NCBI GenBank assembly: GCA_964526225.1
Contig: CAZGLL010000004.1
Coordinates: 3,455-67,454 of the forward strand
Reading direction: 5' to 3'
Source: an uncultured Desulfurococcales archaeon
GTDB taxonomy: Archaea; Thermoproteota; Thermoprotei_A; EX4484-217-1
DNA length: 64,000 bases
In this document: positions 1 through 64,000 of the stretch, piece after piece
Layout: every line of letters begins with the position of its first letter
Position numbering within the stretch: the stretch's first letter is position 1
The notes under the pieces: model-generated
Databases searched by the model: none
The model's input: the letters and a program-made list of their open reading frames with translations, nothing else
What the model was told of the DNA's origin: nothing
Position numbers and translations under genes: made by a program

Positions 1-1308
1 GTAGAAGTAAGCAATATTGTTGATGTCGCTAGGTATGTTTTAGGAGTAAATATTCAATACATAAATTTATCAGCTGAAGAACCTATTCTTAGCGATGCCG
101 TAAAGCAAGCGCTTAAAAAACAAATAAGCTATTTCAAAAGTGAATTTGAGAAAATTAAAGGGACATTATCGAATATTCCAGAAGAACTAGTAGGCATAGT
201 TAATGAAGCCGAAAAACTAATGAATGAAGCTAAAGAACTCGAGGAACAAGGATTAGCATATTCTGCTGCAAGTAAAGCTTTCCAAGCAGTATACACTATT
301 GACTACGTTAAGCTACTACTTAACTATATGAATAATGGAGATGTAGCATTAGAGGAAGCTTACAGAGAAGCTAATACAACACTGGATACCGTAAAAACTG
401 CTCTTCAAAAGGTTAAACCTGAAAAATTAAGTGACATCGGTGTTCTAATAGCTTCACACTATAGGCTACTTTTAGCTCAAAAATTCCTTAAGCAAGCTGG
501 CGAGCTTTACTCTCAAGGCGATGTTGAGGATGCATTATTTAGCATTGTTTATGCTAAATGGAGAGCCATTACTGCTAAGCTATGGTTAAATGCTTTAGGT
601 TTAGGTGAAAAGCAACCAGTTCCTGAAGATGCTATTGAGAAGTACTCTCAAACAATAGTTTATGAAGCTTCAAGTGTTGCTGCCTATGCTACATCACTTT
701 TAGAAGATATTGGTGTTTCATCAGATCCTAATCTAAATTCTGCATTAGAAAATCTAGAGGATTCAAGAGATGCAATAGAGAAAGGGGACATATATGGAGG
801 TTTGGGATTAGCTCTATCAACAATAGCTGAAGCAACCACAGCTATTCACAAATACTTTACAGTTAATGTTGAAAAGCAAAGAGAAGCTATAGAAAAGGTA
901 GCTAGAGGATACATTGCGAAAGCTAGGGAGCTAGGTGTAGAACCGATATTGGCATTAGGATATTATGAATTCGCTAAACATCAAAAGAACATTTTGAATG
1001 AAATTTACTTCTACGAACTCTCGTCAATGCATGCTAAAGCACTAATAGATATTTACGTTATAGGTACAACTAAACATGAAGAAGAGGTAATAGTTACTAA
1101 AACAGTTAAGCCTGAAACCCCACCGACTCCTACTGAAACGAACAATACAGAAACCACAACACCTCAAACAACCACCGAGGCTAGAATACAACCAACTTTA
1201 GAGTTAAGAAGTGCTGTTGAAAGAGCCCTATTAATATTATTGGCGTTCCTAGGAGGACTACTGTTAGGCTATGCTATTAGAGGTAGGAGCTCAGCTACCC
1301 CAGGGTAA
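1..1308 (+). CDS. Partial (5'-truncated by window) large surface/secreted protein with a C-terminal Thr/Pro-rich linker and a C-terminal TM anchor
   Basis: The open frame runs from nt 1 in frame with the ORF-track protein at 220..1308, so the N-terminus lies outside the window. The C-terminus has a TPPTPTETNNTETTTPQTTT linker followed by a hydrophobic LLILLAFLGGLLLGYAI anchor. No recognisable enzymatic motif was found. Confidence 0.45.
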   Translation, partial: VEVSNIVDVARYVLGVNIQYINLSAEEPILSDAVKQALKKQISYFKSEFEKIKGTLSNIPEELVGIVNEAEKLMNEAKELEEQGLAYSAASKAFQAVYTIDYVKLLLNYMNNGDVALEEAYREANTTLDTVKTALQKVKPEKLSDIGVLIASHYRLLLAQKFLKQAGELYSQGDVEDALFSIVYAKWRAITAKLWLNALGLGEKQPVPEDAIEKYSQTIVYEASSVAAYATSLLEDIGVSSDPNLNSALENLEDSRDAIEKGDIYGGLGLALSTIAEATTAIHKYFTVNVEKQREAIEKVARGYIAKARELGVEPILALGYYEFAKHQKNILNEIYFYELSSMHAKALIDIYVIGTTKHEEEVIVTKTVKPETPPTPTETNNTETTTPQTTTEARIQPTLELRSAVERALLILLAFLGGLLLGYAIRGRSSATPG

Positions 1309-1417
1309 TTCTTACCTCATTTAAAACATTCGGTCGGCATGACTTTCTTCATCGCTTACAGAGAAAACTTGACTTAAAGGAAAAATTAAATTTAACTTAA
1401 AGAAAAATTGTTTATGT

Positions 1418-2989
1418 TTACTTGAGCGCCCCTAGTTTTCCTTCCTTTCTTAACCTATAAACTCTCCATGTTGGCGTTACATGTCTCGGATGGCTTGCTT
1501 TAACCGTGTCTATTCTGCCTTTAGCTGTATTCTTCGGCCATGTCTTTGGCTCCTTCGGATTCTTATAGGCTATTTCGGCTATCTCTTTCATTCTAGCAGC
1601 ATACCTCTCAAGGTTCTCCTTGGTTTCGGTGTCTGTGAACTCTATCATTAATGCTTCATGCACTATTAGTGGGAAGTATATTGTTGGTGCGTAGAATCCA
1701 GCATCTAACAATCCTTTAGCTACATCTTCTGCTGTAACATCTACTTCGTGCGCCATAGGTTCTGCGCTAAACACTACCTCGTGCTTTCTGAATCTCTCGG
1801 GACCATATGGTAGGTCGTATCCTCTTGTACCCTTAAGTAGTTTCGTGAAGTAGTTCGTGTTAATTACTGCTTGCTCCGTTACCTCCTTTATACCCTGTGG
1901 CCCAAGTCCTAAGATATATGTGAAGCCCCATAGTAGAGGTACTACGTTTCCGAAGAACGCCTTAAGCATTCCTACAGAGTACGGACCTGGCCACTTGAGG
2001 TAGTATCTACCTTTCTTCTCATCATACATAACTATTGGTCCTGGAAGTAAGTCACTTAGCTTAATGTTCCTGCTAGGATCAACAACTCTATCCTTTACAC
2101 ATACTGGTCCTGCACCGGGGCCTCCACCGCCATGTGGTGACCCAAATGTCTTGTGTATGTTTATATGGGCTATGTCGAAGCCCATGTCTCCAGGTCTAGC
2201 GTAGCCCATGATTCCATTGAGGTTTGCTCCATCGTAGTATAGTAGTCCATCTACCTTATGTATTTCCTCAGCTATTTCGAGAATATGCTCCTCAAATAAT
2301 CCTAGGGTGCTTGGGTTCGTTAACATAAGTCCTGCTGTATGTTCTGAAACAGCAGCTCTAAGGGCATCCATGTCTACGTTGCCGTCAGGTGCTGACTTTA
2401 TTTCTACAACTTTAAATCCGGCCATTGCTGCACTTGCTGGGTTGGTACCGTGTGCTGAATCCGGAATTATGATTTCTGTTTTCTTATCTAATTGACCCTT
2501 TAGTTCATGATATTTCCTTATGAGTAATGTTCCCGTAAGTTCTCCGTGTGCACCAGCTGCTGGGTGTAGTGTACAGGCATCCATTCCTACAATGTTAGCT
2601 AGCCACTTCTGTAACATGTAGAACGCTTCTAAGAGACCTTGAACTGTTCTTTCGTCTTGTAGTGGATGAAGCCACATTACTCTAGGGTCATTTGCTACTT
2701 CGAAAGCTATTTTCGGATTATACTTCATAGTGCATGAACCTAAAGGTACTGGGCCATTGTCTACGCCATAAGCCATTTGTGATAGGTCTACGAAGTGTCT
2801 TACAACTTCTACTTCTGAAAGCTCAGGTAGTTCTGGCGGTGAGGACCTAGCTGCCTTCTCTGGAACCTTAAGTTCTCCAACTTCCTTCCTTATTTCCTCC
2901 TCTACTTCGGGAACTAGGAACCCTATTCTTCCGGGCGCTCCTAACTCATATATTATGGGTTCTTCCCACTTTGCTTGACGGAAGACCAT
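1418..2989 (-). CDS. gcvPB: Glycine dehydrogenase (decarboxylating) subunit 2, glycine-cleavage P-protein C-terminal half
   Basis: 523 aa. Carries the PLP-dependent GcvPB signatures HINIHKTFGSPHGGGGPG and TLHPAAGAHGE. It sits directly downstream of the subunit-1 gene on the same strand. Confidence 0.95.
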   Translation of the reverse strand: MVFRQAKWEEPIIYELGAPGRIGFLVPEVEEEIRKEVGELKVPEKAARSSPPELPELSEVEVVRHFVDLSQMAYGVDNGPVPLGSCTMKYNPKIAFEVANDPRVMWLHPLQDERTVQGLLEAFYMLQKWLANIVGMDACTLHPAAGAHGELTGTLLIRKYHELKGQLDKKTEIIIPDSAHGTNPASAAMAGFKVVEIKSAPDGNVDMDALRAAVSEHTAGLMLTNPSTLGLFEEHILEIAEEIHKVDGLLYYDGANLNGIMGYARPGDMGFDIAHINIHKTFGSPHGGGGPGAGPVCVKDRVVDPSRNIKLSDLLPGPIVMYDEKKGRYYLKWPGPYSVGMLKAFFGNVVPLLWGFTYILGLGPQGIKEVTEQAVINTNYFTKLLKGTRGYDLPYGPERFRKHEVVFSAEPMAHEVDVTAEDVAKGLLDAGFYAPTIYFPLIVHEALMIEFTDTETKENLERYAARMKEIAEIAYKNPKEPKTWPKNTAKGRIDTVKASHPRHVTPTWRVYRLRKEGKLGALK

Positions 2990-3006
2990 TTCTCACACCC
3001 CACCTC

Positions 3007-4419
3007 CTATTTACCTAAAATTTCCTTTATTGATGAAACGAGCAAGTCAATATCACCTTTATCGTGCATTTCTGTTACGCAGAATAGTGCTGTTTCACCT
3101 AGTTCTGGGAACCATTTGCCAACGTATAGTCCGCCATGAATGTCTTTCTTTAGCAGTTCCTCATGGATTTTCTCGTACTTTACTCCTGCACCATCGAAGT
3201 TTACTGTGAATTCCTTGAAGAATTCACTCTTAAACACTGGCGCTTTTACTCCATCTATTTCATTTAACTTCTTAGCCGCGTAGTGTGAACGATACATTAT
3301 TAATTCTCCTAACTTCTTGAAGCCATGCTTACCTAGTAGGGCCATGTACACTGCTGCTCCTAATGCACATAGCATTTCGTTAGTACAGATGTTCGATGTT
3401 GCTCTTTCTCTTCTAATGTGTTGCTCTCTTGTTTGAAGTATCATTGCGAAACCTAGTTCTTTACCGTCTTCTGTTGTTGTTAATCCCATGATTCTACCTG
3501 GCATTTGCCTAACTATTCTCATATCCCATTTAGCAGCGAAAATGCCTAGATATGGTCCTCCGAAGTTCATGCCTAAACCTAATGGCTGGCCTTCTCCTAC
3601 AGCAATATCTGCACCTAGTTTACCTGGTGCTTCAAGAACGCCTAAGCTTATTGGGTCAACACCCATTATAAATAGTGCTCCGTAGTCATGAGCTATTTCA
3701 CCTATTGCTTTAGCATTCTCCTCTATGAATCCAAGGAATGATGGGTTCTCAATGTATACTGCTGCTACATCCTTAGGACTTAGTTTCTCCTTCAGATCCT
3801 CTAGATCCATTAGTCCTGTTTCCTTATCATATTTTACCTTCTCTATTTTGAGACCTTTAGGTTCAGTATAGGCTTTAACTACTGGTTCATGGTAGGGATT
3901 CATTGTTGAAGGTACTAAAACCCTAGTCTTGCCTTTCTTCTGAATACGCATTGCCATGAGAAATGATTCTGCAGCTGCTGACGCCCAATCATACATTGAT
4001 GAGTTAATTATTTCCATTTCTAAAAGATCAGCCATCATGCTCTGGTATTCAAAGAGAGCCTGCATAAGTCCCTGGGAAATTTCTGGCTGATATGGTGTAT
4101 ATGCCGTGTAGAATTCAGCACGTGACATAATGTATTTCACTACTGATGGAACATAGTGTGGCCATGAGCCACCTCCTAAAAATACTGGCGGGTTCATGAA
4201 TACCTTATTTTTATTGAAGAGTTTTTCAACGAACTTTCTAATTTCTATTTCGGACAGCGGTCTTCCAAGACCTATTTCGAGCTTATTCCAGTCGCCTTTA
4301 AACCTTGCTCCTTCAGGAATGTCTTTGAAAAGTTCTTCGACACTGCTAACACCAATAGTCTTCAGCATTTCCTTTTTAATATTCTCTGGAGAATTTGGTA
4401 GCCAAGGATGCACTACCAA
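3007..4419 (-). CDS. gcvPA: Glycine dehydrogenase (decarboxylating) subunit 1, glycine-cleavage P-protein N-terminal half
   Basis: 470 aa with typical GcvPA architecture (YTPYQPEISQG). The ORF-track start corresponds to a TTG codon (plus-strand caa at 4417-4419). Confidence 0.93.
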   Translation of the reverse strand: MVVHPWLPNSPENIKKEMLKTIGVSSVEELFKDIPEGARFKGDWNKLEIGLGRPLSEIEIRKFVEKLFNKNKVFMNPPVFLGGGSWPHYVPSVVKYIMSRAEFYTAYTPYQPEISQGLMQALFEYQSMMADLLEMEIINSSMYDWASAAAESFLMAMRIQKKGKTRVLVPSTMNPYHEPVVKAYTEPKGLKIEKVKYDKETGLMDLEDLKEKLSPKDVAAVYIENPSFLGFIEENAKAIGEIAHDYGALFIMGVDPISLGVLEAPGKLGADIAVGEGQPLGLGMNFGGPYLGIFAAKWDMRIVRQMPGRIMGLTTTEDGKELGFAMILQTREQHIRRERATSNICTNEMLCALGAAVYMALLGKHGFKKLGELIMYRSHYAAKKLNEIDGVKAPVFKSEFFKEFTVNFDGAGVKYEKIHEELLKKDIHGGLYVGKWFPELGETALFCVTEMHDKGDIDLLVSSIKEILGK

Positions 4420-4598
4420 AATATAACCCCAAATACATACTTTTTAGATCGGATTCTTAAAACGATTTCCATAATGAAACTAATAAAGGAATACAAAAAT
4501 GCAGTTGTTTATGGTGTTTTCTACGATTAAATATTTAGTTTCACAATAATGTTATTATAGGTTTATTTAAATTAGAAAAAACCTTATTATGATATTGG
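4420..4598. promoter_or_regulatory. Divergent promoter region between gcvPA (minus) and gcvT (plus)
   Basis: A 179-bp AT-rich spacer. TATA-like tttatttaaat (4563-4573) lies ~27 nt upstream of the gcvT ATG at 4599. TATA-like gttttaagaa (minus strand, 4455-4464) lies ~40 nt upstream of the gcvPA TTG. Confidence 0.35.
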
Positions 4599-5744
4599 TT
4601 GAGGCGGATTTCTATGGCCATAAAAACACATCTTTGGGAATTTCATGTGAAAGAACTTGGCGCTACTATGGGCGAATTCGGCGGCTGGGAAGTGCCAATG
4701 CTATATACTAGCTCTATGGAGGAACATAACATAGTTAGAACGGATGTCGGAATATTTGATGTAGCGCATATGGGAAGAGTGAAGCTAACAGGACCTGACG
4801 TACTTCCATTCCTTCAGAAACTTTACCCAAAGGATATGTCTAAAACTAAGGAGCACTGGATGTCAGGTCCAACATTAGCTCTTAACGAATATGCTAGAGT
4901 CAAAGATGACGAAATGGCATATAAGGTTTCCGATGAGGAATGGTTCATAATAGTTAATGCACCCTATAGAGAGAAGATGCTAAAATACTATGATGAAGTA
5001 ATTAAGAAATACGGGTTTAAAGTGCAAGTCGAAGATATAACGTTTAAGTATGCTATGATAGCTGTGCAAGGACCAAAAGTAGAAGAAGTTTTCGAAAAAA
5101 TCGGCGCCGGATGGGCAAATGATCTCCACACACTAGAGTTTAGAATGAATGAGGAAATTGCTGGGCAAAAGGTTTACCTAATAAGCAGAAGCGGTTGGAC
5201 AGGCGAAGATGGATTCGAAATTTGGGCTGAACCTAAGGCGATGGTTGAAATATATCGTGCACTACTAAAAGCTGGAGCTAAACCTGTAGGAATTATATGT
5301 AGAGATACTCTAAGAATAGAAATGGGCTTCGTTCTAGGAGGAGACGAATACGGTGAAGATCCGACAAAGTTCCCGCCAGCATGCTGTTTAAGATACGGCT
5401 TAGGCGCTATAGATTGGAATAAGAGAGGATACATAGGTGAAGAAGCTCTTAGGGCATGTAGACGTGAAGGTTGCAGATGGATTAGAGTAGGTATTAGGAT
5501 GAAGAAGAAACATGCTAGAGCAATACTTAGACACGGATATACTATTTATGTTGAAGATCAACCCGTAGGTTGGATAACAAGCGGAACATATTCACCGTAT
5601 CTTAGGAGATCAGTAGGGCAAGCATACATTGATTCAAGATATGCTCTCTTCGGGGAAACCGTTGAAGTTGAAATAAGAGGAAAGAGATACGAAGGAAGAA
5701 TACTTGACTTCCCACTCGTGCCGGGTAGACCTGTAGTTAAATAG
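4599..5744 (+). CDS. gcvT: Aminomethyltransferase, glycine-cleavage T protein
   Basis: 381 aa with a GcvT-type N-terminus (KTHLWEFHVKELGATMGEFGGWEVPMLY, DVAHMGRVKLTGPD). An alternative start is the ATG at 4614 (MAIKTHL). A TATA-like tttatttaaat lies about 30 nt upstream. Confidence 0.93.
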   Translation: MRRISMAIKTHLWEFHVKELGATMGEFGGWEVPMLYTSSMEEHNIVRTDVGIFDVAHMGRVKLTGPDVLPFLQKLYPKDMSKTKEHWMSGPTLALNEYARVKDDEMAYKVSDEEWFIIVNAPYREKMLKYYDEVIKKYGFKVQVEDITFKYAMIAVQGPKVEEVFEKIGAGWANDLHTLEFRMNEEIAGQKVYLISRSGWTGEDGFEIWAEPKAMVEIYRALLKAGAKPVGIICRDTLRIEMGFVLGGDEYGEDPTKFPPACCLRYGLGAIDWNKRGYIGEEALRACRREGCRWIRVGIRMKKKHARAILRHGYTIYVEDQPVGWITSGTYSPYLRRSVGQAYIDSRYALFGETVEVEIRGKRYEGRILDFPLVPGRPVVK

Positions 5745-5812
5745 TTTTAAGTTAAAAAGGTTTTTTTGAATCCTACTCTATAACAACACATGTCCCCCAT
5801 AGGGGTTAAACT

Positions 5813-6238
5813 ATGAGCACAATAGAATTCGAAGTTGGAGGTAAAAAATACCTAGTAAGAACGGATGTTAGATACACTAAAACAGATGAATGGGCTAAGA
5901 AGGAAAATGGCAAAGTGAGAGAAGGAATAACAGATTACGCACAGAAGGAGTTAAAGGACATTGTAGGAATCGAGCTTCCCGAGGTTGGTCAGGAAGTTAA
6001 GAAGGGAGAGGCTATAGGAACTCTTGAATCCGTTAAAGCAACAGCTGACTTTTACGCAGCAGTTTCCGGAAAGGTAGTAGAGGTTAATGAGAGACTTCTT
6101 GACGAACCTGAGCTTTTAAACAAGGACCCATACGGTGAGGGTTGGATAGTAGTTATTGAAATGAGTGATCCTAAGGAATTTGATGAACTATTAACACCCG
6201 AACAGTACATCGAAATGCGTAAGAAAGAAGCACACTAA
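5813..6238 (+). CDS. gcvH: Glycine-cleavage H protein (lipoyl carrier)
   Basis: 141 aa with the lipoyl-lysine motif ESVKA and the typical GcvH C-terminal region (DPYGEGWIVVIE). Confidence 0.95.
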   Translation: MSTIEFEVGGKKYLVRTDVRYTKTDEWAKKENGKVREGITDYAQKELKDIVGIELPEVGQEVKKGEAIGTLESVKATADFYAAVSGKVVEVNERLLDEPELLNKDPYGEGWIVVIEMSDPKEFDELLTPEQYIEMRKKEAH

Positions 6239-6265
6239 AAACTAAAATAAAATTTATTTTTTATT
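6239..6265. terminator. T/A-rich bidirectional terminator region between convergent gcvH and the downstream minus-strand gene
   Basis: The run aaaactaaaataaaatttattttttatttt is pyrimidine/T-rich and lies between convergent stop codons. Archaeal terminators are oligo-T tracts. Confidence 0.35.
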
Positions 6266-7387
6266 TTAAACAACCTTCATCATTACTGCATCATGATAGT
6301 CAACTATTACCTTAATATAGTTTCTAAGCATGTTGTCTACTTCTTCATCACCAGTATCGACCCTTAAAACATCAAGGTTTCTAATTTTCCTCCACGTAGC
6401 AATAACTACTATGTTTTTCTTTCCGCCAACCTTCTTTATAACATTAGGCGATATCTGCTGATTACCTCTTCCGAAAATAAATCCCTGGCCACCAATAGGT
6501 GTTATTATTATTTTAGCTTTAGGGTATTTTTCTAAAAGTTCAAGTAATCCTTTCTCGTCAAGATCTTTACCTACAAGTTTACCATTGTAAACAGCGTCTA
6601 CGCCTAAAAGCGTCTTTTCTATACCTAGCCTATCAGCTATAGCCTTGACTGTTGTTCCAGCACCTAAAATGTATAGTGTATCTGGCTCCATTTCTTCAAC
6701 TATTCTTTCAGCAATAGCTCTCCTATTATCCTCCTCATCTGCTATATCGGTGCTTGGCTGTTTGGATGTTTGAACAAGCCCTGCAACAATAGGTACTTTA
6801 AGATAGCCATAAAGCCTAGCTTTTAAAACGTTCTTACGGTATGCTTCTTCATCAATATCTAAGACCTCTTCCTCAACGATTCTTGTTTCACCGTTAGCAA
6901 ATGCCTTAACTATTTCAGCAGCTGCTTTAGGGTTAACTGCGAAAACAGCGCTAAACATTTTCACTCCGGAGGGTATTCCTAACACCGGTATTTTCATGTC
7001 GATAGCGTCCGCTACATCCCTTGCTGTACCGTCTCCTCCAACAAACACTAGTAAATCTACTTTTTCATCAACCATCTGTTTAGCTATTCTTTTGGTATCT
7101 TCAGCAGTTGTTTTTTCAGAATATAGTTCTCCAACAATTTTAGCTATTTTATCTCTATGTTTCGACTTCTTAGCTACATCTTCACCCATAACCTTAGGTG
7201 CAACGTAGAGCTCGAAATCTTCAAGATCTAGGCTATTGAGGAATTCTAAAGCTCTCCCAGGAGTTACAGGTTTAGCGCCTTTCTTTAATGCTATGTAGTA
7301 TGCTTCACCATCTGTTCCCTTAAGACCTACTCTACCGCCCATTCCGGCAATAGGGTTAATTATTAGTCCCAGCTTTAGTTTTCTCAA
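6266..7387 (-). CDS. ATP-NAD kinase family protein (PpnK-like, COG3199-type predicted polyphosphate/ATP NAD kinase)
   Basis: 373 aa. The N-terminal half has the NAD-kinase/diacylglycerol-kinase GGDGT-type motif (LLVFVGGDGTARDVADAIDMKIPVLGIPSGVK). The C-terminal half repeats a Rossmann-like segment. Confidence 0.5.
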   Translation of the reverse strand: MRKLKLGLIINPIAGMGGRVGLKGTDGEAYYIALKKGAKPVTPGRALEFLNSLDLEDFELYVAPKVMGEDVAKKSKHRDKIAKIVGELYSEKTTAEDTKRIAKQMVDEKVDLLVFVGGDGTARDVADAIDMKIPVLGIPSGVKMFSAVFAVNPKAAAEIVKAFANGETRIVEEEVLDIDEEAYRKNVLKARLYGYLKVPIVAGLVQTSKQPSTDIADEEDNRRAIAERIVEEMEPDTLYILGAGTTVKAIADRLGIEKTLLGVDAVYNGKLVGKDLDEKGLLELLEKYPKAKIIITPIGGQGFIFGRGNQQISPNVIKKVGGKKNIVVIATWRKIRNLDVLRVDTGDEEVDNMLRNYIKVIVDYHDAVMMKVV

Positions 7388-7479
7388 CTTATTTCCCAGC
7401 TTTTACGCTATAATCCTTAGTATAATATAAGCATTCCTTATATGTAGTAGCTAGTAAACCAGTAGATAAAGCGGTAAAA

Positions 7480-8418
7480 ATGATTGTTAAAAGGAAGTTT
7501 GGAAAATACGTTATCGTAGCCTTACCTGTGAAAACAAGTTATTGGAAGCCTAGAAAATTCTTTCTACCAGAGGTTTGTATGAAACTTAAAGGTAAGGTTT
7601 CTCATGGAGATATTATAGTATTTTCTGAAAAAGCTCTCTCAGTAGCATTAAACAACATTTATGATGAAGGCACTATTAAACCCAGATTTATCCACAAGGT
7701 AATGGCTTTCTTAATAATGAATATTCTTTGGGGTCATGTTTTAGGAGAAATAACTAAGCTAAAACATGAAACTCTAGAGTGGATAAGGAAAGCTCCAATA
7801 AATGAAATTTCTGTACACAAGGCTCTTTCACTCAAAATCGGAGGCTTGCTTCAAGCCCTCAAACCTTCGTCGGAAGCTGGAATAGATACGTCAAACGTCC
7901 CATACACTTACGTTTCTTTACCTCTAATGAAATGTTCTATTGTTGAAAAGCTTAGAAGAGCTTTAGAAAAGTGCTTGGAAAAGAAAGTTTCAGTATTGAT
8001 TGTGGATAGCGATAGAGTCTATGTCCATAGAAGACTTAATTTAGCTCTCGCTTCAAGGAAAACATGTCTTAAACATCTTAGAAACTACGGTGTACTTTCG
8101 TATGTTCTGGGTAGAACCTTTAGAAGCATGTTCTATCCTAGGGCAACCCCTGTAATGTATTCAGGAATGAAAATAGATTTAAGATTACTTCTTGAAATAG
8201 CTGAAATAGCTGATAGAGCAAGAGGCATTGGTGCCGGAAGAACAGTTTTTGAAATGGCACGTAGATTTGGCGTAAGAGTAAGCGAAGTTACGTGGGAAAT
8301 GTTATCCTCAATACCTCACTACCCTATTGTGATAGTCAAATTTATTCGGAAAGAGCCCCATAGAAGAAATAATACAGTAAAGTCTAGGTGCTTAGGGTAT
8401 GGTTCAAGCGAAATTTAG
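7480..8418 (+). CDS. CofE-like protein (F420-0:gamma-glutamyl ligase family homolog)
   Basis: 312 aa. The segment SEAGIDTSNVP resembles the CofE NAGID-x-SN active-site loop. It overlaps the PTPS gene by 20 nt, indicating an operon. The family assignment comes from motif recall only. Confidence 0.45.
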   Translation: MIVKRKFGKYVIVALPVKTSYWKPRKFFLPEVCMKLKGKVSHGDIIVFSEKALSVALNNIYDEGTIKPRFIHKVMAFLIMNILWGHVLGEITKLKHETLEWIRKAPINEISVHKALSLKIGGLLQALKPSSEAGIDTSNVPYTYVSLPLMKCSIVEKLRRALEKCLEKKVSVLIVDSDRVYVHRRLNLALASRKTCLKHLRNYGVLSYVLGRTFRSMFYPRATPVMYSGMKIDLRLLLEIAEIADRARGIGAGRTVFEMARRFGVRVSEVTWEMLSSIPHYPIVIVKFIRKEPHRRNNTVKSRCLGYGSSEI

Positions 8419-8824
8419 GGTAGGTGTTGAAAATTTAAGCTTTGATGCCGCACACTATACTAAAGGTGTCGAAGGAAAATGCATGAACCTTCACGGACAC
8501 ACCTTTAAAGTAAATGTTGAAGTTGAAGGGGAAGTGAATCCGGAAACAGGTTTTGTCATAGACTTTAGCATTCTCAAGAAAATCGTAAAAGAAGTTATTG
8601 AAGAATATGATCATAAAGTAATTGTTCCTAAGAAGGATGTTAACGAAACGTTTCTCAAAGGAAAATTTAAAGGCGAAGTTAAAATATTAGACTATCCCGA
8701 AGCATCTACTGAGTACATAGCCTTAGATATTGCCCGTAAAATACATGTGAAACTAAACATGCCTGTGAAAGTAAAGTTGTTTGAAGGACTAGGAAATTAC
8801 GTAATTGTTGAAATTAGAAAGTAA
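8399..8824 (+). CDS. 6-pyruvoyl-tetrahydropterin synthase family protein (QueD/PTPS-III type)
   Basis: 141 aa with the FDAAHYTKGVEGKCMNLHGHTFKV zinc-binding His/Cys pattern of the PTPS/QueD fold. Confidence 0.85.
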   Translation: MVQAKFRVGVENLSFDAAHYTKGVEGKCMNLHGHTFKVNVEVEGEVNPETGFVIDFSILKKIVKEVIEEYDHKVIVPKKDVNETFLKGKFKGEVKILDYPEASTEYIALDIARKIHVKLNMPVKVKLFEGLGNYVIVEIRK

Positions 8825-8843
8825 ATAGTGGAGTTGTATTTTA

Positions 8844-9731
8844 ATGAGAGATGTGCAAAATGAAAAACCCATATATCCAATATACATAAGCAGGGTTGGC
8901 GTAAGAAACATTAAGAGAAGAATAATTCTCGAAGCACCTAAAAGAAGGTTGCATTTCGACGCAATACTTGATGTTTACGTTGACCTTCCTGCGGAGAAAA
9001 GAGGAGTTCATATGTCAAGAAATATTGAAGCGTTCATTGAAGCTATAGATGCTGTTAGACTAAAGCCTTTACCTACAATGGAGGAAATCCTCGACACAAT
9101 ATGTGATATTCTCCTTAAGAAACATGAGTACGCTTCAAGAGCTGAAGTAATAGCTAGAACAACATACTTCTATACTGAAACATTCCTTGGAATACCAGCT
9201 GAGGAAGCAGCCGACGTAGAAATAAAGGTTGCGAAAACAAGAGAAGGAGATGTAACTTACGTCGTTAAGGTTGGACTTTCAGGCATGACTGTTTGCCCGT
9301 GTGCTCAAGAAACATATAAATCCGTAGAGAAAACAAAGCTTCCACATACTCCATCACATGTTCAAAGGGCTAAACTTTACTTATCGATTAAAACAAAGGG
9401 AGTTTTCGTTAGAATAGAGAAACTTATAGAGGCAGGTAAAGCTGCTTTCTCAGCACCTACGCTTAGTTTGCTAAAGAGAATAGATGAGTATAGGCTTGTC
9501 AAACATGCTTTCGAAAACCCACGTTTCGTTGAAGATGTTGCTAGAGCGGCTCTCTGTAATTTATACAGGATCGTTAATGGTAAGGTTCCTGAAGATTCAG
9601 AAATAGAAGTTGAAGTCATAAGTTACGAGAGCATACATCCCTATGATGCATATGCTTACGCTAAGTTTTCCCTTAAAGATTTAAAGAGAGAAATAGAGGA
9701 AGCTAAAAAGGTTTCAAAAACTCACACGTAA
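8844..9731 (+). CDS. mptA: GTP cyclohydrolase MptA (FolE2/type IB family)
   Basis: 295 aa with the FolE2/MptA signature RGVHMSR and the CPCAQE cysteine pair. Confidence 0.85.
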   Translation: MRDVQNEKPIYPIYISRVGVRNIKRRIILEAPKRRLHFDAILDVYVDLPAEKRGVHMSRNIEAFIEAIDAVRLKPLPTMEEILDTICDILLKKHEYASRAEVIARTTYFYTETFLGIPAEEAADVEIKVAKTREGDVTYVVKVGLSGMTVCPCAQETYKSVEKTKLPHTPSHVQRAKLYLSIKTKGVFVRIEKLIEAGKAAFSAPTLSLLKRIDEYRLVKHAFENPRFVEDVARAALCNLYRIVNGKVPEDSEIEVEVISYESIHPYDAYAYAKFSLKDLKREIEEAKKVSKTHT

Positions 9732-10708
9732 AGAATAGTAGCTTTAGCTCCAGAATTTCTAACTTCAGTTATGTATCCGAAAAAGTCAAAATCAAAAGCC
9801 TCTATAGCTTTTAAAAGTATGTTTCTAGCTCTTCTATAGCCCTTAACTAAACAGTATGCTGTCGGACCCCAGCTACTTTGCCCATATCCTTCACAGCCTA
9901 ATTTACTAAAAATGTTCACTACGGTTTCTGTTTCTTCACAACAAAATATTCCGCCTTGATATTTCGAAAAATACTTGCCAACAATTAGTTGAAGTTTAGT
10001 TAAAGCTTTACCAAATAACGTTATATCTTTCTCTACAATTGAGGGTATTATTTTCTCTAGGAGAATTTCGTAAAGTTCACGTTGCAAACTTCTAGGAGGT
10101 ATCGGTGGTTTGCTGAGAATACTTTCTTCTTCTATTTCTGAAAGACCTCTTCTCCTAATTGGAGTTATAACTAAAAACTTCCAGCTCTTTGGAATATTAG
10201 CTCTAAAAATTACAGCTGGAATATCGTTTGGAGTAGTAGGTTTTCTAAGAATCCCGTTTGTGGGCTTTTTCCTTCCCGAATCAACAATAAAACCTCCTCT
10301 TTCGAATGCTGCAATACCTATACCTGATACATCACCTCTACCTAAAATTGACGCTAAATCTCTTATTCCGATATTTAGTTTTAAGAGCTTCTTGAAAGCC
10401 AAAGCTACGGCTAAAAGTGTTTGCGTTGTTGACCCGAGTCCGACATGTTTTGGTAGAATTTTTTCGAATACTACAGAATATCCTTTAACACCTAGTTTTC
10501 TAGCAACATCACTAACTAGTTTTCCATAGTACTCACTATTTATGGGCGATTCTACATTTATTCCCTTTTGAAGTGAAGCTTTAAGAACAAGTTCTGGTTG
10601 CTTTATTGCTACACCTATGCTTCCATAGACTCTGTTTTCGCTTACAAAATTATAGAATCCTAAATGTAGCCTAGCTGAAGTTACAACCTCTACGATTGCT
10701 TTAGCCAT
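9722..10708 (-). CDS. GHMP-kinase-fold protein, beta-ribofuranosylaminobenzene 5'-phosphate (beta-RFAP) synthase-like
   Basis: 328 aa with a GHMP-kinase glycine-rich loop (GRGDVSGIGIAAFERGGFIVDSG). The size and the pterin-operon context fit the archaeal RFAP-synthase family. Family-level inference only. Confidence 0.55.
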   Translation of the reverse strand: MAKAIVEVVTSARLHLGFYNFVSENRVYGSIGVAIKQPELVLKASLQKGINVESPINSEYYGKLVSDVARKLGVKGYSVVFEKILPKHVGLGSTTQTLLAVALAFKKLLKLNIGIRDLASILGRGDVSGIGIAAFERGGFIVDSGRKKPTNGILRKPTTPNDIPAVIFRANIPKSWKFLVITPIRRRGLSEIEEESILSKPPIPPRSLQRELYEILLEKIIPSIVEKDITLFGKALTKLQLIVGKYFSKYQGGIFCCEETETVVNIFSKLGCEGYGQSSWGPTAYCLVKGYRRARNILLKAIEAFDFDFFGYITEVRNSGAKATILYV

Positions 10709-10725
10709 GCTACTCCAACCCTATT

Positions 10726-12306
10726 TTAAAAAGGTATTTTTCTTTTGCGAAAGAGCGTTCTTTCTTGGACATAGTTTTTACCTATTATCAAGGCCTCCTC
10801 AGCTTTAGAAAGCTCTATTCCAAGATAGAATGCGTGTGAAAGCGTTGAGACAAGATTTCTCCTTAAAATTTCATCTCTAATTTCTCTGGCTGTTTTCCCT
10901 CTAATCAATATTTTCCCCTTTCTCCCTATATATAGGGCTTCGATAACTTCATCTTCATGGTTGACTCTAATTTTAAACACACCTAAGGGATCTAGTTCAT
11001 ATTCTTTTTCGCTCTTCTGCGCTTCAACAATTTCCGCTCCTTCAACATCTAGAGGGGTTTCAATCCTCCTTTTATCTTTAAGTATCAACAGATCTATTCC
11101 AAGATCTTTTGGCGGAGAGTTTTTAATCCAAGCTAAAGAGGCCATACGTGCTGCAATGGACGCTTCATAGGTTGATCCTTGTGCTTTACAGCTTTTTTCG
11201 ACAACAAGCACTAAACTTACACCTATTTCTGCAGCTAACATTACAAGTAATGCGTTTGAACCTACAGTATCTGCATCTAAAAGCTCTACAACATTACCTA
11301 TACCAATAAGCATAGGTATTTTCGGATATTTCTTCTTAAAGATATAGTACGCTAGAAGGGATTGAAATGAGCTTTTAGAGTTTATAGGGTCAAGTATCGG
11401 ATCAGCAATTATCTTTTCAACATTATGTTGTAATGCTTTACCGATATTTTCTTCTAAGAGCTTAAATTTTTCCTCAGCAGTTTTAGGTTGTACTGGGAGT
11501 TTTGAATCATAAGCTATAATTACGACAGGGATTTCAGTGACATATTTAGCTACTTTTCCAATATTACTTGCTTCAAGGCTCATAACCATGTCTGCTCCAG
11601 CTTCAACAGCAGCTATTATTTCGCTGGGAATTATCGAATCTACGGCTATAGGCACTGAAAGTTCCTTTTTAAGAAATCTAATGGTTTCTCTAACCTTTTC
11701 AGCATGTGATATTCCTGCTTCAAAACCTATGCTTAAAATGTCTGCTCCTTCATTAACGAGCTTCCCTGCTTTCTTAAGAAGTTTATCTCGTGATAATAAG
11801 TGAGCTTCAGTTATTTCGGCAATAACCCTTATAGGCGGTGGTGTTGCAGGAACAATAACATTACCTACGATTAAATGTGGTTTTTCAACAATAGATTTTT
11901 CCAATTCCTCTAAGAGCTTCCTATTTGAATTCAAAATTTCTTCTTCAATAAGTTCGTCAGCGGGTTTATCGGGTGATAGCTTGTTTAAGTCCTTCAACGA
12001 AAATATTGCTGGTATATCTGTTGCTTGAAGTGTGCCTTTAACGGCCTTTATACCTACTGTTTCCTCTATTACTTTCGCTGAACCTGTAGAAGCTCCAGGA
12101 ATAAGTATCAAATCGTAATCTCCCTTTTTAACACCAACCTTCTTCAAATAGTTAGCTATAAGCTCTGTTGTCGCTAATGCTGCAACCGCTATAGGTAATT
12201 CCAGAACATCTACTTGGTAAGGTCCTGCTACCGATTCAATAGCCTTTCTAACAACTGGTGCTGCAAGTTTACCTGTAACTACTAAGATTTTCAAAGCAGG
12301 GCACAC
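10726..12306 (-). CDS. Archaeal dihydropteroate synthase-related protein (central pterin-binding DHPS-like domain)
   Basis: 526 aa. The central region (ADILSIGFEAG...VPIAVDSIIPSEIIAAVEAGADMVMSLEAS) resembles the N-terminal half of DHPS (pterin-binding TIM barrel). This is the ~500-aa archaeal-only DHPS-related architecture. Confidence 0.6.
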   Translation of the reverse strand: MCPALKILVVTGKLAAPVVRKAIESVAGPYQVDVLELPIAVAALATTELIANYLKKVGVKKGDYDLILIPGASTGSAKVIEETVGIKAVKGTLQATDIPAIFSLKDLNKLSPDKPADELIEEEILNSNRKLLEELEKSIVEKPHLIVGNVIVPATPPPIRVIAEITEAHLLSRDKLLKKAGKLVNEGADILSIGFEAGISHAEKVRETIRFLKKELSVPIAVDSIIPSEIIAAVEAGADMVMSLEASNIGKVAKYVTEIPVVIIAYDSKLPVQPKTAEEKFKLLEENIGKALQHNVEKIIADPILDPINSKSSFQSLLAYYIFKKKYPKIPMLIGIGNVVELLDADTVGSNALLVMLAAEIGVSLVLVVEKSCKAQGSTYEASIAARMASLAWIKNSPPKDLGIDLLILKDKRRIETPLDVEGAEIVEAQKSEKEYELDPLGVFKIRVNHEDEVIEALYIGRKGKILIRGKTAREIRDEILRRNLVSTLSHAFYLGIELSKAEEALIIGKNYVQERTLFRKRKIPF

Positions 12307-12356
12307 TCACGATATATCCTATGACTATCGAAAACTACTAGTTTATTTTATTTTCC

Positions 12357-13142
12357 CTACTGAATAATATTTTCTACTTCGAAATAGTCTAGATGTTTAA
12401 CATTAAAATTTTTAATACGGCTCTTACCTAGTGTAAATACCTTATTTACAGCTACTTTCGCAATGAGCTCCTTAGCTATTTGGAACTTCTTCTTCTTGGT
12501 CTCCCACGCTTTTATGTTATGTTTAAGCCAGGGTTTAGAGTATTTTCCAACGATTTCGCCAAAATCCATTGCTACTAAGAATATTTTTGATGCACTAAAT
12601 TTTAACGCTAAAAATAGAGCTCTATCGCCATCAGTGAATCCGCCATAGTTTTCAACGCACCCTTCAGGTTCTAGCTGAGTAGTGTAAATACTGTAGGGAA
12701 AAAGTTTACCTAAATACTTCCTTAACGCTGAAATATTATCCCCATGAGCATGAATGACCATTACTGCCCCATTAAATGCTGCTTTAAATAACGCTTCGAA
12801 ATCTCCATCTAAGTCTGTAACTACAATGTCAGGATATATTCCGTAATCTATTAGAGCTTTTGTTGCGCCGTCAACGCTTACTATTGTTATTTTAGATTTT
12901 CTTTTAAAGAGTATTTCTCTTAAACCTTCAATATCGTCCTCTAGTGTTGGTGAAGCGCCGAAAATAAATATGTTTCTTCGATGGATTTTTTGAAAGATTT
13001 TTCTAAAATTGGTTCTTGTAAATGAACAATTTATTTTCGCTGCTACAAAGCTTCTCGCTCTTAGATCGTCTAACGTATTTACATTAATTATTCTTTTAAC
13101 TACTAAGTAGTAATCGAAAATAGCTTCTCTGTTTAAAAGCAT
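12357..13142 (-). CDS. MptE-like 6-hydroxymethyl-7,8-dihydropterin pyrophosphokinase (DUF115 family)
   Basis: 261 aa with the DUF115/MptE-type motifs IFIFGASPTLEDD and DIVVTDLDGD. It is co-directional with the DHPS-related and RFAP-synthase-like genes. Confidence 0.55.
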   Translation of the reverse strand: MLLNREAIFDYYLVVKRIINVNTLDDLRARSFVAAKINCSFTRTNFRKIFQKIHRRNIFIFGASPTLEDDIEGLREILFKRKSKITIVSVDGATKALIDYGIYPDIVVTDLDGDFEALFKAAFNGAVMVIHAHGDNISALRKYLGKLFPYSIYTTQLEPEGCVENYGGFTDGDRALFLALKFSASKIFLVAMDFGEIVGKYSKPWLKHNIKAWETKKKKFQIAKELIAKVAVNKVFTLGKSRIKNFNVKHLDYFEVENIIQ

Positions 13143-13222
13143 CTAGACACCCTTCAACCGAGAATACATCAGCTAAACTATTTAAGAGGTTTTATAGAAT
13201 TACCCTAAAAGGGCAAGCATCC

Positions 13223-14665
13223 TTGAATAAAAGCTTAGTGATATTAGGAGCCTTAGGTAGAATAGTGCTTGCCCTAGGGATGTTGCTTTTAGTACCTATA
13301 CCTATCGCTATGGTTTACGGCGAGTATACGTTAATAAAATACTTTCTATATCCCTCATCTATATCCCTCCTAATAGGTTTAGTTCTTACATTAGCAATTT
13401 CCTTGTCATTTAGGGATGTAGGGCTTTTTGAAGCAATGGCTATTTCTGCTTTAGGATGGATTATCGCTTCGATAATAGGTTCTATACCTTACATTTACAT
13501 TTTAAAAATGAGTCCTGTTGATGCGTTTTTCGAAACAATGTCAGGATTTACAACTACAGGTATGACTTTAATCAAAATTATTGAGGGTAAACCATACTCT
13601 ATTCTTTTCTGGAGAGCTTTTACCCAATGGATTGGTGGTGTGGGAATAATCCTCTTTTTTATAGTAATGTTCGCTGGTGGAGGTGCTCCAGGTCTCAGAA
13701 GACTATATATGGCTGAAGCAAGAGAGGAAAAGCTAACCGTTTCTACATGGCACACTGTTAAGTATATTTGGATAATATATTTCGCATATTCAGCACTATG
13801 TACGATAGCTCTATGGCTTGCCGGTATGAATCCTTACGAAGCAATTACGCATACGTTTACGGTTCTTTCAACGGGAGGGTTCTCTACAAGAACTGCAAGT
13901 ATAGCTGCTTTCAATAGCTTAACTATAGAGATAGTACTAATAGTTTTCATGATTATTGGGGGCATAAGCTTTTTAGCTCACTACACTTTGTTCACAAAGG
14001 GCTTGAGAAACTTTCTAAGACATTATGAAGTTAAGGCCATATTTTTAATAATAGGTTTATCTACTGCAGTAGTAACCTACGATTTAGTAATTCATGGAGT
14101 AGATGTTTTTAGAGCGTTAAGGGAATCCCTATTTCAAGTAGTTTCGATAATGACAACAACAGGATATACGACAATAGACATAAACGCTCTACCTCCATTA
14201 TCTAAAGCAGTAATAACCATTCTAATGTTCATAGGCGGCGGTGCCGGTTCAACAGCAGGGGCAATTAAGGTAGCTAGGATAGTTATTGCTCTTAAAGCTG
14301 TTAGTTACGAATTAAACAAACTATTACTACCAAGAGGCTCCGAGAAGCCCCTTAGAATAGGTTTTAGAGTTTTACAAGAAGAAGACGCCTTAAGAATAAC
14401 GTCATTCATAATAGCCTACTTAGTCTTTTATGTTGCAGGAGTTCTGATACTTACTTTTAGAGGGATAGATGTTTTCTCAGCTATGTCGGCAGTAGCTTCA
14501 GCTCAAGGTAATGTTGGTCCGGCATTCATCTCCCTATTTGACCTCGACGACGTTTCTAAACTGGTTTTAGCTTTAGAAATGTGGGTTGGTAGATTAGAAG
14601 TACTCCCGGTCCTAGCGCTTTTAAACTTTAAAGCTTGGAGAAGTGTTTTAGGGGGAACTAGCTAA
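13223..14665 (+). CDS. trkH: TrkH/KtrB-family potassium uptake transporter
   Basis: 480 aa polytopic membrane protein. It has repeated selectivity-filter-like segments (TTTGMT, STGGFS, MTTTGYTTI, GGGAGSTAGA). Confidence 0.88.
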   Translation: MNKSLVILGALGRIVLALGMLLLVPIPIAMVYGEYTLIKYFLYPSSISLLIGLVLTLAISLSFRDVGLFEAMAISALGWIIASIIGSIPYIYILKMSPVDAFFETMSGFTTTGMTLIKIIEGKPYSILFWRAFTQWIGGVGIILFFIVMFAGGGAPGLRRLYMAEAREEKLTVSTWHTVKYIWIIYFAYSALCTIALWLAGMNPYEAITHTFTVLSTGGFSTRTASIAAFNSLTIEIVLIVFMIIGGISFLAHYTLFTKGLRNFLRHYEVKAIFLIIGLSTAVVTYDLVIHGVDVFRALRESLFQVVSIMTTTGYTTIDINALPPLSKAVITILMFIGGGAGSTAGAIKVARIVIALKAVSYELNKLLLPRGSEKPLRIGFRVLQEEDALRITSFIIAYLVFYVAGVLILTFRGIDVFSAMSAVASAQGNVGPAFISLFDLDDVSKLVLALEMWVGRLEVLPVLALLNFKAWRSVLGGTS

Positions 14666-14673
14666 ACTATAGT

Positions 14674-15843
14674 GTGAAAGCGGAAATGGAAGGAATAGCT
14701 GATCTACCACTACATGAAGGACACGTACCTCTATGGCTACTTAGGCTTATGAGAAAACTAGCTAAGGCTATAGTTGAAATATTCATTTTAGAGTATGGTC
14801 CGGACAGACTTGTTGAAAGGCTGGCTGATCCATTATGGTTCCAAGCTTTCAATAATGTAATAGGTATGGACTGGGATAGTAGTGGATCAACAACAGTTAC
14901 CTTAGCCATGCTTAGATCTGTTCTTAACAATGGAGAATATGGTGTTTTAGTTTTAGGAGGTAAAGGCTCTAAAGCTAAGTCGGTGCCTGAAGAAATAAAC
15001 TATGCTGTAGAGAAGCTTAGCTTACCTAGTAGGCTAAGCGACAAGCTTAAGAAAGCCTCTAGATTAGTTGCTAAGGTTGATTCTGCTCTTGTTCAAGACG
15101 GCTACTCAATATATATTCATTCCCTCATAGTTTCTGAGAATGCTAAGTGGGCCATTGTACAGCAGGGAATGAATGTAAACTTGAAAATGGCGAGAAGATA
15201 TCATTGGCTTTCAGATAATTTAGAAAGCTATGTTAGAGAACCGCATAGCGGAATTCTCACGTTGAATATGGAAAAAGCTGTGCTAAACCTTGTGGATAGG
15301 AATGTTGAAGGTGCTCGAAAAACCATTGTTGATTTAGCTAAGGAAAGCCCGTCAGCAATAGTTAACATGTATAGGGATGCATTAAATGCGTTAAGAAAAC
15401 AAACCACACTTTACCCGGAAGCCTCAATAGTACGCGTAGATCCCGTTAAGAAACAGATATACTATGCTCCAATAACTTCAATAAACACTTTAGCTGAAAG
15501 AATAGCAAGAATTAAGGAGGTTTCACCTAGAAACCTAGAAGAGCTCTTATTAGTAAGAGGAGTTGGTGCTTCAACCATTAAAGCTCTCGCATTAATCTCA
15601 GATCTAATATTCAATGAACCACCCTCATATCGTGATCCAGCCAACTACATTTACGATCCATTTAGATACACTTTCGCCGTTGGGGGAAAGGATGGAGTAC
15701 CGTACCCGGTAAATAGGAAGGTTATGGAGGAAACCATTGTTACACTTGAAAACATAATTAAGGAGGCAAAAATCAGTCCTAAAGATAAAAGAAGAGCTTT
15801 AAATAGACTAAAATCGTTGAGGGCAATGGTTCATGAAAAATGA
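14674..15843 (+). CDS. Hypothetical protein with a helix-hairpin-helix segment (DUF763-like)
   Basis: 389 aa with an HhH-like motif LLLVRGVGASTIKALALISD. The family assignment is tentative. Confidence 0.35.
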   Translation: MKAEMEGIADLPLHEGHVPLWLLRLMRKLAKAIVEIFILEYGPDRLVERLADPLWFQAFNNVIGMDWDSSGSTTVTLAMLRSVLNNGEYGVLVLGGKGSKAKSVPEEINYAVEKLSLPSRLSDKLKKASRLVAKVDSALVQDGYSIYIHSLIVSENAKWAIVQQGMNVNLKMARRYHWLSDNLESYVREPHSGILTLNMEKAVLNLVDRNVEGARKTIVDLAKESPSAIVNMYRDALNALRKQTTLYPEASIVRVDPVKKQIYYAPITSINTLAERIARIKEVSPRNLEELLLVRGVGASTIKALALISDLIFNEPPSYRDPANYIYDPFRYTFAVGGKDGVPYPVNRKVMEETIVTLENIIKEAKISPKDKRRALNRLKSLRAMVHEK

Positions 15844-16486
15844 TATTTTTAGAACCCTTTTAGATCTAGGCTTCTCCGAAGACACTTTCTCAGAGGTAAT
15901 TGCTGTAACAAGGTTTGAAAATATGTGGAACTGTTCCCCACTTGGTGTAAAACTTAATTCAGAGAACAAAACATTGCACTTCTATGTTTATGAAGGAGCA
16001 AGAATACTTAGCTTCCTTAGTAAACGAAACCTATTTACGCTAAATGTTGTTAACGAGTATTCGGCTTTTTTAAATTGCATTTTCAAAAGAAATATTGAAA
16101 ATGAAATACGAAAAATAACCAATACATTGGGATATTTGAGAATAGCTGATGCTTATATTGTATGTGAAAATAGCTTACCTATAAAGGTTAGTAAAGATAA
16201 GTACTTGGTCAATGCGTTTGCTAAAGAAATAGTTATTCTTAGAAACAAGCCTAGAGCATTTAATAGGGTATTGCCAGCAGTAATCGAAGCATTAATATGC
16301 TACACAAAGATTAAACCTTATAGTAAAGTGTATGGTTTCTCATCAGTATTGGAGCTTCTGGAAAGAATAAGGTACTGTAAAGATATAGTGGATCATGCGA
16401 CATCGAATTCTGAAGCTAAAAGAGCGATTGATTTCATTTATGAGGAAGCAGTTAAGCTTGCAAATAACCTAAGGGAGGATAGATAA
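15833..16486 (+). CDS. Hypothetical protein
   Basis: 217 aa. It overlaps the previous gene by 11 nt and ends 3 nt before the CitG-like gene, indicating an operon. No motif was recognised. Confidence 0.35.
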   Translation: MKNDIFRTLLDLGFSEDTFSEVIAVTRFENMWNCSPLGVKLNSENKTLHFYVYEGARILSFLSKRNLFTLNVVNEYSAFLNCIFKRNIENEIRKITNTLGYLRIADAYIVCENSLPIKVSKDKYLVNAFAKEIVILRNKPRAFNRVLPAVIEALICYTKIKPYSKVYGFSSVLELLERIRYCKDIVDHATSNSEAKRAIDFIYEEAVKLANNLREDR

Positions 16487-16489
16487 TAC

Positions 16490-17437
16490 ATGTACATGAG
16501 CACCATAGAGCGGCTATTAACATCTTCAGTAGCCGCTCTAATACTTGAAGTTGTAGCTACACCTAAACCTGGGAACGTACATAGGTACCATAGTTATGAA
16601 GATATGGGATTAGAGCATTTCATAGTTTCATCTTCGGCATCAATATGGTGTTTTCGCAAGCTCCTAATAGCCACATTAAATAGTGGCTTACGTAGGGAAA
16701 CTTATGTTCCAGGTATTGGTGAAACAATACTGTGTTGTGTGAGGAACTCTAAAAAGTGGCATAGAGGAGGAAATGTAAACCTAGGTACTTCAACAATACT
16801 TTCAATATTATTACCCTCAATACTACTTACTGAAATAATTCATAACAAAGTGATCATGGAGGACCTTTCATTTACAGCTAAAAGTGTTGTTAAAAACACC
16901 ACTGTTGATGATGCTGTAAAATACTATGAAGCAATAAGAACTGCTTCTCCAAGATATTTAGGTAGAGTAAATAATGCTCCAATACCTGACGTTTACGATG
17001 AAAATTTTGAACATAAAATAAGAAGTAATAAAGTCACATTATACGATGTTTTAAAGTATGCATCATCCGAAGATATAGTTTCTAGAACTTGCGTTAACGG
17101 GCTAAAGGAAATCATCGAAGGCTATAACTATTTAAAAACGTTCTTCAGAAGGTATGGTGATATAAATAATGCAATAGTTCTTACCTATCTTAAACTTCTA
17201 AGTAAGTATGATGATTTCATAGTTTTAAGAAAGCATGGAAGAAAAGTAAGCTCATATGTGAAGAATAGAGCTTCCGAAATCGTTAAGTTAATAGAGGAGG
17301 ACTTCGATAGAGGCTTTAGTGCACTTAAACGGTTCGATAATGAACTTTTCATTAGAAAAATTAATCCGGGAAGCATCGCTGATATAACAGCGGTATCAAT
17401 AACTTTGGCATTATTCATGAATGAAGTAAAGGTGTAA
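16490..17437 (+). CDS. CitG/MdcB-family protein (triphosphoribosyl-dephospho-CoA synthase homolog)
   Basis: 315 aa. The N-terminal ATPKPGNVHR matches the CitG (L)TPKPGLVD signature. Confidence 0.6.
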   Translation: MYMSTIERLLTSSVAALILEVVATPKPGNVHRYHSYEDMGLEHFIVSSSASIWCFRKLLIATLNSGLRRETYVPGIGETILCCVRNSKKWHRGGNVNLGTSTILSILLPSILLTEIIHNKVIMEDLSFTAKSVVKNTTVDDAVKYYEAIRTASPRYLGRVNNAPIPDVYDENFEHKIRSNKVTLYDVLKYASSEDIVSRTCVNGLKEIIEGYNYLKTFFRRYGDINNAIVLTYLKLLSKYDDFIVLRKHGRKVSSYVKNRASEIVKLIEEDFDRGFSALKRFDNELFIRKINPGSIADITAVSITLALFMNEVKV

Positions 17438-17454
17438 GGTGGGGTTTAGATTAA

Positions 17455-18537
17455 TTGAATATTAGAGCTATAACGTTAATGGTAGGAGAGATATATGGAA
17501 AAGATATTCATGAAGCAGAAAGCATAGTGGAAAACGTTGTTTCGAAATTTATAGTGCTATTGGATGAGTTAAAGAAAAAATTTAAAGTATGGACAATAAG
17601 GCTTTCTTTACCATATGTAAACCCCAATATAAAGGATGTTGAAAAGTACGCTAGCGTATTTGAGAATATTGCGGAAAAGTATTCAATAGATTTTGTTTCA
17701 TCACTTCACTTTAGATCAAATGATAGTAGAATATGGAGCATACCAGGTGCTTTACTTAATAATGAGAAAACCTTTGGAAGCATTGTATTGAAAGGATACG
17801 ATGATTTATTACCTATTGCTAAAATATTTGAAAACCTTAACGAAGATAATGGATATAAATTAGTGGCTATTTGGGGAGAAACGTTAACACCATACTTTCC
17901 AGCGTCAAGAGCTCCAATAGGTTCAAACGGGATAACATATACACCATTTATTGTTGAAGAATATTTAGCATTTAAAGATGTTGAACATGCTGAAGAAAAA
18001 ATTGCCACTAAACTCTTCCAAGTAAACTCCCAAATTGAAAATTTAGCGGAAAAATACAGTCTTAAATTCTTTGGTGTAGACGTTTCACCCAGTCCATGGA
18101 TGGATATAAGTGTTGCTAAAGTTATAGAACGTCTTGGAGGAGTACGTTTTGGAGAATACGGAACTCTATATGGGGTGTGGTTGTTAAGCAAGTCTATCAG
18201 CAATATTACGTTAAAATTACAGAGTAAAACAACAGGTTTCAATGAGATAATGCTTCCGGTTGCTGAAGATAATGTGTTAAAGGAGAGAGCTATTGAGGGA
18301 ACATATAGTGTAAAAGATTTAGTTCAATACTCTTTCGCATGCGTTTATGGTTTGGACATGGTTCCTATAGCTAAACCTGTAGGATACCGAAAAATAATGA
18401 GAATACTTTACGATTTAAAAGTTGCAAGCGAAGTTAAAAAGAAACCTGTAGGTTTTAGAATAATCCCAGTAAACGCAGAACCTGGCTCAATTATTGACCT
18501 TGGATTTTTCGGCCATACTCCAGTGTTCAAACTTTAG
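17455..18537 (+). CDS. Hypothetical protein, last gene of the CitG-like operon
   Basis: 360 aa with coding-like composition. The 178-aa antisense ORF at 17706..18242 is Ser/Leu-rich and is rejected. Confidence 0.4.
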   Translation: MNIRAITLMVGEIYGKDIHEAESIVENVVSKFIVLLDELKKKFKVWTIRLSLPYVNPNIKDVEKYASVFENIAEKYSIDFVSSLHFRSNDSRIWSIPGALLNNEKTFGSIVLKGYDDLLPIAKIFENLNEDNGYKLVAIWGETLTPYFPASRAPIGSNGITYTPFIVEEYLAFKDVEHAEEKIATKLFQVNSQIENLAEKYSLKFFGVDVSPSPWMDISVAKVIERLGGVRFGEYGTLYGVWLLSKSISNITLKLQSKTTGFNEIMLPVAEDNVLKERAIEGTYSVKDLVQYSFACVYGLDMVPIAKPVGYRKIMRILYDLKVASEVKKKPVGFRIIPVNAEPGSIIDLGFFGHTPVFKL

Positions 18538-18586
18538 CATTGAATGATAATCTTTAATTAATAAAAGTCGTAGTTATTGTTTCTAG

Positions 18587-19744
18587 GTGAAGTTTTTGAC
18601 AAAACTGCTTCAACTCTACCCTAAATACGGTATAAGAATTGTTAAAGGCTATATGCAATACGTTTGGGATGATAAGGGAAATAAGTACATAGACCTTCAT
18701 ACGGGATATGGAACAGCATTTCTAGGTCATTCAAACCCAAAAATAGTGGAAAGAATTTATCGGCAAATGAAAGAAATTATGGTTGCTTCATACTCCTTCG
18801 ACGTTAACTCAAGAGATGAAAGCATTAAAGCTCTCTCTAAAATTCTCCCTAAAAAACTAGAATACGTTTTCTTCCAAAATAGTGGAACTGAAGCTGTTGA
18901 AGCTGCATTGAAATTTTCTAGGAAACATACTAAAAGGAAAAAGTTCATAGCCTTCACAAACTCCTTCCACGGAAGAACTATGGGCTCTCTTTCATTAACG
19001 TGGAATCCTAAATATAGGAAACCCTTCTTTGCCGAATCAGAGGATGTTGTTTTTCTTAGGTTTAATTGTGTTTTTGATGTTGAGAGGTTTGTTGATGAGG
19101 GGGTGGCTGCTGTTGTTGTTGAGGTTGTTCAGGGTGAAGGGGGATTAAACGTTGCCACACCCGAATTCCTAAAGGCAATAAGGGAAAAATGCGGCGAAGT
19201 AGGCTGCGTAACAATATTCGACGAAGTACAAACAGGATTCGGAAGAACAGGAAAAACATGGGCACACCAACACTACAACATAGAACCGGACATTCTAGTT
19301 GCTGGTAAGGCTATTGGCGGAGGCTTTCCTGTAAGTTTAGTAGTTACTTCTAGTGAAATTGGAGAATCTTTGGAGTTAGGGGAACATGGAACAACCTATG
19401 GTGGTAATCCTGTTGCGTGCGCAGCTGTTTCAGCGTCAATAGATGTTTTATTAGAAGATGATGTTGCAGATAAGGCTCGTGCAGCTGGTGAGTACTTCAG
19501 AAAGAAACTTAGTGAGATAGTTTCAAGAGAAAAACTGAAAGGTTTAGGATTAATGATTGGAATAGATATTGGCGAGAACCCTGAGTTCGCGATTAAATCA
19601 TTACTTAATGAGAAAATAATTTCGTTAAAAGCAGGAGAAACAGTGCTAAGATTTCTACCTCCCTACATGATAACCAAGGAGGATATAGAGCATATAGTTG
19701 AGGCATTAAATAAGGTGTTGAGGAAGGAAAGCTATTCATCATAG
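18587..19744 (+). CDS. Class-III aminotransferase, acetylornithine / LysW-gamma-L-lysine aminotransferase
   Basis: 385 aa. It has the acetylornithine-aminotransferase N-terminal pattern (YIDLHTGYGTAFLGHSNPKIV) and the PLP-lysine region DEVQTGFGRTG. Confidence 0.9.
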   Translation: MKFLTKLLQLYPKYGIRIVKGYMQYVWDDKGNKYIDLHTGYGTAFLGHSNPKIVERIYRQMKEIMVASYSFDVNSRDESIKALSKILPKKLEYVFFQNSGTEAVEAALKFSRKHTKRKKFIAFTNSFHGRTMGSLSLTWNPKYRKPFFAESEDVVFLRFNCVFDVERFVDEGVAAVVVEVVQGEGGLNVATPEFLKAIREKCGEVGCVTIFDEVQTGFGRTGKTWAHQHYNIEPDILVAGKAIGGGFPVSLVVTSSEIGESLELGEHGTTYGGNPVACAAVSASIDVLLEDDVADKARAAGEYFRKKLSEIVSREKLKGLGLMIGIDIGENPEFAIKSLLNEKIISLKAGETVLRFLPPYMITKEDIEHIVEALNKVLRKESYSS

Positions 19745-20442
19745 AGCGTTTTTAAGGGTACATTAACATCGCTTAGTTGAATCTTTAATACATGTCTTGT
19801 TGATTTTGGCGGAAACCTTTTACCCTCTCTAACAACTCTTAGAACTTCGGATTTAGGTATAGGCGGGGGAATTATAGCTACAAATGGATTCTTAGTATAA
19901 GTCTCCACTTCAGTATCGGGTATAATACTTACCTCGCACCCTAATGCTTTAACGAATTTATCAAGGAAATGTATTGTCCAGTATAGTTTGTAAATGTTTG
20001 AAAATGATAAGTCAATAACATCACCATCACTATTTAGGATTTTCACAATAAATTCCTCATTGCCATGTTCACCATCAGATGTTTTCATGAGTTTAACTAA
20101 GCTCTTTACGAAAAACCCTATATCGCAAAATCCTTCATAAATATGTGCCCATGAGCGAATTTCAGCTAATTCATAACTAATAAGCAACGCTGGAATCTTC
20201 TTAAAACCAAGTTTTCTAGCTAAAGTAACTCTGTGTGTACCATCAAGAACGGTTAGTGTTGTTTTTTCGACTATTATAGGTCTTTTAATGACGCCGTCAT
20301 TTAGAATTTCTTTTTCAAGCTCCTCTAAATGTTTAGCAATATGATGTTCATGAAGCTTTAGAGAGTCAACACTAACTAAGGCGTATCTGAAAGCTTTACG
20401 CTGTTTGGCGATTGCATTTTTAGAGACCACAAGAAACACCAC
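19732..20442 (-). CDS. ParB/sulfiredoxin-like nuclease-domain protein
   Basis: 236 aa with the ParB-N/Srx motif LTVLDGTHRVTLARKLG. Confidence 0.5.
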   Translation of the reverse strand: MVFLVVSKNAIAKQRKAFRYALVSVDSLKLHEHHIAKHLEELEKEILNDGVIKRPIIVEKTTLTVLDGTHRVTLARKLGFKKIPALLISYELAEIRSWAHIYEGFCDIGFFVKSLVKLMKTSDGEHGNEEFIVKILNSDGDVIDLSFSNIYKLYWTIHFLDKFVKALGCEVSIIPDTEVETYTKNPFVAIIPPPIPKSEVLRVVREGKRFPPKSTRHVLKIQLSDVNVPLKTLYDE

Positions 20443-20526
20443 ATATGAGTGATTAGCGATTATAGAATAGGCTTAATTGAGCAAGCCAGTGTTTAGAAAA
20501 CTACCCTACCAACAACACCAGCTACA

Positions 20527-20584
20527 GAAGAAGCCCCCTAAGAAAACATTCTTGCTAAACATCCCTGTATAGGGGGCTTCTTTC
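20527..20584. repeat. Inverted repeat / stem-loop (gaagcccccta ... tagggggcttc, ~11-13-bp stem with a 29-nt loop)
   Basis: Perfect 11-bp complementary arms at 20530-20540 and 20570-20580 in the intergenic region. Confidence 0.6.
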
Positions 20585-20778
20585 ACTATAGAGCACCTAA
20601 TATCATATCGTAACCTTAATGTATTTAAGAATTTTCTTTGTTGTTATTTTAAATATCCTCTTTATTTAAGAGGAAAGTGTTTAACGTTATTACTCTAATT
20701 TACGAAAGCTATATTATCCCCCTAGGAAACCACTTCTTTAATGGTGTGCTCTCCACCTCTTTTAGCTCGATGAGCCCC

Positions 20779-21357
20779 CTAACACCCTTCCCAACCCCCT
20801 TTTCTCATTACATATACGTTATCTACGAATTTTAATAAATCTATAATGAATTTTCTTTCTCTATATCCTATTCTAGGAAATTTACCATCGATTTTCTTTC
20901 CAAAATAACTATTTGCAATAAAGGTTTCTGATTCCATTATGCATGCATCAACATCTTCAAATGGGCCTGCATGAGCATATATTGAGAGATCATTTATTAT
21001 AAGTATTTTCGTAGGATTAGCAACATACTCATCGAGTAGGGGTTTTAGCTTCTTAAAGTTCATAATAGCGTATCTTAACGCTTCGTCCTCACTCTTACTT
21101 GACAGTCTCGGAGGAATTATTTCTTCCGAGAAGTATCTAACATTTTTAAGATATTTGATATCTATGTAGTCAGTTATTTTGCCTCCTGCACCTAATATTC
21201 TCTTAGGGGCCATATCTATTACTGTTATTTCCCTACTTAACCTCATAGCTATGAGGCTAAGTAGTATTTTGGCCGACAACGCTGTTTTTCCTGAACCTAC
21301 TTCACCTATTATTAGCGTTCTTTTACCAAGAAGAGATACGGCTGAGATATCCTGCAC
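20779..21357 (-). CDS. Small P-loop NTPase (RecA/KaiC-like Walker A GEVGSGKT)
   Basis: 192 aa with Walker A at residues 18-25 and a hydrophobic Walker-B-like ILIIND. Confidence 0.45.
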   Translation of the reverse strand: MQDISAVSLLGKRTLIIGEVGSGKTALSAKILLSLIAMRLSREITVIDMAPKRILGAGGKITDYIDIKYLKNVRYFSEEIIPPRLSSKSEDEALRYAIMNFKKLKPLLDEYVANPTKILIINDLSIYAHAGPFEDVDACIMESETFIANSYFGKKIDGKFPRIGYRERKFIIDLLKFVDNVYVMRKGGWEGC

Positions 21358-21859
21358 GCTTTAGCACCTTTAAAACTGCGAAGCCCATTATAGACCCCAT
21401 AACTGAACTTACACCAAAAATAAACCATACTGGAATAAGAGCCCCCGTTAATCTTAAATCGCCTATTAGAGGAGCTACTAAATATACTGAAAGAGTTCCT
21501 CCTATGAAAACTGTTCCAAGAGGTTCACTAAAGGCAGCATATTCTATTTTATCGTTTCTTCCTAATTTCTTTAGAAGCCATGTAAAAAAACCTACAATAA
21601 CTCCCCCAGGTATTCCACCCGGAAAAGCGTAAATAGTTCCAACACCTAAAATGTTTCTAATTATTCCAACAATTGTAGCTACAACGAAAGCCCATAATGG
21701 GCCGAGAGTTACTCCAATAACGGAATTCAGTAGGTGCTGTCCTGGAAAAGCCTTAGTTGTAATGAACGGTATCTGAAGAAACGGTGCTAAAACTACACCC
21801 AAAGCAGAATATATAGCTACTAAAGCCACCTTCTTAGTTAGCGCTTTACCCTCGACCAT
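21323..21859 (-). CDS. Polytopic membrane protein (possibly ECF-transporter S-component/BioY-like)
   Basis: 178 aa with 5-6 predicted TM helices. The family assignment is tentative. Confidence 0.35.
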   Translation of the reverse strand: MVEGKALTKKVALVAIYSALGVVLAPFLQIPFITTKAFPGQHLLNSVIGVTLGPLWAFVVATIVGIIRNILGVGTIYAFPGGIPGGVIVGFFTWLLKKLGRNDKIEYAAFSEPLGTVFIGGTLSVYLVAPLIGDLRLTGALIPVWFIFGVSSVMGSIMGFAVLKVLKRAGYLSRISSW

Positions 21860-22046
21860 ACCTTACCTCGTATTGAAATTAAACTTCGGTTCTAAGAGTT
21901 TTTCGCAAATAAAATAATATAGACAGGATAGGATATTCCCAGAGAAAAATGTAGAGCACGGTTTATACAGTTGTTGATATAAATCATAGCGAATTAAACT
22001 TAAGTATAACAAAATAGCTACTAAGCCTAAGAAGGTCCGATGCATC

Positions 22047-22595
22047 ATGGGTAAAATAGGTTCTGGAGTTAAAGCAGGGTTTATTGGCGGACTCGTTTCT
22101 GGAGTATTTATTGCATCAGTAAACATCATAATAATGACTGTTTACAAGGAAGCATACATTAATATGTTCAAAAAGGCTTCTGAAAAACTAACTGAAGAAT
22201 ACGGAGTAGAGCTCCCGCAGGGTTCTCCTGAAGAAGTTGCCTTAGTAATGTATAATTTATCGAGAATTCAAGGAAGCATTTATGCTATATTAATGGCTGT
22301 AATTATAGGGATTGTTGTTGGAGCTATTGTAGCTAAGTTTTACGGAAAACTCCCATTTAAAAACCCTCTTGCTAAAGCTTTGCTAATATCATATATCATA
22401 TTAGCTATTAAGACAAGTCTTTCACTTGCCTTTTCAGGTATAGGGGGGTTTAAGCCGGAGGAGCTAGGTGTCTCACAAGAGATCACAGTATTAAGCTACA
22501 TTACGGATATAGTATCCCACACTATCTTAGGATTAGTTATTGGAGCACTTTACGGTAAGTGGGTGCTGAAGGCCGAAGAAGCTCTTGAACTCTAA
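22047..22595 (+). CDS. Membrane protein, first gene of the ABC-exporter operon
   Basis: 182 aa with 4-5 hydrophobic helices. It ends 12 nt before the ABC ATPase gene. Confidence 0.35.
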   Translation: MGKIGSGVKAGFIGGLVSGVFIASVNIIIMTVYKEAYINMFKKASEKLTEEYGVELPQGSPEEVALVMYNLSRIQGSIYAILMAVIIGIVVGAIVAKFYGKLPFKNPLAKALLISYIILAIKTSLSLAFSGIGGFKPEELGVSQEITVLSYITDIVSHTILGLVIGALYGKWVLKAEEALEL

Positions 22596-22606
22596 AGTGA
22601 TCAGCA

Positions 22607-23302
22607 ATGACTGAAAAGCTGAAGACCGTATATAGGGTTGTTAATGTATCTAAGATTTATGGTAAGGGTAGGCTTGCCGTTAAAGCTTTAAAAAATGTCA
22701 CATTTGATGTTTTGAAAGGGGAACTCCTCGTCATAATGGGTCCTTCTGGTTCAGGTAAGACAACACTGCTTAACATTCTAGGGTTACTTGACAAACCAAC
22801 ATCGGGAAAAGTGTTTTTCTTAGGTAGGGATGTTAGCTTATTAGGTGATGCTGAAGCTTCGAAGTTCAGAGCTAAATATATAGGCTTCGTTTTTCAACAA
22901 TTCAACTTAATACCTTGGCTTACCGCCTTAGAGAATGTTGAAATAGCCTTAGCCATAGGGAAATACCCTAGGAAATTGAGGAAGAAGAGAGCTTTTGAAC
23001 TACTTGAAATGGTAGGGTTAGGTGGAAGAATTAATCATAGACCTAGGGAGCTTAGCGGTGGTGAGCAACAGAGAGTTGCTATTGCCAGAGCTTTAGCTAA
23101 TGATCCTTACGTAATATTGGCCGATGAGCCTACAGGAAACTTGGATAGTAAAAGTGGAGCTCAAATAATTTCTATACTTAAGAGGCTTTCTAGGGAGGGA
23201 AAAACGGTTATTGTAGTTACACACAATCTTCAAATAGCTGAAGTGGCTGATAGAATACTGATCTTAAGAGATGGAATGCTTGTGAAGGAGAAAATACCAT
23301 GA
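22607..23302 (+). CDS. ABC transporter ATP-binding protein (MacB/LolD-type)
   Basis: 231 aa with Walker A GPSGSGKTTLLN, the signature LSGGEQQRVAIARAL, Walker B ILADEPTGNLD and an H-loop. Confidence 0.93.
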   Translation: MTEKLKTVYRVVNVSKIYGKGRLAVKALKNVTFDVLKGELLVIMGPSGSGKTTLLNILGLLDKPTSGKVFFLGRDVSLLGDAEASKFRAKYIGFVFQQFNLIPWLTALENVEIALAIGKYPRKLRKKRAFELLEMVGLGGRINHRPRELSGGEQQRVAIARALANDPYVILADEPTGNLDSKSGAQIISILKRLSREGKTVIVVTHNLQIAEVADRILILRDGMLVKEKIP

Positions 23303-25518
23303 AATACAAAGTCATATACACAATATTGATAATATCGCTCATAATTATATCTACGATCTCGCCAATAATAGTTAAAGCCTACACTAAACCACTATATCCA
23401 TTAATGTTCCTAGGAGCTTCATGGACAACAAGTGACGGTAAATCACCGTATCCTAATACTATAGCTACTTTGACACTTTACTTCACTCCAAGAAACGATG
23501 AAGGCATAGAAGATCTTCTCGTAAGATTGCAACTTCCGAAGCCTCTTTCTTCAGAAGATGGTGGATCATCAATTTATCTAGCTCATCCAGAATTTGTGGC
23601 TAAGGGTGAAATTATAGAGTTAAAAACAAACATTATAATACCTGCTGATGCCGAACCTGGAATATACTCTTTCGTAGCATATGTGCAGTACAAAATACCT
23701 ATAAGCAAGTACGTTAAGGAGCAAAAAGGAACCACCTTCTCATTTCAGCTTTCACTTTACGAGAAACCCTCTTTAACAATTAATGCTAAGCTTCTGAAGC
23801 TTAACCCAGACTCAATAAATACTTTAGAATTCGAATTATTTTTCAACGGCACAGTAGAGTCTAGTGTAAGCGTTAGTGTAAGTTCAAATGATATTTCAAT
23901 ATTGAATTACACGCCAACAACAATACATGTTTCACCCGGAGAAAGTTTTAAAGTTAAAGTTAAGGCGTACGTTCCACCATACGATAAACTCATGAAACCT
24001 TTAGTTAGCGTTAATGTTAAAGCGTCTGTAAAGCAGCTTGACCATATTACTGAAACAGCTAGTACATTCTACTACTTAGTTTTAGATAATAGGGAGCCTT
24101 TAATTAAACTAGATACTATAAGAACAAGGTACATGAACGGAGTAGTCACAATAGACGGTATTGTTAAAAACTTTGGGAATAAATCGGTATCAAACCTTAC
24201 AGTTGAAATTACTTCCGAGTCACCAAATGTTATAGTAGAAAATGATTTAGTAAATATCGGAGTTTTAAATCCCGGGGAGAGAAAAAGCTTTGAAGTAACA
24301 TTAAAAACCTTAAGTTCAGAGAATATTTCAATAGAGTTTTCAATAATGTTCTTTAGCGATAAACCTTATGAGCTAAGAAAGCATTACAGAATAAGCTTAC
24401 CTACAGACATCAGCGACCTTGTTAAAGTAAGTTATGAGATAAACAATGGGGAACCGTTGAAACTTGGCGAAATAAACACTTTAACTCTAACGGTAATTTC
24501 CAATACGCAACTTGAAATTACAAATGTTGTTGCTGAACTTATCCTTCCAGAGATTTTCGGAAGCAAAATAGTGCAGTCATATAGTAGAACATTAGATTTC
24601 GGTGAAGAAGCAAAGTTCAGCTTTAACTTCTACCTTCCAGATACATTACCTATAACATCATATGAAGTACCATTAACAATAAGGTTGGCGATTACTGTTG
24701 AAAAAGGGCTATTTACTCTTGAGAAAACGCTTAATGTTGTCGGGGAAGTTGTTGAAAAACCGGAGTTTCTGATAAACCTAGGAACGTACGGTATAAAACA
24801 AGCTATGGAGCAAGACATAGTATTTTACATTCAGAATAAGGGCTTAGTGCCTACTAAAGTAACCATTTCTGCTAGTTCAAACCAGCTATCCATTCTCTCA
24901 CTAAATCCACAATACATATTACTTGATCCTGGAGAAAAAGCCAAAATCGTAGCTAAAGTCTACTGTCCAATGTTAAGTGAAAACGTAGAGACCGCCACTA
25001 TGAATTTAGAGTTAAAGTATAAGTGGAAAGGTGTTGAAGAATATATCTCAAAAACATTCCAAATACCAGTAGTTAGAGAAGCAAAACTGAGAATTGTAGA
25101 ACTACAACAAACACAGAGCGAAGATAGGGTAATAATTAAGGGGCAACTTGTAAACATAGGTGATGCTAAAGCAAAATATGTAACATTAGCATCCAAGGTT
25201 GTTAAAGGAAACGTTTCAATAGATAATCCAACAGTGTACTTAGGAGATCTAGATTCTGGTGAAGGAACAAGATTCTCCATATATACTAGAACATTAGGTG
25301 TAATGGAGGCTAAAATACTATTAACAATAGATTATCAGCAACCTAATAGGACTTGGAGCAGTATATCTAAGGAAATAACGATTCACTTCAAACAAGAGAT
25401 TAAAGAAACAAGTAAGGTAGGCATGGAGTTTAGTGAAATAGCGTTACCGATACTTGGAGTTGTAGCGTCAATTATCGCAGTAGCTGTTATCTTGATCAAA
25501 TATGTTAAGAGGAAGTAG
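23299..25518 (+). CDS. Large extracellular/surface protein with N-terminal signal/TM and C-terminal TM anchor, repeated beta-sandwich (CARDB/DUF11-like) modules
   Basis: 739 aa. The start overlaps the ABC ATPase stop by 4 nt (ATGA). It has an N-terminal hydrophobic segment and a C-terminal IALPILGVVASIIAVAVILI anchor followed by KYVKRK. Confidence 0.55.
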   Translation: MKYKVIYTILIISLIIISTISPIIVKAYTKPLYPLMFLGASWTTSDGKSPYPNTIATLTLYFTPRNDEGIEDLLVRLQLPKPLSSEDGGSSIYLAHPEFVAKGEIIELKTNIIIPADAEPGIYSFVAYVQYKIPISKYVKEQKGTTFSFQLSLYEKPSLTINAKLLKLNPDSINTLEFELFFNGTVESSVSVSVSSNDISILNYTPTTIHVSPGESFKVKVKAYVPPYDKLMKPLVSVNVKASVKQLDHITETASTFYYLVLDNREPLIKLDTIRTRYMNGVVTIDGIVKNFGNKSVSNLTVEITSESPNVIVENDLVNIGVLNPGERKSFEVTLKTLSSENISIEFSIMFFSDKPYELRKHYRISLPTDISDLVKVSYEINNGEPLKLGEINTLTLTVISNTQLEITNVVAELILPEIFGSKIVQSYSRTLDFGEEAKFSFNFYLPDTLPITSYEVPLTIRLAITVEKGLFTLEKTLNVVGEVVEKPEFLINLGTYGIKQAMEQDIVFYIQNKGLVPTKVTISASSNQLSILSLNPQYILLDPGEKAKIVAKVYCPMLSENVETATMNLELKYKWKGVEEYISKTFQIPVVREAKLRIVELQQTQSEDRVIIKGQLVNIGDAKAKYVTLASKVVKGNVSIDNPTVYLGDLDSGEGTRFSIYTRTLGVMEAKILLTIDYQQPNRTWSSISKEITIHFKQEIKETSKVGMEFSEIALPILGVVASIIAVAVILIKYVKRK

Positions 25519-25523
25519 CTAAA

Positions 25524-26726
25524 GTGAACCTATGGGACCTTCTAGTTTTCTCCTTCAAAGGGCTTAAAAGCCAGAGCCTAAGATCAGCGTTGACACTCTT
25601 AGGTATACTTATTGGTGTAATGTTGCTAGCACTAGTTTTCTCCGTAAGCGATAGTGTAACATACTCTATAGCTAATATTTTCGCTAAAGGAGGTCTCAAC
25701 AATATCTACGTTTTTTCATCAACAAAACCTTTCGAGTGGTACGATATAAGACAGCTAGAAAATATACCACACATTGTAGCTATTTCACCTTATGCTTCGT
25801 TTTCCGGTAAAATAGATTTTGGAGTATTTGAGAAAGACATAACATTAATAGGTGTTCCTCCCGAAAACCTTCACCTCATAATCCCCGATGTGAAAACCTA
25901 TGAGGGTATAGCATCAATAACAACTTCTGAAAGTTGCTTAGTAGGATTTAATGTTGCATCCGAAGCTGAGAAGGATGGGTTTCCCATACGTGTAGGAGAT
26001 ACATTATATGTTAGAGTAGGCCAAGCTAAGGTGCCGTTTAAAGTTGAGGGTTTACTTGAAAAATACGGGTTCACACCCGTAGGACCTATTGACGAAGCAT
26101 TAATAGTTCCATATAGTGTAATAGAGGAAATATACTTCAAAGTTACCGGTACTCGAAGGAGGGGCTACAATCAGCTCGTAATAGCAGTTGATGATGTCGA
26201 CAATGTAGATTTCGTTATTGAACAAATAAGAGATCTTTTCGAAAAAGATGTTGGTGTTTTCGCAATAAAATACATTATTAAATCAGTCATGGATTCTATG
26301 AGGTTTTTCACGTTAATAATTGGAAGTGTAGCATCCGTTACGCTTATCGTAGCAGCTATAGGCGTAATGAATGCTATGTTCACAACAGTTATGGAGAGAA
26401 TAAGGATAATAGGTGTTCTAAGAGCTTTAGGACTAAGGAGACATATGGTTCTCTTAAACATACTTATTGAGGCTCTAACTTTAGCGGCAATAGCCTTAGT
26501 TGCAGGTTTGCCCTTAGGTGTTTTCATAGGTAAAGCGCTTATAGAAGGAGGAATGTTTACACCTTCAGGACCCAGAGGCTCTCTTGGAACAATAAGCTTT
26601 ACGATAACACCTAATTCATTAACACTAATAATTACGGTGACTATAGCATTAACTTTGATTGGCGCATTACCTCCAGCATATAGAGCATCTAAGCTCGAAC
26701 CTGCTGAGGCATTAAGATATGAGTAA
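25524..26726 (+). CDS. ABC transporter permease, MacB-like with FtsX domain
   Basis: 400 aa with an N-terminal TM helix, a large extracytoplasmic domain and three C-terminal TM helices (FtsX topology). Confidence 0.85.
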   Translation: MNLWDLLVFSFKGLKSQSLRSALTLLGILIGVMLLALVFSVSDSVTYSIANIFAKGGLNNIYVFSSTKPFEWYDIRQLENIPHIVAISPYASFSGKIDFGVFEKDITLIGVPPENLHLIIPDVKTYEGIASITTSESCLVGFNVASEAEKDGFPIRVGDTLYVRVGQAKVPFKVEGLLEKYGFTPVGPIDEALIVPYSVIEEIYFKVTGTRRRGYNQLVIAVDDVDNVDFVIEQIRDLFEKDVGVFAIKYIIKSVMDSMRFFTLIIGSVASVTLIVAAIGVMNAMFTTVMERIRIIGVLRALGLRRHMVLLNILIEALTLAAIALVAGLPLGVFIGKALIEGGMFTPSGPRGSLGTISFTITPNSLTLIITVTIALTLIGALPPAYRASKLEPAEALRYE

Positions 26727-27609
26727 CGATGTTAAAATACCTATTAATGAACCCTATGACCTAAATCTGACGCTTTATCCATCATTTAATCTTGCTTTCT
26801 TCGAGAGAAGAGGAAACATCTGGGTTAAGGTTGTGGGGAGTCATTTAGGATTAAAACTTAGTTTAAAGAGGCACTTTTTAAGCGCGAACATAGACGATAT
26901 TGAAGCAGTTCTTAACTATTCTGGACTATGGTTTAATCCAGTCATGTACATTAGGGATGCAAACGATCAATTTAAGGATGTTGTTTTTGAATTAATAAGA
27001 TTCTACGGTAAGTTAAGACTGTCAATTAATCCGTATGATAAAGAAGCTATGTTTGTAACGATAGTTTTATCTCAGAGAACAGATTTTCACGTAAACGTTG
27101 TAAGATGGGTTAAAAAGATGTTTTCAAAGGGAAAACCTGACTTCAGCATTGGTAGAAGCTATCAGTTAAGAAGAGCTCGGGAAGCGTTTAGTTCATGCAT
27201 TGAAATTTTAAGGAAAGATTCAGCAAGAGAATATAGTGATTTATGGAGTCTAAGGAAGGATTTGTTATCTAAATGTAGGAATGTTGGTGTAAAAACAGCT
27301 GATGCATATTTGCTATTCACTAGAAGAAACGCTACATGGCTAGCACCCGTCGATATTCATTTTAAAAGGTTTATACGTTACATTTTCAATGTAGAGAAGG
27401 AAAACCCTCGGAAAAACTATTGTACTAAATATTTATGTCATAGATGTCCATTTAAGAACGAATGCGCTACTTATTGGGCTTTAAAATCTTTTAAGAAGCT
27501 TGCTGGCTGGATTCAAACAGTAGCTTATGTACATGATAAACTCTATTGTTCGAAGAGAAAATGCAGTATTTGTCCTTTGTCTAGGTTTTGTAAGGGAAAG
27601 TTAGATTAA
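26719..27609 (+). CDS. HhH-GPD superfamily DNA glycosylase (endonuclease III/MutY-like) with a C-terminal Cys cluster
   Basis: 296 aa. The segments VTIVLSQRTDFHV, VGVKTADAYLLF and PVDIHFKR match the EndoIII helix/HhH/catalytic-Asp pattern. The C-terminal C-x4-C-x2-C-x5-C resembles the [4Fe-4S] loop. It overlaps the permease stop by 8 nt. Confidence 0.55.
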   Translation: MSNDVKIPINEPYDLNLTLYPSFNLAFFERRGNIWVKVVGSHLGLKLSLKRHFLSANIDDIEAVLNYSGLWFNPVMYIRDANDQFKDVVFELIRFYGKLRLSINPYDKEAMFVTIVLSQRTDFHVNVVRWVKKMFSKGKPDFSIGRSYQLRRAREAFSSCIEILRKDSAREYSDLWSLRKDLLSKCRNVGVKTADAYLLFTRRNATWLAPVDIHFKRFIRYIFNVEKENPRKNYCTKYLCHRCPFKNECATYWALKSFKKLAGWIQTVAYVHDKLYCSKRKCSICPLSRFCKGKLD

Positions 27610-28365
27610 TTCTTCAGGAATATTATCAGGTCTATATGCTATTTTAGGTTTTAAGCCATATTTACGTAAAATTTCAACTACGTGAGGATATAGGAATACA
27701 TATTCCGGTTCAAGTTCTTCAACTAATACCTCATCTATTTCCTTAAGTTTTCCGATAAGCTTCTCTACATCTTTCTTATCGCAGAAGCTCATCATAACCG
27801 CTGGATGAACGGAAACGGAGTGGTCAAGTAGGTTTTTTAATGCTCTAAACTGTAACTCATAAGCTTCAGGTTTTGCTCCAGTAAGTTTTACGAATTCATC
27901 CTTAGAACAACCTTTAATAGAAACTCTTACATGTAAATTTCTAAATTTTGAAAGTTCACGAGCATAATCCCTGTATGCACCTAGTAAAATGCCGTTGGTT
28001 TCAAGTATAAACAGGTACCTTGTTTGCGAAAGCTTTTCTAAAAGGGAAACTAAATGAACCCTACTTATTGTAGGTTCTCCGCCGCTAACCCTTAACTGCC
28101 TATATCTTCTCCTAGAGGCGATTCTAATGAGTTTCTCAGCAACTTCTTCAGCTGAGTAAAATTTACCATATTGCGACATAAAGTCACGTGGTTTCCAACT
28201 CCAACAGAACCTACATCTTAGATTACATCCTACACAATCAGCTGTAGCTATTCCCCCATACCATCTACCACCTCTAAAACGATAATACTTCCTAAGTTCT
28301 TCCCCGCCTACCTCTTTAACAACAACTTTTCTAACGATTTCCGTAAGTTCTAGAGGATCGTACAT
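27601..28365 (-). CDS. Radical SAM protein (single CxxxCxxC cluster, PflA/NrdG/QueE-like small activase type)
   Basis: 254 aa with CVGCNLRCRFCWSW and the SAM-binding GGEP motif (RVSGGEPTI). Confidence 0.75.
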   Translation of the reverse strand: MYDPLELTEIVRKVVVKEVGGEELRKYYRFRGGRWYGGIATADCVGCNLRCRFCWSWKPRDFMSQYGKFYSAEEVAEKLIRIASRRRYRQLRVSGGEPTISRVHLVSLLEKLSQTRYLFILETNGILLGAYRDYARELSKFRNLHVRVSIKGCSKDEFVKLTGAKPEAYELQFRALKNLLDHSVSVHPAVMMSFCDKKDVEKLIGKLKEIDEVLVEELEPEYVFLYPHVVEILRKYGLKPKIAYRPDNIPEELI

Positions 28366-28427
28366 TTACTTCCCTAAATTTCAAATATGTTTTCCCAGTA
28401 GTTATTTCTCTAGGCGGTGAAGCTATT

Positions 28428-29342
28428 TTGAGATTTGCTGAAATAGCTATTGCCGAAGAAGTTAATGTTCCATTGAAAATCCCTGAAGGAACAATCTACA
28501 GTTTTTTCGATTCACCATACATAGGGCATAGAAATGAAACAGCTATTGACATTTACTTTAAGGATAGAGAAGCGCTACTTCCAGTAGATGAAGCTGTAGT
28601 TAAAGAAATTAGATGGTTTAATTCCCCCAAATACAGGCCAGACGGCTCCGAAAAAGAACCACTTATAGTGTTTAAAATACGTGAAGGCGTAGTTTTGAAG
28701 ACTCTCCATGTTGAGCCGAAGGTTAACGTTGGAGAAAAGCTTCGCCTAGGAGACTACATTGGGAAATGCATTGCCTCAGGATATTTTTGTCCATGGAGTG
28801 GAATTCACGCTCACATAGAAGTGAGATCCGAAAGGGATCCGTATAGAGCTCGAGGAGCCTATAAGTTAAACATCGAACCTACAGTAAGGAAAATTTTAGC
28901 TGAAATAAATAATGCTAACATAAAGTTTTCTGAAGAACCATTAGTTTTCAATGTTGTAAGCGTTGAGAAACACTACATGTGGGTTAAATTCAAAAACAAT
29001 ATTGGAAAAAAGCCTACGGCTCTAATGTTAATGGGCGAATTCGGCGGTATTTGCGCTATGGATGCAGGCATACCATACTATGGCATTGGAGGGTGCTTAG
29101 GTAGATCATTTAGGCAAGGTGAAAAGCTTCTAGCAAATAAAAGGAACATTGTTGGTTTAGTTACTAAGTCTTATGAAAAAGCTTCCCTATTTACTTCAAT
29201 AGCTGAAACCTATGTAGGCAAAGTTAAGGTTAGAGGAATAGGAACATACATTGGAACCGATTTAGCGAAAATAGTCTTTTTCGAAGAAAACCCTTGGAAG
29301 GAAGGGGACGAAGAAGAACTTGTATTTAAACAGATAATGTAG
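28428..29342 (+). CDS. Hypothetical protein
   Basis: 304 aa. It contains GHRNETAID and GIHAHIEV, which loosely recall M23-type metal sites but are not canonical. Confidence 0.35.
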   Translation: MRFAEIAIAEEVNVPLKIPEGTIYSFFDSPYIGHRNETAIDIYFKDREALLPVDEAVVKEIRWFNSPKYRPDGSEKEPLIVFKIREGVVLKTLHVEPKVNVGEKLRLGDYIGKCIASGYFCPWSGIHAHIEVRSERDPYRARGAYKLNIEPTVRKILAEINNANIKFSEEPLVFNVVSVEKHYMWVKFKNNIGKKPTALMLMGEFGGICAMDAGIPYYGIGGCLGRSFRQGEKLLANKRNIVGLVTKSYEKASLFTSIAETYVGKVKVRGIGTYIGTDLAKIVFFEENPWKEGDEEELVFKQIM

Positions 29343-29347
29343 CTAAT

Positions 29348-30046
29348 TTGCAGGTGAATAATGAAGTGAATGTGGAATTAATTGCCCTAGACTACCATGG
29401 AACAATATCAGATAGAAAAGGTAGAGGATTATGGACTGTTCGATCGGAAGTCATAGAAGCGCTCATTAAGGCGAGAAAAGCAGGGCTGAAAATAGCCATA
29501 ATAACTAGTGGTACTGGGAAAACTGTTCCTCAGAAGGTTAAGAGTTTAGCACATGTTTTAGCCTTCGAAAATGGCTCAGTATTCCACTATGGCGGAAAAG
29601 TATATGTTAATAAGCCGAACAGTTGGGATAGTATAAGACATATTCTCCTCAATTCTAAGCTTAAGCCAAAAGCTGTAGGAAAGGTAGTTATAATATATGG
29701 AGCCAAGGTTCGTGGAGAACTTGAAGAAATACTTCATACTCATGGTCTTTTTGACTATGTTTGTATTGTTAAGAACATAAACAGGCTTATAGTTGCTCCT
29801 AAAGGATACGGTAAAGACAGAGCATTAAAAACAGTAAGGAAGCTACTAAATGTTAAAGGAGCAATTATGGCCATTGGTGATGGTGAAAACGATTACTATC
29901 TACTAAGAGAAGCAGACATAGGCGTAGCACCAGCTAACGCTGTAGATGAGATAAAAGAAATAGCTGATTACATTTGCGATAAACCCGATGGCTTATGTGT
30001 TAAAGAGGTTGTCGACAAAATCTTGGAAAGAGGGCTTCTTAGCTAA
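29348..30046 (+). CDS. HAD-superfamily hydrolase (Cof/SPP-like phosphatase)
   Basis: 232 aa. Motif I reads LDYHGT (the second Asp is replaced by His). Motif IV is the classic GDGENDYYLLREADIGVA. Confidence 0.65.
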   Translation: MQVNNEVNVELIALDYHGTISDRKGRGLWTVRSEVIEALIKARKAGLKIAIITSGTGKTVPQKVKSLAHVLAFENGSVFHYGGKVYVNKPNSWDSIRHILLNSKLKPKAVGKVVIIYGAKVRGELEEILHTHGLFDYVCIVKNINRLIVAPKGYGKDRALKTVRKLLNVKGAIMAIGDGENDYYLLREADIGVAPANAVDEIKEIADYICDKPDGLCVKEVVDKILERGLLS

Positions 30047-30074
30047 AAAATATGTATTACCGAATAAATATTAG

Positions 30075-31694
30075 TTGATAGGTAGGTCAATGAGGGCACT
30101 AGTATTAGTAATTGCTGCGCTGGTGCTTTCACTAGTCCTTCAAGTATCGGTAAGCTACTCCATTTTAGGATACGCTATTGAACATCTTTTTCCCATGAAA
30201 GGTCATGAGGCTAGGACGGTAGCTCAAGAGACAATGAACGTATCTTTAGAGCTCATAATGCAAAACAGAGTAGCTAATGTTCCAGAGGATATTTTAGCAA
30301 TAGCATCTAATGGCCCGGTGTACTTAAGATTGTTCCCGTTAGAAATATATGATGGATCGAAATGGTATATGGGTAATTTAACCCTCTATCCTAGATACTT
30401 CAAAACGCTACTTGTAACATACAATGTTTACTCTAATGAGCCGACGGAGTTCGAGATAAATACCATATATTACAAGAACTTTAAGCTCAGAAGCTTCTAC
30501 GTACTTCCCTTACCTCAACCAGCAATGATACCGTTGAGCGTTTTCGATATTGAAGCTAATGCGACAATATATTCTGATTATGGATTAAAATTGTTTTTGA
30601 CAAAAAACCCTGTTATTAAAGTTAAATACACAGGCGTATATGATAATCCGTATCCGTATGGTAGTACGCCTTTAGTTATGGGTAAAACTAAGGTTTCATT
30701 GATAGTTAAGAAGTTAAAACAAGTAATGGCTAAATGGTATAATAGGACAACTCTTTCATCATCTAAGGTTAAGGAGCTGGCCAAGGAAATCTATGAGAAA
30801 ATGGAGGATAGGACGCTTGAGGAACTTCTAAACTTTATTAGAGAGTATTTGGCTAATACGACGGAATACGCTAAAAACGTGATCATACCTCCTAGGGGAA
30901 AGGATTTTGTAGAATACTTTCTTTTCGAAAGCAAAAAGGGTTCATGTGTTGCCTACTCCAGTGCCGCAGCAATAATACTTCGTGAAATAGGAATTCCAGC
31001 AAGAGTGGTTTTAGGATTTGTAGGTAAAAAACAACCTAATGGGCAGGTAGTGTTTAAACTTTCAGGCCACGTGTGGGTTGAAATATATATTCCTGATGCA
31101 GGATGGATACCATACGATCCTACACCTTCCATAGGCGTTGAAACTAGAGGGTTCAATGAAATACTAAGTAATATCCTATCGAACCTTAACGCTAAGTATG
31201 AAGGGAAGGAATATGAAGGAATAATGTATGATAGAATAGTGGTTTCTCAAAGAAATATGCTACAAAAGAACATAAATAAGACGCTAGAAAAATTAGGAGA
31301 ACTTGAAAGGTTTGAAATTGAAGAGGAAAGAAGAACCGCTACGGAGCATGTTAAAGCACTTAGTTATTTAACGGTAATAGCTACTTCAGTAATTCTTATA
31401 TCACGTAGTGATGTGATGTTAATTATACGTTATGCTAAAAAGTTTAAGGTCAAAAAGAACCCATTCAAAAAACTCATAGAGAAGCTTATGAGGAACTTTA
31501 AACTTCAACTATTACCCTATGAAACTCCAAGAGAAGCTATAAGCAAATTAGAGAGAAGAATGCAAAGTAGGTATCTTGCTTCAATACTTAAGAGAGCTCT
31601 TAACATATATGAGGAGCTAAGCTTTGGAGGAAGAAGACATTTAGAAGAAGATCTTAGAGAAATAATTAGGAAAATTGAGAGCAAAGGGAAATAG
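30075..31694 (+). CDS. Transglutaminase-like cysteine-protease-fold membrane protein
   Basis: 539 aa. It has the TGase core Cys (GSCVAYSSAAAIILREIGIPARVV) and His/Asp (GHVWVEIYIPDAGWIPYDPT). An N-terminal TM helix and a C-terminal hydrophobic segment are present. Confidence 0.85.
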   Translation: MIGRSMRALVLVIAALVLSLVLQVSVSYSILGYAIEHLFPMKGHEARTVAQETMNVSLELIMQNRVANVPEDILAIASNGPVYLRLFPLEIYDGSKWYMGNLTLYPRYFKTLLVTYNVYSNEPTEFEINTIYYKNFKLRSFYVLPLPQPAMIPLSVFDIEANATIYSDYGLKLFLTKNPVIKVKYTGVYDNPYPYGSTPLVMGKTKVSLIVKKLKQVMAKWYNRTTLSSSKVKELAKEIYEKMEDRTLEELLNFIREYLANTTEYAKNVIIPPRGKDFVEYFLFESKKGSCVAYSSAAAIILREIGIPARVVLGFVGKKQPNGQVVFKLSGHVWVEIYIPDAGWIPYDPTPSIGVETRGFNEILSNILSNLNAKYEGKEYEGIMYDRIVVSQRNMLQKNINKTLEKLGELERFEIEEERRTATEHVKALSYLTVIATSVILISRSDVMLIIRYAKKFKVKKNPFKKLIEKLMRNFKLQLLPYETPREAISKLERRMQSRYLASILKRALNIYEELSFGGRRHLEEDLREIIRKIESKGK

Positions 31695-31696
31695 CT

Positions 31697-31954
31697 ATGG
31701 ATCTTTCATATATTATGGTTCAAACGGTAATTATCACATTAATAGTTATGGTTTTTTCGTTAGCGATTTTAGGATTATTTAGGAGAAGAAGTAAGTGCTC
31801 ATTAGATTATTTAGAGGGTACAAGAGGTGCTACTCTTAGACATGCCTTAGAATTGTGTATTCTTGAGAAAACACCTCCAATATTTAGAGGAGTTGCTAAG
31901 CTATTGGTTAGTATGTTATGCGTTGAAGACTTGGTTAAATTATGTAAAGAGTGA
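31697..31954 (+). CDS. Small membrane protein
   Basis: 85 aa with one N-terminal TM helix. It lies between the TGase-like and DUF58 genes. Confidence 0.3.
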   Translation: MDLSYIMVQTVIITLIVMVFSLAILGLFRRRSKCSLDYLEGTRGATLRHALELCILEKTPPIFRGVAKLLVSMLCVEDLVKLCKE

Positions 31955-31960
31955 GCATTA

Positions 31961-33067
31961 TTGAAGGCTGTTTTCACATTAAAATCAATAAGCCTATTGT
32001 TCATGTCCCTTATAGTGGCGATCCTAGCTTTTCTAATATTTCCGTCAGCAGTATCTATGCTTCCTGTATCCATAGTTATAACATATTTGGCTATTGGTCT
32101 ACGATTAAGTAGTCCTAGATTATCTGTAACATCCTATGTTTCAAAGGGAAATGTTGTTTTCGGAGAGAAAGCTACAGTTAACATTAGTGTGAAGTCCGAT
32201 AAACAAGGCATCGTCACAATATACGATATTCCGCCGCCAACAGTTAAGGTTGAAGGGGGGATTGTTAGAAAGCATTTAGTACGTGAGAATTCAACGTTAG
32301 AAATGAAATACTACGTTAAACCACTAACTATAGGTAAACACGTATGGGGCAATCTTGTAGTATTATTCGAAGACCCTAATGGTTTCTTCAAATACATTTA
32401 CGAATACGATTCTCCAAGAACCCTAAATGTTCTTGCCCCAAAAATTGCCATCTCAGAGGCAAAAATAGCTACGATAGAGTTAATTACGGCTTTTGCGCCT
32501 ACTTTCTCTTATACAAAACCCTACAGCCCCGGCGATGATCTAAGAAGGATTGTTTATAAATCAGTTTTATCGTTGGGAGGATTATCTGTTAAAATGTTTT
32601 CGAATGAAGAAAAAAGTATAGTTCTCTTACAAAGAAGGTTAAAGCTCGCTACTTTCTTAAGCGAAAAAGCATCTATGAAGACTATTTCAATAGCTAAATA
32701 TGTCATTTATGATTTATTGATTAAATTATCCAAGATGAAAACATCTTTAATTCTTAATGGTGTAAGAATACGTAATTTTGAAGATGTTGAAAAAGGTTTT
32801 GAAAGTAAAGCCGATTTAACTGAAGAATACGATGTTGTTTTAGCGACACCAGATTTTCTACGAGAAAGAATAGGTATCAAGTGTAAACTATTTTTCATAA
32901 TCCCTGATTATTCGGAATACTATGAACTTCTGAAACAACTAGGCTTACCTATCAACTTTATCATACGTGTTCCTAAAACTTCAAAGATTATTACTATAGA
33001 AGACCTAGACCAAGCGGCTAGAAAAATATTTGAGGAGCTCATGTATGCTAAAGGGTTTCTTGTTTAA
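31961..33067 (+). CDS. DUF58-family protein (MoxR-associated)
   Basis: 368 aa with two N-terminal TM helices. The DUF58 signature is GDDLRRIVYKS. Confidence 0.7.
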   Translation: MKAVFTLKSISLLFMSLIVAILAFLIFPSAVSMLPVSIVITYLAIGLRLSSPRLSVTSYVSKGNVVFGEKATVNISVKSDKQGIVTIYDIPPPTVKVEGGIVRKHLVRENSTLEMKYYVKPLTIGKHVWGNLVVLFEDPNGFFKYIYEYDSPRTLNVLAPKIAISEAKIATIELITAFAPTFSYTKPYSPGDDLRRIVYKSVLSLGGLSVKMFSNEEKSIVLLQRRLKLATFLSEKASMKTISIAKYVIYDLLIKLSKMKTSLILNGVRIRNFEDVEKGFESKADLTEEYDVVLATPDFLRERIGIKCKLFFIIPDYSEYYELLKQLGLPINFIIRVPKTSKIITIEDLDQAARKIFEELMYAKGFLV

Positions 33068-33665
33068 TGAGAAAATCTTAGCTATGTTATCATTACAGAC
33101 GCTGTTACTTTACTTGACATACAAGTTTATACCTGAAGCCTTAATTTATGCGGTGCTACTAGCGTTCATAATTGATTCATTAGTATCCGTAGGCCTAATT
33201 TCGTGGAAACATGTTTTAGTACTTATTACATTAGGAGCATTAGTTTCAGTGGTGTGGACAAGCTATTTATGGTTAATTGTAATTTTTGATACAATACTAT
33301 TTTCCACACTTATATACTACAATACTGCATTTTCTGTTCTTTCCACCTTAGCTTTCTTTACCATGCTGAGCTATAGAATATATAGTCTAAGCGTTTTCAC
33401 ATTGAAAACCTATGTTACCTTAAATTTATATGAAGTATTAGGGTTCGATGAAGTTCTCGTATTCTCTTTGGGTATGCTTATACCTTTAGTATGGGTTTTT
33501 ACCAAGAAAGCTTTGAAGCATAATTTAATGTGCTTCATTTTCTCAACATTAGTCGTGTCAACATTGTATCTCGTATCTCTTGTAAACGTTTACACATTAC
33601 ATATCTCAATTATTGGTTTTTCATCGTCAATCTTAATATTGTCCATAGCTAAATTTGAGGAATAA
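33030..33665 (+). CDS. Polytopic membrane protein
   Basis: 211 aa and highly hydrophobic. It overlaps the DUF58 gene end. Confidence 0.4.
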   Translation: MRSSCMLKGFLFNEKILAMLSLQTLLLYLTYKFIPEALIYAVLLAFIIDSLVSVGLISWKHVLVLITLGALVSVVWTSYLWLIVIFDTILFSTLIYYNTAFSVLSTLAFFTMLSYRIYSLSVFTLKTYVTLNLYEVLGFDEVLVFSLGMLIPLVWVFTKKALKHNLMCFIFSTLVVSTLYLVSLVNVYTLHISIIGFSSSILILSIAKFEE

Positions 33666-33678
33666 GTATTGGTCCTTT

Positions 33679-34638
33679 CTACCAGGGGGCTTCAATTTTA
33701 CTTAATATTTTATCTTTTATGAGCTTGTTTTTTATTTCAAAAATCTCACTTGGAGTGTATGTTTCATGTATTGAAGGTTTAAGGATTATTCTATGCCAGA
33801 GAACGTATGGTGCAACATATTTTACATCGTCCGGGATTACATAGTCTCTATTTCTTAAGGCAGCTATTGCTTTCGAATACCTTAGCATCATTATTGATGC
33901 TCTAGGAGAAGCTCCAATAACAACTTCGTCTAAACCTCTGGTTATTTTAACTATTGAGACAATGTATTCTAAGATCTTCCTTTCAACATGAACTTTAGCT
34001 ACTTCTTCAAATGCTTGGAAAAGTTCGTACTCATCAACTACTTTACGTGCTACGGGTTCTTCAGCTTTAAGTTCATGATCTTTCATTATGATTTCTATTT
34101 CCTCTTCAAATGATGGATAATTTACGGTTACGGCAATTCCAAACCTATCCAGTTGTGTTTCAGGTAGTGGAAAAGTGCCTGTAGTTTCCCATGGGTTTTG
34201 TGTTGCTATTACTGTGAATGGTTTTGGTAGTTTGTGTGTTTCCCCTTCTATTGTAACCTGCTTTTCCTGCATAGCCTCCAACAAAGCACTTTGAGTCCTA
34301 GGAGAAGCACGATTAACCTCATCAGCCAAAACAATATTAGCAAAAACAGGGCCCAGGATTGTTCTTAATTCTCCGGTTTTAGGATCTATTATTTTTGCCC
34401 CGATAATGTCAGCTGGTACCATGTCCGGTGTCATTTGTATTCTTTTGAAGCTTAGTCCAAGTGTTTGTGCGAAAAGCTTTGCTGTAAGTGTTTTTGCTGT
34501 TCCTGGAGGACCCTCAATTAGCATATGTGTTTTGCTGAGAAGTGTTGCAAATAGTAACTCAACTATTTTTTCTCTTCCAATGATGTATTTGGTTATTTCA
34601 GAAAGTACTGTTTTGTATATTTCATGCGTTAACGTCAC
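33679..34638 (-). CDS. MoxR-family AAA+ ATPase
   Basis: 319 aa with Walker A GPPGTAKT, Walker B LADEVNRASP and MoxR-type length and organisation. Confidence 0.9.
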   Translation of the reverse strand: MTLTHEIYKTVLSEITKYIIGREKIVELLFATLLSKTHMLIEGPPGTAKTLTAKLFAQTLGLSFKRIQMTPDMVPADIIGAKIIDPKTGELRTILGPVFANIVLADEVNRASPRTQSALLEAMQEKQVTIEGETHKLPKPFTVIATQNPWETTGTFPLPETQLDRFGIAVTVNYPSFEEEIEIIMKDHELKAEEPVARKVVDEYELFQAFEEVAKVHVERKILEYIVSIVKITRGLDEVVIGASPRASIMMLRYSKAIAALRNRDYVIPDDVKYVAPYVLWHRIILKPSIHETYTPSEIFEIKNKLIKDKILSKIEAPW

Positions 34639-35387
34639 TTTGTCTCATTCTCCTTCATAAGTTTAGTTATTATTTTCACTCTCTCATTAAATATTTTCTT
34701 CCTTATTTTCTTAGCTTCCTCCTTTACCTTCCCTATTAGTTCTTTTTTGAGCCACTGCTCCAAACTTACATCGTACCATGCTTCCTTAAATTCCTTAACT
34801 AATTTAGCCATGAGGAAAACCACTCTACCAACGTTTGCCGCATCTAATACTGCGCTTTTATTCTCTAAAACATCCTCAATTCCAGCATGGTATGCTAGGG
34901 CAAATGGGGGTATTATGAAGCCCATTGAGTTAAGTATTGAGAACATTAGTGAAATAACCTGTATTTCGCCGCTGTCGTTACCGACAGCTATTACTCCTGC
35001 AACTTTACCTTCAACCCAGCTTTTACCGTCAATAAATATCATGTTTTCGAAAGCTGTTAGCCTATCTATGACTCTCTTCATTATTCCTGAAGGCGAAAAC
35101 CAATATATTGGTGTTGCAAAGATTACACCGTCTGCTCTAAGTATTTTATCGTAAATTATTTTCATATCGTCATCTATAACACAAGGATATCTGCAAGCAA
35201 GTTGCTCATCAGAAACGCAACCTAAACAGTCCTCTATTCTGTATTCGTATAGATTGAGCTCTTCAACTTCTGCTCCAAGCTTCTTAGCTGTTTCTAAAGC
35301 TACTCTTAGTAGCTTAAATGTTGCCCCATAAGGTCTGGGCGAACCGTTTAAACCTAGTATTTTAATTTTCGAAGACAAAGTTTTCAC
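34635..35387 (-). CDS. NADPH-dependent FMN reductase-fold flavoprotein, iron-sulfur flavoprotein (Isf)-like
   Basis: 250 aa. It has the flavodoxin-like LGLNGSPRPYG start and a compact Cys motif CLGCVSDEQLACRYPC as in Isf. Confidence 0.65.
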   Translation of the reverse strand: MKTLSSKIKILGLNGSPRPYGATFKLLRVALETAKKLGAEVEELNLYEYRIEDCLGCVSDEQLACRYPCVIDDDMKIIYDKILRADGVIFATPIYWFSPSGIMKRVIDRLTAFENMIFIDGKSWVEGKVAGVIAVGNDSGEIQVISLMFSILNSMGFIIPPFALAYHAGIEDVLENKSAVLDAANVGRVVFLMAKLVKEFKEAWYDVSLEQWLKKELIGKVKEEAKKIRKKIFNERVKIITKLMKENETK

Positions 35388-35403
35388 CCAGCCATTGAGG
35401 TCT

Positions 35404-36126
35404 TTAGTATAGGAATGTTTTTTCGAAATTTCTCAAAATAACATTTCTTACGGTTTCTTCATTAACTCCTTTAGCTTGGGCTATGTAGCTCACGGTATCT
35501 TTTACCATTAGGGGATTTAGCTTTAACCCTCTATATTCATACGGACCATCGCTTTCCGTAACCATAAACTCCAAATCTAAATATTCAATTACTTTCCTAT
35601 GTTTTTCCTGAATACGATATGCGGGATTTATTGAGATAAAGTATCCTGAAGACACTATTTCATCTATTAAGTCTAAAGGTCCAGTGTACCAGTGGAACAC
35701 GGCTTTCTCAATATCGTATTTTAGCAGTAATTCGTAAACTTCCCTCCATGTATTAACCGAATGAATGTTCATTGCTAATCCATATTCTTTAGCTAAGCTC
35801 AGAAACTCCGCAAAGAACATTCTTTGCTTATCTATTGTTTCAGGTGTAAATTTTCTATCCAGCCCTACTTCTCCTAAGCACCTTACACCATGGTTCACTA
35901 TGAGTTGTTCTATTGCGGAAATTTCAGTTAACGATGCTGTACCTACTTCCCAAGGATGTATGCCAATGCATGGAACGACACCCTTATACTTCTTGGAGAA
36001 CTCAGTAGTCTTCCTTGAGGACTCTACATCATCAGATACCGCAACAATAATAATGTCTTTAATGAATCCCGTAATTTCCTCATCACTGAATTCGTAAAGG
36101 TGACAATGAGAATCAACATATACCAT
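35404..36126 (-). CDS. tatD: TatD-family metal-dependent hydrolase
   Basis: 240 aa with N-terminal VDSHCHL and TatD-type downstream His/Glu/Asp ligands. Confidence 0.85.
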
Positions 36127-36267
36127 GTTATTTCCCTCTGGTTTTGTTTAAAGATTAATTCCGTTATAACAGCATTGCTAAGTTTTAAAATATCTTTGTT
36201 GTTAAAGGTTAATGGACTGTTTAAATGGTTATTTATCGAATTATTTAAATATCGTTTAAGTGCATGT

Positions 36268-37647
36268 ATGCGGTTAGGTGAAAATTTTGCGCCAATGGGC
36301 TTAAATGAAATAAAATCTCTCTTAAAACCCGAACTTATACCTGAAAAATGGTATAATATTCTCCCAGATTTACCGGAGCAACCACCGCCACCTTTGGATC
36401 CGCAAACACTAAAACCTATTAATCCGGCTAAACTTGAGCGTCTTTTCGCGAAGGAACTTGTTAAGCAAGAGATTTCCCAAGAAACCTATGTTAAAATACC
36501 TGAAGAAGTTAGGGTAGTATATGCTGAAATAGGTAGACCAACACCTCTAATAAGAGCCAGAAGGCTTGAAGAGGCACTGAATACACCAGCGAAAATATTT
36601 TTCAAGTATGAAGGGGTTACGCCAACAGGATCTCACAAGGTAAATACAGCATTAGCCCAAGTGTATTACAATAAACTTGAGGGGACAGAGAGAGTCATTA
36701 CTGAAACAGGAGCTGGACAATGGGGTAGCGCGTTATCGCTTGCTGGGGCTGTTTTCGAGGTTAAGGTAAGAGTTTATATGGTACGTAGTAGTTACGATCA
36801 AAAACCATACCGTAGAATACTAATGGAAATTTATGGAGCAGAAGTCTTTCCTAGTCCAAGTACGAATACTGAGGTTGGAAGGAGGATTCTTGAGGAAGAT
36901 CCGAAAAATCCCGGTAGCTTAGGGATAGCGATAAGCGAAGCAATAGAGGATGTTCTAAGGGATGAGAAAAGTAGGTATTGCTTAGGTAGCGTACTAAACC
37001 ACGTACTACTTCACCAAACAGTAATAGGTTTAGAAGCTAAATTGCAAATAGAGGAGCTTGGAGAATATCCAGACTACGTTATTGGATGCGTTGGCGGAGG
37101 GAGTAATTTTGCAGGACTTTCTTACCCGTTTATAAGAGATAGGTTAAAAGGTAAGTCTTCAACAGAGTTCATAGCTGTCGAACCAAAAGCATCACCTACA
37201 ATAACGCGTGGAGAATACAGATACGACTACGCCGATACAGGAGAGTTAACACCCTTACTTAAAATGCATACTGTAGGGCATAGATACAGGGTCCCTCCGA
37301 TACATGCCGGAGGACTAAGATATCATGGTGTAGCACCAACACTAAGCATCTTAGTGAATCATGGAATAGTAAAGCCCATAGCATATTATCAAAGAGAAGT
37401 TTTCGAAGCAGCAATTTACTTCGCAAAACATGAGGGAATAGTTCCAGCACCGGAATCAGCACATGCCGTTAAAGCGGCAATAGACTTAGCGAGAGAGTTA
37501 AAGAAGAAAAATGAAAAAGCAACAATTCTATTTAACTTAAGCGGCCATGGACTACTAGATCTTTCAGGATACCAGGAGTTCCTCGAAGGAAAATTGCCAA
37601 ACTACGAACCCGAAAAGATAGACTTATCATACCTACCAAAAATCTAA
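36268..37647 (+). CDS. trpB: Tryptophan synthase beta-subunit-like protein, TrpB2 type (stand-alone)
   Basis: The PLP-lysine motif is [12 protein letters not shown]. The N-terminus is TrpB2-like ([19 protein letters not shown]) and the size is ~455 aa. The ORF-track start at 36100 would add a 56-aa hydrophobic extension overlapping tatD, so the start is placed at ATG 36268 (alternative 36295). Confidence 0.85.
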
Positions 37648-37719
37648 AGTCCTTAATAGAAAACTCCTTAACCCATTTTTAACCTTCACTATTAAGCCTT
37701 AAAGTAGAAGTTGAGGTTT

Positions 37720-37757
37720 TGGTAGCCGGGCGGGGATTCGAACCCCGGTCACGGGGG
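37720..37757 (-). tRNA. tRNA-Gln(CUG) 3' exon (positions 38-76 including the encoded CCA)
   Basis: See the parent feature. The T-loop UUCGAAU is flanked by CGGGG/CCCCG. Confidence 0.75.
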
Positions 37758-37835
37758 TTCTCCCCCACCGGACCGCCTAACCCCATTTAGGAAAAGGTTT
37801 TACTAAGTATTTAAAGCTTTATTTTAATAGTTGCC

Positions 37836-38653
37836 TTGCAATTAAAACATGGTATAGAGATGGTAAAGCAGTTGTCTGTAAAAGATTACGCACTAGGTTA
37901 TTTACTAGGGTTTACACTTGGTGATGGAACTATAACTATCGACTTAAAGAGATATGATTACAGAGTAAGATGGTTTATTAATCCTGTAGGAGAAGATGAC
38001 ATAGCATTGTTTATTAAGTCCTTAATTAAGTTACTAAAAAGGAATGCTAAGGTAAATGACTACATAGAACGGAATTCACATAAGAGAACAATATCTTTTC
38101 GTTCTAAGCACTTGATTATAATAATGCAGGGTCTTAAAACAAAGTTATTAAATGGTATGTTAAGCATAGATTGTTTAAGTACCTCTATGTTGATAGGGTT
38201 CCCCTCTTTATATGTTTTTATATGATTTGTCATCGGTTCATCCTTTCCCCCACGGTCGCTCGGGCTTCACCGGTCATTGCGGGGGCGTTCACCGCCGACC
38301 CCAGGCGACGGCACATCTACACATAACGTTCTCTCAATCAATAATATAAATATAACGCAACTAAAAAACATATACGATCATATAAAAAGTGCTACGGCAT
38401 ACTATGTGGTCTAATTGATTCTGATGGCAATATCGAACTCATGTACTATTATGAACCTTTAATCAGAATCACTACTACTAATAAAAGGCTATTTGTCCTT
38501 GTTAAGAACATAGTTAATAAACTCAAGATTGAGTATTTTTCATCTATGAACAAGAGAAGGTTTCTTATATTCATAAAACTTAGAAAGCTACCTTATATTA
38601 TGCCTTGCGTCAAGGTCTTAAGATTTATTCTAAATAATAGGAACGGCATATAA
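37836..38653 (+). pseudogene. Disrupted double-motif LAGLIDADG homing-endonuclease gene inside the tRNA-Gln intron, antisense to the tRNA
   Basis: Motif 1 is [16 protein letters not shown] in ORF 37836..38225 (frame 0). Motif 2 is LCGLIDSDGNIE in an open frame from 38345 to 38653 (frame +2). The two halves are separated by stop codons and a 2-nt frame shift spanning a GC-rich ~120-nt segment. A TATA-like ctttatttta lies ~20 nt upstream of 37836. Confidence 0.7.
38226..38344. other. GC-rich hairpin-forming insertion separating the two halves of the LAGLIDADG ORF
   Basis: The segment is locally ~65% GC in an AT-rich context. It has imperfect inverted arms (cggtcgctcggg ... cccaggcgacgg) and a TTCACCG direct repeat. 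No reading frame is maintained across it. Confidence 0.45.
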
Positions 38654-38716
38654 AACATTTACTTAATGGTAAAGTTGCAGAAGAAAAAGAGGAGGGGTTA
38701 GGCGGTCCGGCGCGGG

Positions 38717-38754
38717 CCAGAGCCCCGCATCCTTGACCGCTAGACGACCCGGCT
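38717..38754 (-). tRNA. tRNA-Gln(CUG) 5' exon (positions 1-37)
   Basis: See the parent feature. Acceptor AGCCGGG pairs with CCCGGCU of the 3' exon. Confidence 0.75.
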
Positions 38755-38856
38755 TCTTTTTAGTCAGAAAATAACTATGTGTATAGGGGTTTTAAGGGTT
38801 TCTTTAAAATCTAAATAAGTTAAGCTTATATTATATGTGTTACATGTATTACAGAG

Positions 38857-39360
38857 GTGACAGAGGTGTCTGAAAATAAGGGAAAGCCTGAAGAAGAGGA
38901 TAAGGGTAAGAAGAAAACTGTTACGATTAGGAATATTGATGAAGAACTCTACGCTAAAGCATCGGCTCTCGCAAAGAGCATAGGAGAATCTGTAGGAGAA
39001 ATAATCAATGAAGCCCTTAGAGCGTTCCTAGCGATAGCTGAAGGATCAATAGGGTTTGCTCAGAAAGTAAAGGAGGGCGTCGAAGCAACAATGAAAACGA
39101 CCACTGTAAGCGACCTAGAAGAATTAACAATAACGAGTAAGGATTTAGAGGAAATTGAAGGAAGAGTAAGGTTCAGGAACATTAAGAAACTTGTAGTGGA
39201 CAACAGTGTAACATGGGAACTTTTCGATAAGAAAATCGCGTCAATAGTTTTCGTAGACAAAGTAGTGCTTCCTAAACACATACCTAAGCTTAAAGCGCTC
39301 TCAAAAATGAAGCTTGTAAAGAAAATTGAACAATTTAAAGAGGAAGAAGAGGGTAGTTGA
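38857..39360 (+). CDS. Acidic hypothetical protein with an N-terminal ribbon-helix-helix-like segment
   Basis: 167 aa. TVTIRNIDEELYAKASALAKSIGESVGEIINEALRAFL resembles the RHH/CopG beta-strand-helix-helix pattern. The rest is Glu/Lys-rich. Confidence 0.35.
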   Translation: MTEVSENKGKPEEEDKGKKKTVTIRNIDEELYAKASALAKSIGESVGEIINEALRAFLAIAEGSIGFAQKVKEGVEATMKTTTVSDLEELTITSKDLEEIEGRVRFRNIKKLVVDNSVTWELFDKKIASIVFVDKVVLPKHIPKLKALSKMKLVKKIEQFKEEEEGS

Positions 39361-39994
39361 AAACAGATTTAGTGATAAAGTGTAATCCAAAAACTATAAG
39401 TAATAAGCCTAAAGCTGCAATAAAATACCTATATCTTTTCTCTTTTAAAACATTCCTACCTATAAAAGACATATGAGCTGTCACCATAAGCCATACATAA
39501 TCCATCCATACGTGAGCTATGTATATTAGTGGCAAGAAAATATAGGGAAGAATCCTTAAAGTTGCATAAATAAATGTTGAACCTATAAATAGCCACCACA
39601 AGATGAAGAACGGATTGAAAGCTGAAAGAGCAATACCCATGAATAGAGGTCCCTTACTTCCGAATTTGTTAAGAAACGAACTATTTAAACTAGCACCTTT
39701 ACTCTTTAAAGCATCAACTAATTCCAAAATTCCAAAAATAATCATTGTTAATCCCCCTAAAACACCTAGTAGTAAAGCTACTTCACCAATCATTATGACC
39801 GAGAATATTCCGAAAGCAATCATTAAGAAAAGCGGAAATTCAACAATAGTATGGCCGATGGACATTTTTAAACCGGCTTTCCACCCTTCTCTTGATCCGA
39901 AGATGAGGTTTGTAACGAATAATGGTCCTGGAGCTAAAGCTCCGGTAGCTGTTAAAACCTGAATAGTAATTATAAGGTTAATTAAGGGATCCAA
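39335..39994 (-). CDS. Polytopic membrane protein
   Basis: 219 aa with 6-7 hydrophobic helices. Confidence 0.45.
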   Translation of the reverse strand: MDPLINLIITIQVLTATGALAPGPLFVTNLIFGSREGWKAGLKMSIGHTIVEFPLFLMIAFGIFSVIMIGEVALLLGVLGGLTMIIFGILELVDALKSKGASLNSSFLNKFGSKGPLFMGIALSAFNPFFILWWLFIGSTFIYATLRILPYIFLPLIYIAHVWMDYVWLMVTAHMSFIGRNVLKEKRYRYFIAALGLLLIVFGLHFITKSVFNYPLLPL

Positions 39995-39995
39995 G

Positions 39996-40667
39996 TTACT
40001 CTAAACCTTCTATTTCTCTTTCAAGCTTGTCAAGGAAGTTTATCATGTACTCATATCTTTTAATAGCTAATTTTTTTCCCTTACGTGTCCACATAAGGTC
40101 TTTTAATTTGAACAGTTTCTCATAGAAATGGTCTATTGCTTCATCCAAAGTTCTCCTCTTATAAGCGGACTCCATAAAGACCCTCATTATCCCCACAGCA
40201 CCTAAAGCGTCAAGCTTATCTGCATCGCTAAGAATCATTCCCTCAACTGTTTTGGGCTTATGTCCCAGGGTGAAACTATGGGATAAAATAGCGTCCTTTA
40301 CTTTCTCAATGAATTCCCTTGGAAAACCGTATTGCTCAAGAATTCTCTGAGCCATTTCAGCGCTTAAAATGGCATGATGCTTATGTAAATCTTGTTCCTC
40401 TATTCTTCCAACATCATGTAGGAGAACAGCCAACTTTAATGCGGCGGAATCATATTTTCCCTTATATTCCTCAGCTAATTTGAAAGCTAACTTCATAACT
40501 CTTTCAACATGTGGAAATCCATGAACAGGGTCATTTCCTAAGGTTTCTCTAACTAAATCCTCTATATCCTTAATAGCTTTGTTCTTTGACCCATTGTCGC
40601 TTCGAGAGTCATCTTTCAGTTTACTAAGCTTCTCAGATAAAGTCTTTAATGTGGAATGTTTGCTCAT
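39996..40667 (-). CDS. HD-domain phosphohydrolase
   Basis: 223 aa with the HD motif GFPHVERV...LLHDVGR. Confidence 0.85.
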
Positions 40668-40755
40668 TTCGAACTATCACCTATTTTCCCCGTTTTCTAC
40701 AGCATTAAACATGGTCTTCAATATAAATATTTTGACCTAATATCTCTCGTAAGCT

Positions 40756-41010
40756 TTAAGGGTCTCTGTTGGCGTTGGAAAGAATTATTTCTATGAGTGT
40801 ACCTTCATTGTCAGGTAATCCTTCAAACACTTCTTTCCCATTGACTAACATAATGGGTATTTCGGTATCCGAATCTTTCACTTCAAATTCTACTTGTTTA
40901 CCTAAATTTTCCTCAAGAATATCTCTTATCTCCATAAACCAATCCTTTAATGTTTTTACATAGTAGCTATTCTCCATACCGATAATTGTAACTTTAACTT
41001 TATCAGACAT
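40756..41010 (-). CDS. Small hypothetical protein
   Basis: 84 aa with coding-like composition. No motif was recognised. Confidence 0.3.
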   Translation of the reverse strand: MSDKVKVTIIGMENSYYVKTLKDWFMEIRDILEENLGKQVEFEVKDSDTEIPIMLVNGKEVFEGLPDNEGTLIEIILSNANRDP

Positions 41011-41139
41011 TGTTCCGTTCCTCTTAGGATCGAGACTATTCGCTTATTTGGGTACTTGAGTTTTGGAAGCTATGGTAGCATTTAAATACTTTACTGTCTA
41101 AAAGAAGTACTTTAAAAGTAAGAGTTAGGATCCGAGATG

Positions 41140-41275
41140 TGGGGCTCCGTGGTTCAGTAGAGGTCCTGAAAGCCCCCGATGGAAATGAAACTCCGAACCT
41201 GATGAAGGGGAAGCCCGTGCAAGCATTCAAAGCATCGAAAATACACAAAAGATAAAGCACGGGCAACCACATACT
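41140..41275. ncRNA. Candidate structured non-coding RNA / regulatory element in a divergent intergenic region
   Basis: A GC-rich island lies in an AT-rich spacer. Nested stems include GGGGCU...AGCCCC enclosing UUCAG...CUGAA, plus GCCCGUGC ... GCACGGGC (8 bp) and CGAUG...CAUCG. The only ORF here (41036..41272, minus strand) is low-complexity and is rejected. Confidence 0.2.
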
Positions 41276-41354
41276 TATCTACTTCCTTTCTAGATATAGT
41301 TAGAGCAGAAGCATTACCAATTTTTTGATTATAAGCTTTTAGGGATGGTCAGGT

Positions 41355-42542
41355 TTGAGACTGGAAATTCCTAGGTATCTTGAAAGGTTTGGTGCGGTTA
41401 AAATATACGACGTGCAAAGAGTGATAGAGATTGATGGTGGAGCATCTAAGGAACATAGTGAGGTTTTTGTTTTAAGATTCACTAATGCCGAACTTGGAGA
41501 AGTAGAATCTAACATGGCAATAGTTGTTCCTGTTAAAAATGAGAATCCTAAAGTTCTTGAGGGAGTAATAAGCGGAATCCCTCATGACGTACTTGTCATT
41601 GTCGTTTCTAATTCTACAAGAGAACCCATAGATAGGTACCAAATAGAGTTAGATACGCTCTTAAACCATTATAGGTTCTCCAGAAGACCCATGGTTATTG
41701 TCCATCAGAAAGATCCAGCATGGGCCGAAGCGCTAAGGAAAGTAGGTTATTATGACATTTTAGATAGTAGCAGCGAAGCGGTTAGAGACGGTAAGGGAGA
41801 AGGTATGATTCAAGGGCTAATTTTAGCAAAAGCATTAGGTAGAAAGTATGTAGGTTTCGTAGATTCAGATAACTACATTCCAGGAGCAGTATATGAGTAC
41901 GTCAAAATCTACGGGGCAGCTTTTCTATCTTCGAGAACAGACTACGTAATGGTAAGAATAAGGTGGCCTTATAAAACAAAGTTTAGCGGTAGGGGATTCT
42001 ACTTTAGAAGAAGAGGCAGAGTCTCTGAGATAACGAATAGATACATGAATCTCCTAATAGGGAGGCTAACACATTTCGAAACAGACATTGTTAAAACAGC
42101 AAATTCAGGAGATCACGCAATGAGTATTAAGTTAGCTGAGGAACTTGCTTTTGCAGAAGGATTCGCTATAGAACCGTATGAGCTCATGTTCATATTTGAG
42201 GAATTCGGAGGTTTCATTAAGAAAATAGCTAATAAGGAAGTAGCTTCTAAAGGTATTGAAATTTTTCAAATAGAACCTAGAAATCCACATGTACATGAGG
42301 AAAGAGGAACAGAACATATTAATGAAATGCTTCTTAAATCCCTTTCAACAATATATCATAGCAAACTATGTGGTAAGGAACTTAAAAAACAAATACTTAA
42401 TGAACTCAGAATTAGAGGTATTCTGAAGGAAAATGAGGAACCACCAAAAATAAGGACTATAAGGCCTATTAAAAACGTGGACGTTAAAAAGGTCTTAGAA
42501 ATTTTAGGGGGAAAAGCGGAATCATTGATATTGGCTGAGTAG
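41355..42542 (+). CDS. mpgS: Mannosyl-3-phosphoglycerate synthase (GT55 family)
   Basis: 395 aa. It shows strong collinear similarity to archaeal MpgS as recalled from memory (VVPVKNE, GKGEGM, YVGFVDSDNYIPGAVYEYVK, GRVSEITNRYMNLL, GIEIFQIEPRNPHVHEERGTEHINEMLL, TIYHSKL, ENEEPPK). Confidence 0.8.
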   Translation: MRLEIPRYLERFGAVKIYDVQRVIEIDGGASKEHSEVFVLRFTNAELGEVESNMAIVVPVKNENPKVLEGVISGIPHDVLVIVVSNSTREPIDRYQIELDTLLNHYRFSRRPMVIVHQKDPAWAEALRKVGYYDILDSSSEAVRDGKGEGMIQGLILAKALGRKYVGFVDSDNYIPGAVYEYVKIYGAAFLSSRTDYVMVRIRWPYKTKFSGRGFYFRRRGRVSEITNRYMNLLIGRLTHFETDIVKTANSGDHAMSIKLAEELAFAEGFAIEPYELMFIFEEFGGFIKKIANKEVASKGIEIFQIEPRNPHVHEERGTEHINEMLLKSLSTIYHSKLCGKELKKQILNELRIRGILKENEEPPKIRTIRPIKNVDVKKVLEILGGKAESLILAE

Positions 42543-42655
42543 TTTTCGGACTCAATTTAGTTTAATATAAGTTTTTCGCATTAACCACTATATTTCTCTA
42601 TTTTGGAAAGCATTATTTAATTATTTCAAATCCTTAAACTCTAAGGGATTACCTT

Positions 42656-43147
42656 ATGAAGCTAACAGTAGCTTCTGCTCATCTACCAACAGCACCTAAG
42701 GTTCAAAGAGTATTAGTACATGATAGTTCTAAATGTACTGCTTGCTGCACCTGTATGATAGCTTGTGCTATGAGGCATTTTGGTATAGCCGATCTTAAAA
42801 AGTCATTTATAAAGATAGTATTTAACGAGAAACTTCAAGCTTTCGAAGCAGTATATTGTCATCACTGCGATAATCCTTTCTGTATGAATATATGTCCTGC
42901 AGATGCTATTTCGAAAGACGAAGTTACAGGTATTGTTAGAATAAATCCGCTTATTTGTGTAGGTTGTGGTTCATGCAACTATGCTTGTCCTTTAGGTGTT
43001 CCAAGGAGAGATCCTCAAATGCATGTTGCTGTAAAGTGTGATTTATGCGAAGGAGATCCGGAATGTGTTAAACAATGTCCTACTCAAGCTTTAAGATATG
43101 TTCCCAGAGAAGAAGCATACTCATTCTTAACTGAGAAATACAGGTGA
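42656..43147 (+). CDS. CooF/HycB-like polyferredoxin (4x[4Fe-4S])
   Basis: 163 aa with four CxxCxxCxxxCP-type motifs (CTACCTCMIAC, CHHCDNPFCMNICP, CVGCGSCNYACP, CDLCEGDPECVKQCP). Confidence 0.8.
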   Translation: MKLTVASAHLPTAPKVQRVLVHDSSKCTACCTCMIACAMRHFGIADLKKSFIKIVFNEKLQAFEAVYCHHCDNPFCMNICPADAISKDEVTGIVRINPLICVGCGSCNYACPLGVPRRDPQMHVAVKCDLCEGDPECVKQCPTQALRYVPREEAYSFLTEKYR

Positions 43148-43153
43148 AACGCT

Positions 43154-44299
43154 ATGTTTTTCGAAGTAGTTGCAACACTTGGAATAATAACTTTAGCTAT
43201 TCCCGCATTCTTAGCTTTAGTAGAGGACGATATTAAAAGAATAATTGCCTATTCAACGGTTAGCCAAATGGGTTACATTGTTTATAGTATAGGCATAGGA
43301 ACAGTTTTAGGCGTTGCCGGCGCTTTATTCCACGTAATAAACCATGCATTATTAAAGTCAATGCTATTCTTAGCGGCTGGAGCTGTGATCTACGCTACCG
43401 GAACAAGAAATATTAGAGAACTTGGCGGCCTAGCATATAAAATGCCAGTTACTGCTACGGCTATTCTGATAGGAGGTCTTTCAGTAGCTGGACTACCTCC
43501 CTTAAACGGTTTCGCAAGTAAGCTCTTAATTTACGAAGCTGGATTTGAAAGAGCATTTCACGACCCAACATTTATAGGTAGGCTTTACCTACTTTACACG
43601 GTAATCGCGATTTTCATCGGCGCAGTAACGCTTCTCTACTTTATGAGGCTCTTCTATTCTGTATTTCTCGGTATGCCCTCTAAACTCGCTGAAAAAGCGA
43701 AGGACCCGCCTGTTGCTATGAAGACATCACTAATATTGTTAATGGTGATTTCTATAATATTTGGAATATTCCCGCAAATTCCTGTAGGTTTCATAGTGAA
43801 CCCTGCTTTAGCATACATGTTTCCGAAGGCTGGTTTACCCTTAAGTATTTCATATTTTGGCTACAGCACTAACGTAGGCTTCTACACAGCAACATTATTA
43901 ACAATAGTTTTACTAGTAACAGCCAGTATATCGTATGCAATATACGTTTCAGGAAAGAAACTATATGAAAAAGTTACCATAACGCCACCTGTTGTAAGAG
44001 AGTTACATGAGTTCAAATACGAGGTATTTACAGGTGGAGAATATGGAGGCGAACTTTTGCCTCTTGAAGAATTGAAGATTACACCTGAAGAGTTCAACTT
44101 TGCTCTTAAGGAATCATTTTCTTCACTATACAGTTTCTCTAAAGAAGGAGGTATTGAAGGGGTTATTTCGTACATGTTCCATGAGTTTCTAAGTAAAGTA
44201 AGAGAATTAGACATTATAAGATATGTTAAAGTTAGCTCATACGTTCTCGTTTACATATTATTCTTCGTAATAATGCTTTTCCTCGCAACAGCTATGTAG
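43154..44299 (+). CDS. Truncated NuoL/M/N-EchA/MbhH-like antiporter-type membrane subunit (H'-like)
   Basis: 381 aa. It begins at the conserved mid-protein KRIIAYSTVSQMGYIV motif of proton-pumping antiporter-like subunits. The N-terminal ~220 aa of the full-length family are absent. Confidence 0.7.
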   Translation: MFFEVVATLGIITLAIPAFLALVEDDIKRIIAYSTVSQMGYIVYSIGIGTVLGVAGALFHVINHALLKSMLFLAAGAVIYATGTRNIRELGGLAYKMPVTATAILIGGLSVAGLPPLNGFASKLLIYEAGFERAFHDPTFIGRLYLLYTVIAIFIGAVTLLYFMRLFYSVFLGMPSKLAEKAKDPPVAMKTSLILLMVISIIFGIFPQIPVGFIVNPALAYMFPKAGLPLSISYFGYSTNVGFYTATLLTIVLLVTASISYAIYVSGKKLYEKVTITPPVVRELHEFKYEVFTGGEYGGELLPLEELKITPEEFNFALKESFSSLYSFSKEGGIEGVISYMFHEFLSKVRELDIIRYVKVSSYVLVYILFFVIMLFLATAM

Positions 44300-44311
44300 G
44301 GTGTAAAGCTT

Positions 44312-44941
44312 ATGGTGCCAAAGGACGTACCTGAAAAATTAGGAGAAATGGTGGTTGAAGTTTATTCGACAGGACCTAAAAGATACATTCTAACGCTTAG
44401 CAGTTACGATAAAATACGTGAGGCTGCGAAAATACTTTTTGATGAAGGCTTCAGAATATCTACAATAACAACTTTAGACCGTGGCTTCTACTTTGAACTA
44501 CTTTACCACTTCGTTAAAAAGAACGTTATTGCATCAATTAAAATACTTGTTCCGAAAGGTGAAAGTAAAGTACCTTCAATAACACCTATCATTCCGGGAG
44601 CTAACTGGTTAGAGAGAGAAGTTAGAGATCTCTTCGGAATAGAGTTTGTAGATCATCCTGAACCTAGAAGGGTTGTTTTACCTCCTGATTGGAAGGATGA
44701 GCCACCGCTTAGAAAACCTGTTGCTCCAGAGTTGCCAGAAACTTACGCTAACTACTTTATGTCGCTAGCAACTAAGGCAGCGCTTGCATCCTTAAGCGGC
44801 TTAGCTAAGAGAAGAAGGAAACAAATGGGATTACCTGAAGTTGTAACGCCAGTTCATGAATCTAAAGATGTAATTGATGAAGTAAAGAAGATTTCGAAGG
44901 AGCTAAAAATTGATAGAAAAGTTCCCATAGGAGGGAAGTGA
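44312..44941 (+). CDS. NuoC/EchD-like hydrogenase subunit
   Basis: 209 aa with the NuoC signature ANWLEREVRDLFGIEFVDHP. Confidence 0.8.
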   Translation: MVPKDVPEKLGEMVVEVYSTGPKRYILTLSSYDKIREAAKILFDEGFRISTITTLDRGFYFELLYHFVKKNVIASIKILVPKGESKVPSITPIIPGANWLEREVRDLFGIEFVDHPEPRRVVLPPDWKDEPPLRKPVAPELPETYANYFMSLATKAALASLSGLAKRRRKQMGLPEVVTPVHESKDVIDEVKKISKELKIDRKVPIGGK

Positions 44942-45837
44942 CCGATATGGCGCTAAAATACATATTCTATCCGGGATGCTTCATACCCGCAATGCTACCA
45001 CATGTAGAATACAGTATTAGATACGTCTTAAACAAATTAAATGTTGAACTACAGGAAATACCCGATCTTTCATGTTGTCCACCTAAAATTACTAGTGTAG
45101 GAGACTTTAAAGCATGGCTAACTATTTCGGCTAGAAACCTTGCATTAGCGAGTAAACATGGGTTAGACTTACTTACTCCATGTAATGGATGTTTCGAATC
45201 ATATTTTGAAGCCAAACACTTCATAGAACATAGACCGGACTTAGCGAAAGACCCATTAGACATCTTGAAGAAGCTAGGTTTACCAACAAAAATAGAAAGC
45301 AACGTTAAACACTTCGTAGAAGTAGTGTATAAGGATGTTGGACTGAATAGGTTGTCCGAAGAAATAGTTAAACCACTTAAGGGGCTTAGAGTCGCTGTAC
45401 ATTATGGATGCCACCTTTTCGTAACATCACCTGGAGGAGATATTTGGGAAAAACCGAGAATGATGGATGAAATCCTAAGGACTCTCGGAGCTGAGATAGT
45501 TAGAGACGGTTTAGAGAGAATATGCTGCGGCTTCGTTATGTCAACGATCGATGATACGAAAGCTGTTCTCGAAAGATCCGAAATTAGGTTAAGAAGCGTT
45601 AAGTCATTAGATGTAGATTGTCTTGTAACTCCATGTCCACAATGCCTTATAAGATTTGAGTACAGTCAAATAAAGCTTAGGTCGTTGAAGAATGTAAGAT
45701 ACGATTTGCCGGTGGTTCATTTAGCGGAACTTATAGCGATAGCTTTCGGACTTGACCCATTAAAGATGAAATTTGATAGACTACATAGATCCCCTGTTAA
45801 ACCTGTTTTCGAAAAGCTAGTGAAGGAGGGAGGATAG
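44938..45837 (+). CDS. HdrB/GlcF-like protein with two CCG cysteine-rich domains
   Basis: 299 aa with two Cys-x(n)-CC-x(n)-CxxC modules (PGC...SCCPPK...CNGC and YGCHLF...ICCGF...CPQC). It overlaps the neighbouring hydrogenase subunit genes on both sides by 4 nt. Confidence 0.6.
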   Translation: MTDMALKYIFYPGCFIPAMLPHVEYSIRYVLNKLNVELQEIPDLSCCPPKITSVGDFKAWLTISARNLALASKHGLDLLTPCNGCFESYFEAKHFIEHRPDLAKDPLDILKKLGLPTKIESNVKHFVEVVYKDVGLNRLSEEIVKPLKGLRVAVHYGCHLFVTSPGGDIWEKPRMMDEILRTLGAEIVRDGLERICCGFVMSTIDDTKAVLERSEIRLRSVKSLDVDCLVTPCPQCLIRFEYSQIKLRSLKNVRYDLPVVHLAELIAIAFGLDPLKMKFDRLHRSPVKPVFEKLVKEGG

Positions 45838-45839
45838 TT

Positions 45840-47012
45840 TTGGAGAAAGTTGAAGGTAAAATATGTTCCATACCTATAGGGCCATACCATCCAGCTTTGG
45901 AGGAAATAGCTTTCTACAAGGTTTATGTTGAAGGAGAGAGAATAGTTGATGCTCTTATTAAACCTGGTTTTAACCATAGGGGTATTGAGAAATTAGCTAT
46001 GCAGAGAAGTTACCGTAGAAATGTTCAGCTTTTCGAAAGAGTATGTGGAATATGTTCTGACGCTCATACAACAGCTTACTGTGTTGCAGTTGAGAATTGC
46101 TTAAAGATAAATGTACCTAAGAGAGCACAGTATATTAGAGTAATAGAGCATGAAGCAAATAGAATCCATAGCCACCTATTATGGTTTGGTATTGCAATGC
46201 ATATTATAGGTTTCGACACATTATTCATGCACTCATGGGCTATTAGAGAAGCAATAATGGATGTTGTAGAAACTCTCACCGGGAATAGAGTAAACTATTC
46301 AGTAAACACTATTGGAGGCGTTAGAAGAGACATTACACCTGAGCTAGCAAAATATGTTGAAGAGAAGCTTAAAATCGTCGAGAAAGGAACACTTTACTTA
46401 ATGAAAGCTGTTAAAGAAGACAAAACAATAAAGGCTAGAACATCTGAAGTAGGTATTTTAACGAAGGAGGAAGCAAGGAAATATTGCGTAGTAGGTCCTA
46501 CAGCTAGAGCATCAGGAATAGATGAAGATATTAGGAAAGACGACCCATATATTAACTTTGAAGATTTCGAATTCGAAGTTTGCGTAGAGGACGCATGCGA
46601 CGTATACGGGAGAATTATGGTTAGGCTAAGAGAAACATTAGAATCTATTAAGATAGTAAGGCAGGCCCTTAAGAACCTACCTGAAGGCAAATTAATAGCT
46701 GATTTACCGTATCCTTTCCCGAGTGAAGACGTTGGAAGAGTTGAAGCCCCTAGAGGAGAACTAATATATTATGTTAAATCGAATTATACGAACATCCCGG
46801 AAAGAGTTAAAGTGAGAACACCTACTTTCGTTAACCTCCCAGCGGTTAAGCCTATGCTCATCGGAAATAAGCTTGCAGATGCACCACAAATACTTGCAAG
46901 TATTGACCCGTGTTTATCATGTAATGACAGGCTTGTTATCGTAGATTTGAGAAGTGGTCGTGAAAAAACAGTTCTTCTACAAGACTTCATTAGAGGGAGG
47001 GTGAAACTGTAA
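45840..47012 (+). CDS. Group-4 [NiFe]-hydrogenase large subunit (NuoD/EchE-like)
   Basis: 390 aa with the L1 motif RVCGICSDAH and the L2 motif DPCLSCNDR. A ~30-aa C-terminal extension follows L2. Confidence 0.88.
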   Translation: MEKVEGKICSIPIGPYHPALEEIAFYKVYVEGERIVDALIKPGFNHRGIEKLAMQRSYRRNVQLFERVCGICSDAHTTAYCVAVENCLKINVPKRAQYIRVIEHEANRIHSHLLWFGIAMHIIGFDTLFMHSWAIREAIMDVVETLTGNRVNYSVNTIGGVRRDITPELAKYVEEKLKIVEKGTLYLMKAVKEDKTIKARTSEVGILTKEEARKYCVVGPTARASGIDEDIRKDDPYINFEDFEFEVCVEDACDVYGRIMVRLRETLESIKIVRQALKNLPEGKLIADLPYPFPSEDVGRVEAPRGELIYYVKSNYTNIPERVKVRTPTFVNLPAVKPMLIGNKLADAPQILASIDPCLSCNDRLVIVDLRSGREKTVLLQDFIRGRVKL

Positions 47013-47959
47013 TGTATATTGTTCCGTTACTTATTGCCTTAGCTGAAATAATAATATATCCGGGATTAATATTTTCAATACTATTTGGAGGAATAATTGT
47101 TTGGTTATATAGAAAAGTTAGAGCTAGACTTCAAGGAAGGAGGGGTCCTCCATGGTATCAGACATATGCTGACGTATTTAAGCTCCTAATTAAGGAAACA
47201 ATAATTCCATTGAGAGCATGGAAGGTTGGGTTCATTGCTGCACCAATGATTTCATTAGCTGCTCTCTTTGTAGCAGTACTTTTACTTCCATTCTTCGGCA
47301 AAGAATCAGCGCTAGGGTTCCTAGGTGATGCAATAGTTTTACTATACTTGCTGACAATACCTACTTTTGCAATAGCATTTGGAGGTATGGCTTCAGGTAG
47401 CCCATATGGTATTGTTGGTTCGGGGAGGGAGACTTCACTACTTGTATGGTATGAGTTGCCACTATGGCTTTCAGCGGCAACAGTTTTCGCTCTTGCAAAC
47501 TCTATTTCCATAAGCGGAATAATTGAAGAACAAGCTCTTCATGGGCCATTCGCCATAAGACTACCTTTAGCTTTCATAGCTTTCCTAATAGCAGCTCAAG
47601 CAAAGTTAGCTAAAAGACCTTTCGATATACCGCATGCTGAAACAGAAATTGTAGCAGGACCCTACACAGAATATTCTGGTTCATTAAGGGCTCTATTCGA
47701 GCTATGCGAAGTGTTTAAGTGGTTAGCGGTTTCAGCTTTAACTGCAACTCTATTTCTAGGATGGCCTGTGATAGGTAATCCTGTAGCGGATGCACTAATA
47801 TTCATAGTTAAAATAGTATTTTTCGCGCTCATATTCGCATTTATTGACATAATTAATCCTAGATTACGTATTGAACAAGCAGGGTGGCCTCTTTGGAAGA
47901 TTGCTGCAGCACTTGCACTAATAGATACTATAAGAGTCTGTATGGGGTTGGTGATTTGA
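47012..47959 (+). CDS. NuoH/EchB-like membrane subunit
   Basis: 315 aa polytopic. The conserved loop is RPFDIPHAETEIVAGPYTEYSG. Confidence 0.88.
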   Translation: MYIVPLLIALAEIIIYPGLIFSILFGGIIVWLYRKVRARLQGRRGPPWYQTYADVFKLLIKETIIPLRAWKVGFIAAPMISLAALFVAVLLLPFFGKESALGFLGDAIVLLYLLTIPTFAIAFGGMASGSPYGIVGSGRETSLLVWYELPLWLSAATVFALANSISISGIIEEQALHGPFAIRLPLAFIAFLIAAQAKLAKRPFDIPHAETEIVAGPYTEYSGSLRALFELCEVFKWLAVSALTATLFLGWPVIGNPVADALIFIVKIVFFALIFAFIDIINPRLRIEQAGWPLWKIAAALALIDTIRVCMGLVI

Positions 47960-47960
47960 A

Positions 47961-48518
47961 ATGAAATCAAGTATAGTTAAGGAAGCTCTAAAGTATTTCG
48001 TAAACCCCGTTACTGAGGCTTTTCCAGCTGCTAAACCATATTTTCCGAAGAAATATCGTGGACCACCAGTTTATGATCAAGATAAATGTATGGGCTGTAC
48101 TGCATGCGCCCATGTTTGCCCCGCCGACGCTATAACAGTGATTGAAAAGGATGGTAAAAGAACTCTTGAGGTATGGTATGGTAAATGCACTTTCTGTGCG
48201 AGATGTGAAGAATCATGCCCTGCAGATGCGATACACTTAATGGAAGAATTTGGTGTCCCATCTGAAGACAAACTTGCTTTCAAATCAACAGTTACCCACG
48301 ACATGGTTAAGTGTAAGTTATGCGGTAAACCATTTATAACTATTAGACATGCTGAATGGATAAAGAAGAACCTACTTGAGAAAATGGGTGATGTTGTAGG
48401 GTCTGAGGAAATAGACTTCTTCCTAACAGTATGTGAAGACTGTAGACATAAAGTAGAGAACATTCCGGAATTTAGAAAACTCCTCATTAGAGCGGCTATT
48501 AAAGGTGGAAAAGTATGA
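47961..48518 (+). CDS. NuoI/EchF-like 2x[4Fe-4S] ferredoxin subunit
   Basis: 185 aa with CMGCTACAHVCP and CTFCARCEESCP. Confidence 0.88.
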   Translation: MKSSIVKEALKYFVNPVTEAFPAAKPYFPKKYRGPPVYDQDKCMGCTACAHVCPADAITVIEKDGKRTLEVWYGKCTFCARCEESCPADAIHLMEEFGVPSEDKLAFKSTVTHDMVKCKLCGKPFITIRHAEWIKKNLLEKMGDVVGSEEIDFFLTVCEDCRHKVENIPEFRKLLIRAAIKGGKV

Positions 48519-48982
48519 GTTCGAAAAAATGTTTCCTATGTTCCCTAGCTAAATGGGCACGTAGAAAATCCGTATGGCTATATCACGCACCAGCGGGAGG
48601 TCTCTGCAACGGCTGCGATATTGAAATAGCTGCTGCAATAACGCCTAGATATGATGTTGAAAGGTTCGGTATACTTTTAGCTCCAAGCCCTCGACATGCC
48701 GACGTAATACTAGTTGCTGGTCAAATGACAAAGCACTCTAAGGAAAGACTTCTAAGGGTGTATCAGCAAGTTCCTGAACCTAAAGCTGTAGTAGCTATAG
48801 GTTCATGCGCTATTTCAGGTAATGTATTTACAACAGAAAACTATCCCGTAGCCGGAACGGTGGATCAAATAATTCCTGTCGACGTTTACGTTCCCGGATG
48901 TCCTCCTAAACCTGAGGCAATAATTCTCGGAGTAGTTAAAGCTATAGAGAAACTAGAGAAAAGAACAGCAGAGCCCACCTAG
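48515..48982 (+). CDS. NuoB/EchC-like [NiFe]-hydrogenase small subunit
   Basis: 155 aa with the proximal-cluster Cys pattern CNGCDIE...GSCAISG...PGCPPKPE. Confidence 0.88.
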   Translation: MSSKKCFLCSLAKWARRKSVWLYHAPAGGLCNGCDIEIAAAITPRYDVERFGILLAPSPRHADVILVAGQMTKHSKERLLRVYQQVPEPKAVVAIGSCAISGNVFTTENYPVAGTVDQIIPVDVYVPGCPPKPEAIILGVVKAIEKLEKRTAEPT

Positions 48983-50157
48983 GGTTTTAAACCTAGAATT
49001 CTAGCTAATTCCTTAACTTTTCCTCCGCCTCCAAACTTGGCCCAAACAGCACATGTTCCCTCAGACGAGACCATACATGGACCGTAGGGTGTATTTGGAG
49101 TACAAGTTTTCATGAAGAACGGACAATCTGTAGGAACAGCCTTACCCAACGTTACATCTCCGCACATACATCCCGGAGGTAAATCCATGGATTTAGATAC
49201 TTTAACATCATATTCTGAATGGACATCAATGCTTTTGTAGGGATTTCTTAGTTCTAAACCGCTTTTAGGAATAACACCTATACCTCTCCAGTGAGCATCA
49301 ACGATGTTAAATGCTTTTTCAACATACTTTTGAGCAACAATGTTACCTTCCCAACTATCAACCCTCGAGTACTCATTGAATATTCTAGGTTTTCCCTCAA
49401 CAATTTGCTTAAGTATTTCAAGAACAGCTAAGACTACATCTAATGGTTCAAAGCCTGCTACAACAGCAGGTAATCCGTACTCTTCAGGTAAGAATTTCCA
49501 TGCCTTCGCGCCAGTAATTGCGGTAACATGTCCTGGAGCAATTATTCCGTTTAGTGGAATATCTGGCTGATTTAGAACGTAATGTACTGCTGGTACAGTT
49601 AATCTATAGGCGATAAGTAGTTTTAGATTGCTAGGTATAGTTCCTAATACTACATGGCTAGCAACTGTTGGTTGGGTTGTTTCGAAACCTACTGCTAAGA
49701 AAACATGTGTTCTACTAGGGTTCTTTTTAGCAATTTTTAACGCGTCAAGGAAACCGTAAACTATTCTAATGTCTCCTCCTAAACTTCTAGCTTCAGCTAG
49801 GCTCATACTTGTTCCAGGAACCTTATACATGTCTCCATAAGTTAGCAATGTGACTTCATAGTTTAACGCTAACTCTATAGATTCGTCAATAACCTTCGTT
49901 GGAGCTATACATACCGGGCATCCGGGTCCCGCAATGAGTTCTAATTTTTCCGGCATAAGGCTTCTTAAGCCGTAATACGTAATTGTATGTTCATGTGTTC
50001 CGCAAACATGCATTATCTTTATCTTATCTTCACCAGTCTTCCTTAGTGCTAAAGGAGCTAGCTTATGTATTTTCCTAACTGCCTCTCTAAGAAGCTCTGA
50101 TTCTCTAAACATCCTAACTATTTCCTTAAGACCCTCATGTAGATCACGAGTATTCAT
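48979..50157 (-). CDS. hypD: Hydrogenase maturation factor HypD
   Basis: 392 aa with MHVCGTHEH, GPGCPVC and the C-terminal CPFFMKTCTPNTPYGPCMVSSEGTC cluster. Confidence 0.95.
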   Translation of the reverse strand: MNTRDLHEGLKEIVRMFRESELLREAVRKIHKLAPLALRKTGEDKIKIMHVCGTHEHTITYYGLRSLMPEKLELIAGPGCPVCIAPTKVIDESIELALNYEVTLLTYGDMYKVPGTSMSLAEARSLGGDIRIVYGFLDALKIAKKNPSRTHVFLAVGFETTQPTVASHVVLGTIPSNLKLLIAYRLTVPAVHYVLNQPDIPLNGIIAPGHVTAITGAKAWKFLPEEYGLPAVVAGFEPLDVVLAVLEILKQIVEGKPRIFNEYSRVDSWEGNIVAQKYVEKAFNIVDAHWRGIGVIPKSGLELRNPYKSIDVHSEYDVKVSKSMDLPPGCMCGDVTLGKAVPTDCPFFMKTCTPNTPYGPCMVSSEGTCAVWAKFGGGGKVKELARILGLKP

Positions 50158-50315
50158 TCAAATTATTCCCTCATACCATAATTTCCTTATAGCTTAGAGA
50201 TTTGAGTTTCTGTAAAATATATTTCCAACTAACAATATACTATATGTGCTGACTTAGGATTTACATAAAACGTGCTCCCAGTACGTGGTGTTTAAAGGGG
50301 AAGGAGGCTTACTAA

Positions 50316-51347
50316 ATGGTTAGGGTTTCAAAAGTAACCCTAGCTCATGGTGCTGGCGGTAGGGAAACATCCGAAATAATAGAGAAGTTTTTCATAAAGA
50401 AATTCAATATTAAAAAAGTTTCTTCAGGATTCGGTTTAGATGAATTAGAAGATTCATCAACAATCCCCCTTCCCGACGGGAACTATTTAGCGGTAACTGT
50501 TGATAGCTATACTGTCAGCCCAATATTCTTCCCTGGAGGGAATATAGGCAAATTAGCTGCAACGGGGACCCTAAACGACCTAGCTGTTATGGGCGCTGAA
50601 CCCATAGCAACAATGGACAGCATAGTTGTTGAAGAAGGATTTGAAATGGAGCTTCTAGAGGAAATAGTGACTTCAATACGTGATGTTCTTGAAAAATACA
50701 ATGTTGCGTTAATAGGCGGAGACTTTAAGGTAATGCCTAAAGGACAGCTTGACAAAATAGTAATAACAATGACAGGTATAGGAATAATACCTAAGAACAG
50801 GTTAATTTCAGACTACAATATCAAACCAGGCGACAAAATAGTAATAACAGGAACTATAGGGGAACATGGAGCAGCAATTTTAGCCGCACAAACAGGAATA
50901 GGTGTTGAAGATTCAAGCCTTTTTAGCGATTGCACTCCAATAATTGAGGCTATGGAAATAGCATTTAAAATAGGAGGTATACGTGCAGCAAAAGATCCTA
51001 CGAGAGGAGGATTAGCTATGGCCCTTAATGAATGGGCTAAAAAATCTAAGCTAACAATCGTTGTTAAAGAGGAAAACATACCGTTAAGAGAAAGCGTTAA
51101 AGCTTACTGCGAAATGCTAGGTGTTGATCCACTTACACTTGCATCTGAAGGCAGGGCGTTAATTGCTGTTTCACCGGAGAAAGCAGAGGAATTAGTGGAT
51201 ACGCTAAGAAGTAAGGGATATAAGGATGCCGCAGTAATAGGTGAAGCTAAGAAGGGTAGAGAAGGATATGTGCTCTTAGAAACGATAACTGGAGGGTTAA
51301 GAATAATCGAAACTCCCATTGGAGAAATAGTTCCAAGAATATGTTAG
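50316..51347 (+). CDS. hypE: Hydrogenase maturation factor HypE
   Basis: 343 aa with an AIR-synthase-like fold, N-terminal TLAHGAGG and a C-terminal PRIC cysteine. Confidence 0.95.
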   Translation: MVRVSKVTLAHGAGGRETSEIIEKFFIKKFNIKKVSSGFGLDELEDSSTIPLPDGNYLAVTVDSYTVSPIFFPGGNIGKLAATGTLNDLAVMGAEPIATMDSIVVEEGFEMELLEEIVTSIRDVLEKYNVALIGGDFKVMPKGQLDKIVITMTGIGIIPKNRLISDYNIKPGDKIVITGTIGEHGAAILAAQTGIGVEDSSLFSDCTPIIEAMEIAFKIGGIRAAKDPTRGGLAMALNEWAKKSKLTIVVKEENIPLRESVKAYCEMLGVDPLTLASEGRALIAVSPEKAEELVDTLRSKGYKDAAVIGEAKKGREGYVLLETITGGLRIIETPIGEIVPRIC

Positions 51348-51763
51348 GGTTAAACATTATGTCTAAAGAAAAAAGACTTTATAGGTCATCAGAAGACGAA
51401 ATAATCTGCGGCTTATGCGGTGGCTTAGGAGAGTACTTTAACATTGACCCGACAATTATAAGAATAGTTTTTGTACTCTTCTTCATAATAAATCCGGTTG
51501 CGGCAGTGCTTTTCTACATTTTAGCTTGCGCCATTATACCCAAGAAACCTACTGAGCAAGCTGGTGAAGCAAGACCTATAACTAAGAAAACAACGCAACG
51601 TGAACAAGGATTAATAATTCTAGGGTTAATGCTGATACTGGTGGGAGTACTTGTTTTCCCGGAAGTAAAGCTTGTTTTGAGAAGTGTTTTGAGAGGATTA
51701 GTTATAGCAATAGGGTTGCTAATGATTCTTCTTGTTCTCTTCAGGAAAAGCTTTAAACCTTAA
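51341..51763 (+). CDS. PspC-domain membrane protein
   Basis: 140 aa with a PspC-domain N-terminus YRSSEDEIICGLCGGLGEYFNIDPTIIRIVFVLF followed by TM helices. It overlaps the hypE stop. Confidence 0.6.
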   Translation: MLGLNIMSKEKRLYRSSEDEIICGLCGGLGEYFNIDPTIIRIVFVLFFIINPVAAVLFYILACAIIPKKPTEQAGEARPITKKTTQREQGLIILGLMLILVGVLVFPEVKLVLRSVLRGLVIAIGLLMILLVLFRKSFKP

Positions 51764-51977
51764 GTGCCTCTAAAACTTCTTTCCAAGCTTCAATAGTTTT
51801 TTCGGCTTCTTCACGACTCAGTTTAGAAATTATTGCTCCAGCATGAACTATAACGTAATCTCCGGGCTTAACATCCGGTACAAGGAGTCTATCAACTTCT
51901 CTTTTAACTCCTCCAAAGTCTACTATTGCAGTCATATCTTTTACTTCAATAACGACACCAGGTATTCCTAAGCACAT
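51753..51977 (-). CDS. hypC: Hydrogenase maturation factor HypC
   Basis: The start is trimmed to the MCLGIPG... Met so that the essential Cys is residue 2 (74 aa). The ORF-track version begins 3 codons upstream. Confidence 0.88.
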   Translation of the reverse strand: MCLGIPGVVIEVKDMTAIVDFGGVKREVDRLLVPDVKPGDYVIVHAGAIISKLSREEAEKTIEAWKEVLEALKV

Positions 51978-52102
51978 TTTCAACACTTCTTCTCAATCCT
52001 TTCTCGAATAAAATATTTAGGTTATCTACGTAGTGCTCTATAGAGCATATGCAACTACCAACTTATATTAGCTTACTTCAGTGTCAGACAAGTGGAGTGC
52101 TT

Positions 52103-54442
52103 ATGGGAGAAGTTGTTGCTTTAAAACTTAGAGTTTCAGGAGTAGTTCAGGGAGTAGGGTTTAGGCCATTCGTATATAGGATAGCAGTTAAAAACGGAAT
52201 TAAAGGGTACGTTAAAAACCTAGGAGGTAGTGAAGTAGAAATTCATGTTGAAGGTTCCTTGTTAAACATATTGAACTTTATAAGAGATCTTACTGTAAAG
52301 AAGCCTCCTCCAGCCGAAATAGAAATGCTCGAGATAGAAGAGTCTAAACCCAAAGTTTTCAAAGAATTCTCTATTTTGAAAAGCGGTAAAAATCCTAAAA
52401 TGTTCTCGATGATACCTCCAGATATAGGCATATGTGATGACTGCTTAAGTGAAATTCTAGATAAAAATTCTAGATGGTACATGTATCCATTTAATAGTTG
52501 TGCTTGGTGCGGCCCAAGATTCTCAATGTTAGAGAGTATACCTTACGATAGAGAAAACACTTCAATGAGAGATTTCCCACTATGCGAAGAGTGCTTAAAT
52601 GAATACAGAGACCCGGGGAACATTAGAAGATTCCATGCGCAGGGAATAAGCTGTCCCAAATGTGGACCAAAGGTTTGGTTAGTTGATAATTCAGGAGAAC
52701 TTGTTGAAACAGAGGATCCTATAAGAACCGCTGCTAAACTCGTAGATGAGGGATACATTGTAGCAATAAAGGGTTTAGGAGGATTTCACATAGCTGCTCT
52801 AGCTACAGATGATGAAGTAGTTCTTACATTACGTGAGAGAAAAAGGAGACCACAGAAACCGTTCGCTCTCATGGCGTTAAATATTGACGTTATTAGGAAA
52901 ATAGCTTATGTACCTAGGGAAGCAGAGGAGCTGCTACTTTCTCCTCAAAAACCAATAGTTCTCTTACCTAAGAAGGAATACACTCCGGTTTCCAAATATG
53001 TAGCTCCAGGACTAAGTACAGTAGGTGTTATGCTACCATATACTGGCTTACACTACATTCTACTAATGAACACTAAAGACAAGTACTTAATAATGACAAG
53101 CGGTAATCCTAAAGGAAAACCTATGTGCATAACTAATAAGTGCGCTCTAAATAGGCTTTCAAAATATGTTGACTACATTCTACTACATAATAGGAGAATA
53201 ATTAACAGAGTTGACGATAGTGTTGTGAGATTAACACTAGGTAAACCCATGTTTCTAAGAAGAAGTAGAGGTTATGCTCCTAAATGGTTCACATTACCTA
53301 TTGAAGCCAAAAACCCCATAGTTGCCTTTGGAGCAGAATTAGCAACTGCAGGAGCCATTTTCATTAAAAACAGGGCTATACTGACCCAATACATAGGCGA
53401 TGTCGACGATTACGAAACATTAGAGTTCATGGATGAAGCGTTGAAGTTCCTATGTAGAACCTATAGAATTAACCTTAGCGAAGCGGTTTACGTTTCCGAT
53501 CTCCACCCATACTATGCTACAACAAGACTTGCTGAAGAATATGCTGACAAGTACAATTCAGTACATTTAAGAGTACAGCATCACCATGCACATATAGTCT
53601 CAGTAATGGCTGAAAACTACATGAAACCTGATGAGGAAGTAGTCGGTATAGCCATTGATGGTGTAGGTTACGGAATAGATGGTAAAATATGGGGTGGAGA
53701 GATCATTATTGCATCATATAGGGGATTCAGAAGGTTTGGACACTTAAAATATCAGCTCATGCCAGGTGGGGATTTAGCTACAAAATACCCTCTAAGAATG
53801 CTTATCGGAATACTTTACTCCATATTTGATGAAGAAGAAATACTTAGATTCCTTAACAAAACAAACTTAATCGATAAATTAAAGTATGGTGCAAGAGAAC
53901 TGAGAGCAATAATGTATCAGTTAAAGTCCAGAACAGCTCCTGAAACGTCAAGTACAGGTAGGTTTTTAGATGCAGTAGCTGCTCTTTTAGGAATATGTTT
54001 TGAAAGGACATATGAAGGAGAACCTGCAATGAAGCTAGAGGCTTATGCTAAGAAGCCTGAAGGAAATGGTGAATTAGAGGCTAAAGTTGTGTATGAGAAA
54101 GGTGAGTACGTTATTGACACTTCAGATTTAATGTTAAAAGTAATAGAGAAATTAGAGGATGGTGTTGAAAGAAAAACATTGGCTTATCAAGCACAGTACG
54201 CATTAGGTAAAGCACTAGGTAAAGTCGCTGTAGAAGCGATAAGAGCGTATGATGTGAAGCCATTAATATTAGTGAGCGGTGGAGCAGCAGTAAATGATAT
54301 AATACTTAAGGCAATAACAAATGTTGCTAAAGAAAATGATGTAGAAGTTTATGTCAATAGAAAAGTTCCTCCCGGAGATGGAGGAATAGCTTTAGGGCAA
54401 GTAGCTATAGCAGCCTATAGTTTTACTTATGAAGAATCTTAG
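52103..54442 (+). CDS. hypF: [NiFe]-hydrogenase maturation carbamoyltransferase HypF
   Basis: It has an acylphosphatase domain (VSGVVQGVGFRPFVYRIA), two Zn-finger pairs (CDDC...CAWCGPRF, CEEC...CPKCGP), a YrdC-like domain and a Kae1-like domain. The start is set at MGEVVALKL (52103). The ORF track begins at 52049. Confidence 0.93.
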   Translation: MGEVVALKLRVSGVVQGVGFRPFVYRIAVKNGIKGYVKNLGGSEVEIHVEGSLLNILNFIRDLTVKKPPPAEIEMLEIEESKPKVFKEFSILKSGKNPKMFSMIPPDIGICDDCLSEILDKNSRWYMYPFNSCAWCGPRFSMLESIPYDRENTSMRDFPLCEECLNEYRDPGNIRRFHAQGISCPKCGPKVWLVDNSGELVETEDPIRTAAKLVDEGYIVAIKGLGGFHIAALATDDEVVLTLRERKRRPQKPFALMALNIDVIRKIAYVPREAEELLLSPQKPIVLLPKKEYTPVSKYVAPGLSTVGVMLPYTGLHYILLMNTKDKYLIMTSGNPKGKPMCITNKCALNRLSKYVDYILLHNRRIINRVDDSVVRLTLGKPMFLRRSRGYAPKWFTLPIEAKNPIVAFGAELATAGAIFIKNRAILTQYIGDVDDYETLEFMDEALKFLCRTYRINLSEAVYVSDLHPYYATTRLAEEYADKYNSVHLRVQHHHAHIVSVMAENYMKPDEEVVGIAIDGVGYGIDGKIWGGEIIIASYRGFRRFGHLKYQLMPGGDLATKYPLRMLIGILYSIFDEEEILRFLNKTNLIDKLKYGARELRAIMYQLKSRTAPETSSTGRFLDAVAALLGICFERTYEGEPAMKLEAYAKKPEGNGELEAKVVYEKGEYVIDTSDLMLKVIEKLEDGVERKTLAYQAQYALGKALGKVAVEAIRAYDVKPLILVSGGAAVNDIILKAITNVAKENDVEVYVNRKVPPGDGGIALGQVAIAAYSFTYEES

Positions 54443-54478
54443 GTTCAAGTTTAAATTTTAAAGCATACTATAGAAAAG

Positions 54479-54862
54479 TTGGGGTTAGAAACAATGGTCA
54501 CAATAAAGTTTTCTACGAGAGCAGCAAACGATCCCGCATACATTATAACAGTAGGTATTTCAAGACCTCTCAAAGACGCATTTGCCGGGCTAGATAAATC
54601 CAAAATAAACAAGATCGGTAGAAAGCTTACAAAACTACTTTCATACAAGGTAGCTACCGCTTTAATTAAAAACGGTTATGAACTACCATTACCCGAAGAC
54701 TACCTACTCAAAATTAGAGGAGAAGTATCATTTGATGTTAAAGAGGAAGGTGAAGAATTCGCTATCGAAGTTAAAAACGTTAAACTTGTAATAGACATTT
54801 TCAAAAAGGAAAAATCAGTTAAGTATGGGGAATCTGTTGCTGAAGCTGCTGAAGAAGGCTAG
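54479..54862 (+). CDS. Hypothetical protein
   Basis: 127 aa with coding-like composition. No motif was recognised. Confidence 0.3.
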   Translation: MGLETMVTIKFSTRAANDPAYIITVGISRPLKDAFAGLDKSKINKIGRKLTKLLSYKVATALIKNGYELPLPEDYLLKIRGEVSFDVKEEGEEFAIEVKNVKLVIDIFKKEKSVKYGESVAEAAEEG

Positions 54863-54875
54863 GTAGTGAGAGATA

Positions 54876-56069
54876 ATGGTTCTAACTATAGACAACGAGT
54901 TTAGAGTTGTTTTTGATAAGAAATTTTATAATGAAGAACATTCGTTATGGGCTAAATTTGAAGATGGAAGAGTAATGGATGCTTCAGATGCAGCTAAAAG
55001 AGCATCAACTATAAGTGGACAGCTAGTTTCCATAAGACCAGCAGATAAAGAGAAACGTAGATTCTTTTTCTATAAGAAAAACGAGAAGGTAGGTGAACTA
55101 TACTTCGGTACTTCCGAGGAAAGCCTTGCTTACTTAACGTCAACGGACCCTTCACTCTTTCTTGCCTTTCTAGAGAAGATCCTAAAAGCCATCTCAGCTA
55201 GTGGAATGTATCCAGTAGTCTTAGAGTCAATAGGTGAACTTAAGAAACCTAAAGAGTTAACTATTGGCGTACTTAACCACGAATATCTTTCATCAATTAT
55301 GAAAGCTATAAATGGAGAATTTAGGAAGGTAGCTTTCATAGAGAAAATACCTGAAACACTCTTAGAAGAGTTAAGTCGGAAACATAGTAAATATGGTACT
55401 TTAGTTGTAACCTCAGTTAATGGTAAACGTAATGTAGAAAAGCCTACATATGAGCCTCCAGAACATGACATTCCACTTTACCCTGAACTTTGCCCTATAG
55501 GTTTCACAATAGGTTTCACGCCTAATTTAAGTGAATGGCTTACAATACATTATGATCCCGTAGGGGTTTATAGTGTAGGGTACTATGCAATAAATGGCAA
55601 ATACGATTTCGTAAGAAAATGGGAATTGTTCTTTATGGAGAAAAATGACTTAGGAGAATTCAGGCTGACAAAAATTAATGGTGAATTTAAGGTAAAGGAA
55701 TGGATGCATGTTTTAATGAAGGACACTGTAAAGAATGGTGATGAATTAAGAAGTATCGTTGCCAAAAGCTTCAATACAAGAGATGAAAGTGTTCTTGCAA
55801 CATTCTACATTGTTCCAATAAAACGGGTTAAAAAGGAACTTACCGAATGCGAAATTTATGTTTACAGTAAATACTGGCCCTCACCTAAGCTCGTAAGACT
55901 ATACATGAAGACTTGTTTAGGAGAGCCTAACGCTAGTTTATTCTGGATAAAACATGTTAATCTAACACCCTCGATGAAATGGTCTAAGGTATGGATGCAC
56001 TGGGCTAAGCCGACGAAAATATCCATTATTACAGCTTGTGTTCTAAGCATTTTAAAAGAAGCTAGATGA
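54876..56069 (+). CDS. Hypothetical protein
   Basis: 397 aa. No motif was recognised. Confidence 0.4.
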   Translation: MVLTIDNEFRVVFDKKFYNEEHSLWAKFEDGRVMDASDAAKRASTISGQLVSIRPADKEKRRFFFYKKNEKVGELYFGTSEESLAYLTSTDPSLFLAFLEKILKAISASGMYPVVLESIGELKKPKELTIGVLNHEYLSSIMKAINGEFRKVAFIEKIPETLLEELSRKHSKYGTLVVTSVNGKRNVEKPTYEPPEHDIPLYPELCPIGFTIGFTPNLSEWLTIHYDPVGVYSVGYYAINGKYDFVRKWELFFMEKNDLGEFRLTKINGEFKVKEWMHVLMKDTVKNGDELRSIVAKSFNTRDESVLATFYIVPIKRVKKELTECEIYVYSKYWPSPKLVRLYMKTCLGEPNASLFWIKHVNLTPSMKWSKVWMHWAKPTKISIITACVLSILKEAR

Positions 56070-57129
56070 TGAAACCTAAACCCTTGTTTGGAACATACTT
56101 GCCCACAATATTTATTTTAAATCCACAATAGGGGCACTTATTGTCCTTAGTAAGCTTGTAATAAATTACCCTATAACCTGACCTAGCAATTAGCGGTTTA
56201 CCGCACTTCGGACAATAGGTTGTTTCATACCTTGGATCACCTATATTCCCCACATAAACATACTTTATACCGTACTTCTTAGCCTTCTCATATATTTCAA
56301 AGAGGGTCTTTAAAGAAGTTGGAGGCTCATGATATTTCCATGATGGATAATATCTGTTAATATGTAAGGGAACATCGTAACCTAAAATTTCAACATGTTT
56401 CTCTAAAACCCACTCATAGCATTCATTATAATCATTGGCGCCGGTAACAACTAGAAATACCATTTCAACATGTATGCCTAAATCTAAAGCTACTTTAGCG
56501 TTTCTAAAAATCACCATCGGATCTAATGCACCAATAAATTTCTTGTACGTTTCTCTGCATCCTTTAATATCGAAATTTAATCCATCAAGCCCTGCTTCTT
56601 TAAGTTCCTTTAAAGCTTCTAATGTCATGTATCCATTGCTTACAATAGTATTGTATAAACCATGCTTCTTGGCTTCTCTAAATGCATCTACAAGATATTC
56701 TAAATGTATTGTCGGTTCATTGAAGCTAGCACATAATCCTTCATCACCGTTTCTAACGGCTTTTTTAACAAGTTTTTCCGGAGGAACATAGTACTGTTCG
56801 TTTACTGATAGAGTATTAAAGCTTAGTGAAAAATTCTGGCACCAAGGACAATGGAAATTGCAACTCCAACCTGAAAAAGTAAGAGCAGTACTATTAGGCC
56901 AGAAGTGGAAAAGCGGTTTAATCTCTATAGGCCTACTTTCTACAGCACTTAGTACACCATATCCTATATTGTAAAGTTCGCCATCAATGTTCATTCTATT
57001 TCCGCAATATCCCCTCTCGCCTGTTCCTATAAGGCATCTTCTTTCACAAACGTTACATAAAACATAGTTCCTACTAACTTTAAAATATAACCTTGCTTTA
57101 ACTAGACTACGTTTTTTGCTAACAATCAT
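56062..57129 (-). CDS. Radical SAM enzyme of the AmmeMemoRadiSam / pyruvate-formate-lyase-activase-like type
   Basis: 355 aa. It has an N-terminal Cys cluster (CNVCERRC...YCGN), the radical-SAM site SGWSCNFHCPWCQNF and a C-terminal zinc ribbon (CPKCG...CPYCG). Confidence 0.75.
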   Translation of the reverse strand: MIVSKKRSLVKARLYFKVSRNYVLCNVCERRCLIGTGERGYCGNRMNIDGELYNIGYGVLSAVESRPIEIKPLFHFWPNSTALTFSGWSCNFHCPWCQNFSLSFNTLSVNEQYYVPPEKLVKKAVRNGDEGLCASFNEPTIHLEYLVDAFREAKKHGLYNTIVSNGYMTLEALKELKEAGLDGLNFDIKGCRETYKKFIGALDPMVIFRNAKVALDLGIHVEMVFLVVTGANDYNECYEWVLEKHVEILGYDVPLHINRYYPSWKYHEPPTSLKTLFEIYEKAKKYGIKYVYVGNIGDPRYETTYCPKCGKPLIARSGYRVIYYKLTKDNKCPYCGFKINIVGKYVPNKGLGFII

Positions 57130-57515
57130 TTTCTCAGTCTTCTAAGCATCTCTAACGCTTCTTTTTCATACTCTACTTGTTCCTCACCTATCTCTATAAA
57201 TTTAAGTGGTTCCTCAACTATTCTAAAGTACCTTACAGGAATTCCCTTATCCTTAGCGAACAATATCTCCTTTAAAACACCATCACTTACTTCGCCGAAA
57301 ACCCATAGTTCATCACATCTAATTATAAGTTCAAAATTAGCTTCCCTAACCTTATCTCTTTCAACGGTATCAAGTAGAAAATAATCGTAACATAGAAATG
57401 GGTTTAGCGGAACATTTCCTTGATCAAATACGAACTTAGCAACATGCCCCTTAAGATAATATCTTCTCTTAGACATAGCTGTAAATATAAGCTTCTTACC
57501 CATACCGAATGGCAC
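57126..57515 (-). CDS. Hypothetical protein
   Basis: 129 aa. It is translationally coupled to the radical-SAM gene by a 4-nt overlap. Confidence 0.35.
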   Translation of the reverse strand: MPFGMGKKLIFTAMSKRRYYLKGHVAKFVFDQGNVPLNPFLCYDYFLLDTVERDKVREANFELIIRCDELWVFGEVSDGVLKEILFAKDKGIPVRYFRIVEEPLKFIEIGEEQVEYEKEALEMLRRLRK

Positions 57516-57958
57516 CTTCGCTTATAAATTTCAGGATTTCATTTAAAAATTTAAACCCTAACAGCAAATGAGTGGATCAAAGTAGAATTTAATGATCAGA
57601 GTCTTAAGCATTATACATAGAATGAAGGAAGAAGAAACAACAATTCTACAAATAAACCATAATACTTTCATCAATAAATAAGCAAAACTATATTGGGCCA
57701 GCTGTTTTCTGGGTCTCAGGAAAGGCGATAACAAAGTTCTTCTAATAAAGCTGAGTACCAAAGAGATGGCGTATTTAACTAAGTATTTAGATGTTGCGTT
57801 AAATGAAGCCTTTAGAAGGGAACAAGAGCTTATTGCAAAATCTTCTGGAAGGGAAAGCAATTGATTTTAAATATTTTTAATGATGCTACGACATATTTAA
57901 TAAATTTTTTCCGATGAAGTGATGTGGAGGAAATGCTTAAATATACAGTGTAACATAT

Positions 57959-58960
57959 TTGATGTGCGGTGCTTGGAGATGTATCTTCCAAGTCGTTGAA
58001 ACAACGATTTCTAAGGAGAAAAGCTCTACTGTAATCTCCCCTACAAATGCCACTAGTAAAGACACTAAATCTCTTAGAAGTCATTTCGATATCGTTCTTA
58101 GTGATTCTGCAACGATAATTTTAGCGTATGATATCATCAGACTTGAAGAGAAACTTATAGTTGAAGAATTTAGGAAAAGAGGTATTGAACCGAAATTACT
58201 TAACGTTACAGCTTATCCTCTACACTTCAGTAACGGTTTTCTAAGAAAAGCAAACATAGCTTTAATAAGACCTATAAGTATGTATCGCGCCTTCTATACA
58301 GCAGTTGTTTTAGAAACGAACGGTGTACACACGATAAACAATAGCGAAACAATTCTAACATGTGGAGACAAAATTCTAGCGTACAAAAAACTTCTCGAAA
58401 ACAAGTTACCAATACCTGAAACAGTTGTTGCTTTCACAACGGATTCAGCATTGCAAGCGTACAACATAATAGGCTTCCCCGTAATAGACAAACCACCTAT
58501 CGGAAGTTGGGGTAGGCTCGTATCGCTTATCGAAAGCAGTAAGGAAGGCATTTTAGTTGCTGAACATAGAGAAAACCTACCTTCAACACAGCTAAAAATT
58601 CATGTTGTTCAAGAATATGTTCCGACATCAAACATGGACATTAGATGTTTAGTTGTAGGGGACCAAGTTCTAGGGTGTATTAAGAGAAAAGCTACGTCAG
58701 GGGATTGGAGAAGCAATGTTGCAAGAGGAGGTAAAGTAGAAGCACTGAAACTAAATGAGGAGCTAATGGAGCTCTCACTTAAAGCGGCTAAGGCAGTAAG
58801 AGCTGAAGTATTATCGGTAGATATTTTGGTTCATCCTGAAAAAGGATATTTAGTTAATGAAGTAAATGGTGTTCCTGAATTTAAAGGTTTCATGAAAGCA
58901 ACCGGAATAAATGTTCCAGAAAAAATAGTTGAATATGTTGTTTCCAAAGTTAAAAGGTAG
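57959..58960 (+). CDS. ATP-grasp LysW-amino-acid ligase (LysX/ArgX, RimK family)
   Basis: From residue ~52 onward it is collinear with LysX (ILAYDIIRLEEKL..., KPPIGSWGRLV, EYVPTSNMDIRCLVVGD, NVARGGK, LVNEVNGVPEFKG). The first ~50 aa have no counterpart in LysX, and no in-frame ATG, GTG or TTG exists at the homology start. Confidence 0.8.
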   Translation: MMCGAWRCIFQVVETTISKEKSSTVISPTNATSKDTKSLRSHFDIVLSDSATIILAYDIIRLEEKLIVEEFRKRGIEPKLLNVTAYPLHFSNGFLRKANIALIRPISMYRAFYTAVVLETNGVHTINNSETILTCGDKILAYKKLLENKLPIPETVVAFTTDSALQAYNIIGFPVIDKPPIGSWGRLVSLIESSKEGILVAEHRENLPSTQLKIHVVQEYVPTSNMDIRCLVVGDQVLGCIKRKATSGDWRSNVARGGKVEALKLNEELMELSLKAAKAVRAEVLSVDILVHPEKGYLVNEVNGVPEFKGFMKATGINVPEKIVEYVVSKVKR

Positions 58961-58968
58961 GTGCATGA

Positions 58969-59904
58969 GTGATGAATCTTAAAGGTAGAGATTTCCTTTG
59001 GCTAGGAGATTATAGTAAAGAAGAACTAGAGTTTATACTTAAAGTGACTGCTCAACTTAAGGAGAGATACTATGCTGGAGAAAGAATAGTTCCTGTGCTT
59101 AAAGGTAAAACATTGGCTTTAATATTTCAAAAGCCAAGTACAAGAACTAGGGTAAGTTTCGAAGTAGCTATGAAGCAGCTTGGAGGATTCACAATAACCC
59201 TAAATTGGAATGAACTACAGCTTGGCAGAGGAGAGACAATAGCGGATACTGCAAGGGTTATGAGCAGATATGTTGATGGAATTATGGCGAGAGTATATTC
59301 ACACAATGACCTCGTTGAATTAGCAAAGTACTCTACAGTACCTGTAATTAACGGGTTAAGCGACTCATTTCATCCAGTACAGGCTTTATCAGACATGTTC
59401 ACTATATTTGAGAAGAAAGGTAGGCTTAAAGGAATAAAGCTGGTGTTCCTAGGTGATGGAGGAAACAATGTTGCTCAAAGCCTACTCGTAGCTTCAGCAA
59501 AACTAGGAGTAAACATTACGGTATCTTCACCGCCAAAATATAGGCCCTCAAAAGAGGTTTTAGAGGTAGCTGAAGAAGCAGCTAAACATAGCGGTTCACA
59601 AATAGACTTCATTGAAGACCCGTATGAAGCAGTAGAAGACGCGGATGTAATATACACTGACGTATGGGTTAGTATGGGCCAAGAGAAAGAGAGAGAAACA
59701 AGGATTAAGGAATTAAGTAAGTACCAAGTTAACACTAAACTTATGAAGCACGCTAAGAAAGACGCTATATTCATGCATTGCTTACCAGCACATAGAGGTC
59801 AAGAAGTAACTGATGATGTAATAGATGGTCCATGGTCTGTCGTATGGGATCAAGCTGAAAATAGAATGCATACGCAAAAAGCGCTTCTAGCATTACTTCT
59901 TTAA
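58969..59904 (+). CDS. argF: Ornithine carbamoyltransferase
   Basis: 311 aa with the carbamoyl-phosphate site STRTRVSFE, the ornithine site [11 protein letters not shown] and [12 protein letters not shown]. Confidence 0.93.
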
Positions 59905-60354
59905 AGAACTTAGCGGAAAAATCTCCATTAGGGTGGCTATAACCGTAGGTAAAACTATTAAGAAGCCGTAAGCGTAAAGTATAAGTCTTAAATCTATGGT
60001 TACTTCAACAGCGACATTATCTACAATAACGGTTCTACTGAAAATTCCGCTTTCCAATAAGGTGTAGATTAGTAGGAAGCTTATTATGAATAAAGCTAAA
60101 CGAAGCGATTTACCTAAAACCTTCCATACTCTGCTTTCTTCAAGAACCCCTATGATTATCGATAGAAAAATTATTGTTGCGAAATAAGCTTCAACATTAT
60201 ATTCAACAGTAAATACGTACTCAGTCTTAAAACTCTCATATAATGATTTTTCAAAATAACCTCCAATACTACTAATAAGCCATAAGGGAATAATTATGGT
60301 TACAATTGATGTTCCCAAACCCTTCAGAACTCCCTTAATAATGCTTTTCCACAA
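59893..60354 (-). CDS. Membrane protein
   Basis: 153 aa with 4 hydrophobic helices. Confidence 0.4.
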
Positions 60355-60366
60355 CTTACATCACCA

Positions 60367-61092
60367 CTAAATTTTAATGATTATTGTTCTCGAGGAAACA
60401 ACTTTCCCCTTTACCAGTAGGTTTATGGAGAAAGCAACCCCCTTCTCTAAATCTTCCTTTGGAACATTAACTAGGGGTAGGTTTAAAACAGTGGTATTAC
60501 ATGGCATTAATGTGATATTTGATGTTTTAGAATAATTTAGTGCTGTAAAAACGACCTTACCATGAATTTCTAATGGTAAATAGTTAATTATAGTAGCGTT
60601 CATAGTTACACTACATTCTGAATTATAAGCGGTGTAGCCTACTTTAAGAGGCTCTATTTTGATTCCGTAAGCATCTTTGAAATCTCTAAAAGCTATCTTC
60701 AGCGGTATAATGCCGTCGTAATTGAATTCGAAGCCTAATAACAAAGAACTGTTCCCATAAATTACGTTTCCTAAGTATTCTAAAGGAACTTTGATTGTTA
60801 AATTAGCTGTTTCGTTATGCCCTAAATTTATGGAGTGACTTTTTAAAGTAATATTTTTTATTTTCAAAAACGCTTTGAAGTTTTTTAACACACGTTGTCC
60901 ATTATAGCTAACTTCAATGTTAAACTTTAAGCCATCATTTTCGGGTATGCATTCAATGTTAGCTATTTTTGCTTTGAAATTTCCCTGACCTAAATCGGAA
61001 GTTAATGAGAATATTTCGATAAGTAACACTAAAAATATGAGTAATGCTAATGCGTAACCTAGCAGTTTAATTAAACTGCTAATTCCCTTCAA
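60367..61092 (-). CDS. Secreted/membrane-anchored hypothetical protein
   Basis: 241 aa with an N-terminal TM/signal segment (LALLIFLVLLIEIF) and a beta-rich remainder. Confidence 0.4.
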   Translation of the reverse strand: MKGISSLIKLLGYALALLIFLVLLIEIFSLTSDLGQGNFKAKIANIECIPENDGLKFNIEVSYNGQRVLKNFKAFLKIKNITLKSHSINLGHNETANLTIKVPLEYLGNVIYGNSSLLLGFEFNYDGIIPLKIAFRDFKDAYGIKIEPLKVGYTAYNSECSVTMNATIINYLPLEIHGKVVFTALNYSKTSNITLMPCNTTVLNLPLVNVPKEDLEKGVAFSINLLVKGKVVSSRTIIIKI

Positions 61093-61121
61093 AGTTTAGC
61101 ACCGAAGCACTAATGCCACTA

Positions 61122-61409
61122 TTAGTAATGTTCTTCTTCACTAGCTGTTAGTAACGATACTCCTCTTAGTGTAATTATTGAACTAATCCATCCCATTATT
61201 CCTAAGAAAGCTATTTTCATTACTAAGTATATTCCCCAACTAAGCATCCATGAAATAATGTTTTCTGTAGAGCTTGCTTCAGGTATTGCTACGCTTTTGT
61301 ATTCTATATATGCGAAAATAAACACTGTAAGCAGTAAAACCAAACCTATTGCTAAAAGAATAAAACCACTATATTTACTTGCTTTCTTGGACAATATATT
61401 CTGCCTCAA
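61122..61409 (-). CDS. Small membrane protein
   Basis: 95 aa with two hydrophobic helices. Confidence 0.3.
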   Translation of the reverse strand: MRQNILSKKASKYSGFILLAIGLVLLLTVFIFAYIEYKSVAIPEASSTENIISWMLSWGIYLVMKIAFLGIMGWISSIITLRGVSLLTASEEEHY

Positions 61410-61626
61410 AATAATAGATGTTTTTAGTTATGTAAAAATGTTGTTAACAATAGGTTTTAACCTAAAAATCCGCGTATTTTAGCTGTTTCAGTAACGTATG
61501 AGAAGACTTCGAATCCGATGATGCTTGAGAAACCATTGTAACATATCTTTCCTCAAGTTCCTCACAGTTTTTACTTAATATGTCAATGTTTTTCAACGTC
61601 TTCATATTAGTTTTCCCGTAAATATC

Positions 61627-63501
61627 CTATGATATTTCGATTAAACCTAGCTTTGCTAATGCTTGAATAGTTCTCGCAAAGTCCTTCTCTTCGAACCATC
61701 CATATTCTGAAACCATTAGTTCGTAAAGTTCACGATATGTCCATGGCTTAGTGTTTAATGCAACTATGGTGCTGTATGTTATTGAGAACAATGCTCTATT
61801 CTTCTCCATTAACTTAGCTAGTTTCATAGCGAGCTTTGGTTGCTTAGATAATGCTTTTCTCATGCTGAACATTTGCTTTACCTTAAGCTTTAATGTTTTA
61901 TCTTCTAGTTTTCTAGAGACCTTAACCTTAACGTCCCTATATTTTATTTTTCTTGAAATATCTTTCTTTATTTTCTTGACCTTGCCGCAAAAACTGCTCC
62001 ATCTCTTACATATGCTTTCTAAGCTAGATAAAGCGTAGTTTAGGTAGTATTTCGAAAAAATGTTCCTTAAAACATTGGCTTCTTTATGACTTAATATTGT
62101 TGCTAATTTTTCATAGTAATCTCTCATTAAGTATGAGTGTATTATTTCAACTATTGTTTGTGGAGGGGTTTTAAGCGAAACAGTATAGCCTAGTGTTAAA
62201 GCCATAATACCTGACATTTTAAGCATTTCAGGATCTACTTTATCAGGGGTGTCCATATGTGTATGATAGTACCTATCCGGCCACTGATTAAGCATTATTG
62301 AGGGTTTTCTTGCAAAACAGAAAACGTCATGATCGCTTCCTACGGAATACTCTGTTGAAGCATATCTTACCTTAGGGGTTCTTGTTGAGCTACTAAATGT
62401 CTGCTCTCTTCTAAACACAATATCTGCTATATACTCAGCTAATTCATTTCCAAAGTAAGGTAGAACTAAGGGGGACTTTATTATGTTAAATACCGAACCT
62501 ACTTTCCATTGGGATTCGCCGACCATGTCCAAATTTATTAGGAAACTTACTTCACTAACTACTGATGGTTCTTTAGCTAGAATAGCTAACGTACCCGTAT
62601 ACTCTGGAACCCAAATGAATCTAAAGCCTAATTCTCCTCGATTAAGTTCTCCCCTATCATAGATTGTCTTTATTGTTCTAGCCATTTCGATCAATGTTGC
62701 TGAGCCAGAAGCATTATCATTAGCTCCCGGTGATGGATGACAATAGTGAGCTATGAAACCGACATATTCTTCTCTTTCACCTTCAACATCAGCTACTATT
62801 GAGAATCCCTGTTTAACCCTATGTTCAGCATCTACAAAGGCTTGAACAACAACATTCCTACCACGTTCGATAGCTGAAATCATTTCGTTAGCTACTCTTT
62901 CAGAAACAGATAATGCAATGGTTTTCGAGAACTTTCTAGTCTCCTTCCTAGTAAGAAATAGTCCAAAATAGGGTACAGCATTTGGTTCAGGAGAATTCCT
63001 CTTAAAAACAATTATACCTTTAGCTCCAGCTTTAGCTGCTTCTACGAAAACATTGTAGGGTCTTTCAGATACGAGAACAAATTTCCCTTCAACATTCACC
63101 TTCCTAAAAATCCCCGATTTCCAAGAGCCAACGTATACTACTTCTCCTTCGAAAACTTCCCCACGAGTTCCCGGGGAATGAGCAACCACCATCGTTGGAA
63201 CTTCCTTAAACGTCGAAATGAGTTTTTCATGAGGCTTAACTACTTTCAACCAAGCATCCCTAATGTCCCATCCTAAAGGCACCGTGAAACCGAAGAATTC
63301 GGAAACACCATTAAACATGAATGTTACCTTCTTAACGCTTAAACCGTAACCTTTAACTTGTTTGAAAATGTAGTTTCCAGCATCAATAAGCCCCTGCGAA
63401 CCCTGAATCCTATGATACCTAGAAATTTCGTAGACATGTTCCAAAGCACTTTTCGACGAAAACTCCTTCTCAAAAATCTTAACTGTCTTCTTCAAATCCA
63501 A
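61627..63501 (-). CDS. M28-family zinc peptidase with PA domain and long C-terminal extension
   Basis: 624 aa. The M28 metal-ligand region is HYCHPSPGANDNASGSATLIEMAR, with downstream HTHMDTPDKVD. A ~170-aa Lys-rich helical C-terminal extension follows. Confidence 0.75.
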   Translation of the reverse strand: MDLKKTVKIFEKEFSSKSALEHVYEISRYHRIQGSQGLIDAGNYIFKQVKGYGLSVKKVTFMFNGVSEFFGFTVPLGWDIRDAWLKVVKPHEKLISTFKEVPTMVVAHSPGTRGEVFEGEVVYVGSWKSGIFRKVNVEGKFVLVSERPYNVFVEAAKAGAKGIIVFKRNSPEPNAVPYFGLFLTRKETRKFSKTIALSVSERVANEMISAIERGRNVVVQAFVDAEHRVKQGFSIVADVEGEREEYVGFIAHYCHPSPGANDNASGSATLIEMARTIKTIYDRGELNRGELGFRFIWVPEYTGTLAILAKEPSVVSEVSFLINLDMVGESQWKVGSVFNIIKSPLVLPYFGNELAEYIADIVFRREQTFSSSTRTPKVRYASTEYSVGSDHDVFCFARKPSIMLNQWPDRYYHTHMDTPDKVDPEMLKMSGIMALTLGYTVSLKTPPQTIVEIIHSYLMRDYYEKLATILSHKEANVLRNIFSKYYLNYALSSLESICKRWSSFCGKVKKIKKDISRKIKYRDVKVKVSRKLEDKTLKLKVKQMFSMRKALSKQPKLAMKLAKLMEKNRALFSITYSTIVALNTKPWTYRELYELMVSEYGWFEEKDFARTIQALAKLGLIEIS

Positions 63502-63625
63502 AACAATACCACCCTATCTTACTACAATAATGGTTATGGTTATTAAGTGATTTTCTCAAAGCAGTCTATGGCTATACGAAAATTACTTCTTCAAATTTCT
63601 CCTTAAACTCAGGATGCTTCCAAAG

Positions 63626-63886
63626 CTATCTCTTAACGAAACTACATGAAACCTTAAGCTTCCTAAAACCTTTGCTTAAAGCGTAGTTCAAGGCCTCCCT
63701 AACAGCAATAGAAGCTAAACCCCTACCTCTAAAAGCCCTAAGTGTGTACGTTGAAACTAGATGGAAAACATCATCTTCAATCCTATATAAAAGTCTAACA
63801 GCTCTTTTACCGCATACTTTAACATAAAACATTTCATTATTAAAACCAACTTCAACTTCTTCGCACTTGTCAACATCTAGCTTCAT
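63626..63886 (-). CDS. Small GNAT-family N-acetyltransferase-like protein
   Basis: 86 aa. RGRGLASIAVREALNYA resembles the GNAT motif-A acetyl-CoA loop. Confidence 0.4.
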   Translation of the reverse strand: MKLDVDKCEEVEVGFNNEMFYVKVCGKRAVRLLYRIEDDVFHLVSTYTLRAFRGRGLASIAVREALNYALSKGFRKLKVSCSFVKR

Positions 63887-64000
63887 GACCTAGATCCCGC
63901 GGAACTTCTTCCTTTAAAAACTTCAAGAAAGCAGATAAAGATTTCTCTTACAAAATTATTAAAGAGACATTAGGTATCTAACTCTTCAGCAAAGTTACAA

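Follow-up and report, generated by a model that had tools for sequence, protein, structure and literature searches.

In Methanocaldococcus jannaschii, the early H4MPT pathway comprises MptA (MJ0775), MptB (MJ0837), MptD, MptE and an RFAP synthase, the last represented by MJ1427, AF2089 and MTH0830. The pathway genes of methanogens are scattered, whereas those in the window, the whole 64,000-nucleotide stretch of DNA analysed here, are clustered. A bypass of dihydroneopterin aldolase in Archaea by PTPS-III and PTPS-VI was reportedly described in 2012 both by Phillips et al. and by de Crecy-Lagard et al. These enzymes, exemplified by PF1278/PH0634 of Pyrococcus and the 'variant-signature' PTPS-III of Sulfolobus, bypass the aldolase and substitute for FolB in the folate and methanopterin synthesis of some Archaea (PMC5041015). 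The 'archaeal-like' H4MPT/methylofuran islands of methylotrophic bacteria (mptG, orf5/7/9/17/19-22, orfY) resemble the window in that genes for C1-transfer enzymes share a cluster with an RFAP synthase (mptG) and with ligases for the cofactor tail (PMC3615186, PMC8141765), but they differ from it in gene content, and several of their orfs have proved to serve methylofuran (MfnB/E/F, MyfA/B) rather than a pterin. Chlamydia CT611/FolC2, a COG1478 paralogue that complements E. coli folC, provides a precedent for a CofE paralogue acting on a pterin cofactor (PMC1971073). Across Archaea, modified folates without the pABA carbonyl are described as common (PMC3334880), and Sulfolobus carries a folate analogue with an arylamine-pentitol (work cited in PMC3261824).

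In the window, six open reading frames at 7480–13142 form two convergent, densely packed gene strings, exactly where the sequence-only reading had placed them. The plus-strand string consists of 7480–8418 (312 aa), 8399–8824 (141 aa) and 8844–9731 (295 aa), and the minus-strand string of 12357–13142 (261 aa), 10726–12306 (526 aa) and 9722–10708 (328 aa). Neighbouring genes within a string overlap by 20 nt or lie 17–50 nt apart, and the two strings overlap by 10 nt at their converging ends (9722–9731). The packing, overlaps included, is of operon density. Scored by Pfam and NCBIfam HMMs against curated cut-offs, five of the six proteins (MptA, the beta-RFAP-synthase family member, TIGR00284, the MptE-like protein and the PTPS-fold enzyme) lie at or above the cut-off, in support of the early methanopterin-type pathway proposed by the sequence-only reading. 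The sixth, a CofE-like protein, is neither an early-pathway enzyme nor a CofE orthologue. With good confidence, the region is predicted to direct synthesis of the pterin-arylamine core of a one-carbon carrier of the methanopterin type (a 'modified folate'). What is observed directly is the family to which each protein belongs, its domains, its fold and the synteny of the genes; all substrates and products, the role of the PTPS-fold enzyme and every late step are inferred. The host, represented by a MAG, is an uncultured hot-spring-type archaeon of the Thermoprotei related to Desulfurococcales and not a member of the Sulfolobales.

The overall logic matches that of M. jannaschii, with a GTP-derived pterin joined to a PRPP-derived arylamine. 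The GTP cyclohydrolase MptA (GCYH-IB type; 8844–9731, plus strand) passes the equivalog TIGR00294 (250.8 bits, cut-off 220), scores 211.6 bits against PF02649, and carries HMSR, CPC, HxQR and ESIH motifs that align with the FolE2 structure 3d2o. It would take the first step from GTP, giving dihydroneopterin phosphate (the 2',3'-cyclic phosphate in characterised MptA). The MptE-type 6-hydroxymethyl-7,8-dihydropterin pyrophosphokinase (12357–13142, minus strand) scores 108.8 bits against PF01973 (cut-off 34.6) and is very similar to a solved HPPK of this type, PDB 8sd5 ('6-hydroxymethyl-7,8-dihydropterin pyrophosphokinase'; phmmer E 7e-40), which upholds its earlier assignment; it would pyrophosphorylate 6-hydroxymethyl-7,8-dihydropterin to 6-HMDP. 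The archaeal DHPS-like protein (526 aa; 10726–12306, minus strand) scores 388.4 bits against TIGR00284 (cut-off 256.65) and combines DUF6513, a Pterin_bind TIM barrel and PterinBD-DUF4346 (PF00809 52.7 bits, cut-off 25.5; PF14251 64.4; PF20123 33.5), the pterin-binding domain on which the sequence-only reading depended thus being present. Its local similarity to a solved DHPS extends to the Asp conserved in the xDT motif. TIGR00284 is labelled only 'hypoth_equivalog' in NCBIfam, and its assigned reaction, the condensation of 6-HMDP with RFAP, the arylamine-ribosyl phosphate, therefore stays a prediction.

The parallel branch would start with the GHMP-fold protein of the beta-RFAP-synthase family (9722–10708, minus strand). 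Its score of 140.5 bits against TIGR00144 (cut-off 113.5), next to 16–17 bits against kinase models, places it in the RFAP-synthase family rather than with sugar kinases, and its PDB relatives are exclusively ForT or 'beta-RFAP synthase' chains. The phosphate loop P86...G90-L-G92-S93-T-T95-Q96 is invariant across its clade and is the GHMP loop shared with the characterised RFAP synthases. Unlike these, the window protein comes from a clade outside 'group 1' in which D19 of the MTH0830 motif is absent and position R26 is variable (PMC6787355), and it falls below the NF040726 equivalog (171.2 bits, cut-off 328). The earlier claim of an RFAP synthase consequently stands at the level of family and not of equivalog. 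Because the cut-off is missed and D19 of the characterised methanogen enzymes is lacking, its substrates are putative; the enzyme would decarboxylate pABA or 4-hydroxybenzoate while joining it to PRPP, making the arylamine-ribosyl moiety. A gap of 17 nt separates its gene from the DHPS-like gene, and the two are packed together in all lineages, also where the CofE-like gene is missing.

The cluster is of a known archaeal type whose logic is already published, and its core recurs in Staphylothermus, Acidianus, Thermofilaceae and Bathyarchaeota. Relatives at 60–93% amino acid identity (L001, L003/L006, L007, L013, L021, L025 and L026) share the gene order of the entire block, while the core set (DHPS-like, RFAPS-like, PTPS, MptA and MptE) is kept at 36–66% identity in Thermofilaceae (L002), Bathyarchaeota (L004, a partial locus) and Staphylothermus hellenicus (L014); Acidianus (L016) has part of it. 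Since the block is syntenic in relatives and its core persists in more distant lineages, the clustering is not due to chance. S. hellenicus DSM 12710 (CP002051.1, about 1.328–1.336 Mb), a cultured member of the Desulfurococcales, holds DUF447, MptE-like, MptA, PTPS, RFAPS-like and DHPS-like genes in one block, with 42–61% identity to the window proteins (27% for DUF447). Its cluster differs in lacking the CofE-like gene, the NAD-kinase-like gene and adjacent glycine cleavage genes, and in containing a DUF1464 (ASKHA-fold) gene and a DmrX-like flavoprotein, a dihydromethanopterin-reductase homologue whose best match, TIGR02700, reaches 183.6 bits, below the cut-off of 251.

A further departure from M. 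jannaschii is that the cluster contains neither MptB nor MptD and has a PTPS-fold enzyme instead. As the sequence-only reading had stated for the cluster, no MptB-like cyclic phosphodiesterase is present, and this extends to the entire window. The absence of an MptD gene from the cluster likewise stands, but the step itself is probably covered by the PTPS/QueD-fold enzyme (COG0720; 8399–8824, plus strand; PF01242 93 bits, cut-off 22). Given the conserved synteny and the published PTPS-III/VI precedent, this enzyme most likely cleaves the side chain of dihydroneopterin(-phosphate) to yield 6-hydroxymethyl-7,8-dihydropterin in place of the aldolase MptD/FolB. Like PTPS-III/VI, it is encoded among pterin-cofactor genes with no MptD/FolB nearby. 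It belongs to a discrete, pterin-cluster-specific clade (at least 120 bits inside, at most 71 bits outside) and shows 48% identity to the gene of the Acidianus cluster, with which it is also syntenic.

The same gene could instead encode a plain QueD, producing 6-carboxytetrahydropterin for archaeosine/preQ0 and adjoining MptA merely since both use GTP-derived neopterin, with the aldolase encoded elsewhere; this is unlikely, though it deserves weighing because the QueD-type C-x3-HGH signature is kept and the PTPS-III Glu is absent. Specifically, the signature reads C28-MNL-H32-G-H34, in contrast to the E-x-x-HGH of PH0634; Cys28 falls at the position of the catalytic Cys in an alignment with E. 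coli QueD, and 72 of 75 clade members retain the signature, a hybrid CE motif being found in only 8 of the 75. Relatives are also auto-annotated as '6-carboxytetrahydropterin synthase', and the QueD equivalog score of 87.7 is barely under the cut-off of 89.25. However, all six tested clade members (this one and five others) fall below that cut-off, which three outgroup QueDs pass, and in the Sulfolobales orthologues the Cys is replaced by Asp (D-S-Q-L-HGH), a change that a QueD should not tolerate. Moreover, the clade gene always adjoins a DHPS-like, RFAPS or MptE gene, also in loci that have MptA less close at hand (L004 and Acidianus L016), and neither queC nor queE lies beside it in any locus examined. 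A dual function, in which the side-chain-cleaving enzyme also carries QueD activity, is quite possible.

The CofE-fold paralogue (312 aa; 7480–8418, plus strand) is the one under-studied part of the cluster and its freshest lead, as it may decorate the cofactor tail. Called a CofE-like ligase by the sequence-only reading, it proves to be a remote paralogue, scoring 41.4 bits against PF01996 (cut-off 25) over residues 36–178 only and 25 bits against the CofE equivalog TIGR01916 (cut-off 180.65). Its AF2 model (pLDDT 91) retrieves only CofE chains in Foldseek (E 4e-9, TM 0.46/0.58, 14–15% identity, probability 1.0). Its GIDxSN and D-S-D motifs can be matched to GIDxSN and the acidic D-[ST]-x of the F420-0:gamma-glutamyl ligase CofE (PDB 2phn, 2g9i, 7uld), but the paralogue is some 60 residues longer, in part through a helical insertion at roughly 65–127. 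The family is small, with named matches limited to TACK archaea (46 representatives, E<=1e-30). The Staphylothermus, Thermofilaceae and Bathyarchaeota clusters lack the gene, so it falls outside the core pathway. The protein is predicted to be a nucleotide-dependent ligase that forms amide bonds, and its target is probably the side chain of the pterin C1 carrier. Its occurrence near C1-carrier enzymes in 36 of 43 metagenomic loci, together with its coexistence with a genuine CofE (272 bits, 3 kb away in L018), suggests a tail-ligase role for the pterin cofactor.

Glutamylation of a methanofuran-type cofactor instead is decidedly unlikely. It would fit L022, L023 and 5 of the 43 loci, where the gene lies between an MptN-like ATP-grasp ligase and the methanofuran-using FTR/Fwd genes, and the methylofuran polyglutamate ligase MyfB is homologous to MptN (PMC8141765); yet Fwd and FTR are both missing from the window, the window gene is co-transcribed with pterin-branch genes, and the commonest context elsewhere is ThyX (directly adjacent in 15 of 43), which uses a pterin and not methanofuran. 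Slimmer still are the chances of a divergent but genuine F420-0:gamma-glutamyl ligase with no link to the pterin pathway: PF01996 membership, the CofE fold and the proximity of some homologues to F420-linked genes (MTD, FrhB-like) speak for it, and against it stand CofE scores of 25–46 bits (cut-off 181), the genuine CofE of L018 and canonical CofE homologues in the flanks of L032 and L080, ATP-grasp neighbours that are MptN-like (253–269 bits) rather than CofF-like (78–89 bits), a 20-nt overlap with the PTPS gene, and the absence of F420 genes from the window. A classical folate-type product, with the DHPS-like protein coupling 6-HMDP to pABA, the GHMP-fold protein filling some other role and the CofE-like protein adding glutamate as FolC2/CT611 does in Chlamydia, is highly improbable, for although the RFAPS-like protein misses its equivalog and D19 and haloarchaeal homologues of about 30% identity are thought not to be RFAP synthases (PMC8305020), its gene's constant pairing with the DHPS-like gene argues otherwise, neither a FolP-type DHPS nor FolC is in view, and the CofE-like protein has no match at E<=0.01 to the CT611-type model TIGR04132, which genuine CofE matches weakly.

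For the pterin-arylamine cluster, the functional neighbourhood extends beyond the bounds of 7480–13142 originally drawn, which hold for the genes inside them but leave out the glycine cleavage, NAD-kinase-like, DUF447 and CitG-like genes. A complete glycine cleavage system at 1418–6238, with all four components above cut-off (gcvPB, 1418–2989, minus, 674 bits; gcvPA, 3007–4419, minus, 597 bits; gcvT, 4599–5744, plus, 350 bits; gcvH, 5813–6238, plus, 164 bits), is syntenic with the cluster in L007, L021, L025 and L026 and likely consumes the finished C1 carrier. Later side-chain steps would involve the CofE-fold paralogue and probably the three remaining neighbours. The NAD-kinase-fold protein (6266–7387, minus; PF01513, PF20143), a possible accessory kinase, scores below 32 bits against all NAD kinase equivalogs (cut-offs about 300), and a PDB search found no relative; its divergent adjacency to the CofE-like gene is kept in L001, L003, L007, L013, L021, L025 and L026. 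DUF447 (15833–16486, plus; PF04289, PF20766; FMN-binding split-barrel-like), whose PDB relatives 2iml and 2ptf are uncharacterised, lies directly beside the MptE-like gene in Thermofilaceae L002 and Staphylothermus L014 and is a probable accessory gene. The CitG-like protein (16490–17437, plus; triphosphoribosyl-dephospho-CoA-synthase family, PF01874 198 bits) matches PDB 3h9p at 3e-24, with all CitG/MdcB equivalogs far under cut-off; in L020 and L022 such genes and the CofE-like gene are 0.2–6 kb apart, and a late ribosyl-transfer role is speculative. DUF763 (14674–15843, plus; PF05559 408 bits) shares the packed string of DUF447 with an 11-nt overlap, and DUF711 (UPF0210-like; 17455–18537, plus; PF05167 120 bits, covering the C-terminal half of the profile only) lies downstream of the CitG-like gene; both are syntenic in close relatives only.

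Six open reading frames, arranged as two convergent strings, make up the cluster at 7480-13142, and all six occupy exactly the positions at which the sequence-only reading had described two convergent operons. The forward string encodes the CofE-like protein (7480-8418, + strand, 312 aa), a PTPS-fold protein (8399-8824, +, 141 aa) and MptA (8844-9731, +, 295 aa), and the reverse string encodes the MptE-like protein (12357-13142, - strand, 261 aa), the DHPS-like protein (10726-12306, -, 526 aa) and the homologue of beta-RFAP synthase (RFAPS-like; 9722-10708, -, 328 aa). Within each string the genes are tightly packed, with one 20-nt overlap and otherwise gaps of 17-50 nt, and the convergent strings themselves overlap by 10 nt. 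The G+C content is about 37% across the region. Among genomes, the closest matches to the DHPS-like protein come from 'Thermoprotei archaeon AUK086' (90-93% at the amino-acid level) and from uncultured Desulfurococcales MAGs (82%), and the host is a crenarchaeon outside the Sulfolobales.

MptA, the MptE-like protein and the DHPS-like protein all exceed the cut-offs of their family models. MptA scores 250.8 bits on TIGR00294 against an NCBIfam cut-off of 220, upholding its annotation as a GTP cyclohydrolase, and falls well below that score on the rival models FolE2 (144, cut-off 215) and GCYH-IV (129.6, cut-off 468). Moreover, all four GCYH-IB motifs (G-x-HMSR, CPC, H-x-QR and ESIH) align with Neisseria gonorrhoeae FolE2 (3d2o). 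As a member of the MptA family, the protein is predicted to make dihydroneopterin 2',3'-cyclic phosphate in an Fe(II)-dependent reaction. The MptE-like protein, proposed earlier as an HPPK, passes PF01973 (108.8 bits, cut-off 34.6), and its residues 48-228 match the solved '6-hydroxymethyl-7,8-dihydropterin pyrophosphokinase' 8sd5 at E 7e-40. The 526-aa DHPS-like protein reaches 388.4 bits on TIGR00284 (cut-off 256.65), a model graded 'hypoth_equivalog' by NCBIfam, and comprises DUF6513, a central pterin-binding TIM barrel (Pterin_bind PF00809, 52.7 against 25.5) and a C-terminal PterinBD-DUF4346 domain (PF14251, 64.4 against 29.6), so that the pterin-binding domain on which its assignment depends is present. 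From the adjacency of its gene to the RFAPS-like gene, we infer that it is a candidate enzyme for condensing pyrophosphorylated 6-hydroxymethyl-7,8-dihydropterin (6-HMDP) with RFAP. A literature search on MJ0301/MJ0107, aimed at the family of the biochemically assigned archaeal 'DHPS', returned nothing.

The RFAPS-like protein exceeds the cut-off of its family model (TIGR00144, 140.5 bits against 113.5), matches the pantoate kinase and shikimate kinase models at only 17 and 16 bits, respectively, and finds its sole PDB relatives among ForT and 'beta-RFAP synthase' chains. These scores separate the GHMP-fold protein from the sugar-kinase families, in keeping with its original assignment. It lies below the equivalog NF040726 (171.2 against a cut-off of 328) despite a full-length alignment covering residues 7-322 of 328. 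In MTH0830, residues D19 and R26 matter for activity and pABA binding, within a motif D-LNGERG-R-LDGGVG as read from the printed primer, and 'group 1' RFAP synthases are those of methanogens, Archaeoglobus and Sulfolobus (PMC6787355). The corresponding segment of the window protein reads ...GFYNFVSEN-R26-VYGSIG, so that D19 is replaced, and the R26 position, Arg in the window protein, is occupied by I, K, V or T elsewhere in the clade. Loss of D19 together with a variable R26 is typical of non-group-1 homologues, and the protein is therefore placed among the non-group-1 members of the family. An alignment of 13 clade members defines an N-terminal motif R-x-H-x-G-F...Y-G-x-x-G, an invariant G-rich SGIG...GGF segment and the GHMP phosphate loop P-x3-G-L-G-S-[ST], in which P86, V89, G90, G92, S93, T95 and Q96 are invariant. 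PRPP-dependent C-ribosylation of some aromatic acid may reasonably be expected of the protein. In M. jannaschii, the phenol route to the methanopterin arylamine begins at 4-hydroxybenzoate. According to work cited in PMC3261824, this organism makes the arylamine from a phenol precursor, with PurB performing the last step from RFSA-P to RFA-P.

The arrangement recurs well beyond the immediate lineage. Comparison of the window proteins with the fetched loci by tblastn shows that the whole block from gcvT to the aminotransferase gene at 18587-19744 is kept in close relatives (L001, L003 together with L006, and L007) and likewise, at about 60% identity, in L021, L025 and L026. A core of the DHPS-like, RFAPS-like, PTPS, MptA, MptE-like and DUF447 genes is present in a Thermofilaceae MAG (L002), and the completely sequenced Staphylothermus hellenicus has the same six (L014, CP002051). 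The locus of a Bathyarchaeota MAG (L004) stops just beyond the PTPS gene and shows only the DHPS-like, RFAPS-like and PTPS genes, and an Acidianus locus (L016) keeps the MptE-like, PTPS and DHPS-like genes together. Retention of the core at 36-66% identity across these lineages excludes chance as the origin of the clustering and places this cluster type among those already in published genomes, complete ones included. The early methanopterin/6-HMDP pathway with MptA, MptE and RFAP synthase, the substitution of COG0720 paralogues for the aldolase in certain Archaea, and the occurrence of methanopterin-like modified folates across thermophilic Archaea are all established (PMC5041015, PMC3334880, PMC3261824, PMC6787355). 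The sequence-only reading thus correctly recognised a known cluster type in an uncultured lineage; what is new here is the lineage, and the known picture is unchanged by the cluster. For non-methanogenic thermophilic archaea, neither the structures of their modified folates nor the late steps of synthesis are well defined, and the cluster offers a compact gene set in which the condensing-enzyme candidate is packed against an RFAP-synthase homologue.

Several of these relatives carry additional genes. The Staphylothermus cluster contains, at 7100-9017 of its locus, a DmrX-like flavoprotein/ferredoxin (TIGR02700, 183.6 bits, best match but under the cut-off) and a gene for DUF1464, an ASKHA-fold protein of about 385 aa that also lies inside the Thermofilaceae cluster (5420-6577 of that locus). 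Uncharacterised DUF1464 is a candidate pathway gene. No homologue of either protein was found in the 64-kb window, and the FMN-reductase-like gene at 34635-35387, considered as a DmrX-type reductase, bears no similarity to the Staphylothermus protein. In Acidianus, neither an MptA nor an RFAPS-like gene is adjacent, and five small ORFs (65-165 aa) with no Pfam match are interspersed with or flank the MptE-like, PTPS and DHPS-like genes (8454-10809 of that locus).

The 141-aa PTPS-fold protein (PF01242, 93 bits) carries the signature C28-MNL-H32-G-H34, the Cys aligning with the catalytic Cys of E. coli QueD in PDB alignments. The published signatures are CxxxHGH for PTPS-I/QueD, ExxHGH for PTPS-III, CxxxxxHGH for PTPS-II and CExxHGH for hybrids (PMC5041015). 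The archaeal folate-type PTPS of P. horikoshii, PH0634, reads W-E-D-V-HGH, whereas the window protein reads C-M-N-L-HGH; the E-x-x-HGH of PTPS-III is absent from it, position -3 being Met. By motif, the window protein is thus of the QueD type. Its relatives form a discrete clade of 134-150 aa proteins, scoring at least 120 bits inside and at most 71 bits outside, in which the Cys is kept in 72 of 75 members and the hybrid C-E motif appears in only eight. The window protein falls under the cut-off of the QueD equivalog TIGR03367 (87.7 against 89.25), as do the other five clade members tested (64-87 bits; all six, 64-88), whereas three shorter outgroup QueD-like proteins pass at 98-107 bits.

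Genomic context points in the same direction as these scores. In every locus examined, a clade member lies beside DHPS-like, RFAPS-like or MptE-like genes, and neither queC, queE nor tgtA was found in the window or in about ten clade-bearing loci. The radical-SAM gene at 27601-28365 was ruled out as QueE (33 bits against 206). Sulfolobales members of the clade read D-S-Q-[LI]-HGH, with neither Cys nor Glu, in an unchanged genomic context, so that the active-site signature drifts between C, CE and D while the neighbourhood stays fixed. Phillips et al. (2012) reportedly found variant signatures in the PTPS-III enzymes of Sulfolobus species. Certain Archaea employ enzymes of the PTPS-III type to make methanopterin, possibly with the monophosphate as substrate (PMC5041015). 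Based on the discrete clade, the sub-QueD scores, the fixed context, the Sulfolobales variants and this precedent, we read the main role of the window protein as lying in the pterin pathway, where it would supply 6-hydroxymethyl-dihydropterin. An additional QueD activity is plausible, given that the Cys persists in 72 of the 75 members, and a smaller possibility is that the one protein serves both archaeosine and pterin synthesis; no second COG0720 gene occurs in the 64-kb window. With the main role placed in the pterin pathway, the MptD step would not be missing. The earlier statement that MptB and MptD are not in the cluster thus stands for the genes, since neither has a homologue in the 64-kb window, where FolB was not found either, but is qualified for MptD, whose step we read as probably filled by the PTPS-fold enzyme. 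The HD-domain protein at 39996-40667 was ruled out as MptB, its best match being a PRK10119-type phosphohydrolase (101 against 286) with 27 against 172 on TIGR00295.

The CofE-like protein retains the fold of its namesake but not its identity. Its F420_ligase match is partial and weak (41 bits, residues 36-178), and it fails the CofE equivalogs TIGR01916 (25.1 against 180.65) and NF009809 (20.1 against 274). An AlphaFold model built from a 28-sequence alignment (mean pLDDT 91) retrieves only CofE structures as significant Foldseek matches in the PDB (2phn, 2g9i and 7uld; E 4e-9, TM 0.46/0.58, 14-15% identity), and a profile search aligns its GIDxSN and D176-S-D178 with GIDASN and D-T-N of CofE. 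The term 'CofE-like ligase' therefore holds for the fold and not for CofE itself. On contig L018, a genuine CofE (271.8 bits) lies 3 kb from a member of the CofE-like family (45.7 bits); because the two coexist there, the family is paralogous to CofE. Canonical CofE homologues also occur in the flanks of the family loci L032 and L080. The family is small, with 357 representatives among 1.84 billion matching at E<=1e-3 and 46 at E<=1e-30, and its named matches fall in Thermoprotei, Nezhaarchaeales and Bathyarchaeia. CT611 of Chlamydia is a CofE paralogue able to act on a folate (PMC1971073). The corresponding FolC2/CT611-type model TIGR04132 gives no match to the CofE-like protein at E<=0.01, and the genuine CofE of L018 matches it at 79 bits.

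To place the family in its genomic setting, 80 metagenomic loci were fetched, of which the 43 with at least 6 kb of flanking DNA were surveyed. Four arrangements, stemming from different lineages, are observed. The first, as in the window, joins the glycine cleavage system, an NAD-kinase-like gene, the CofE-like gene, PTPS and MptA (two loci plus L021). The second places the CofE-like gene between an MptN-like ATP-grasp gene and FTR, MTD and Fwd genes (five loci plus L022 and L023). In the third, the gene lies between ThyX and an ADP-forming acyl-CoA synthetase, with ThyX no more than 300 bp away in 15 loci, and in the fourth, CODH/ACS subunits are encoded 2-6 kb upstream (seven loci). At least one C1-carrier-related neighbour is found in 36 of the 43 loci, many of which are mutually related and do not represent 36 independent events. 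Collectively, this small paralogue family tracks C1-carrier enzymes in at least four gene arrangements, and the common denominator of these is the pterin carrier.

We tentatively propose, with somewhat less than even confidence, that the CofE-fold family comprises uncharacterised amide-bond ligases of TACK archaea that add a glutamyl or other amino-acid tail to a methanopterin-like C1 carrier, partnered with MptN-like ATP-grasp ligases as CofE is with CofF on F420, and forming an independently arisen archaeal counterpart of Chlamydia FolC2. If so, these archaea would carry a pterin cofactor variant as yet undescribed. The second arrangement makes methanofuran a rival target, since MyfB, a homologue of MptN, adds glutamate to methylofuran (PMC8141765). 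F420 competes less strongly; in that arrangement the ATP-grasp neighbours reach 253-269 bits with the MptN model and 78-89 with the CofF model. The CofE-like gene is missing from the clusters of Staphylothermus, Thermofilaceae and Bathyarchaeota, and we accordingly regard it as a lineage-specific tailoring step and not as part of the core. Within the window, the RimK-type gene at 57959-58960 was ruled out as MptN, since it passes the LysX equivalog (327.8 against 275.6) and reaches 143 against 350 on MptN.

The string of ThyX, CofE-like and ADP-forming acyl-CoA synthetase genes is strongly conserved in Bathyarchaeia (L019, L030, L035 and about 15 other loci), with inositol-1-phosphate synthase and gcvH encoded about 2.4 kb and 3.6 kb downstream, respectively.

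The cluster is directly preceded by a complete glycine cleavage system (1418-6238; - strand gcvPB and gcvPA, + strand gcvT and gcvH), all members of which score above their cut-offs and which is kept with the cluster in relatives. GcvT requires a pterin carrier, and the system is likely a consumer of the cofactor. The interval between it and the cluster holds an NAD-kinase-fold gene (6266-7387) that, in every close relative, sits next to the CofE-like gene in divergent orientation. On the downstream side, a TrkH gene is followed by a densely spaced string for DUF763, DUF447, a CitG-like protein and DUF711 (14674-18537). DUF447 adjoins the MptE-like gene in the Thermofilaceae and Staphylothermus loci, and in L020 and L022 the CofE-like gene has CitG-like genes in its vicinity. 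For DUF763 and DUF711, synteny is confined to close relatives, so that their link to the pathway is unproven. Orf21 of methylotrophs is MfnE (PMC8141765) and not a CitG-like protein.

No tRNA, Rfam family or notable tandem repeat was found in the window, which encodes several further systems. Genes reminiscent of a membrane-bound [NiFe] hydrogenase or an Mrp-type complex (42656-48982 and 48979-54442) comprise a 4Fe-4S protein, Proton_antipo_M, Complex1_30kDa, a CCG-domain protein, Complex1_49kDa/NiFeSe, NADHdh, Fer4 and Oxidored_q6; after them come hypD, hypE-like and hypF for maturation (hypF 842 bits). Mannosyl-3-phosphoglycerate synthase, a compatible-solute gene typical of hyperthermophiles, lies at 41355-42542 (516 bits). 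Genes of the LysW-type lysine/arginine pathway are scattered, with a LysJ/ArgD-type aminotransferase, LysX and an ornithine/aspartate carbamoyltransferase at 18587-19744, 57959-58960 and 58969-59904, respectively. A TrpB-like (TrpB2) PLP enzyme (36100-37647, 711 bits) is listed with about 70-80 surplus N-terminal residues, so that its GTG start may be placed too far upstream. Additionally, an AmmeMemoRadiSam-system radical SAM enzyme (56062-57129) scores at its cut-off (220.3 against 220), a phosphoglycolate-phosphatase-like HAD-IIB phosphatase (29348-30046) reaches 99 bits against 123, and a ParB_N-domain protein (19732-20442) shows weak similarity to the ADP-dependent serine kinase SerK / SbnI (64 bits against 380). 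The genes at 30075-34638 resemble a MoxR-associated module: they specify a transglutaminase-like protein of 539 aa, a MoxR-type AAA ATPase, and two proteins of 368 and 211 aa that match no family. The stretch 23299-26726 encodes, between an ABC ATPase and a MacB/FtsX-type permease, a protein of 739 aa that weakly matches Ig-like domains in several places and may form the surface or substrate-binding part of that transporter.

Follow-up and report, generated by a model that had tools for sequence, protein, structure and literature searches.

Between positions 14674 and 18537 of the 64-kb window, by which we mean the whole stretch of DNA analysed, lie the four tightly linked plus-strand genes that the first-pass annotation had described. 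The first (14674..15843, 389 aa as called) encodes a DUF763 protein, and because its homologs open with MEGIADLPLH, translation probably begins with the ATG at 14686, which gives a protein of 385 aa. It is followed by genes for a DUF447 protein (15833..16486, plus strand, 217 aa, Pfam DUF447_N/DUF447_C), a CitG-like protein (16490..17437, plus strand, 315 aa, Pfam CitG, with PKPGNV and NPGSxAD motifs) and a short DUF711/UPF0210 variant (17455..18537, plus strand, 360 aa, Pfam DUF711). The second and fourth products had been listed as unknowns of 217 and 360 aa; the sizes are right, while "unknown" gives way to the two Pfam families. The DUF763 and DUF447 reading frames share 11 nt (ATGAAAAATGA), and only 3 nt and 17 nt separate DUF447 from the CitG-like gene and the latter from DUF711. 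The block may well be co-transcribed.

Upstream lies a pterin cluster (7480..13142) recognised by Pfam and NCBIfam matches, with a CofE-like ligase (7480-8418), PTPS (8399-8824) and MptA (8844-9731) on the plus strand, and RFAP synthase (9722-10708), a DHPS-like protein (TIGR00284; 10726-12306) and MptE (12357-13142) on the minus strand. Genes of the glycine cleavage system are also found directly upstream, together with this cluster. The placement of the block about 1.5 kb from the cluster, across trkH, was borne out, with MptA, RFAP synthase, the DHPS-like gene and MptE all confirmed there. The intervening TrkH-family transporter gene (13223..14665, plus strand) stops 8 nt before the DUF763 ORF and may be co-transcribed with it, and is probably unrelated to the pterin pathway; the same arrangement is seen in one related locus (L089), and not in two others (L087 and L091). 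The genes mch, fae, mtd and fhc are all absent from the 64-kb window.

On the downstream side, a 49-nt spacer that holds an A/T-rich, TATA-like stretch precedes a class-III aminotransferase gene (18587..19744, plus strand, LysJ/ArgD-like), which scores 413.5 bits with the NCBIfam argD subfamily model (cut-off 410) and 505.8 bits with LysJ_Sulfobales. This gene is syntenic with the block in L001, L087, L089 and L091, and probably belongs to lysine/arginine biosynthesis, outside the unit. LysX-like and OTCase genes are located elsewhere in the window.

The CitG-like and DUF447 proteins

Judged by its sequence, the third product is homologous to E. coli CitG. It matches Pfam CitG (PF01874) with 198.4 bits (cut-off 27, E 2.5e-58) and PDB 3H9P at 1e-61, and the TPKPG signature that had been noted earlier is indeed there, as ATPKPGNVHR at residues 22-31. 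A profile of the CitG-like proteins can be aligned to E. coli CitG across 262 columns (hhalign probability 99.2%, 22% identity). The PKPG and (N/S)PGxxAD motifs, invariant in the CitG-like alignment A1, line up with those of E. coli CitG, and the motifs common to both are E..PKPG.V.R, G.NT..G, DT and (N/S)PG..AD. An orthologous relation to E. coli CitG was considered and rejected, since the protein reaches only 30-54 bits with the CitG/MdcB equivalog models (TIGR03125, TIGR03132, NF002315 and NF007503), whose cut-offs are 272-477; a phmmer search of the window with E. coli CitG gave 22.7 bits. The absence of citrate-lyase and malonate-decarboxylase genes also holds for the 64-kb window, where E. 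coli CitC/D/E/F/X found no real match and none of these families appeared among some 50 Pfam-scanned ORFs. Both results uphold the earlier view that this homolog is distinct from the CitG/MdcB of those two systems.

The DUF447 protein scores 42.9 bits with DUF447_N (PF04289/PF20766 family; cut-off 24, E 5e-11), and 23.5 bits with DUF447_C, marginally below its cut-off of 24.8 (E 6e-5). Over most of its length it is related to two structural-genomics proteins, 2IML of A. fulgidus (5e-10) and MTH_863, 2PTF (4e-8). We take these relatives to have a split-barrel fold and to bind FMN, and know of no published function for either. DUF447 is a candidate for a flavin-dependent step in the methanopterin-type pathway.

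Genomic neighbourhoods of the pair in archaea and bacteria

For the archaeal CitG-like family, we surveyed 10 kb of flank around the best 80 of 590 relatives. At least one of RFAP synthase, DHPS-like, MptA, MptE and dihydromethanopterin reductase lies near the CitG-like gene in 31 of these 80 loci, and none of the pterin genes falls within the flank in the remaining 49. Within the same best 80 of 590, RFAP synthase was seen 10 times, DHPS-like 15 times, MptA and MptE five times each, and a DmrX-type dihydromethanopterin reductase in 21-26 loci, while DUF447 was found at most 10 kb away in 23. For comparison, pterin genes occur near about 2 of 80 DUF763 loci once cross-hits of GHMP kinases and flavoproteins are discounted. 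Pterin-linked lineages include Bathyarchaeia, where DUF447 comes after RFAP synthase, as well as Hadesarchaea, Methanomethylicia, Archaeoglobi and Ignisphaera. In the window itself the pterin cluster lies 1.5-8 kb upstream of the pair. Other companions of the CitG-like gene elsewhere are a Pol-beta nucleotidyltransferase, DmrX or the MJ0144 Dus-like/marker-9 flavoprotein; of these, the Pol-beta nucleotidyltransferase is absent from the window. A CitG-like and DUF447 pair was also found on a haloarchaeal (Natrinema) plasmid, and haloarchaea have been described as lacking methanopterin-specific enzymes (PMC8305020). Therefore, the pair may serve another or an additional product.

The linkage extends to bacteria. 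All four bacterial tblastn matches examined lie inside tetrahydromethanopterin (H4MPT) C1 islands on megaplasmids, where the CitG-like gene follows one for a RimK-type ligase, in the order mch-RimK-CitG-like-fae, on the Azospirillum, Phyllobacterium, Rhizobium and Paraburkholderia replicons. DUF447 adjoins genes for a DHPS-like (DUF6513) protein and a flavoprotein in the Phyllobacterium (L171) and Rhizobium (L174) islands, and was not detected in the Paraburkholderia island stretch. With the archaeal A1 profile, the island CitG-like proteins score 114-138 bits and E. coli CitG 68.8 bits, so by profile score the window protein groups with the former rather than with bona fide CitG; the archaeal DUF447 profile gives 63-65 bits on island proteins. 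The proposed tie of the CitG homolog to the RFAP-synthase/pterin pathway thus holds up in 31 of the 80 archaeal loci (best 80 of 590) and in four bacterial C1 islands, and the 217-aa protein, which accompanies the CitG-like gene in 23 of the 80, shares it.

The core association of the pair with this pathway is old knowledge and not new here, as the genetic link to the cofactor dates back some 20 years. In M. extorquens, orf20/orf21-type mutants were reportedly found by Chistoserdova, Rasche and Lidstrom in 2005 to lack the cofactor, and we take orf20 to be the CitG-like gene and orf21 to be DUF447. The cofactor of this organism keeps the ribosyl-ribitol bond, and is without phosphate and hydroxyglutarate. 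NCBIfam (June 2026) holds no specific model for either family, and neither there nor in the literature searched is there a biochemical assignment of their reactions. One published island order is orf19-orf20-afpA-orf21-orf22 (PMC3615186).

DUF763 and the short DUF711 protein

The first product matches DUF763 (PF05559) over the full profile, positions 1-319 of 319, with 407.9 bits (E 4e-122), and carries a helix-hairpin-helix-like stretch, LLLVRGVGASTIKALAL, in line with its earlier description as a DUF763-like HhH protein. Its 2577 homologs include Sulfolobales and Staphylothermus proteins of at least 50% identity, and the alignment has 72 invariant columns, many of the invariant residues being polar. 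The AF2 model (pLDDT 85.3) found no fold match in the PDB at E<0.4. The gene stands without the partners in S. marinus, S. acidocaldarius and L173 (58% identical). In other lineages its commonest setting, seen in 22 of 68 informative loci, is behind pantoate kinase and the dephospho-CoA-forming enzyme PPAT; these DUF763 proteins form one clade (56-99% pairwise identity), and neither DUF447 nor a CitG-like gene is nearby in any of the 22. DUF763 also occurs in Xanthomonas and Sinorhizobium, which to our knowledge are without a methanopterin pathway, and about 1 kb from MptE in one locus (L103).

The fourth product matches only positions 210-412 of Pfam DUF711, the C-terminal half of about 413, with 120 bits (E 1.4e-34), and reaches 83 bits with NCBIfam PRK05313 (cut-off 440). 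It has 30 homolog clusters, whose named members are crenarchaeal. Its AF2 model (pLDDT 95.8) predicts a ten-stranded barrel, and in Foldseek the whole predicted fold superposes on 2HA9 (E 1.8e-16, TM 0.78) and weakly matches ribonucleotide reductases of classes I-III (E ~1e-3). DUF711 is grouped with RNR and PFL in ECOD (PMC4390871). Profile and predicted fold lead us to read this protein as a shortened, divergent DUF711 subfamily. It is unlinked to the pair in Hyperthermus and Aramenus, whereas in L088 a CitG-like gene, a divergent one, lies 3 kb away from a short DUF711 gene.

Proposed roles and relation to known systems

Since the two genes are linked to pterin genes in archaea and in bacterial H4MPT islands alike, DUF447 and the CitG-like protein very probably take part in building the side chain of a methanopterin-type cofactor. 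We propose that the pair (15833-17437) would be this organism's genes for the non-pterin side chain of an RFAP-derived C1 cofactor, acting downstream of RFAP synthase and the DHPS-like condensing enzyme, which are encoded 4-8 kb upstream. DUF447, a putative split-barrel flavoprotein, would reductively open the C-ribofuranosyl ring to ribitol. The CitG-like protein, which appears to retain the CitG catalytic core, is a candidate (tri)phosphoribosyl transferase that would place an alpha-linked 5-(tri)phosphoribosyl group on the terminal hydroxyl of the ribitol, forming the ribosyl-ribitol bond. Its donor could be ATP, as the CitG precedent suggests, or perhaps PRPP; in the methanopterin scheme put forward by White in 1996, the ribosyl donor is said to be PRPP, not ATP. 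DUF763 and the short DUF711 would be co-transcribed companions in the Desulfurococcales-like lineage only, outside the conserved core, with roles in lineage-specific tailoring or in unrelated housekeeping. This explanation, taken whole, we hold to be somewhat better than an even chance.

Whether all four genes form one dedicated operon for late side-chain steps, with DUF763 and DUF711 serving e.g. head-group attachment or phosphate handling, turns on how the block is conserved. Its packing as a single unit leaves room for DUF763 and DUF711 to belong to the pathway; the overlap and the short gaps suggest translational coupling, and the block persists in L001, L087, L089 and L091, relatives with identities as low as 38-58%, joined in some by an MBL-fold hydrolase, with L087 and L091 keeping it despite a changed upstream context. 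The nearby CitG-like gene in L088 and MptE in L103 point the same way, and the missing Pol-beta nucleotidyltransferase leaves a step open. However, these same close relatives are the only loci where DUF763 and DUF711 join the pair, and more than 10 downstream genes are syntenic in them too; therefore, conservation of the block may be plain synteny. Neither DUF763 nor the short DUF711 occurs at the other 79 CitG-like loci (best 80 of 590), 79 of 80 DUF763 loci lack the pair, and the solitary DUF763 genes, the unlinked DUF711 genes and the bacterial DUF763 proteins described above tell against a dedicated role. As a conserved functional unit, the four-gene block is unsupported: of the earlier proposal of a four-gene operon for side-chain steps, the part concerning DUF447 and the CitG-like gene stands, and the part concerning the other two reaches no further than one lineage. 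We therefore think a single dedicated operon unlikely. A related idea, that the pair recruited DUF763 and the RNR-fold short DUF711 into a translationally coupled unit that builds a lineage-specific head group on an uncharacterised crenarchaeal modified folate, is similarly doubtful; if true, both families would gain their first functional anchor.

The pair could also act at other steps of the same synthesis, with the CitG-like protein activating or phosphorylating an intermediate, or DUF447 being a non-redox binding protein. Linkage data give the pathway and cannot order its steps, the acceptor-binding parts of the CitG-like protein are unlike those of CitG (22% identity), and further flavoenzymes, DmrX and the MJ0144 protein, cluster with it. 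Conversely, none of the family-wide CitG motifs is missing, which speaks for an unchanged donor chemistry, and the gene is kept in bacterial islands, where the cofactor of M. extorquens has the ribosyl-ribitol bond; we regard these other steps as distinctly unlikely. Far more improbable is a canonical CitG/MdcB, or the making of a new CoA-derived prosthetic group, with 3'-dephospho-CoA ribosylated and DUF763 in the same CoA-related process. The Pfam CitG domain and the pantoate kinase-PPAT setting of DUF763 would fit, but the equivalog scores, the lack of citC/D/E/F/X homologs in the window and the embedding of the CitG-like family in pterin/H4MPT clusters of two domains of life oppose it, and the PPAT-linked DUF763 proteins are a single clade away from the pair.

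Our preferred reading, side-chain assembly by the pair, bears on the middle steps of the pathway, i.e. ribofuranosyl-to-ribitol reduction, dephosphorylation, alpha-ribosylation and head-group attachment, which as far as could be established have no assigned enzyme. DUF447 and the CitG-like protein are concrete, clonable candidates for their in vitro reconstitution, in a pathway targeted for methane mitigation and relevant to C1 engineering. The window's own added value is modest, given the age of the core association and the confinement of support for DUF763 and DUF711 roles to one lineage.

CitG/MdcB (EC 2.4.2.52) converts ATP and dephospho-CoA to triphosphoribosyl-dephospho-CoA and adenine. 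The CitG-like protein is homologous to it over nearly its full length, with PKPG, GxNTxxG, DT and (N/S)PGxxAD in both, and probably carries out the same type of alpha-ribosyl transfer; the group is presumably passed to the aryl-ribitol of the pterin cofactor, not to dephospho-CoA. The gene described here has no citrate lyase/ACP context within the 64-kb window. Typical DUF711 proteins are about 90 residues longer than the short form, and a DUF763 gene in a unit with DUF447 and a CitG-like gene is unusual for a family otherwise found alone or after pantoate kinase/PPAT. A close parallel is with the methylotroph H4MPT islands, which share with the archaeal pair the same two families and the neighbouring RFAP synthase, DHPS-like/DUF6513 and AfpA/DmrX-type flavoprotein genes. 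An Ignisphaera locus (L055) has DUF447, MptA, RFAP synthase, MptE and the CitG-like gene, and lacks both DUF763 and DUF711. Unlike the methylotroph islands, the window is archaeal and Desulfurococcales-like, and its pair is packed together with DUF763 and the short DUF711.

The four-gene block and its surroundings

Four plus-strand ORFs at 14674-18537 were recovered at exactly the positions given in the first-pass annotation, and both of the sequence features it had noted, a TPKPG signature in the CitG homolog and an HhH-like stretch in the first protein, were seen. The first ORF (14674-15843) belongs to Pfam DUF763 (408 bits); as homologs start with MEGIADLPLH, translation probably begins from the ATG at 14686. 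It is followed by a DUF447 protein (15833-16486; N domain 43 bits, C domain 23.5 bits), a CitG-like protein (16490-17437; Pfam CitG, 198 bits) and a short DUF711 protein (17455-18537; 120 bits, covering only the C-terminal half of the profile). The 217-aa and 360-aa products had been described as unknowns; the ORFs stand, but their Pfam matches make both members of named, uncharacterised families, DUF447 and DUF711. The DUF763 and DUF447 ORFs share an 11-nt overlap, ATGAAAAATGA, while the CitG-like ORF is separated from DUF447 by 3 nt and from DUF711 by 17 nt, and 8 nt lie between the end of trkH and the DUF763 gene. This packing is as tight as a translationally coupled unit allows, and the spacing suggests that the four genes, or trkH with them, may be co-transcribed. 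The next gene downstream, a class-III aminotransferase, follows after a 49-nt spacer with an A/T-rich, TATA-like stretch. Its stop is overlapped by 13 nt by the 3' end of a minus-strand ParB_N/SerK-like ORF (19732-20442), which reaches 64 bits against the ADP-dependent serine kinase model, far under the cut-off, and is kept in syntenic relatives. No tRNA or Rfam features were found in the window.

Upstream of the block lies a C1/pterin super-cluster (1418-13142), which brings users and makers of the cofactor together: glycine cleavage P2, P1, T and H (1418-6238), an NAD kinase, a CofE-like ligase of the F420_ligase family (7480-8418; 41 bits), PTPS (8399-8824) and, up to 13142, MptA, RFAP synthase, a DHPS-like TIGR00284 protein and MptE. 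The CofE-like gamma-glutamyl ligase homolog overlaps the start of PTPS by 20 nt. CofE-like replacements of FolC exist, and on this basis we entertain the idea that the ligase may glutamylate the pterin cofactor instead of F420. Further downstream, the stretch at 41355-54442 carries mannosyl-3-phosphoglycerate synthase and, after it, a membrane-bound hydrogenase/Nuo-like module with a CCG-domain (HdrB-like) protein, and ends with HypD, an AIR-synthase-related ORF and HypF. The nearest named relative is the Guaymas MAG "Desulfurococcales archaeon ex4484_217".

Linkage of the CitG-like and DUF447 genes to the methanopterin pathway

Scanning one genome per species turned up 590 relatives of the CitG-like protein, and for the best 80 of these the neighbourhood within 10 kb of the gene was analysed by profile searches. 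These best 80 loci are archaeal throughout, with Thermoprotei, Bathyarchaeia, Hadesarchaea, Methanomethylicia, Asgard lineages, ANME, Methanosarcinales and Archaeoglobi among them. At least one known pterin/H4MPT gene is present near the CitG-like gene in 31 of the 80, and none was found in the flanks of 49. DmrX-type dihydromethanopterin reductase (TIGR02700) is found nearby in 21-26 loci, DUF447 in 23, the DHPS-like gene in 15, RFAP synthase in 10, and MptA and MptE in 5 each. Typical gene orders are, in Bathyarchaeia, DHPS-like, RFAP synthase, DUF447, divergent from the CitG-like gene, and, at the Ignisphaera locus L055, DUF447, MptA, RFAP synthase, MptE, CitG-like. Although haloarchaea have been described as lacking methanopterin-specific enzymes (PMC8305020), a Natrinema thermotolerans plasmid (L082, 8971-10415) carries adjacent CitG-like and DUF447 genes, the former scoring 226 bits against our archaeal CitG-like profile. 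At this locus, cofD lies 3 kb from the pair.

At several Methanosarcinales loci (L032, L034, L035, L058, L068, L069, L070) a methanogenesis-marker-9/MJ0144 Dus-like flavoprotein gene follows within about 10 bp of the CitG-like gene, and L044, L057 and L074 have the same arrangement. DmrX, DUF447 and DHPS-like genes are frequent near such pairs, and the flavoprotein is a further candidate for the pathway.

In bacteria, all four of the CitG-like tblastn matches inspected, on replicons of Azospirillum, Phyllobacterium, Rhizobium and Paraburkholderia, sit in tetrahydromethanopterin-linked formaldehyde-oxidation islands. One strand reads RFAP synthase, mtdB, ATP-grasp, mch, RimK-type ligase, CitG-like, fae; the other strand of the Phyllobacterium island, and in part also that of Rhizobium, carries MfnB, an aldolase, a flavoprotein, DHPS-like (DUF6513) and DUF447. 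Bacterial DUF447 was seen only with profile HMMs, a tblastn search for it on plasmids having found nothing. The published order of such an island is orf19-orf20-afpA-orf21-orf22 (PMC3615186). The pair is linked to pterin/H4MPT genes in two domains of life. We take orf20 to be the CitG homolog and orf21 to be DUF447, and mutants of genes of this type, from the 2005 work of Chistoserdova et al., reportedly lack the cofactor. CitG-like and DUF447 belong, as unremarkable members, to a set of genes with a known tie to the synthesis of methanopterin-type cofactors, with no reaction assigned to either in NCBIfam (June 2026) or in the searchable literature. The first-pass annotation had proposed the entire block for late side-chain steps; this proposal is supported in part, for CitG-like and DUF447 but not for DUF763 and DUF711, which join them only in close relatives.

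DUF763 and short DUF711 as companions

As a general four-gene unit the block did not hold up, for it was found again only in close relatives (L001, L087, L089 and L091). The layout of L089 is identical, trkH and pterin cluster included, and L087 shows 38-48% identity and a different upstream context. Neither DUF763 nor DUF711 occurs at the other 79 of the best 80 CitG-like loci, and the DUF447/CitG-like pair is present at one of 80 metagenomic DUF763 loci (L091). The DUF763 gene is found by itself in S. acidocaldarius, S. marinus and a 58%-identical relative, and also exists in Xanthomonas and Sinorhizobium, for which we know of no methanopterin pathway. With 30 clusters, short DUF711 is a small subfamily; its linkage to the pair is absent in Hyperthermus and Aramenus, while in a further lineage (L088) a divergent CitG-like gene is located 3 kb away from it. 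That DUF763 and a truncated DUF711 are part of the unit is peculiar to this lineage and uncertain in its meaning, and the searchable literature holds no functional assignment for either family.

What does DUF763 accompany elsewhere? The neighbour seen most often is a pantoate kinase-PPAT pair directly upstream on the same strand, at 22 of 68 informative loci (among them L109, L117, L121, L122, L127, L129, L130, L137, L140 and L147). These 22 form one clade of metagenomic archaea with 56-99% identity, and the order ties DUF763 to genes of the CoA pathway. Matches to the RFAP synthase HMM at DUF763 loci were discounted, the ORFs being identified as pantoate kinases, as were 'DmrX' matches, which probably represent flavoproteins of another kind or Fe-S proteins. 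The PPAT product, dephospho-CoA, is the substrate of true CitG. Eight of the pantoate kinase-PPAT-DUF763 loci also have a LipS1 lipoyl synthase gene close by on the opposite strand. A HEPN domain gene with a small adjacent gene is found divergent and upstream of DUF763 in L087 (3251-3965; partner a nucleotidyltransferase), L091 (7166-7880) and L103 (6839-7755), a position taken by trkH in the window.

The DUF763 model (pLDDT 85.3) has no fold match in the PDB, and the 72 invariant columns of its alignment suggest an enzyme. The DUF711 model (pLDDT 95.8) superposes on SP0239 (2HA9) with a TM-score of 0.78 and bears a weak likeness to ribonucleotide reductases in its ten-stranded barrel, with which ECOD is in line (PMC4390871). 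The predicted barrel of the short DUF711 protein (17455-18537) would be of the kind that glycyl-radical enzymes share with ribonucleotide reductases; in the subfamily, Cys296 is invariant, as are several acidic and polar residues.

A proposed route to the ribosyl-ribitol linkage

The gene identities, the tight packing and the way in which the pair stays linked to pterin/H4MPT genes are observed directly. In the scheme that we favour, RFAP synthase and the DHPS-like enzyme would first join the pterin to ribofuranosyl-aminobenzene phosphate, after which DUF447, presumably an FMN-binding split barrel, would reduce the C-ribofuranosyl ring to ribitol. In the Phyllobacterium and Rhizobium islands the DUF447 gene directly neighbours that of the DHPS-like enzyme, and in Bathyarchaeia it stands beside the DHPS-like/RFAP synthase pair. 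Following a dephosphorylation, the CitG-like protein would then attach an alpha-linked 5-(tri)phosphoribosyl group, from ATP or PRPP, to the ribitol 5-hydroxyl. In M. extorquens the cofactor retains a ribosyl-ribitol bond and is without the phosphate and hydroxyglutarate; together with the retention of the CitG-like gene in bacterial islands, this fits ribosylation and not head-group attachment.

Relatives carry extra genes beside CitG-like. Between DUF447 and CitG-like, L091 (9823-10533) and L001 (1481-2183, split) have a gene for a metallo-beta-lactamase-fold protein (236 aa, SHSHMDH motif), which the window lacks; its place would suit dephosphorylation between reduction and ribosylation. 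Furthermore, a Pol-beta nucleotidyltransferase (about 340 aa, NTP_transf_2, motif G.SGS...SDIDLIVYG) is encoded within 10 kb of CitG-like at 24 of 80 loci and adjoins it in about 15 archaeal loci (those with the two together include L003, L007, L014, L015, L019, L021, L022, L027, L042, L046, L054, L063, L066, L071, L072 and L076). It is a candidate partner enzyme, for which no PDB relative was found, and could couple an activated phosphoribosyl group to a hydroxyl acceptor as CitX/MdcG do. It does not resemble E. coli CitX (hhalign gives a probability of 0.1%) and has no homolog in the window, so we offer this role as an idea only.

Could the protein instead be a canonical CitG? The absence of citrate lyase genes noted in the first-pass annotation holds within the 64-kb window, where E. 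coli CitC/D/E/F/X queries gave nothing real and Pfam scans of about 50 ORFs found no citrate lyase family. A CitD match at 50316-51344 (14.9 bits) is spurious, as the ORF is AIR-synthase-related (AIRS/AIRS_C) and, lying between HypD and HypF, probably HypE. The alignment of the archaeal profile, built from 17 relatives, with E. coli CitG spans 262 columns (99.2% probability), and the family conserves the motifs E..PKPG.V.R, G.NT..G, DT and (N/S)PG..AD. Yet the NCBI CitG and MdcB equivalog models give the protein 30-54 bits against cut-offs of 272-477, and, together with the lack of citrate lyase homologs in the window, this led us to reject the canonical function. The same profile gives bacterial H4MPT-island proteins 114-138 bits versus 69 bits for E. 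coli CitG. Judged by these comparisons, the protein is a CitG homolog and not CitG itself, and it is the alpha-ribosyl transfer from ATP by true CitG that serves as the model for its proposed step.

Follow-up and report, generated by a model that had tools for sequence, protein, structure and literature searches.

A tRNA-Gln(CUG) gene of a heat-loving archaeon whose two halves lie 959 nt apart raises three questions: whether such a gene still works, what separated its halves, and whether these are now transcribed together or apart. In the window (the whole 64-kb stretch of DNA analysed here) the 5' exon, tRNA positions 1-37, occupies 38717..38754 of the minus strand (AGCCGGGTCGTCTAGCGGTCAAGGATGCGGGGCTCTGG, read from 38754 to 38717), and the 3' exon, positions 38-73 with an encoded CCA, occupies 37720..37757 of the same strand (CCCCCGTGACCGGGGTTCGAATCCCCGCCCGGCTACCA, read from 37757 to 37720). 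The 959-nt intervening sequence (37758..38716, minus strand) sits at the canonical position 37/38. Joining the exons yielded a 76-nt tRNA-Gln(CTG) with a normal cloverleaf, A1:U72, A73 and the encoded CCA when analysed with ARAGORN. Intronless orthologues (n = 51) read ...GGGGCTCTGGCCCCCGTGACC..., which is exactly exon 1 followed by exon 2, the 5' exon being identical to their 5' half, with ...GGGGTTCGAATCCCCGCCCGGCTACCA marking the tRNA 3' half. The expected exon-exon junction is ...GGGGCUCUGG directly followed by CCCCCGUGACC... (in RNA, ...CUCUGG followed by CCCCCG...). The original prediction, made from the letters of the sequence, that two exons around a 959-nt insert form a tRNA-Gln(CUG) is correct to the base, the position of its junction included. 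We give a probability of roughly 0.75 to the reading that this locus is a tRNA-Gln(CUG) gene in working order, into which a decaying mobile element made up of a bulge-helix-bulge intron and a LAGLIDADG endonuclease gene has been inserted at 37/38.

Standard annotation does not reveal the gene. ARAGORN under default settings reported no tRNA across the entire 64-kb window, and Rfam gave only partial T-arm/acceptor matches at the 3' exon. The long-intron scan that had been proposed as a check (ARAGORN -i0,1500) did find c[37720,38754] with a 959-nt intron, but called it 'Pyl CTA' because the program sets the junction 2 nt off. Default tRNA finders miss or misname such genes, and genomes of the group therefore seem to be without tRNA-Gln. 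The interrupted gene is not an assembly artefact, since three independent metagenome assemblies carry an identical 1301-nt region; the sequence occurs in samples ERZ1742239, ERZ27248349 and JGI 3300014911.

The junction lies in a canonical bulge-helix-bulge whose geometry agrees exactly with that predicted. On its 5' side (38714..38722, minus strand) C32-U35 (38722..38719) are followed by the bulge G36 G37^c (38718..38716) and the outer-helix CC (38715..38714); on its 3' side (37757..37765, minus strand) the outer-helix GG (37765..37764) precedes the central-helix GGAG (37763..37760) and the bulge aa^C38 (37759..37757). The central helix of 4 bp is formed by C32-U35 (CUCU) with intron positions -3 to -6 (GGAG). 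The element is thus of the hBHBh' type, with two 3-nt bulges on opposite strands, a 4-bp helix between them and splice sites after the second bulge nucleotide, and removal of the insert leaves a functional-type RNA. Helix h is the 5-bp anticodon stem, while h' consists of 2 bp (CC/GG), a small internal loop and then 17 bp. The 17-bp helix, formed by a 5' arm at 38694..38710 (CCGGACCGCCUAACCCC, minus strand) and a 3' arm at 37768..37784 (GGGGUUAGGCGGUCCGG, minus strand), is perfectly paired, as had been claimed, and a repeat search recovered it within 23-nt arms that are 91% complementary.

These structures are conserved beyond the window. The same bulge-helix-bulge geometry was found in 13 CUG-type and four UUG-type inserts, and the central helix co-varies with the anticodon, C34:G(-5) being present in all 13 CUG-type inserts and U34:A(-5) in three of the four UUG-type ones. 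In an alignment of 13 lineages, anchored by hand on the helix core, 96.4% of the paired cells are complementary overall and 94.6% in the long helix, where both sides have changed in 13 of 17 pairs. None of 500 shuffles reached the observed values and slid controls paired at 38-57%, with P values that are overstated because the lineages used are related. The architecture is not due to chance, since it is found again in 12 other lineages with compensatory changes. Split tRNAs, too, are characterised by a G+C-rich leader and a complementary trailer which together rebuild a bulge-helix-bulge, as this co-varying helix does.

The same structures bear on two other explanations of the insert. It offers little to the view that a virus or plasmid inserted itself in the tRNA gene by site-specific recombination: it contains no integrase or recombinase, the flanking halves meet precisely at 37/38 without overlapping, no attachment segment is duplicated, and its ends form a bulge-helix-bulge and a helix that a scar would not need. 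We therefore hold such an integration scar to be very improbable, despite tRNA genes being common integration sites in Crenarchaeota (Yoshihisa 2014 review; Sugahara 2012). Least probable of all we consider a group I or group II intron that splices itself and has the endonuclease as its cargo. LAGLIDADG-bearing group I introns are known from archaeal rRNA (Nawrocki et al. 2018) and also from bacterial tRNA genes (PMC13011429); however, no Rfam intron model matched even at E <= 10, the insert beyond the helix arms and an omega-RNA block (see below) is A+T-rich coding sequence, and a canonical, co-varying bulge-helix-bulge is present.

What the insert carries is an I-DmoI-like LAGLIDADG homing endonuclease gene on the strand opposite to the tRNA. 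Its N-terminal part with the first LAGLIDADG motif extends over 37860..38195 (plus strand; an alternative TTG start lies at 37836), and the frame runs on into a 200-nt insertion and stops at 38223-38225. The C-terminal part (38396..38653, plus strand) lies in another frame, contains the second motif, ILCGLIDSDGN, within a LAGLIDADG_3 domain, and has no start codon of its own before that motif. Aligned with its homologues, the window copy breaks between ...SMLI and GILCG..., where it has exactly 200 extra nucleotides and a frameshift. The predicted endonuclease gene is hence there, though the prediction needs refining: the gene runs antisense to the tRNA and in this genome, judged by its lack of an intact reading frame, is a pseudogene.

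The family to which this pseudogene belongs is nonetheless well preserved. Intact homologues of 185-205 amino acids lie antisense at the same site in L004, L005, L006, L009 and L010 (intact homologues are labelled P0001 and P0002 for CUG-type, P0016 and P0014 for UUG-type inserts). In the family alignment both LAGLIDADG motifs (the second being ILCGLIDSDG) show no variation and close with a conserved acidic residue, and Pfam LAGLIDADG_3 matches seven of seven family members. The AlphaFold model of the homologue P0001, modelled in place of the window copy, has a pLDDT of 84.6 and a tandem alpha-beta-beta-alpha-beta-beta-alpha fold, and a Foldseek search with it gave I-DmoI (E = 4e-9, TM 0.60-0.70) and I-Tsp061I as the best PDB matches. 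A search of the PDB with the sequence profile of the family returned no match, the likeness to I-DmoI being identified through the fold comparison only. The dN/dS values of the endonuclease range between 0.08 and 0.22, about 0.1, and by this measure the protein is under purifying selection. More distantly related endonucleases, at 31-37% identity, are without exception found in tRNA-Gln(UUG) genes, again at 37/38; a sister clade of the endonuclease thus occupies tRNA-Gln(UUG). The putative target in the intronless tRNA-Gln(CUG) gene is GGATGCGGGGCTCTGGCCCCCGTGACCGG. Membership of this family, presence and absence of the insert at an identical site, purifying selection and the tRNA-Gln(UUG) sister clade are indirect evidence for homing as the putative means of spread.

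The broken endonuclease gene could also be taken as a sign that the whole locus is dead, a disrupted and non-functional tRNA gene whose tRNA-Gln(CUG) is supplied by another copy. Our view of the genome spans 64 kb, so a second intact tRNA-Gln(CUG) gene could lie elsewhere, and some related genomes do have two copies (L074/L100 on one contig; L013/L103 in one MAG). Nevertheless the exons are 100% identical to functional-looking orthologues, though synonymous sites of the endonuclease gene are saturated with changes; compensatory changes have maintained the bulge-helix-bulge and the long helix in 13 lineages; and L005 and L007, relatives with shared synteny, retain this gene in its interrupted form. 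We consequently regard a dead remnant as improbable.

The 200 nt that interrupt the endonuclease gene (38196..38395, minus strand) are a miniature IS200/IS605-type element without TnpB. It has a left end (GTAGCACTTTTTATATGA, 38395..38378), a second TATA (38356..38342), a G+C-rich omega-RNA scaffold (about 38317..38229) and a right end (...CATATAAAGAGGGGAACCC, 38214..38196), all on the minus strand. The flank at the right end, TATCAACATAGAGGTACTTA (38176..38195, minus strand), matches the uninterrupted endonuclease gene, and by analogy with TnpB systems we take it to be the putative guide segment of the omega RNA, for which the target in that gene would be GCC followed by TATCAACATAGAGGTACTTA. 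Homology links the block to the RNA-coding 3' end of tnpB genes and to their right end, and the right boundary is shared. TnpB homologues were detected by tblastn upstream of 13 copies of it, and the reading frame upstream of type-B copies matches Pfam PF07282 (Cas12f1-like TNB domain; E = 6.9e-16). The window copy has no open reading frame and no TnpB homologue was found within the 64 kb; lacking tnpB and tnpA, it is therefore a non-autonomous miniature derivative. Because the element interrupts the insert, the ancestral insert was about 760 nt long.

Single-sequence folds of the G+C-rich part of this element were no better than shuffles (z = -1.4 and -0.95), this part being explained instead by its homology to the 3' ends of tnpB genes. 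RNAalifold on a mixed type A/type B alignment gave no useful consensus and failed to recover the stem closing the conserved loop, in which compensatory differences between copies can be seen by eye (CCCCCGC/GUGGGGG, CCUCCCC/GGGGAGG, CCCACCC/GGGUGGG and CCCGCCC/GGGCGGG). Two other identities were rejected: an H/ACA, C/D or other Rfam RNA, there being no Rfam match at E <= 10, and an intron nested in the endonuclease mRNA, no bulge-helix-bulge being present at any frame-restoring junction on either strand.

Whether the tRNA halves are made as one RNA or as two depends on the signals inside the insert. A BRE/TATA-like motif in tRNA orientation (ATAAAGCTTTAAATAC, 37807..37822, minus strand) ends 22 nt upstream of the 3' arm, so that the halves are probably transcribed separately, as is the case for the split tRNA-Asp of Aeropyrum pernix. 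The motif AAAG-TTTAAAT lies 20-25 nt upstream of the 3' arm in the window, L004, L005, L006, L085, L009, L014, L185 and L186, and a similar motif stands at varying distances (29-39 nt) in endonuclease-less inserts. Within a 21-nt interval it was present in 10 of 17 inserts against a background of 0.074 per insert, a contrast whose significance is overstated as the lineages are related. The motif is probably the promoter of the 3' half, and its conservation suggests that cis splicing of a single precursor may not be the principal pathway. We lean, somewhat beyond even odds, towards the 3' half being made mainly from this promoter of its own, with a start at about position 37784.

The pure cis intron is a possible reading that we doubt: the 1,035-nt gene would be one precursor, transcribed from a promoter upstream of 38754, from which, once the 17-bp helix has folded in cis, EndA and RtcB remove the 959 nt, and the internal TATA would serve the endonuclease only. 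Being antisense to its host RNA, the endonuclease needs its own promoter, and the internal TATA, a near-palindrome, also stands 25-47 nt ahead of the endonuclease start when read on the opposite strand, so that a role as endonuclease promoter alone could account for its conservation. Yet there are A-rich, BRE-like bases on the tRNA-sense side of the TATA, and the motif persists in places with no neighbouring endonuclease gene, namely in the endonuclease-less inserts of L089, L123 and L014 and in L009, where the endonuclease starts about 500 nt away; possibly it is bidirectional, serving the endonuclease gene also. Candidate TATA boxes for the 5' exon (GATTTTAAAGAAA and CCCTTAAAACC) are found upstream of it at 38788..38811 (minus strand). 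Comparable motifs occur upstream of 5' halves at other loci.

Terminator-like tracts speak to the same alternative. A T5 run at 38684..38688 (minus strand), 5 nt after the 5' arm, is a candidate terminator of the 5' half, and is one of four T5-T6 runs on the tRNA-sense strand of the window insert, which speaks against a single precursor. A T run follows the 5' arm in L014, L123 and L129 also, several other lineages having only a pyrimidine-rich tract there, and runs of T5 or longer are overall not depleted on the tRNA-sense strand of the inserts. L004, L006 and L085 have no T5 run on that strand, which is compatible with read-through, the window halves are collinear and on one strand, and a low-abundance read-through precursor is detectable by RT-PCR in A. 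pernix (Chan et al. 2011, PMC3218864). Set against a cis intron are also L053, with two ordinary genes between the tRNA halves, and 13 related genomes that have the 5' half and its leader with no 3' half nearby. Ignicoccus pacificus CP006868 is one of these 13.

The arrangement is that of a family and is not confined to the window organism, being found in at least nine further lineages and also in tRNA-Gln(UUG), with homologous inserts of 673-1204 nt being present in L004-L010. At the same site in 120 related genomes we counted 51 intronless genes, 47 with a short intron, four with 58-221 nt, three with 755-1942 nt and 13 with the 5' half only. L113, considered as a syntenic empty site, was set aside as weak evidence, sharing only the neighbouring TrpB2-like gene. 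One site thus presents graded states: empty, short intron, arms only, long insert whose endonuclease is intact or broken, halves separated by two host genes, and the 5' half alone. These comparative data fit the intermediate towards a split tRNA that the original prediction had envisaged, and the range of states, running from an empty site to half-genes wholly apart, suggests a route by which archaeal tRNA introns and split tRNA genes come about.

Taking the working, interrupted gene as our preferred reading, the antisense I-DmoI-like endonuclease would, by its family and distribution, have cut the intronless tRNA-Gln(CUG) gene at the anticodon stem-loop, and repair of the break would have copied the insert into the cut gene. 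In the RNA, the sequences flanking the insert would pair through the 17-bp G+C-rich helix and present the hBHBh' element to the splicing endonuclease EndA. Its cuts would fall behind G37 and ahead of C38, and the exons would then be joined by the RNA ligase RtcB. The endonuclease gene was recently inactivated by the 200-nt omega-RNA miniature element, and with its endonuclease inactivated the insert would now be immobile. Anatomy, conservation, covariation, the fold of the endonuclease family and the polymorphism of the site are observed, and homing, processing by EndA and RtcB, and promoter use are inferred. In more general terms, endonuclease-bearing inserts of this kind may be the agent that, in Crenarchaeota, gives rise to tRNA introns at the canonical 37/38 site and to split tRNA genes, the window representing a transitional stage from cis to trans; we advance this as a tentative proposal that falls a little short of even odds. 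An I-DmoI-like enzyme would home into an intronless tRNA gene; the insert would bring along the long helix and a promoter able to drive the 3' half; the endonuclease would then decay, here via a TnpB-family miniature element; and internal deletion would leave ordinary short introns, or rearrangement would move the halves apart, giving a trans-spliced gene.

For two decades, ancient half-genes, late insertion and protection against virus integration have competed as explanations for archaeal tRNA introns and split tRNA genes. Chan et al. (2011, PMC3218864) considered splitting in Desulfurococcales to be recent and caused by an unknown tRNA-specific agent, and a 2023 meeting summary treated mobile archaeal tRNA introns as transposable elements, naming no mechanism. 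A conserved and selected LAGLIDADG homing endonuclease, predicted to be specific for tRNA-Gln, would fill this gap with a concrete agent, and the graded series at one site turns the question of origin into feasible experiments. The original prediction held an endonuclease-bearing archaeal tRNA intron of about 1 kb to be undescribed, and our literature search likewise yielded no account of an archaeal tRNA gene with a bulge-helix-bulge intron that carries an endonuclease; nor was a split tRNA-Gln(CUG) among the published cases found in it.

Elements of the same kind are the rRNA bulge-helix-bulge introns with LAGLIDADG enzymes (I-DmoI of the Desulfurococcus mobilis 23S rRNA, I-Tsp061I, I-PorI and I-ApeI). 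They share with the window insert removal by the tRNA splicing endonuclease and a monomeric two-domain LAGLIDADG enzyme, both predicted here, as well as the host group, Desulfurococcales and relatives, and the homologue model matches I-DmoI best. In rRNA introns the endonuclease reading frame is in sense orientation. In contrast, the host gene here is a tRNA gene, the endonuclease is antisense to the host RNA and has no sequence-level match to any PDB protein, and the inserts have a 14-25 bp helix and an internal promoter motif in tRNA orientation. Like the IS200/IS605 TnpB omega-RNA copies located at tnpB 3' ends, the nested element has a conserved, putatively structured RNA and stops exactly at the right-end boundary ...AAAGAGGCGAACCC; unlike them it has no tnpB, and it has TATA-like boxes of its own. 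Bacterial tRNA group I introns (cyanobacteria, Patescibacteria; PMC13011429) are likewise mobile, endonuclease-bearing introns of the anticodon loop; they are self-splicing ribozymes, whereas there is no ribozyme here and removal would depend on the host splicing endonuclease. The euryarchaeal tRNA-Trp intron with a box C/D small RNA (mentioned in Chan et al. 2011, PMC3218864) is another archaeal 37/38 intron housing a further gene, in that case a sense guide RNA in about 100 nt, here an antisense protein gene and a secondary, transposon-derived RNA element.

Among split tRNAs, those of Nanoarchaeum equitans, Caldivirga maquilingensis and Staphylothermus have complementary G+C-rich leaders and a bulge-helix-bulge at the junction, as here, but the halves in the window are still collinear, 959 nt apart. 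The adjacent split tRNA-Asp of A. pernix, whose separate transcription northern blotting and RT-PCR have demonstrated (Chan et al. 2011, PMC3218864), also belongs to Desulfurococcales and has adjoining halves split at 37/38, with hBHBh' followed by a G+C-rich stem (14 bp there, 17 here). From its internal BRE/TATA on the tRNA strand, transcription is predicted to begin 20-25 nt ahead of the spacer's 3' end, and the 3' arm of the window insert starts 27 nt ahead of the corresponding end. The two differ in the tRNA (Gln here), in that separate transcription is experimental there and deduced from motifs here, and in the spacer, which is of 121 nt without a gene in A. pernix and of 959 nt (about 760 ancestrally) with a homing endonuclease gene in the window. 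The agent of splitting is unnamed in A. pernix, whereas the insert described here contains its probable agent, the homing endonuclease gene.

The gene for tRNA-Gln(CUG) is split into two 38-nt exons, 38754..38717 and 37757..37720 of the minus strand, with 959 nt between them, and ARAGORN called the joined exons as a 76-nt tRNA-Gln(CTG) whose regular cloverleaf has A1:U72 and A73, followed by an encoded CCA. Because the uninterrupted sequence of at least 51 related genomes reads ...GGGGCTCTGGCCCCCGTGACC..., the exon junction falls at 37/38, where the original prediction had placed it, and these intronless orthologues together with the ARAGORN call bear out its claim that the exons reassemble into a complete tRNA. 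The bulge-helix-bulge has exactly the geometry then described, with a central helix pairing C32-U35 with GGAG at intron positions -6 to -3, bulges G36 G37^c and a a^C38, and an outer helix of 2 bp that is followed by a small internal loop and then by the predicted 17-bp perfect duplex (minus strand, 38710..38694 with 37784..37768). An assembly artefact was ruled out by the identical 1301 nt found across the interrupted gene in three independent metagenome assemblies. The neighbouring genes are those of a PALP-domain, TrpB2-like enzyme (36100-37647, plus) and a ribbon-helix-helix/VapB-like protein with weak Pfam matches (38857-39360, plus); the neighbourhood RHH-LysE-HD-MPG synthase is syntenic in two of the related loci, L005 and L007.

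The insert codes for a LAGLIDADG protein on the plus strand, antisense to the tRNA, in two pieces: an N-terminal one holding the first motif (37860..38195, plus) and a C-terminal one in another frame with the second motif, ILCGLIDSDGN (38396..38653, plus). Protein searches identified intact relatives of 185-205 aa with 50-65% identity, and in their alignment ...S(M/T)LI continues directly into GILCGLIDSDG, so that the window gene differs from them by exactly 200 extra nt (38196..38395) and a frameshift. All seven aligned family members matched Pfam LAGLIDADG_3, and a search of PDB sequences with the family profile gave no match. The AlphaFold model of an intact homologue, P0001 (pLDDT 84.6, pTM 0.85), has I-DmoI, an enzyme encoded in a Desulfurococcus rRNA intron, as its best structural match (E = 4e-9, TM 0.60-0.70), with I-Tsp061I, another enzyme of archaeal introns, also ranking near the top. 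Values of dN/dS ranged between 0.08 and 0.22 across the family, with synonymous sites near saturation.

Examination of the 200-nt block (38196-38395, minus) showed a G+C content of 0.54-0.57 against about 0.3 around it, and 25-nt inverted repeats at its flanks. No bulge-helix-bulge could be fitted to it as a nested intron, and an Rfam search with the block matched no family. A metagenome search using its most conserved stretch as pattern retrieved 49 loci, about 30 of them true relatives that fall into two groups; those at tnpB 3' ends came from hydrothermal metagenomes. In the type B copies the block is located where a 415-aa ORF has its 3' end, and this ORF we identify as TnpB because of its match to the Cas12f1-like TNB domain (PF07282, E = 6.9e-16) and its zinc-finger/RuvC tail, CPRCG...CRNCGFIADRDTIGAINIY; TnpB homologues lie upstream of 13 block copies. 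The type A copies, including that of the window, are without TnpB, have different flanks in each case and carry a TATA-like box 20-24 nt upstream of the conserved RNA. All copies share the end boundary ...CATATAAAGAGG(C/G)GAACCC, and we take the conserved block and this boundary to be an omega-RNA scaffold and the right end of an IS200/IS605 transposon, both of which have reportedly been described for such elements (Karvelis et al. 2021; Altae-Tran et al. 2021). No TnpB homologue was found within the 64-kb window. We interpret the window block as a TnpB-less miniature IS200/IS605-type element with an omega-RNA scaffold. On the left, each miniature copy is preceded by GCC or GCT (ATGCC, TTGCC, AAGCC, GTGCC, TAGCT), by analogy a possible target motif, and the would-be guide of the window copy, likewise assigned by analogy, matches the uninterrupted endonuclease gene.

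Because it harbours this miniature element, the window endonuclease gene is best regarded as a pseudogene, and as a recent one since stop codons are absent from both pieces, whose dN/dS in comparison with their relatives is about 0.1. A T5 run lies at 38757-38761 on the plus strand, just past the antisense of the tRNA 5' end; given this position, the endonuclease mRNA would probably run antisense through the 5' arm of the long helix and the 5' exon before terminating, and could enter into an antisense interplay with the tRNA 5' half.

Every intact homologue with a readable contig lies antisense inside tRNA-Gln(CUG) at 37/38, between identical exons. These CUG-type inserts measure 769 nt in L004 (NCBI MAG GCA_053988875.1), 765 nt in L005/L007/L008, which are syntenic with the window, 774 nt in L006, 673 nt in L010 and 1204 nt in L009. 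In the last, the endonuclease start is about 490 nt from the internal TATA, and the insert holds extra sequence that gave no omega-RNA pattern match and is possibly another small insertion. A family-profile search recovered distant relatives with 31-37% identity, and in this sister clade the four looked up (L181, L183, L185, L186) were all antisense in tRNA-Gln(UUG), also at 37/38, in inserts of 674-745 nt. C34 is paired with G(-5) in all 13 CUG-type inserts and U34 with A(-5) in three of the four UUG-type inserts; the central helix thus tracks the anticodon. In an alignment of junction and helix arms from 13 lineages, anchored by hand on the helix core, standard pairs occupied 96.4% of cells and 13 of the 17 pairs of the long helix had changed on both sides; these values were reached in none of 500 shuffles, and slid controls were only 38-57% paired.

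Genes of this type would escape routine annotation. Over the 64-kb window default ARAGORN reported zero tRNA genes and Rfam at gathering thresholds zero RNA genes, while a permissive Rfam search matched tRNA-Gln(CUG) in part, only in its T-arm and acceptor end. Allowing long introns in ARAGORN, a check proposed with the original prediction, did recover the gene, with the junction shifted 2 nt and the name 'Pyl CTA'; the four UUG-type genes are misnamed Leu, Ser or Pro owing to a wrongly placed junction.

How such genes may be expressed is suggested by a motif, ATAAAG(A/C)TTTAAAT, that in the tRNA orientation ends 22 nt upstream of the 3' arm in the window and lies 20-25 nt upstream of it in L004, L005, L006, L085, L009 and L014. 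In form it matches a crenarchaeal BRE plus TATA box, and similar motifs occur in endonuclease-less inserts (L089, 127 nt; L123, 221 nt; L129; L053) and in UUG-type inserts. Of 17 inserts, 10 carry the motif within a 21-nt window, at a background probability of 0.074 per insert; the nominal P = 6e-8 of this enrichment is inflated by the kinship of the lineages. In L009 it cannot be the endonuclease promoter, as the start of that gene is about 490-500 nt away. Oligo-T runs terminate archaeal transcription; they are not depleted on the tRNA-sense strand of the inserts, and the window insert has four, one of them 5 nt after the 5' arm. Two observations count against separate transcription of the tRNA halves: the TATA has a nearly palindromic sequence and stands 25-47 nt from the endonuclease start as well, and L004, L006 and L085 lack a T5 run. 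Weighing these, we favour separate transcription at a probability of about 0.55-0.6, and cis read-through of the insert may be a lesser route or the alternative one. In Aeropyrum pernix, tRNA-Asp(GUC) has a 14-bp stem and an internal promoter on the tRNA strand, with transcription starting 20-25 nt before the spacer end, and its two separate transcripts were proven by experiment (Chan et al. 2011, PMC3218864); the geometry is alike, whereas in the window the putative promoter and terminator are recognized by their motifs.

Scanning the 5'-exon 29-mer in one genome per species yielded at least 120 loci, those listed belonging to Desulfurococcales, Sulfolobales, Acidilobaceae, Pyrodictiaceae, Ignisphaera and similar groups, except for one Pyrobaculum genome (L082) and one Thermoproteales MAG (L088). 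Among the 120 listed, the 37/38 site was intronless in 51, held a short intron (14-35 nt) in 47, an intron of 58-221 nt in four and an insert of 755-1942 nt in three, and its state was undetermined in two. The other 13 (L029, L034, L036, L044, which is Ignicoccus pacificus CP006868, L050, L054, L061, L084, L086, L099, L102, L111 and L121) have a 5' half with a good upstream TATA and a G+C-rich leader of 12-17 nt, and no 3' half within the 1.5-7.7 kb available downstream. We consider them candidate trans-spliced split tRNA-Gln(CUG) genes, a tRNA absent from the published split tRNAs found in the open-access literature. In one group a box C/D small RNA (UGAUGA...CUGA...UGAUG...CUGA) directly follows the leader (L034:1577-1632; likewise L029, L086, L111 and L020), with Rfam matches to sR20 (E = 2.5e-4) and sR3 (E = 0.0018), both below the gathering score, which suggests that tRNA half and guide RNA are co-transcribed there.

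A number of loci resemble steps in a process of decay or separation. L070 has a 58-nt intron made up of the two helix arms and a 12-nt loop that joins them, and the 35-nt intron of L024 keeps CCCGACCGCC...GGTCGG, so that both resemble internal-deletion derivatives of the long form. The endonuclease gene of L085 has stop codons; the 761-nt A+T-rich insert of L014 (Ignisphaera MAG) retains its helix arms, the internal TATA and, following the 5' arm, a T5 run, with no recognisable endonuclease remnant; and in L053:2232-4173 (Acidilobaceae MAG) the halves stand 1942 nt apart with arms still complementary, around two ordinary genes, both antisense, for a PfkB kinase and a DeoC/LacD aldolase. Invasion, decay and loss of a homing element would be expected to leave such a pattern, and the split genes suggest a further outcome.

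For archaeal tRNA introns, lengths of 11-129 nt (median 15) have been reported (PMC3218864). Where reviews treat these introns and the disrupted tRNA genes of archaea, 'homing' is absent or refers to other systems, and our searches of the open-access literature, where absence is not proof, found no paper describing an endonuclease-bearing bulge-helix-bulge intron in an archaeal tRNA gene, in agreement with the earlier view that the arrangement was undescribed. Endonuclease-bearing bulge-helix-bulge introns are already known from archaeal rRNA genes, and the window insert is the same kind of mobile element, placed in a tRNA gene instead. What appears to be new, as judged from sequence, is the tRNA host, the antisense endonuclease, the predicted internal promoter in tRNA orientation and the visible link to split tRNA genes.
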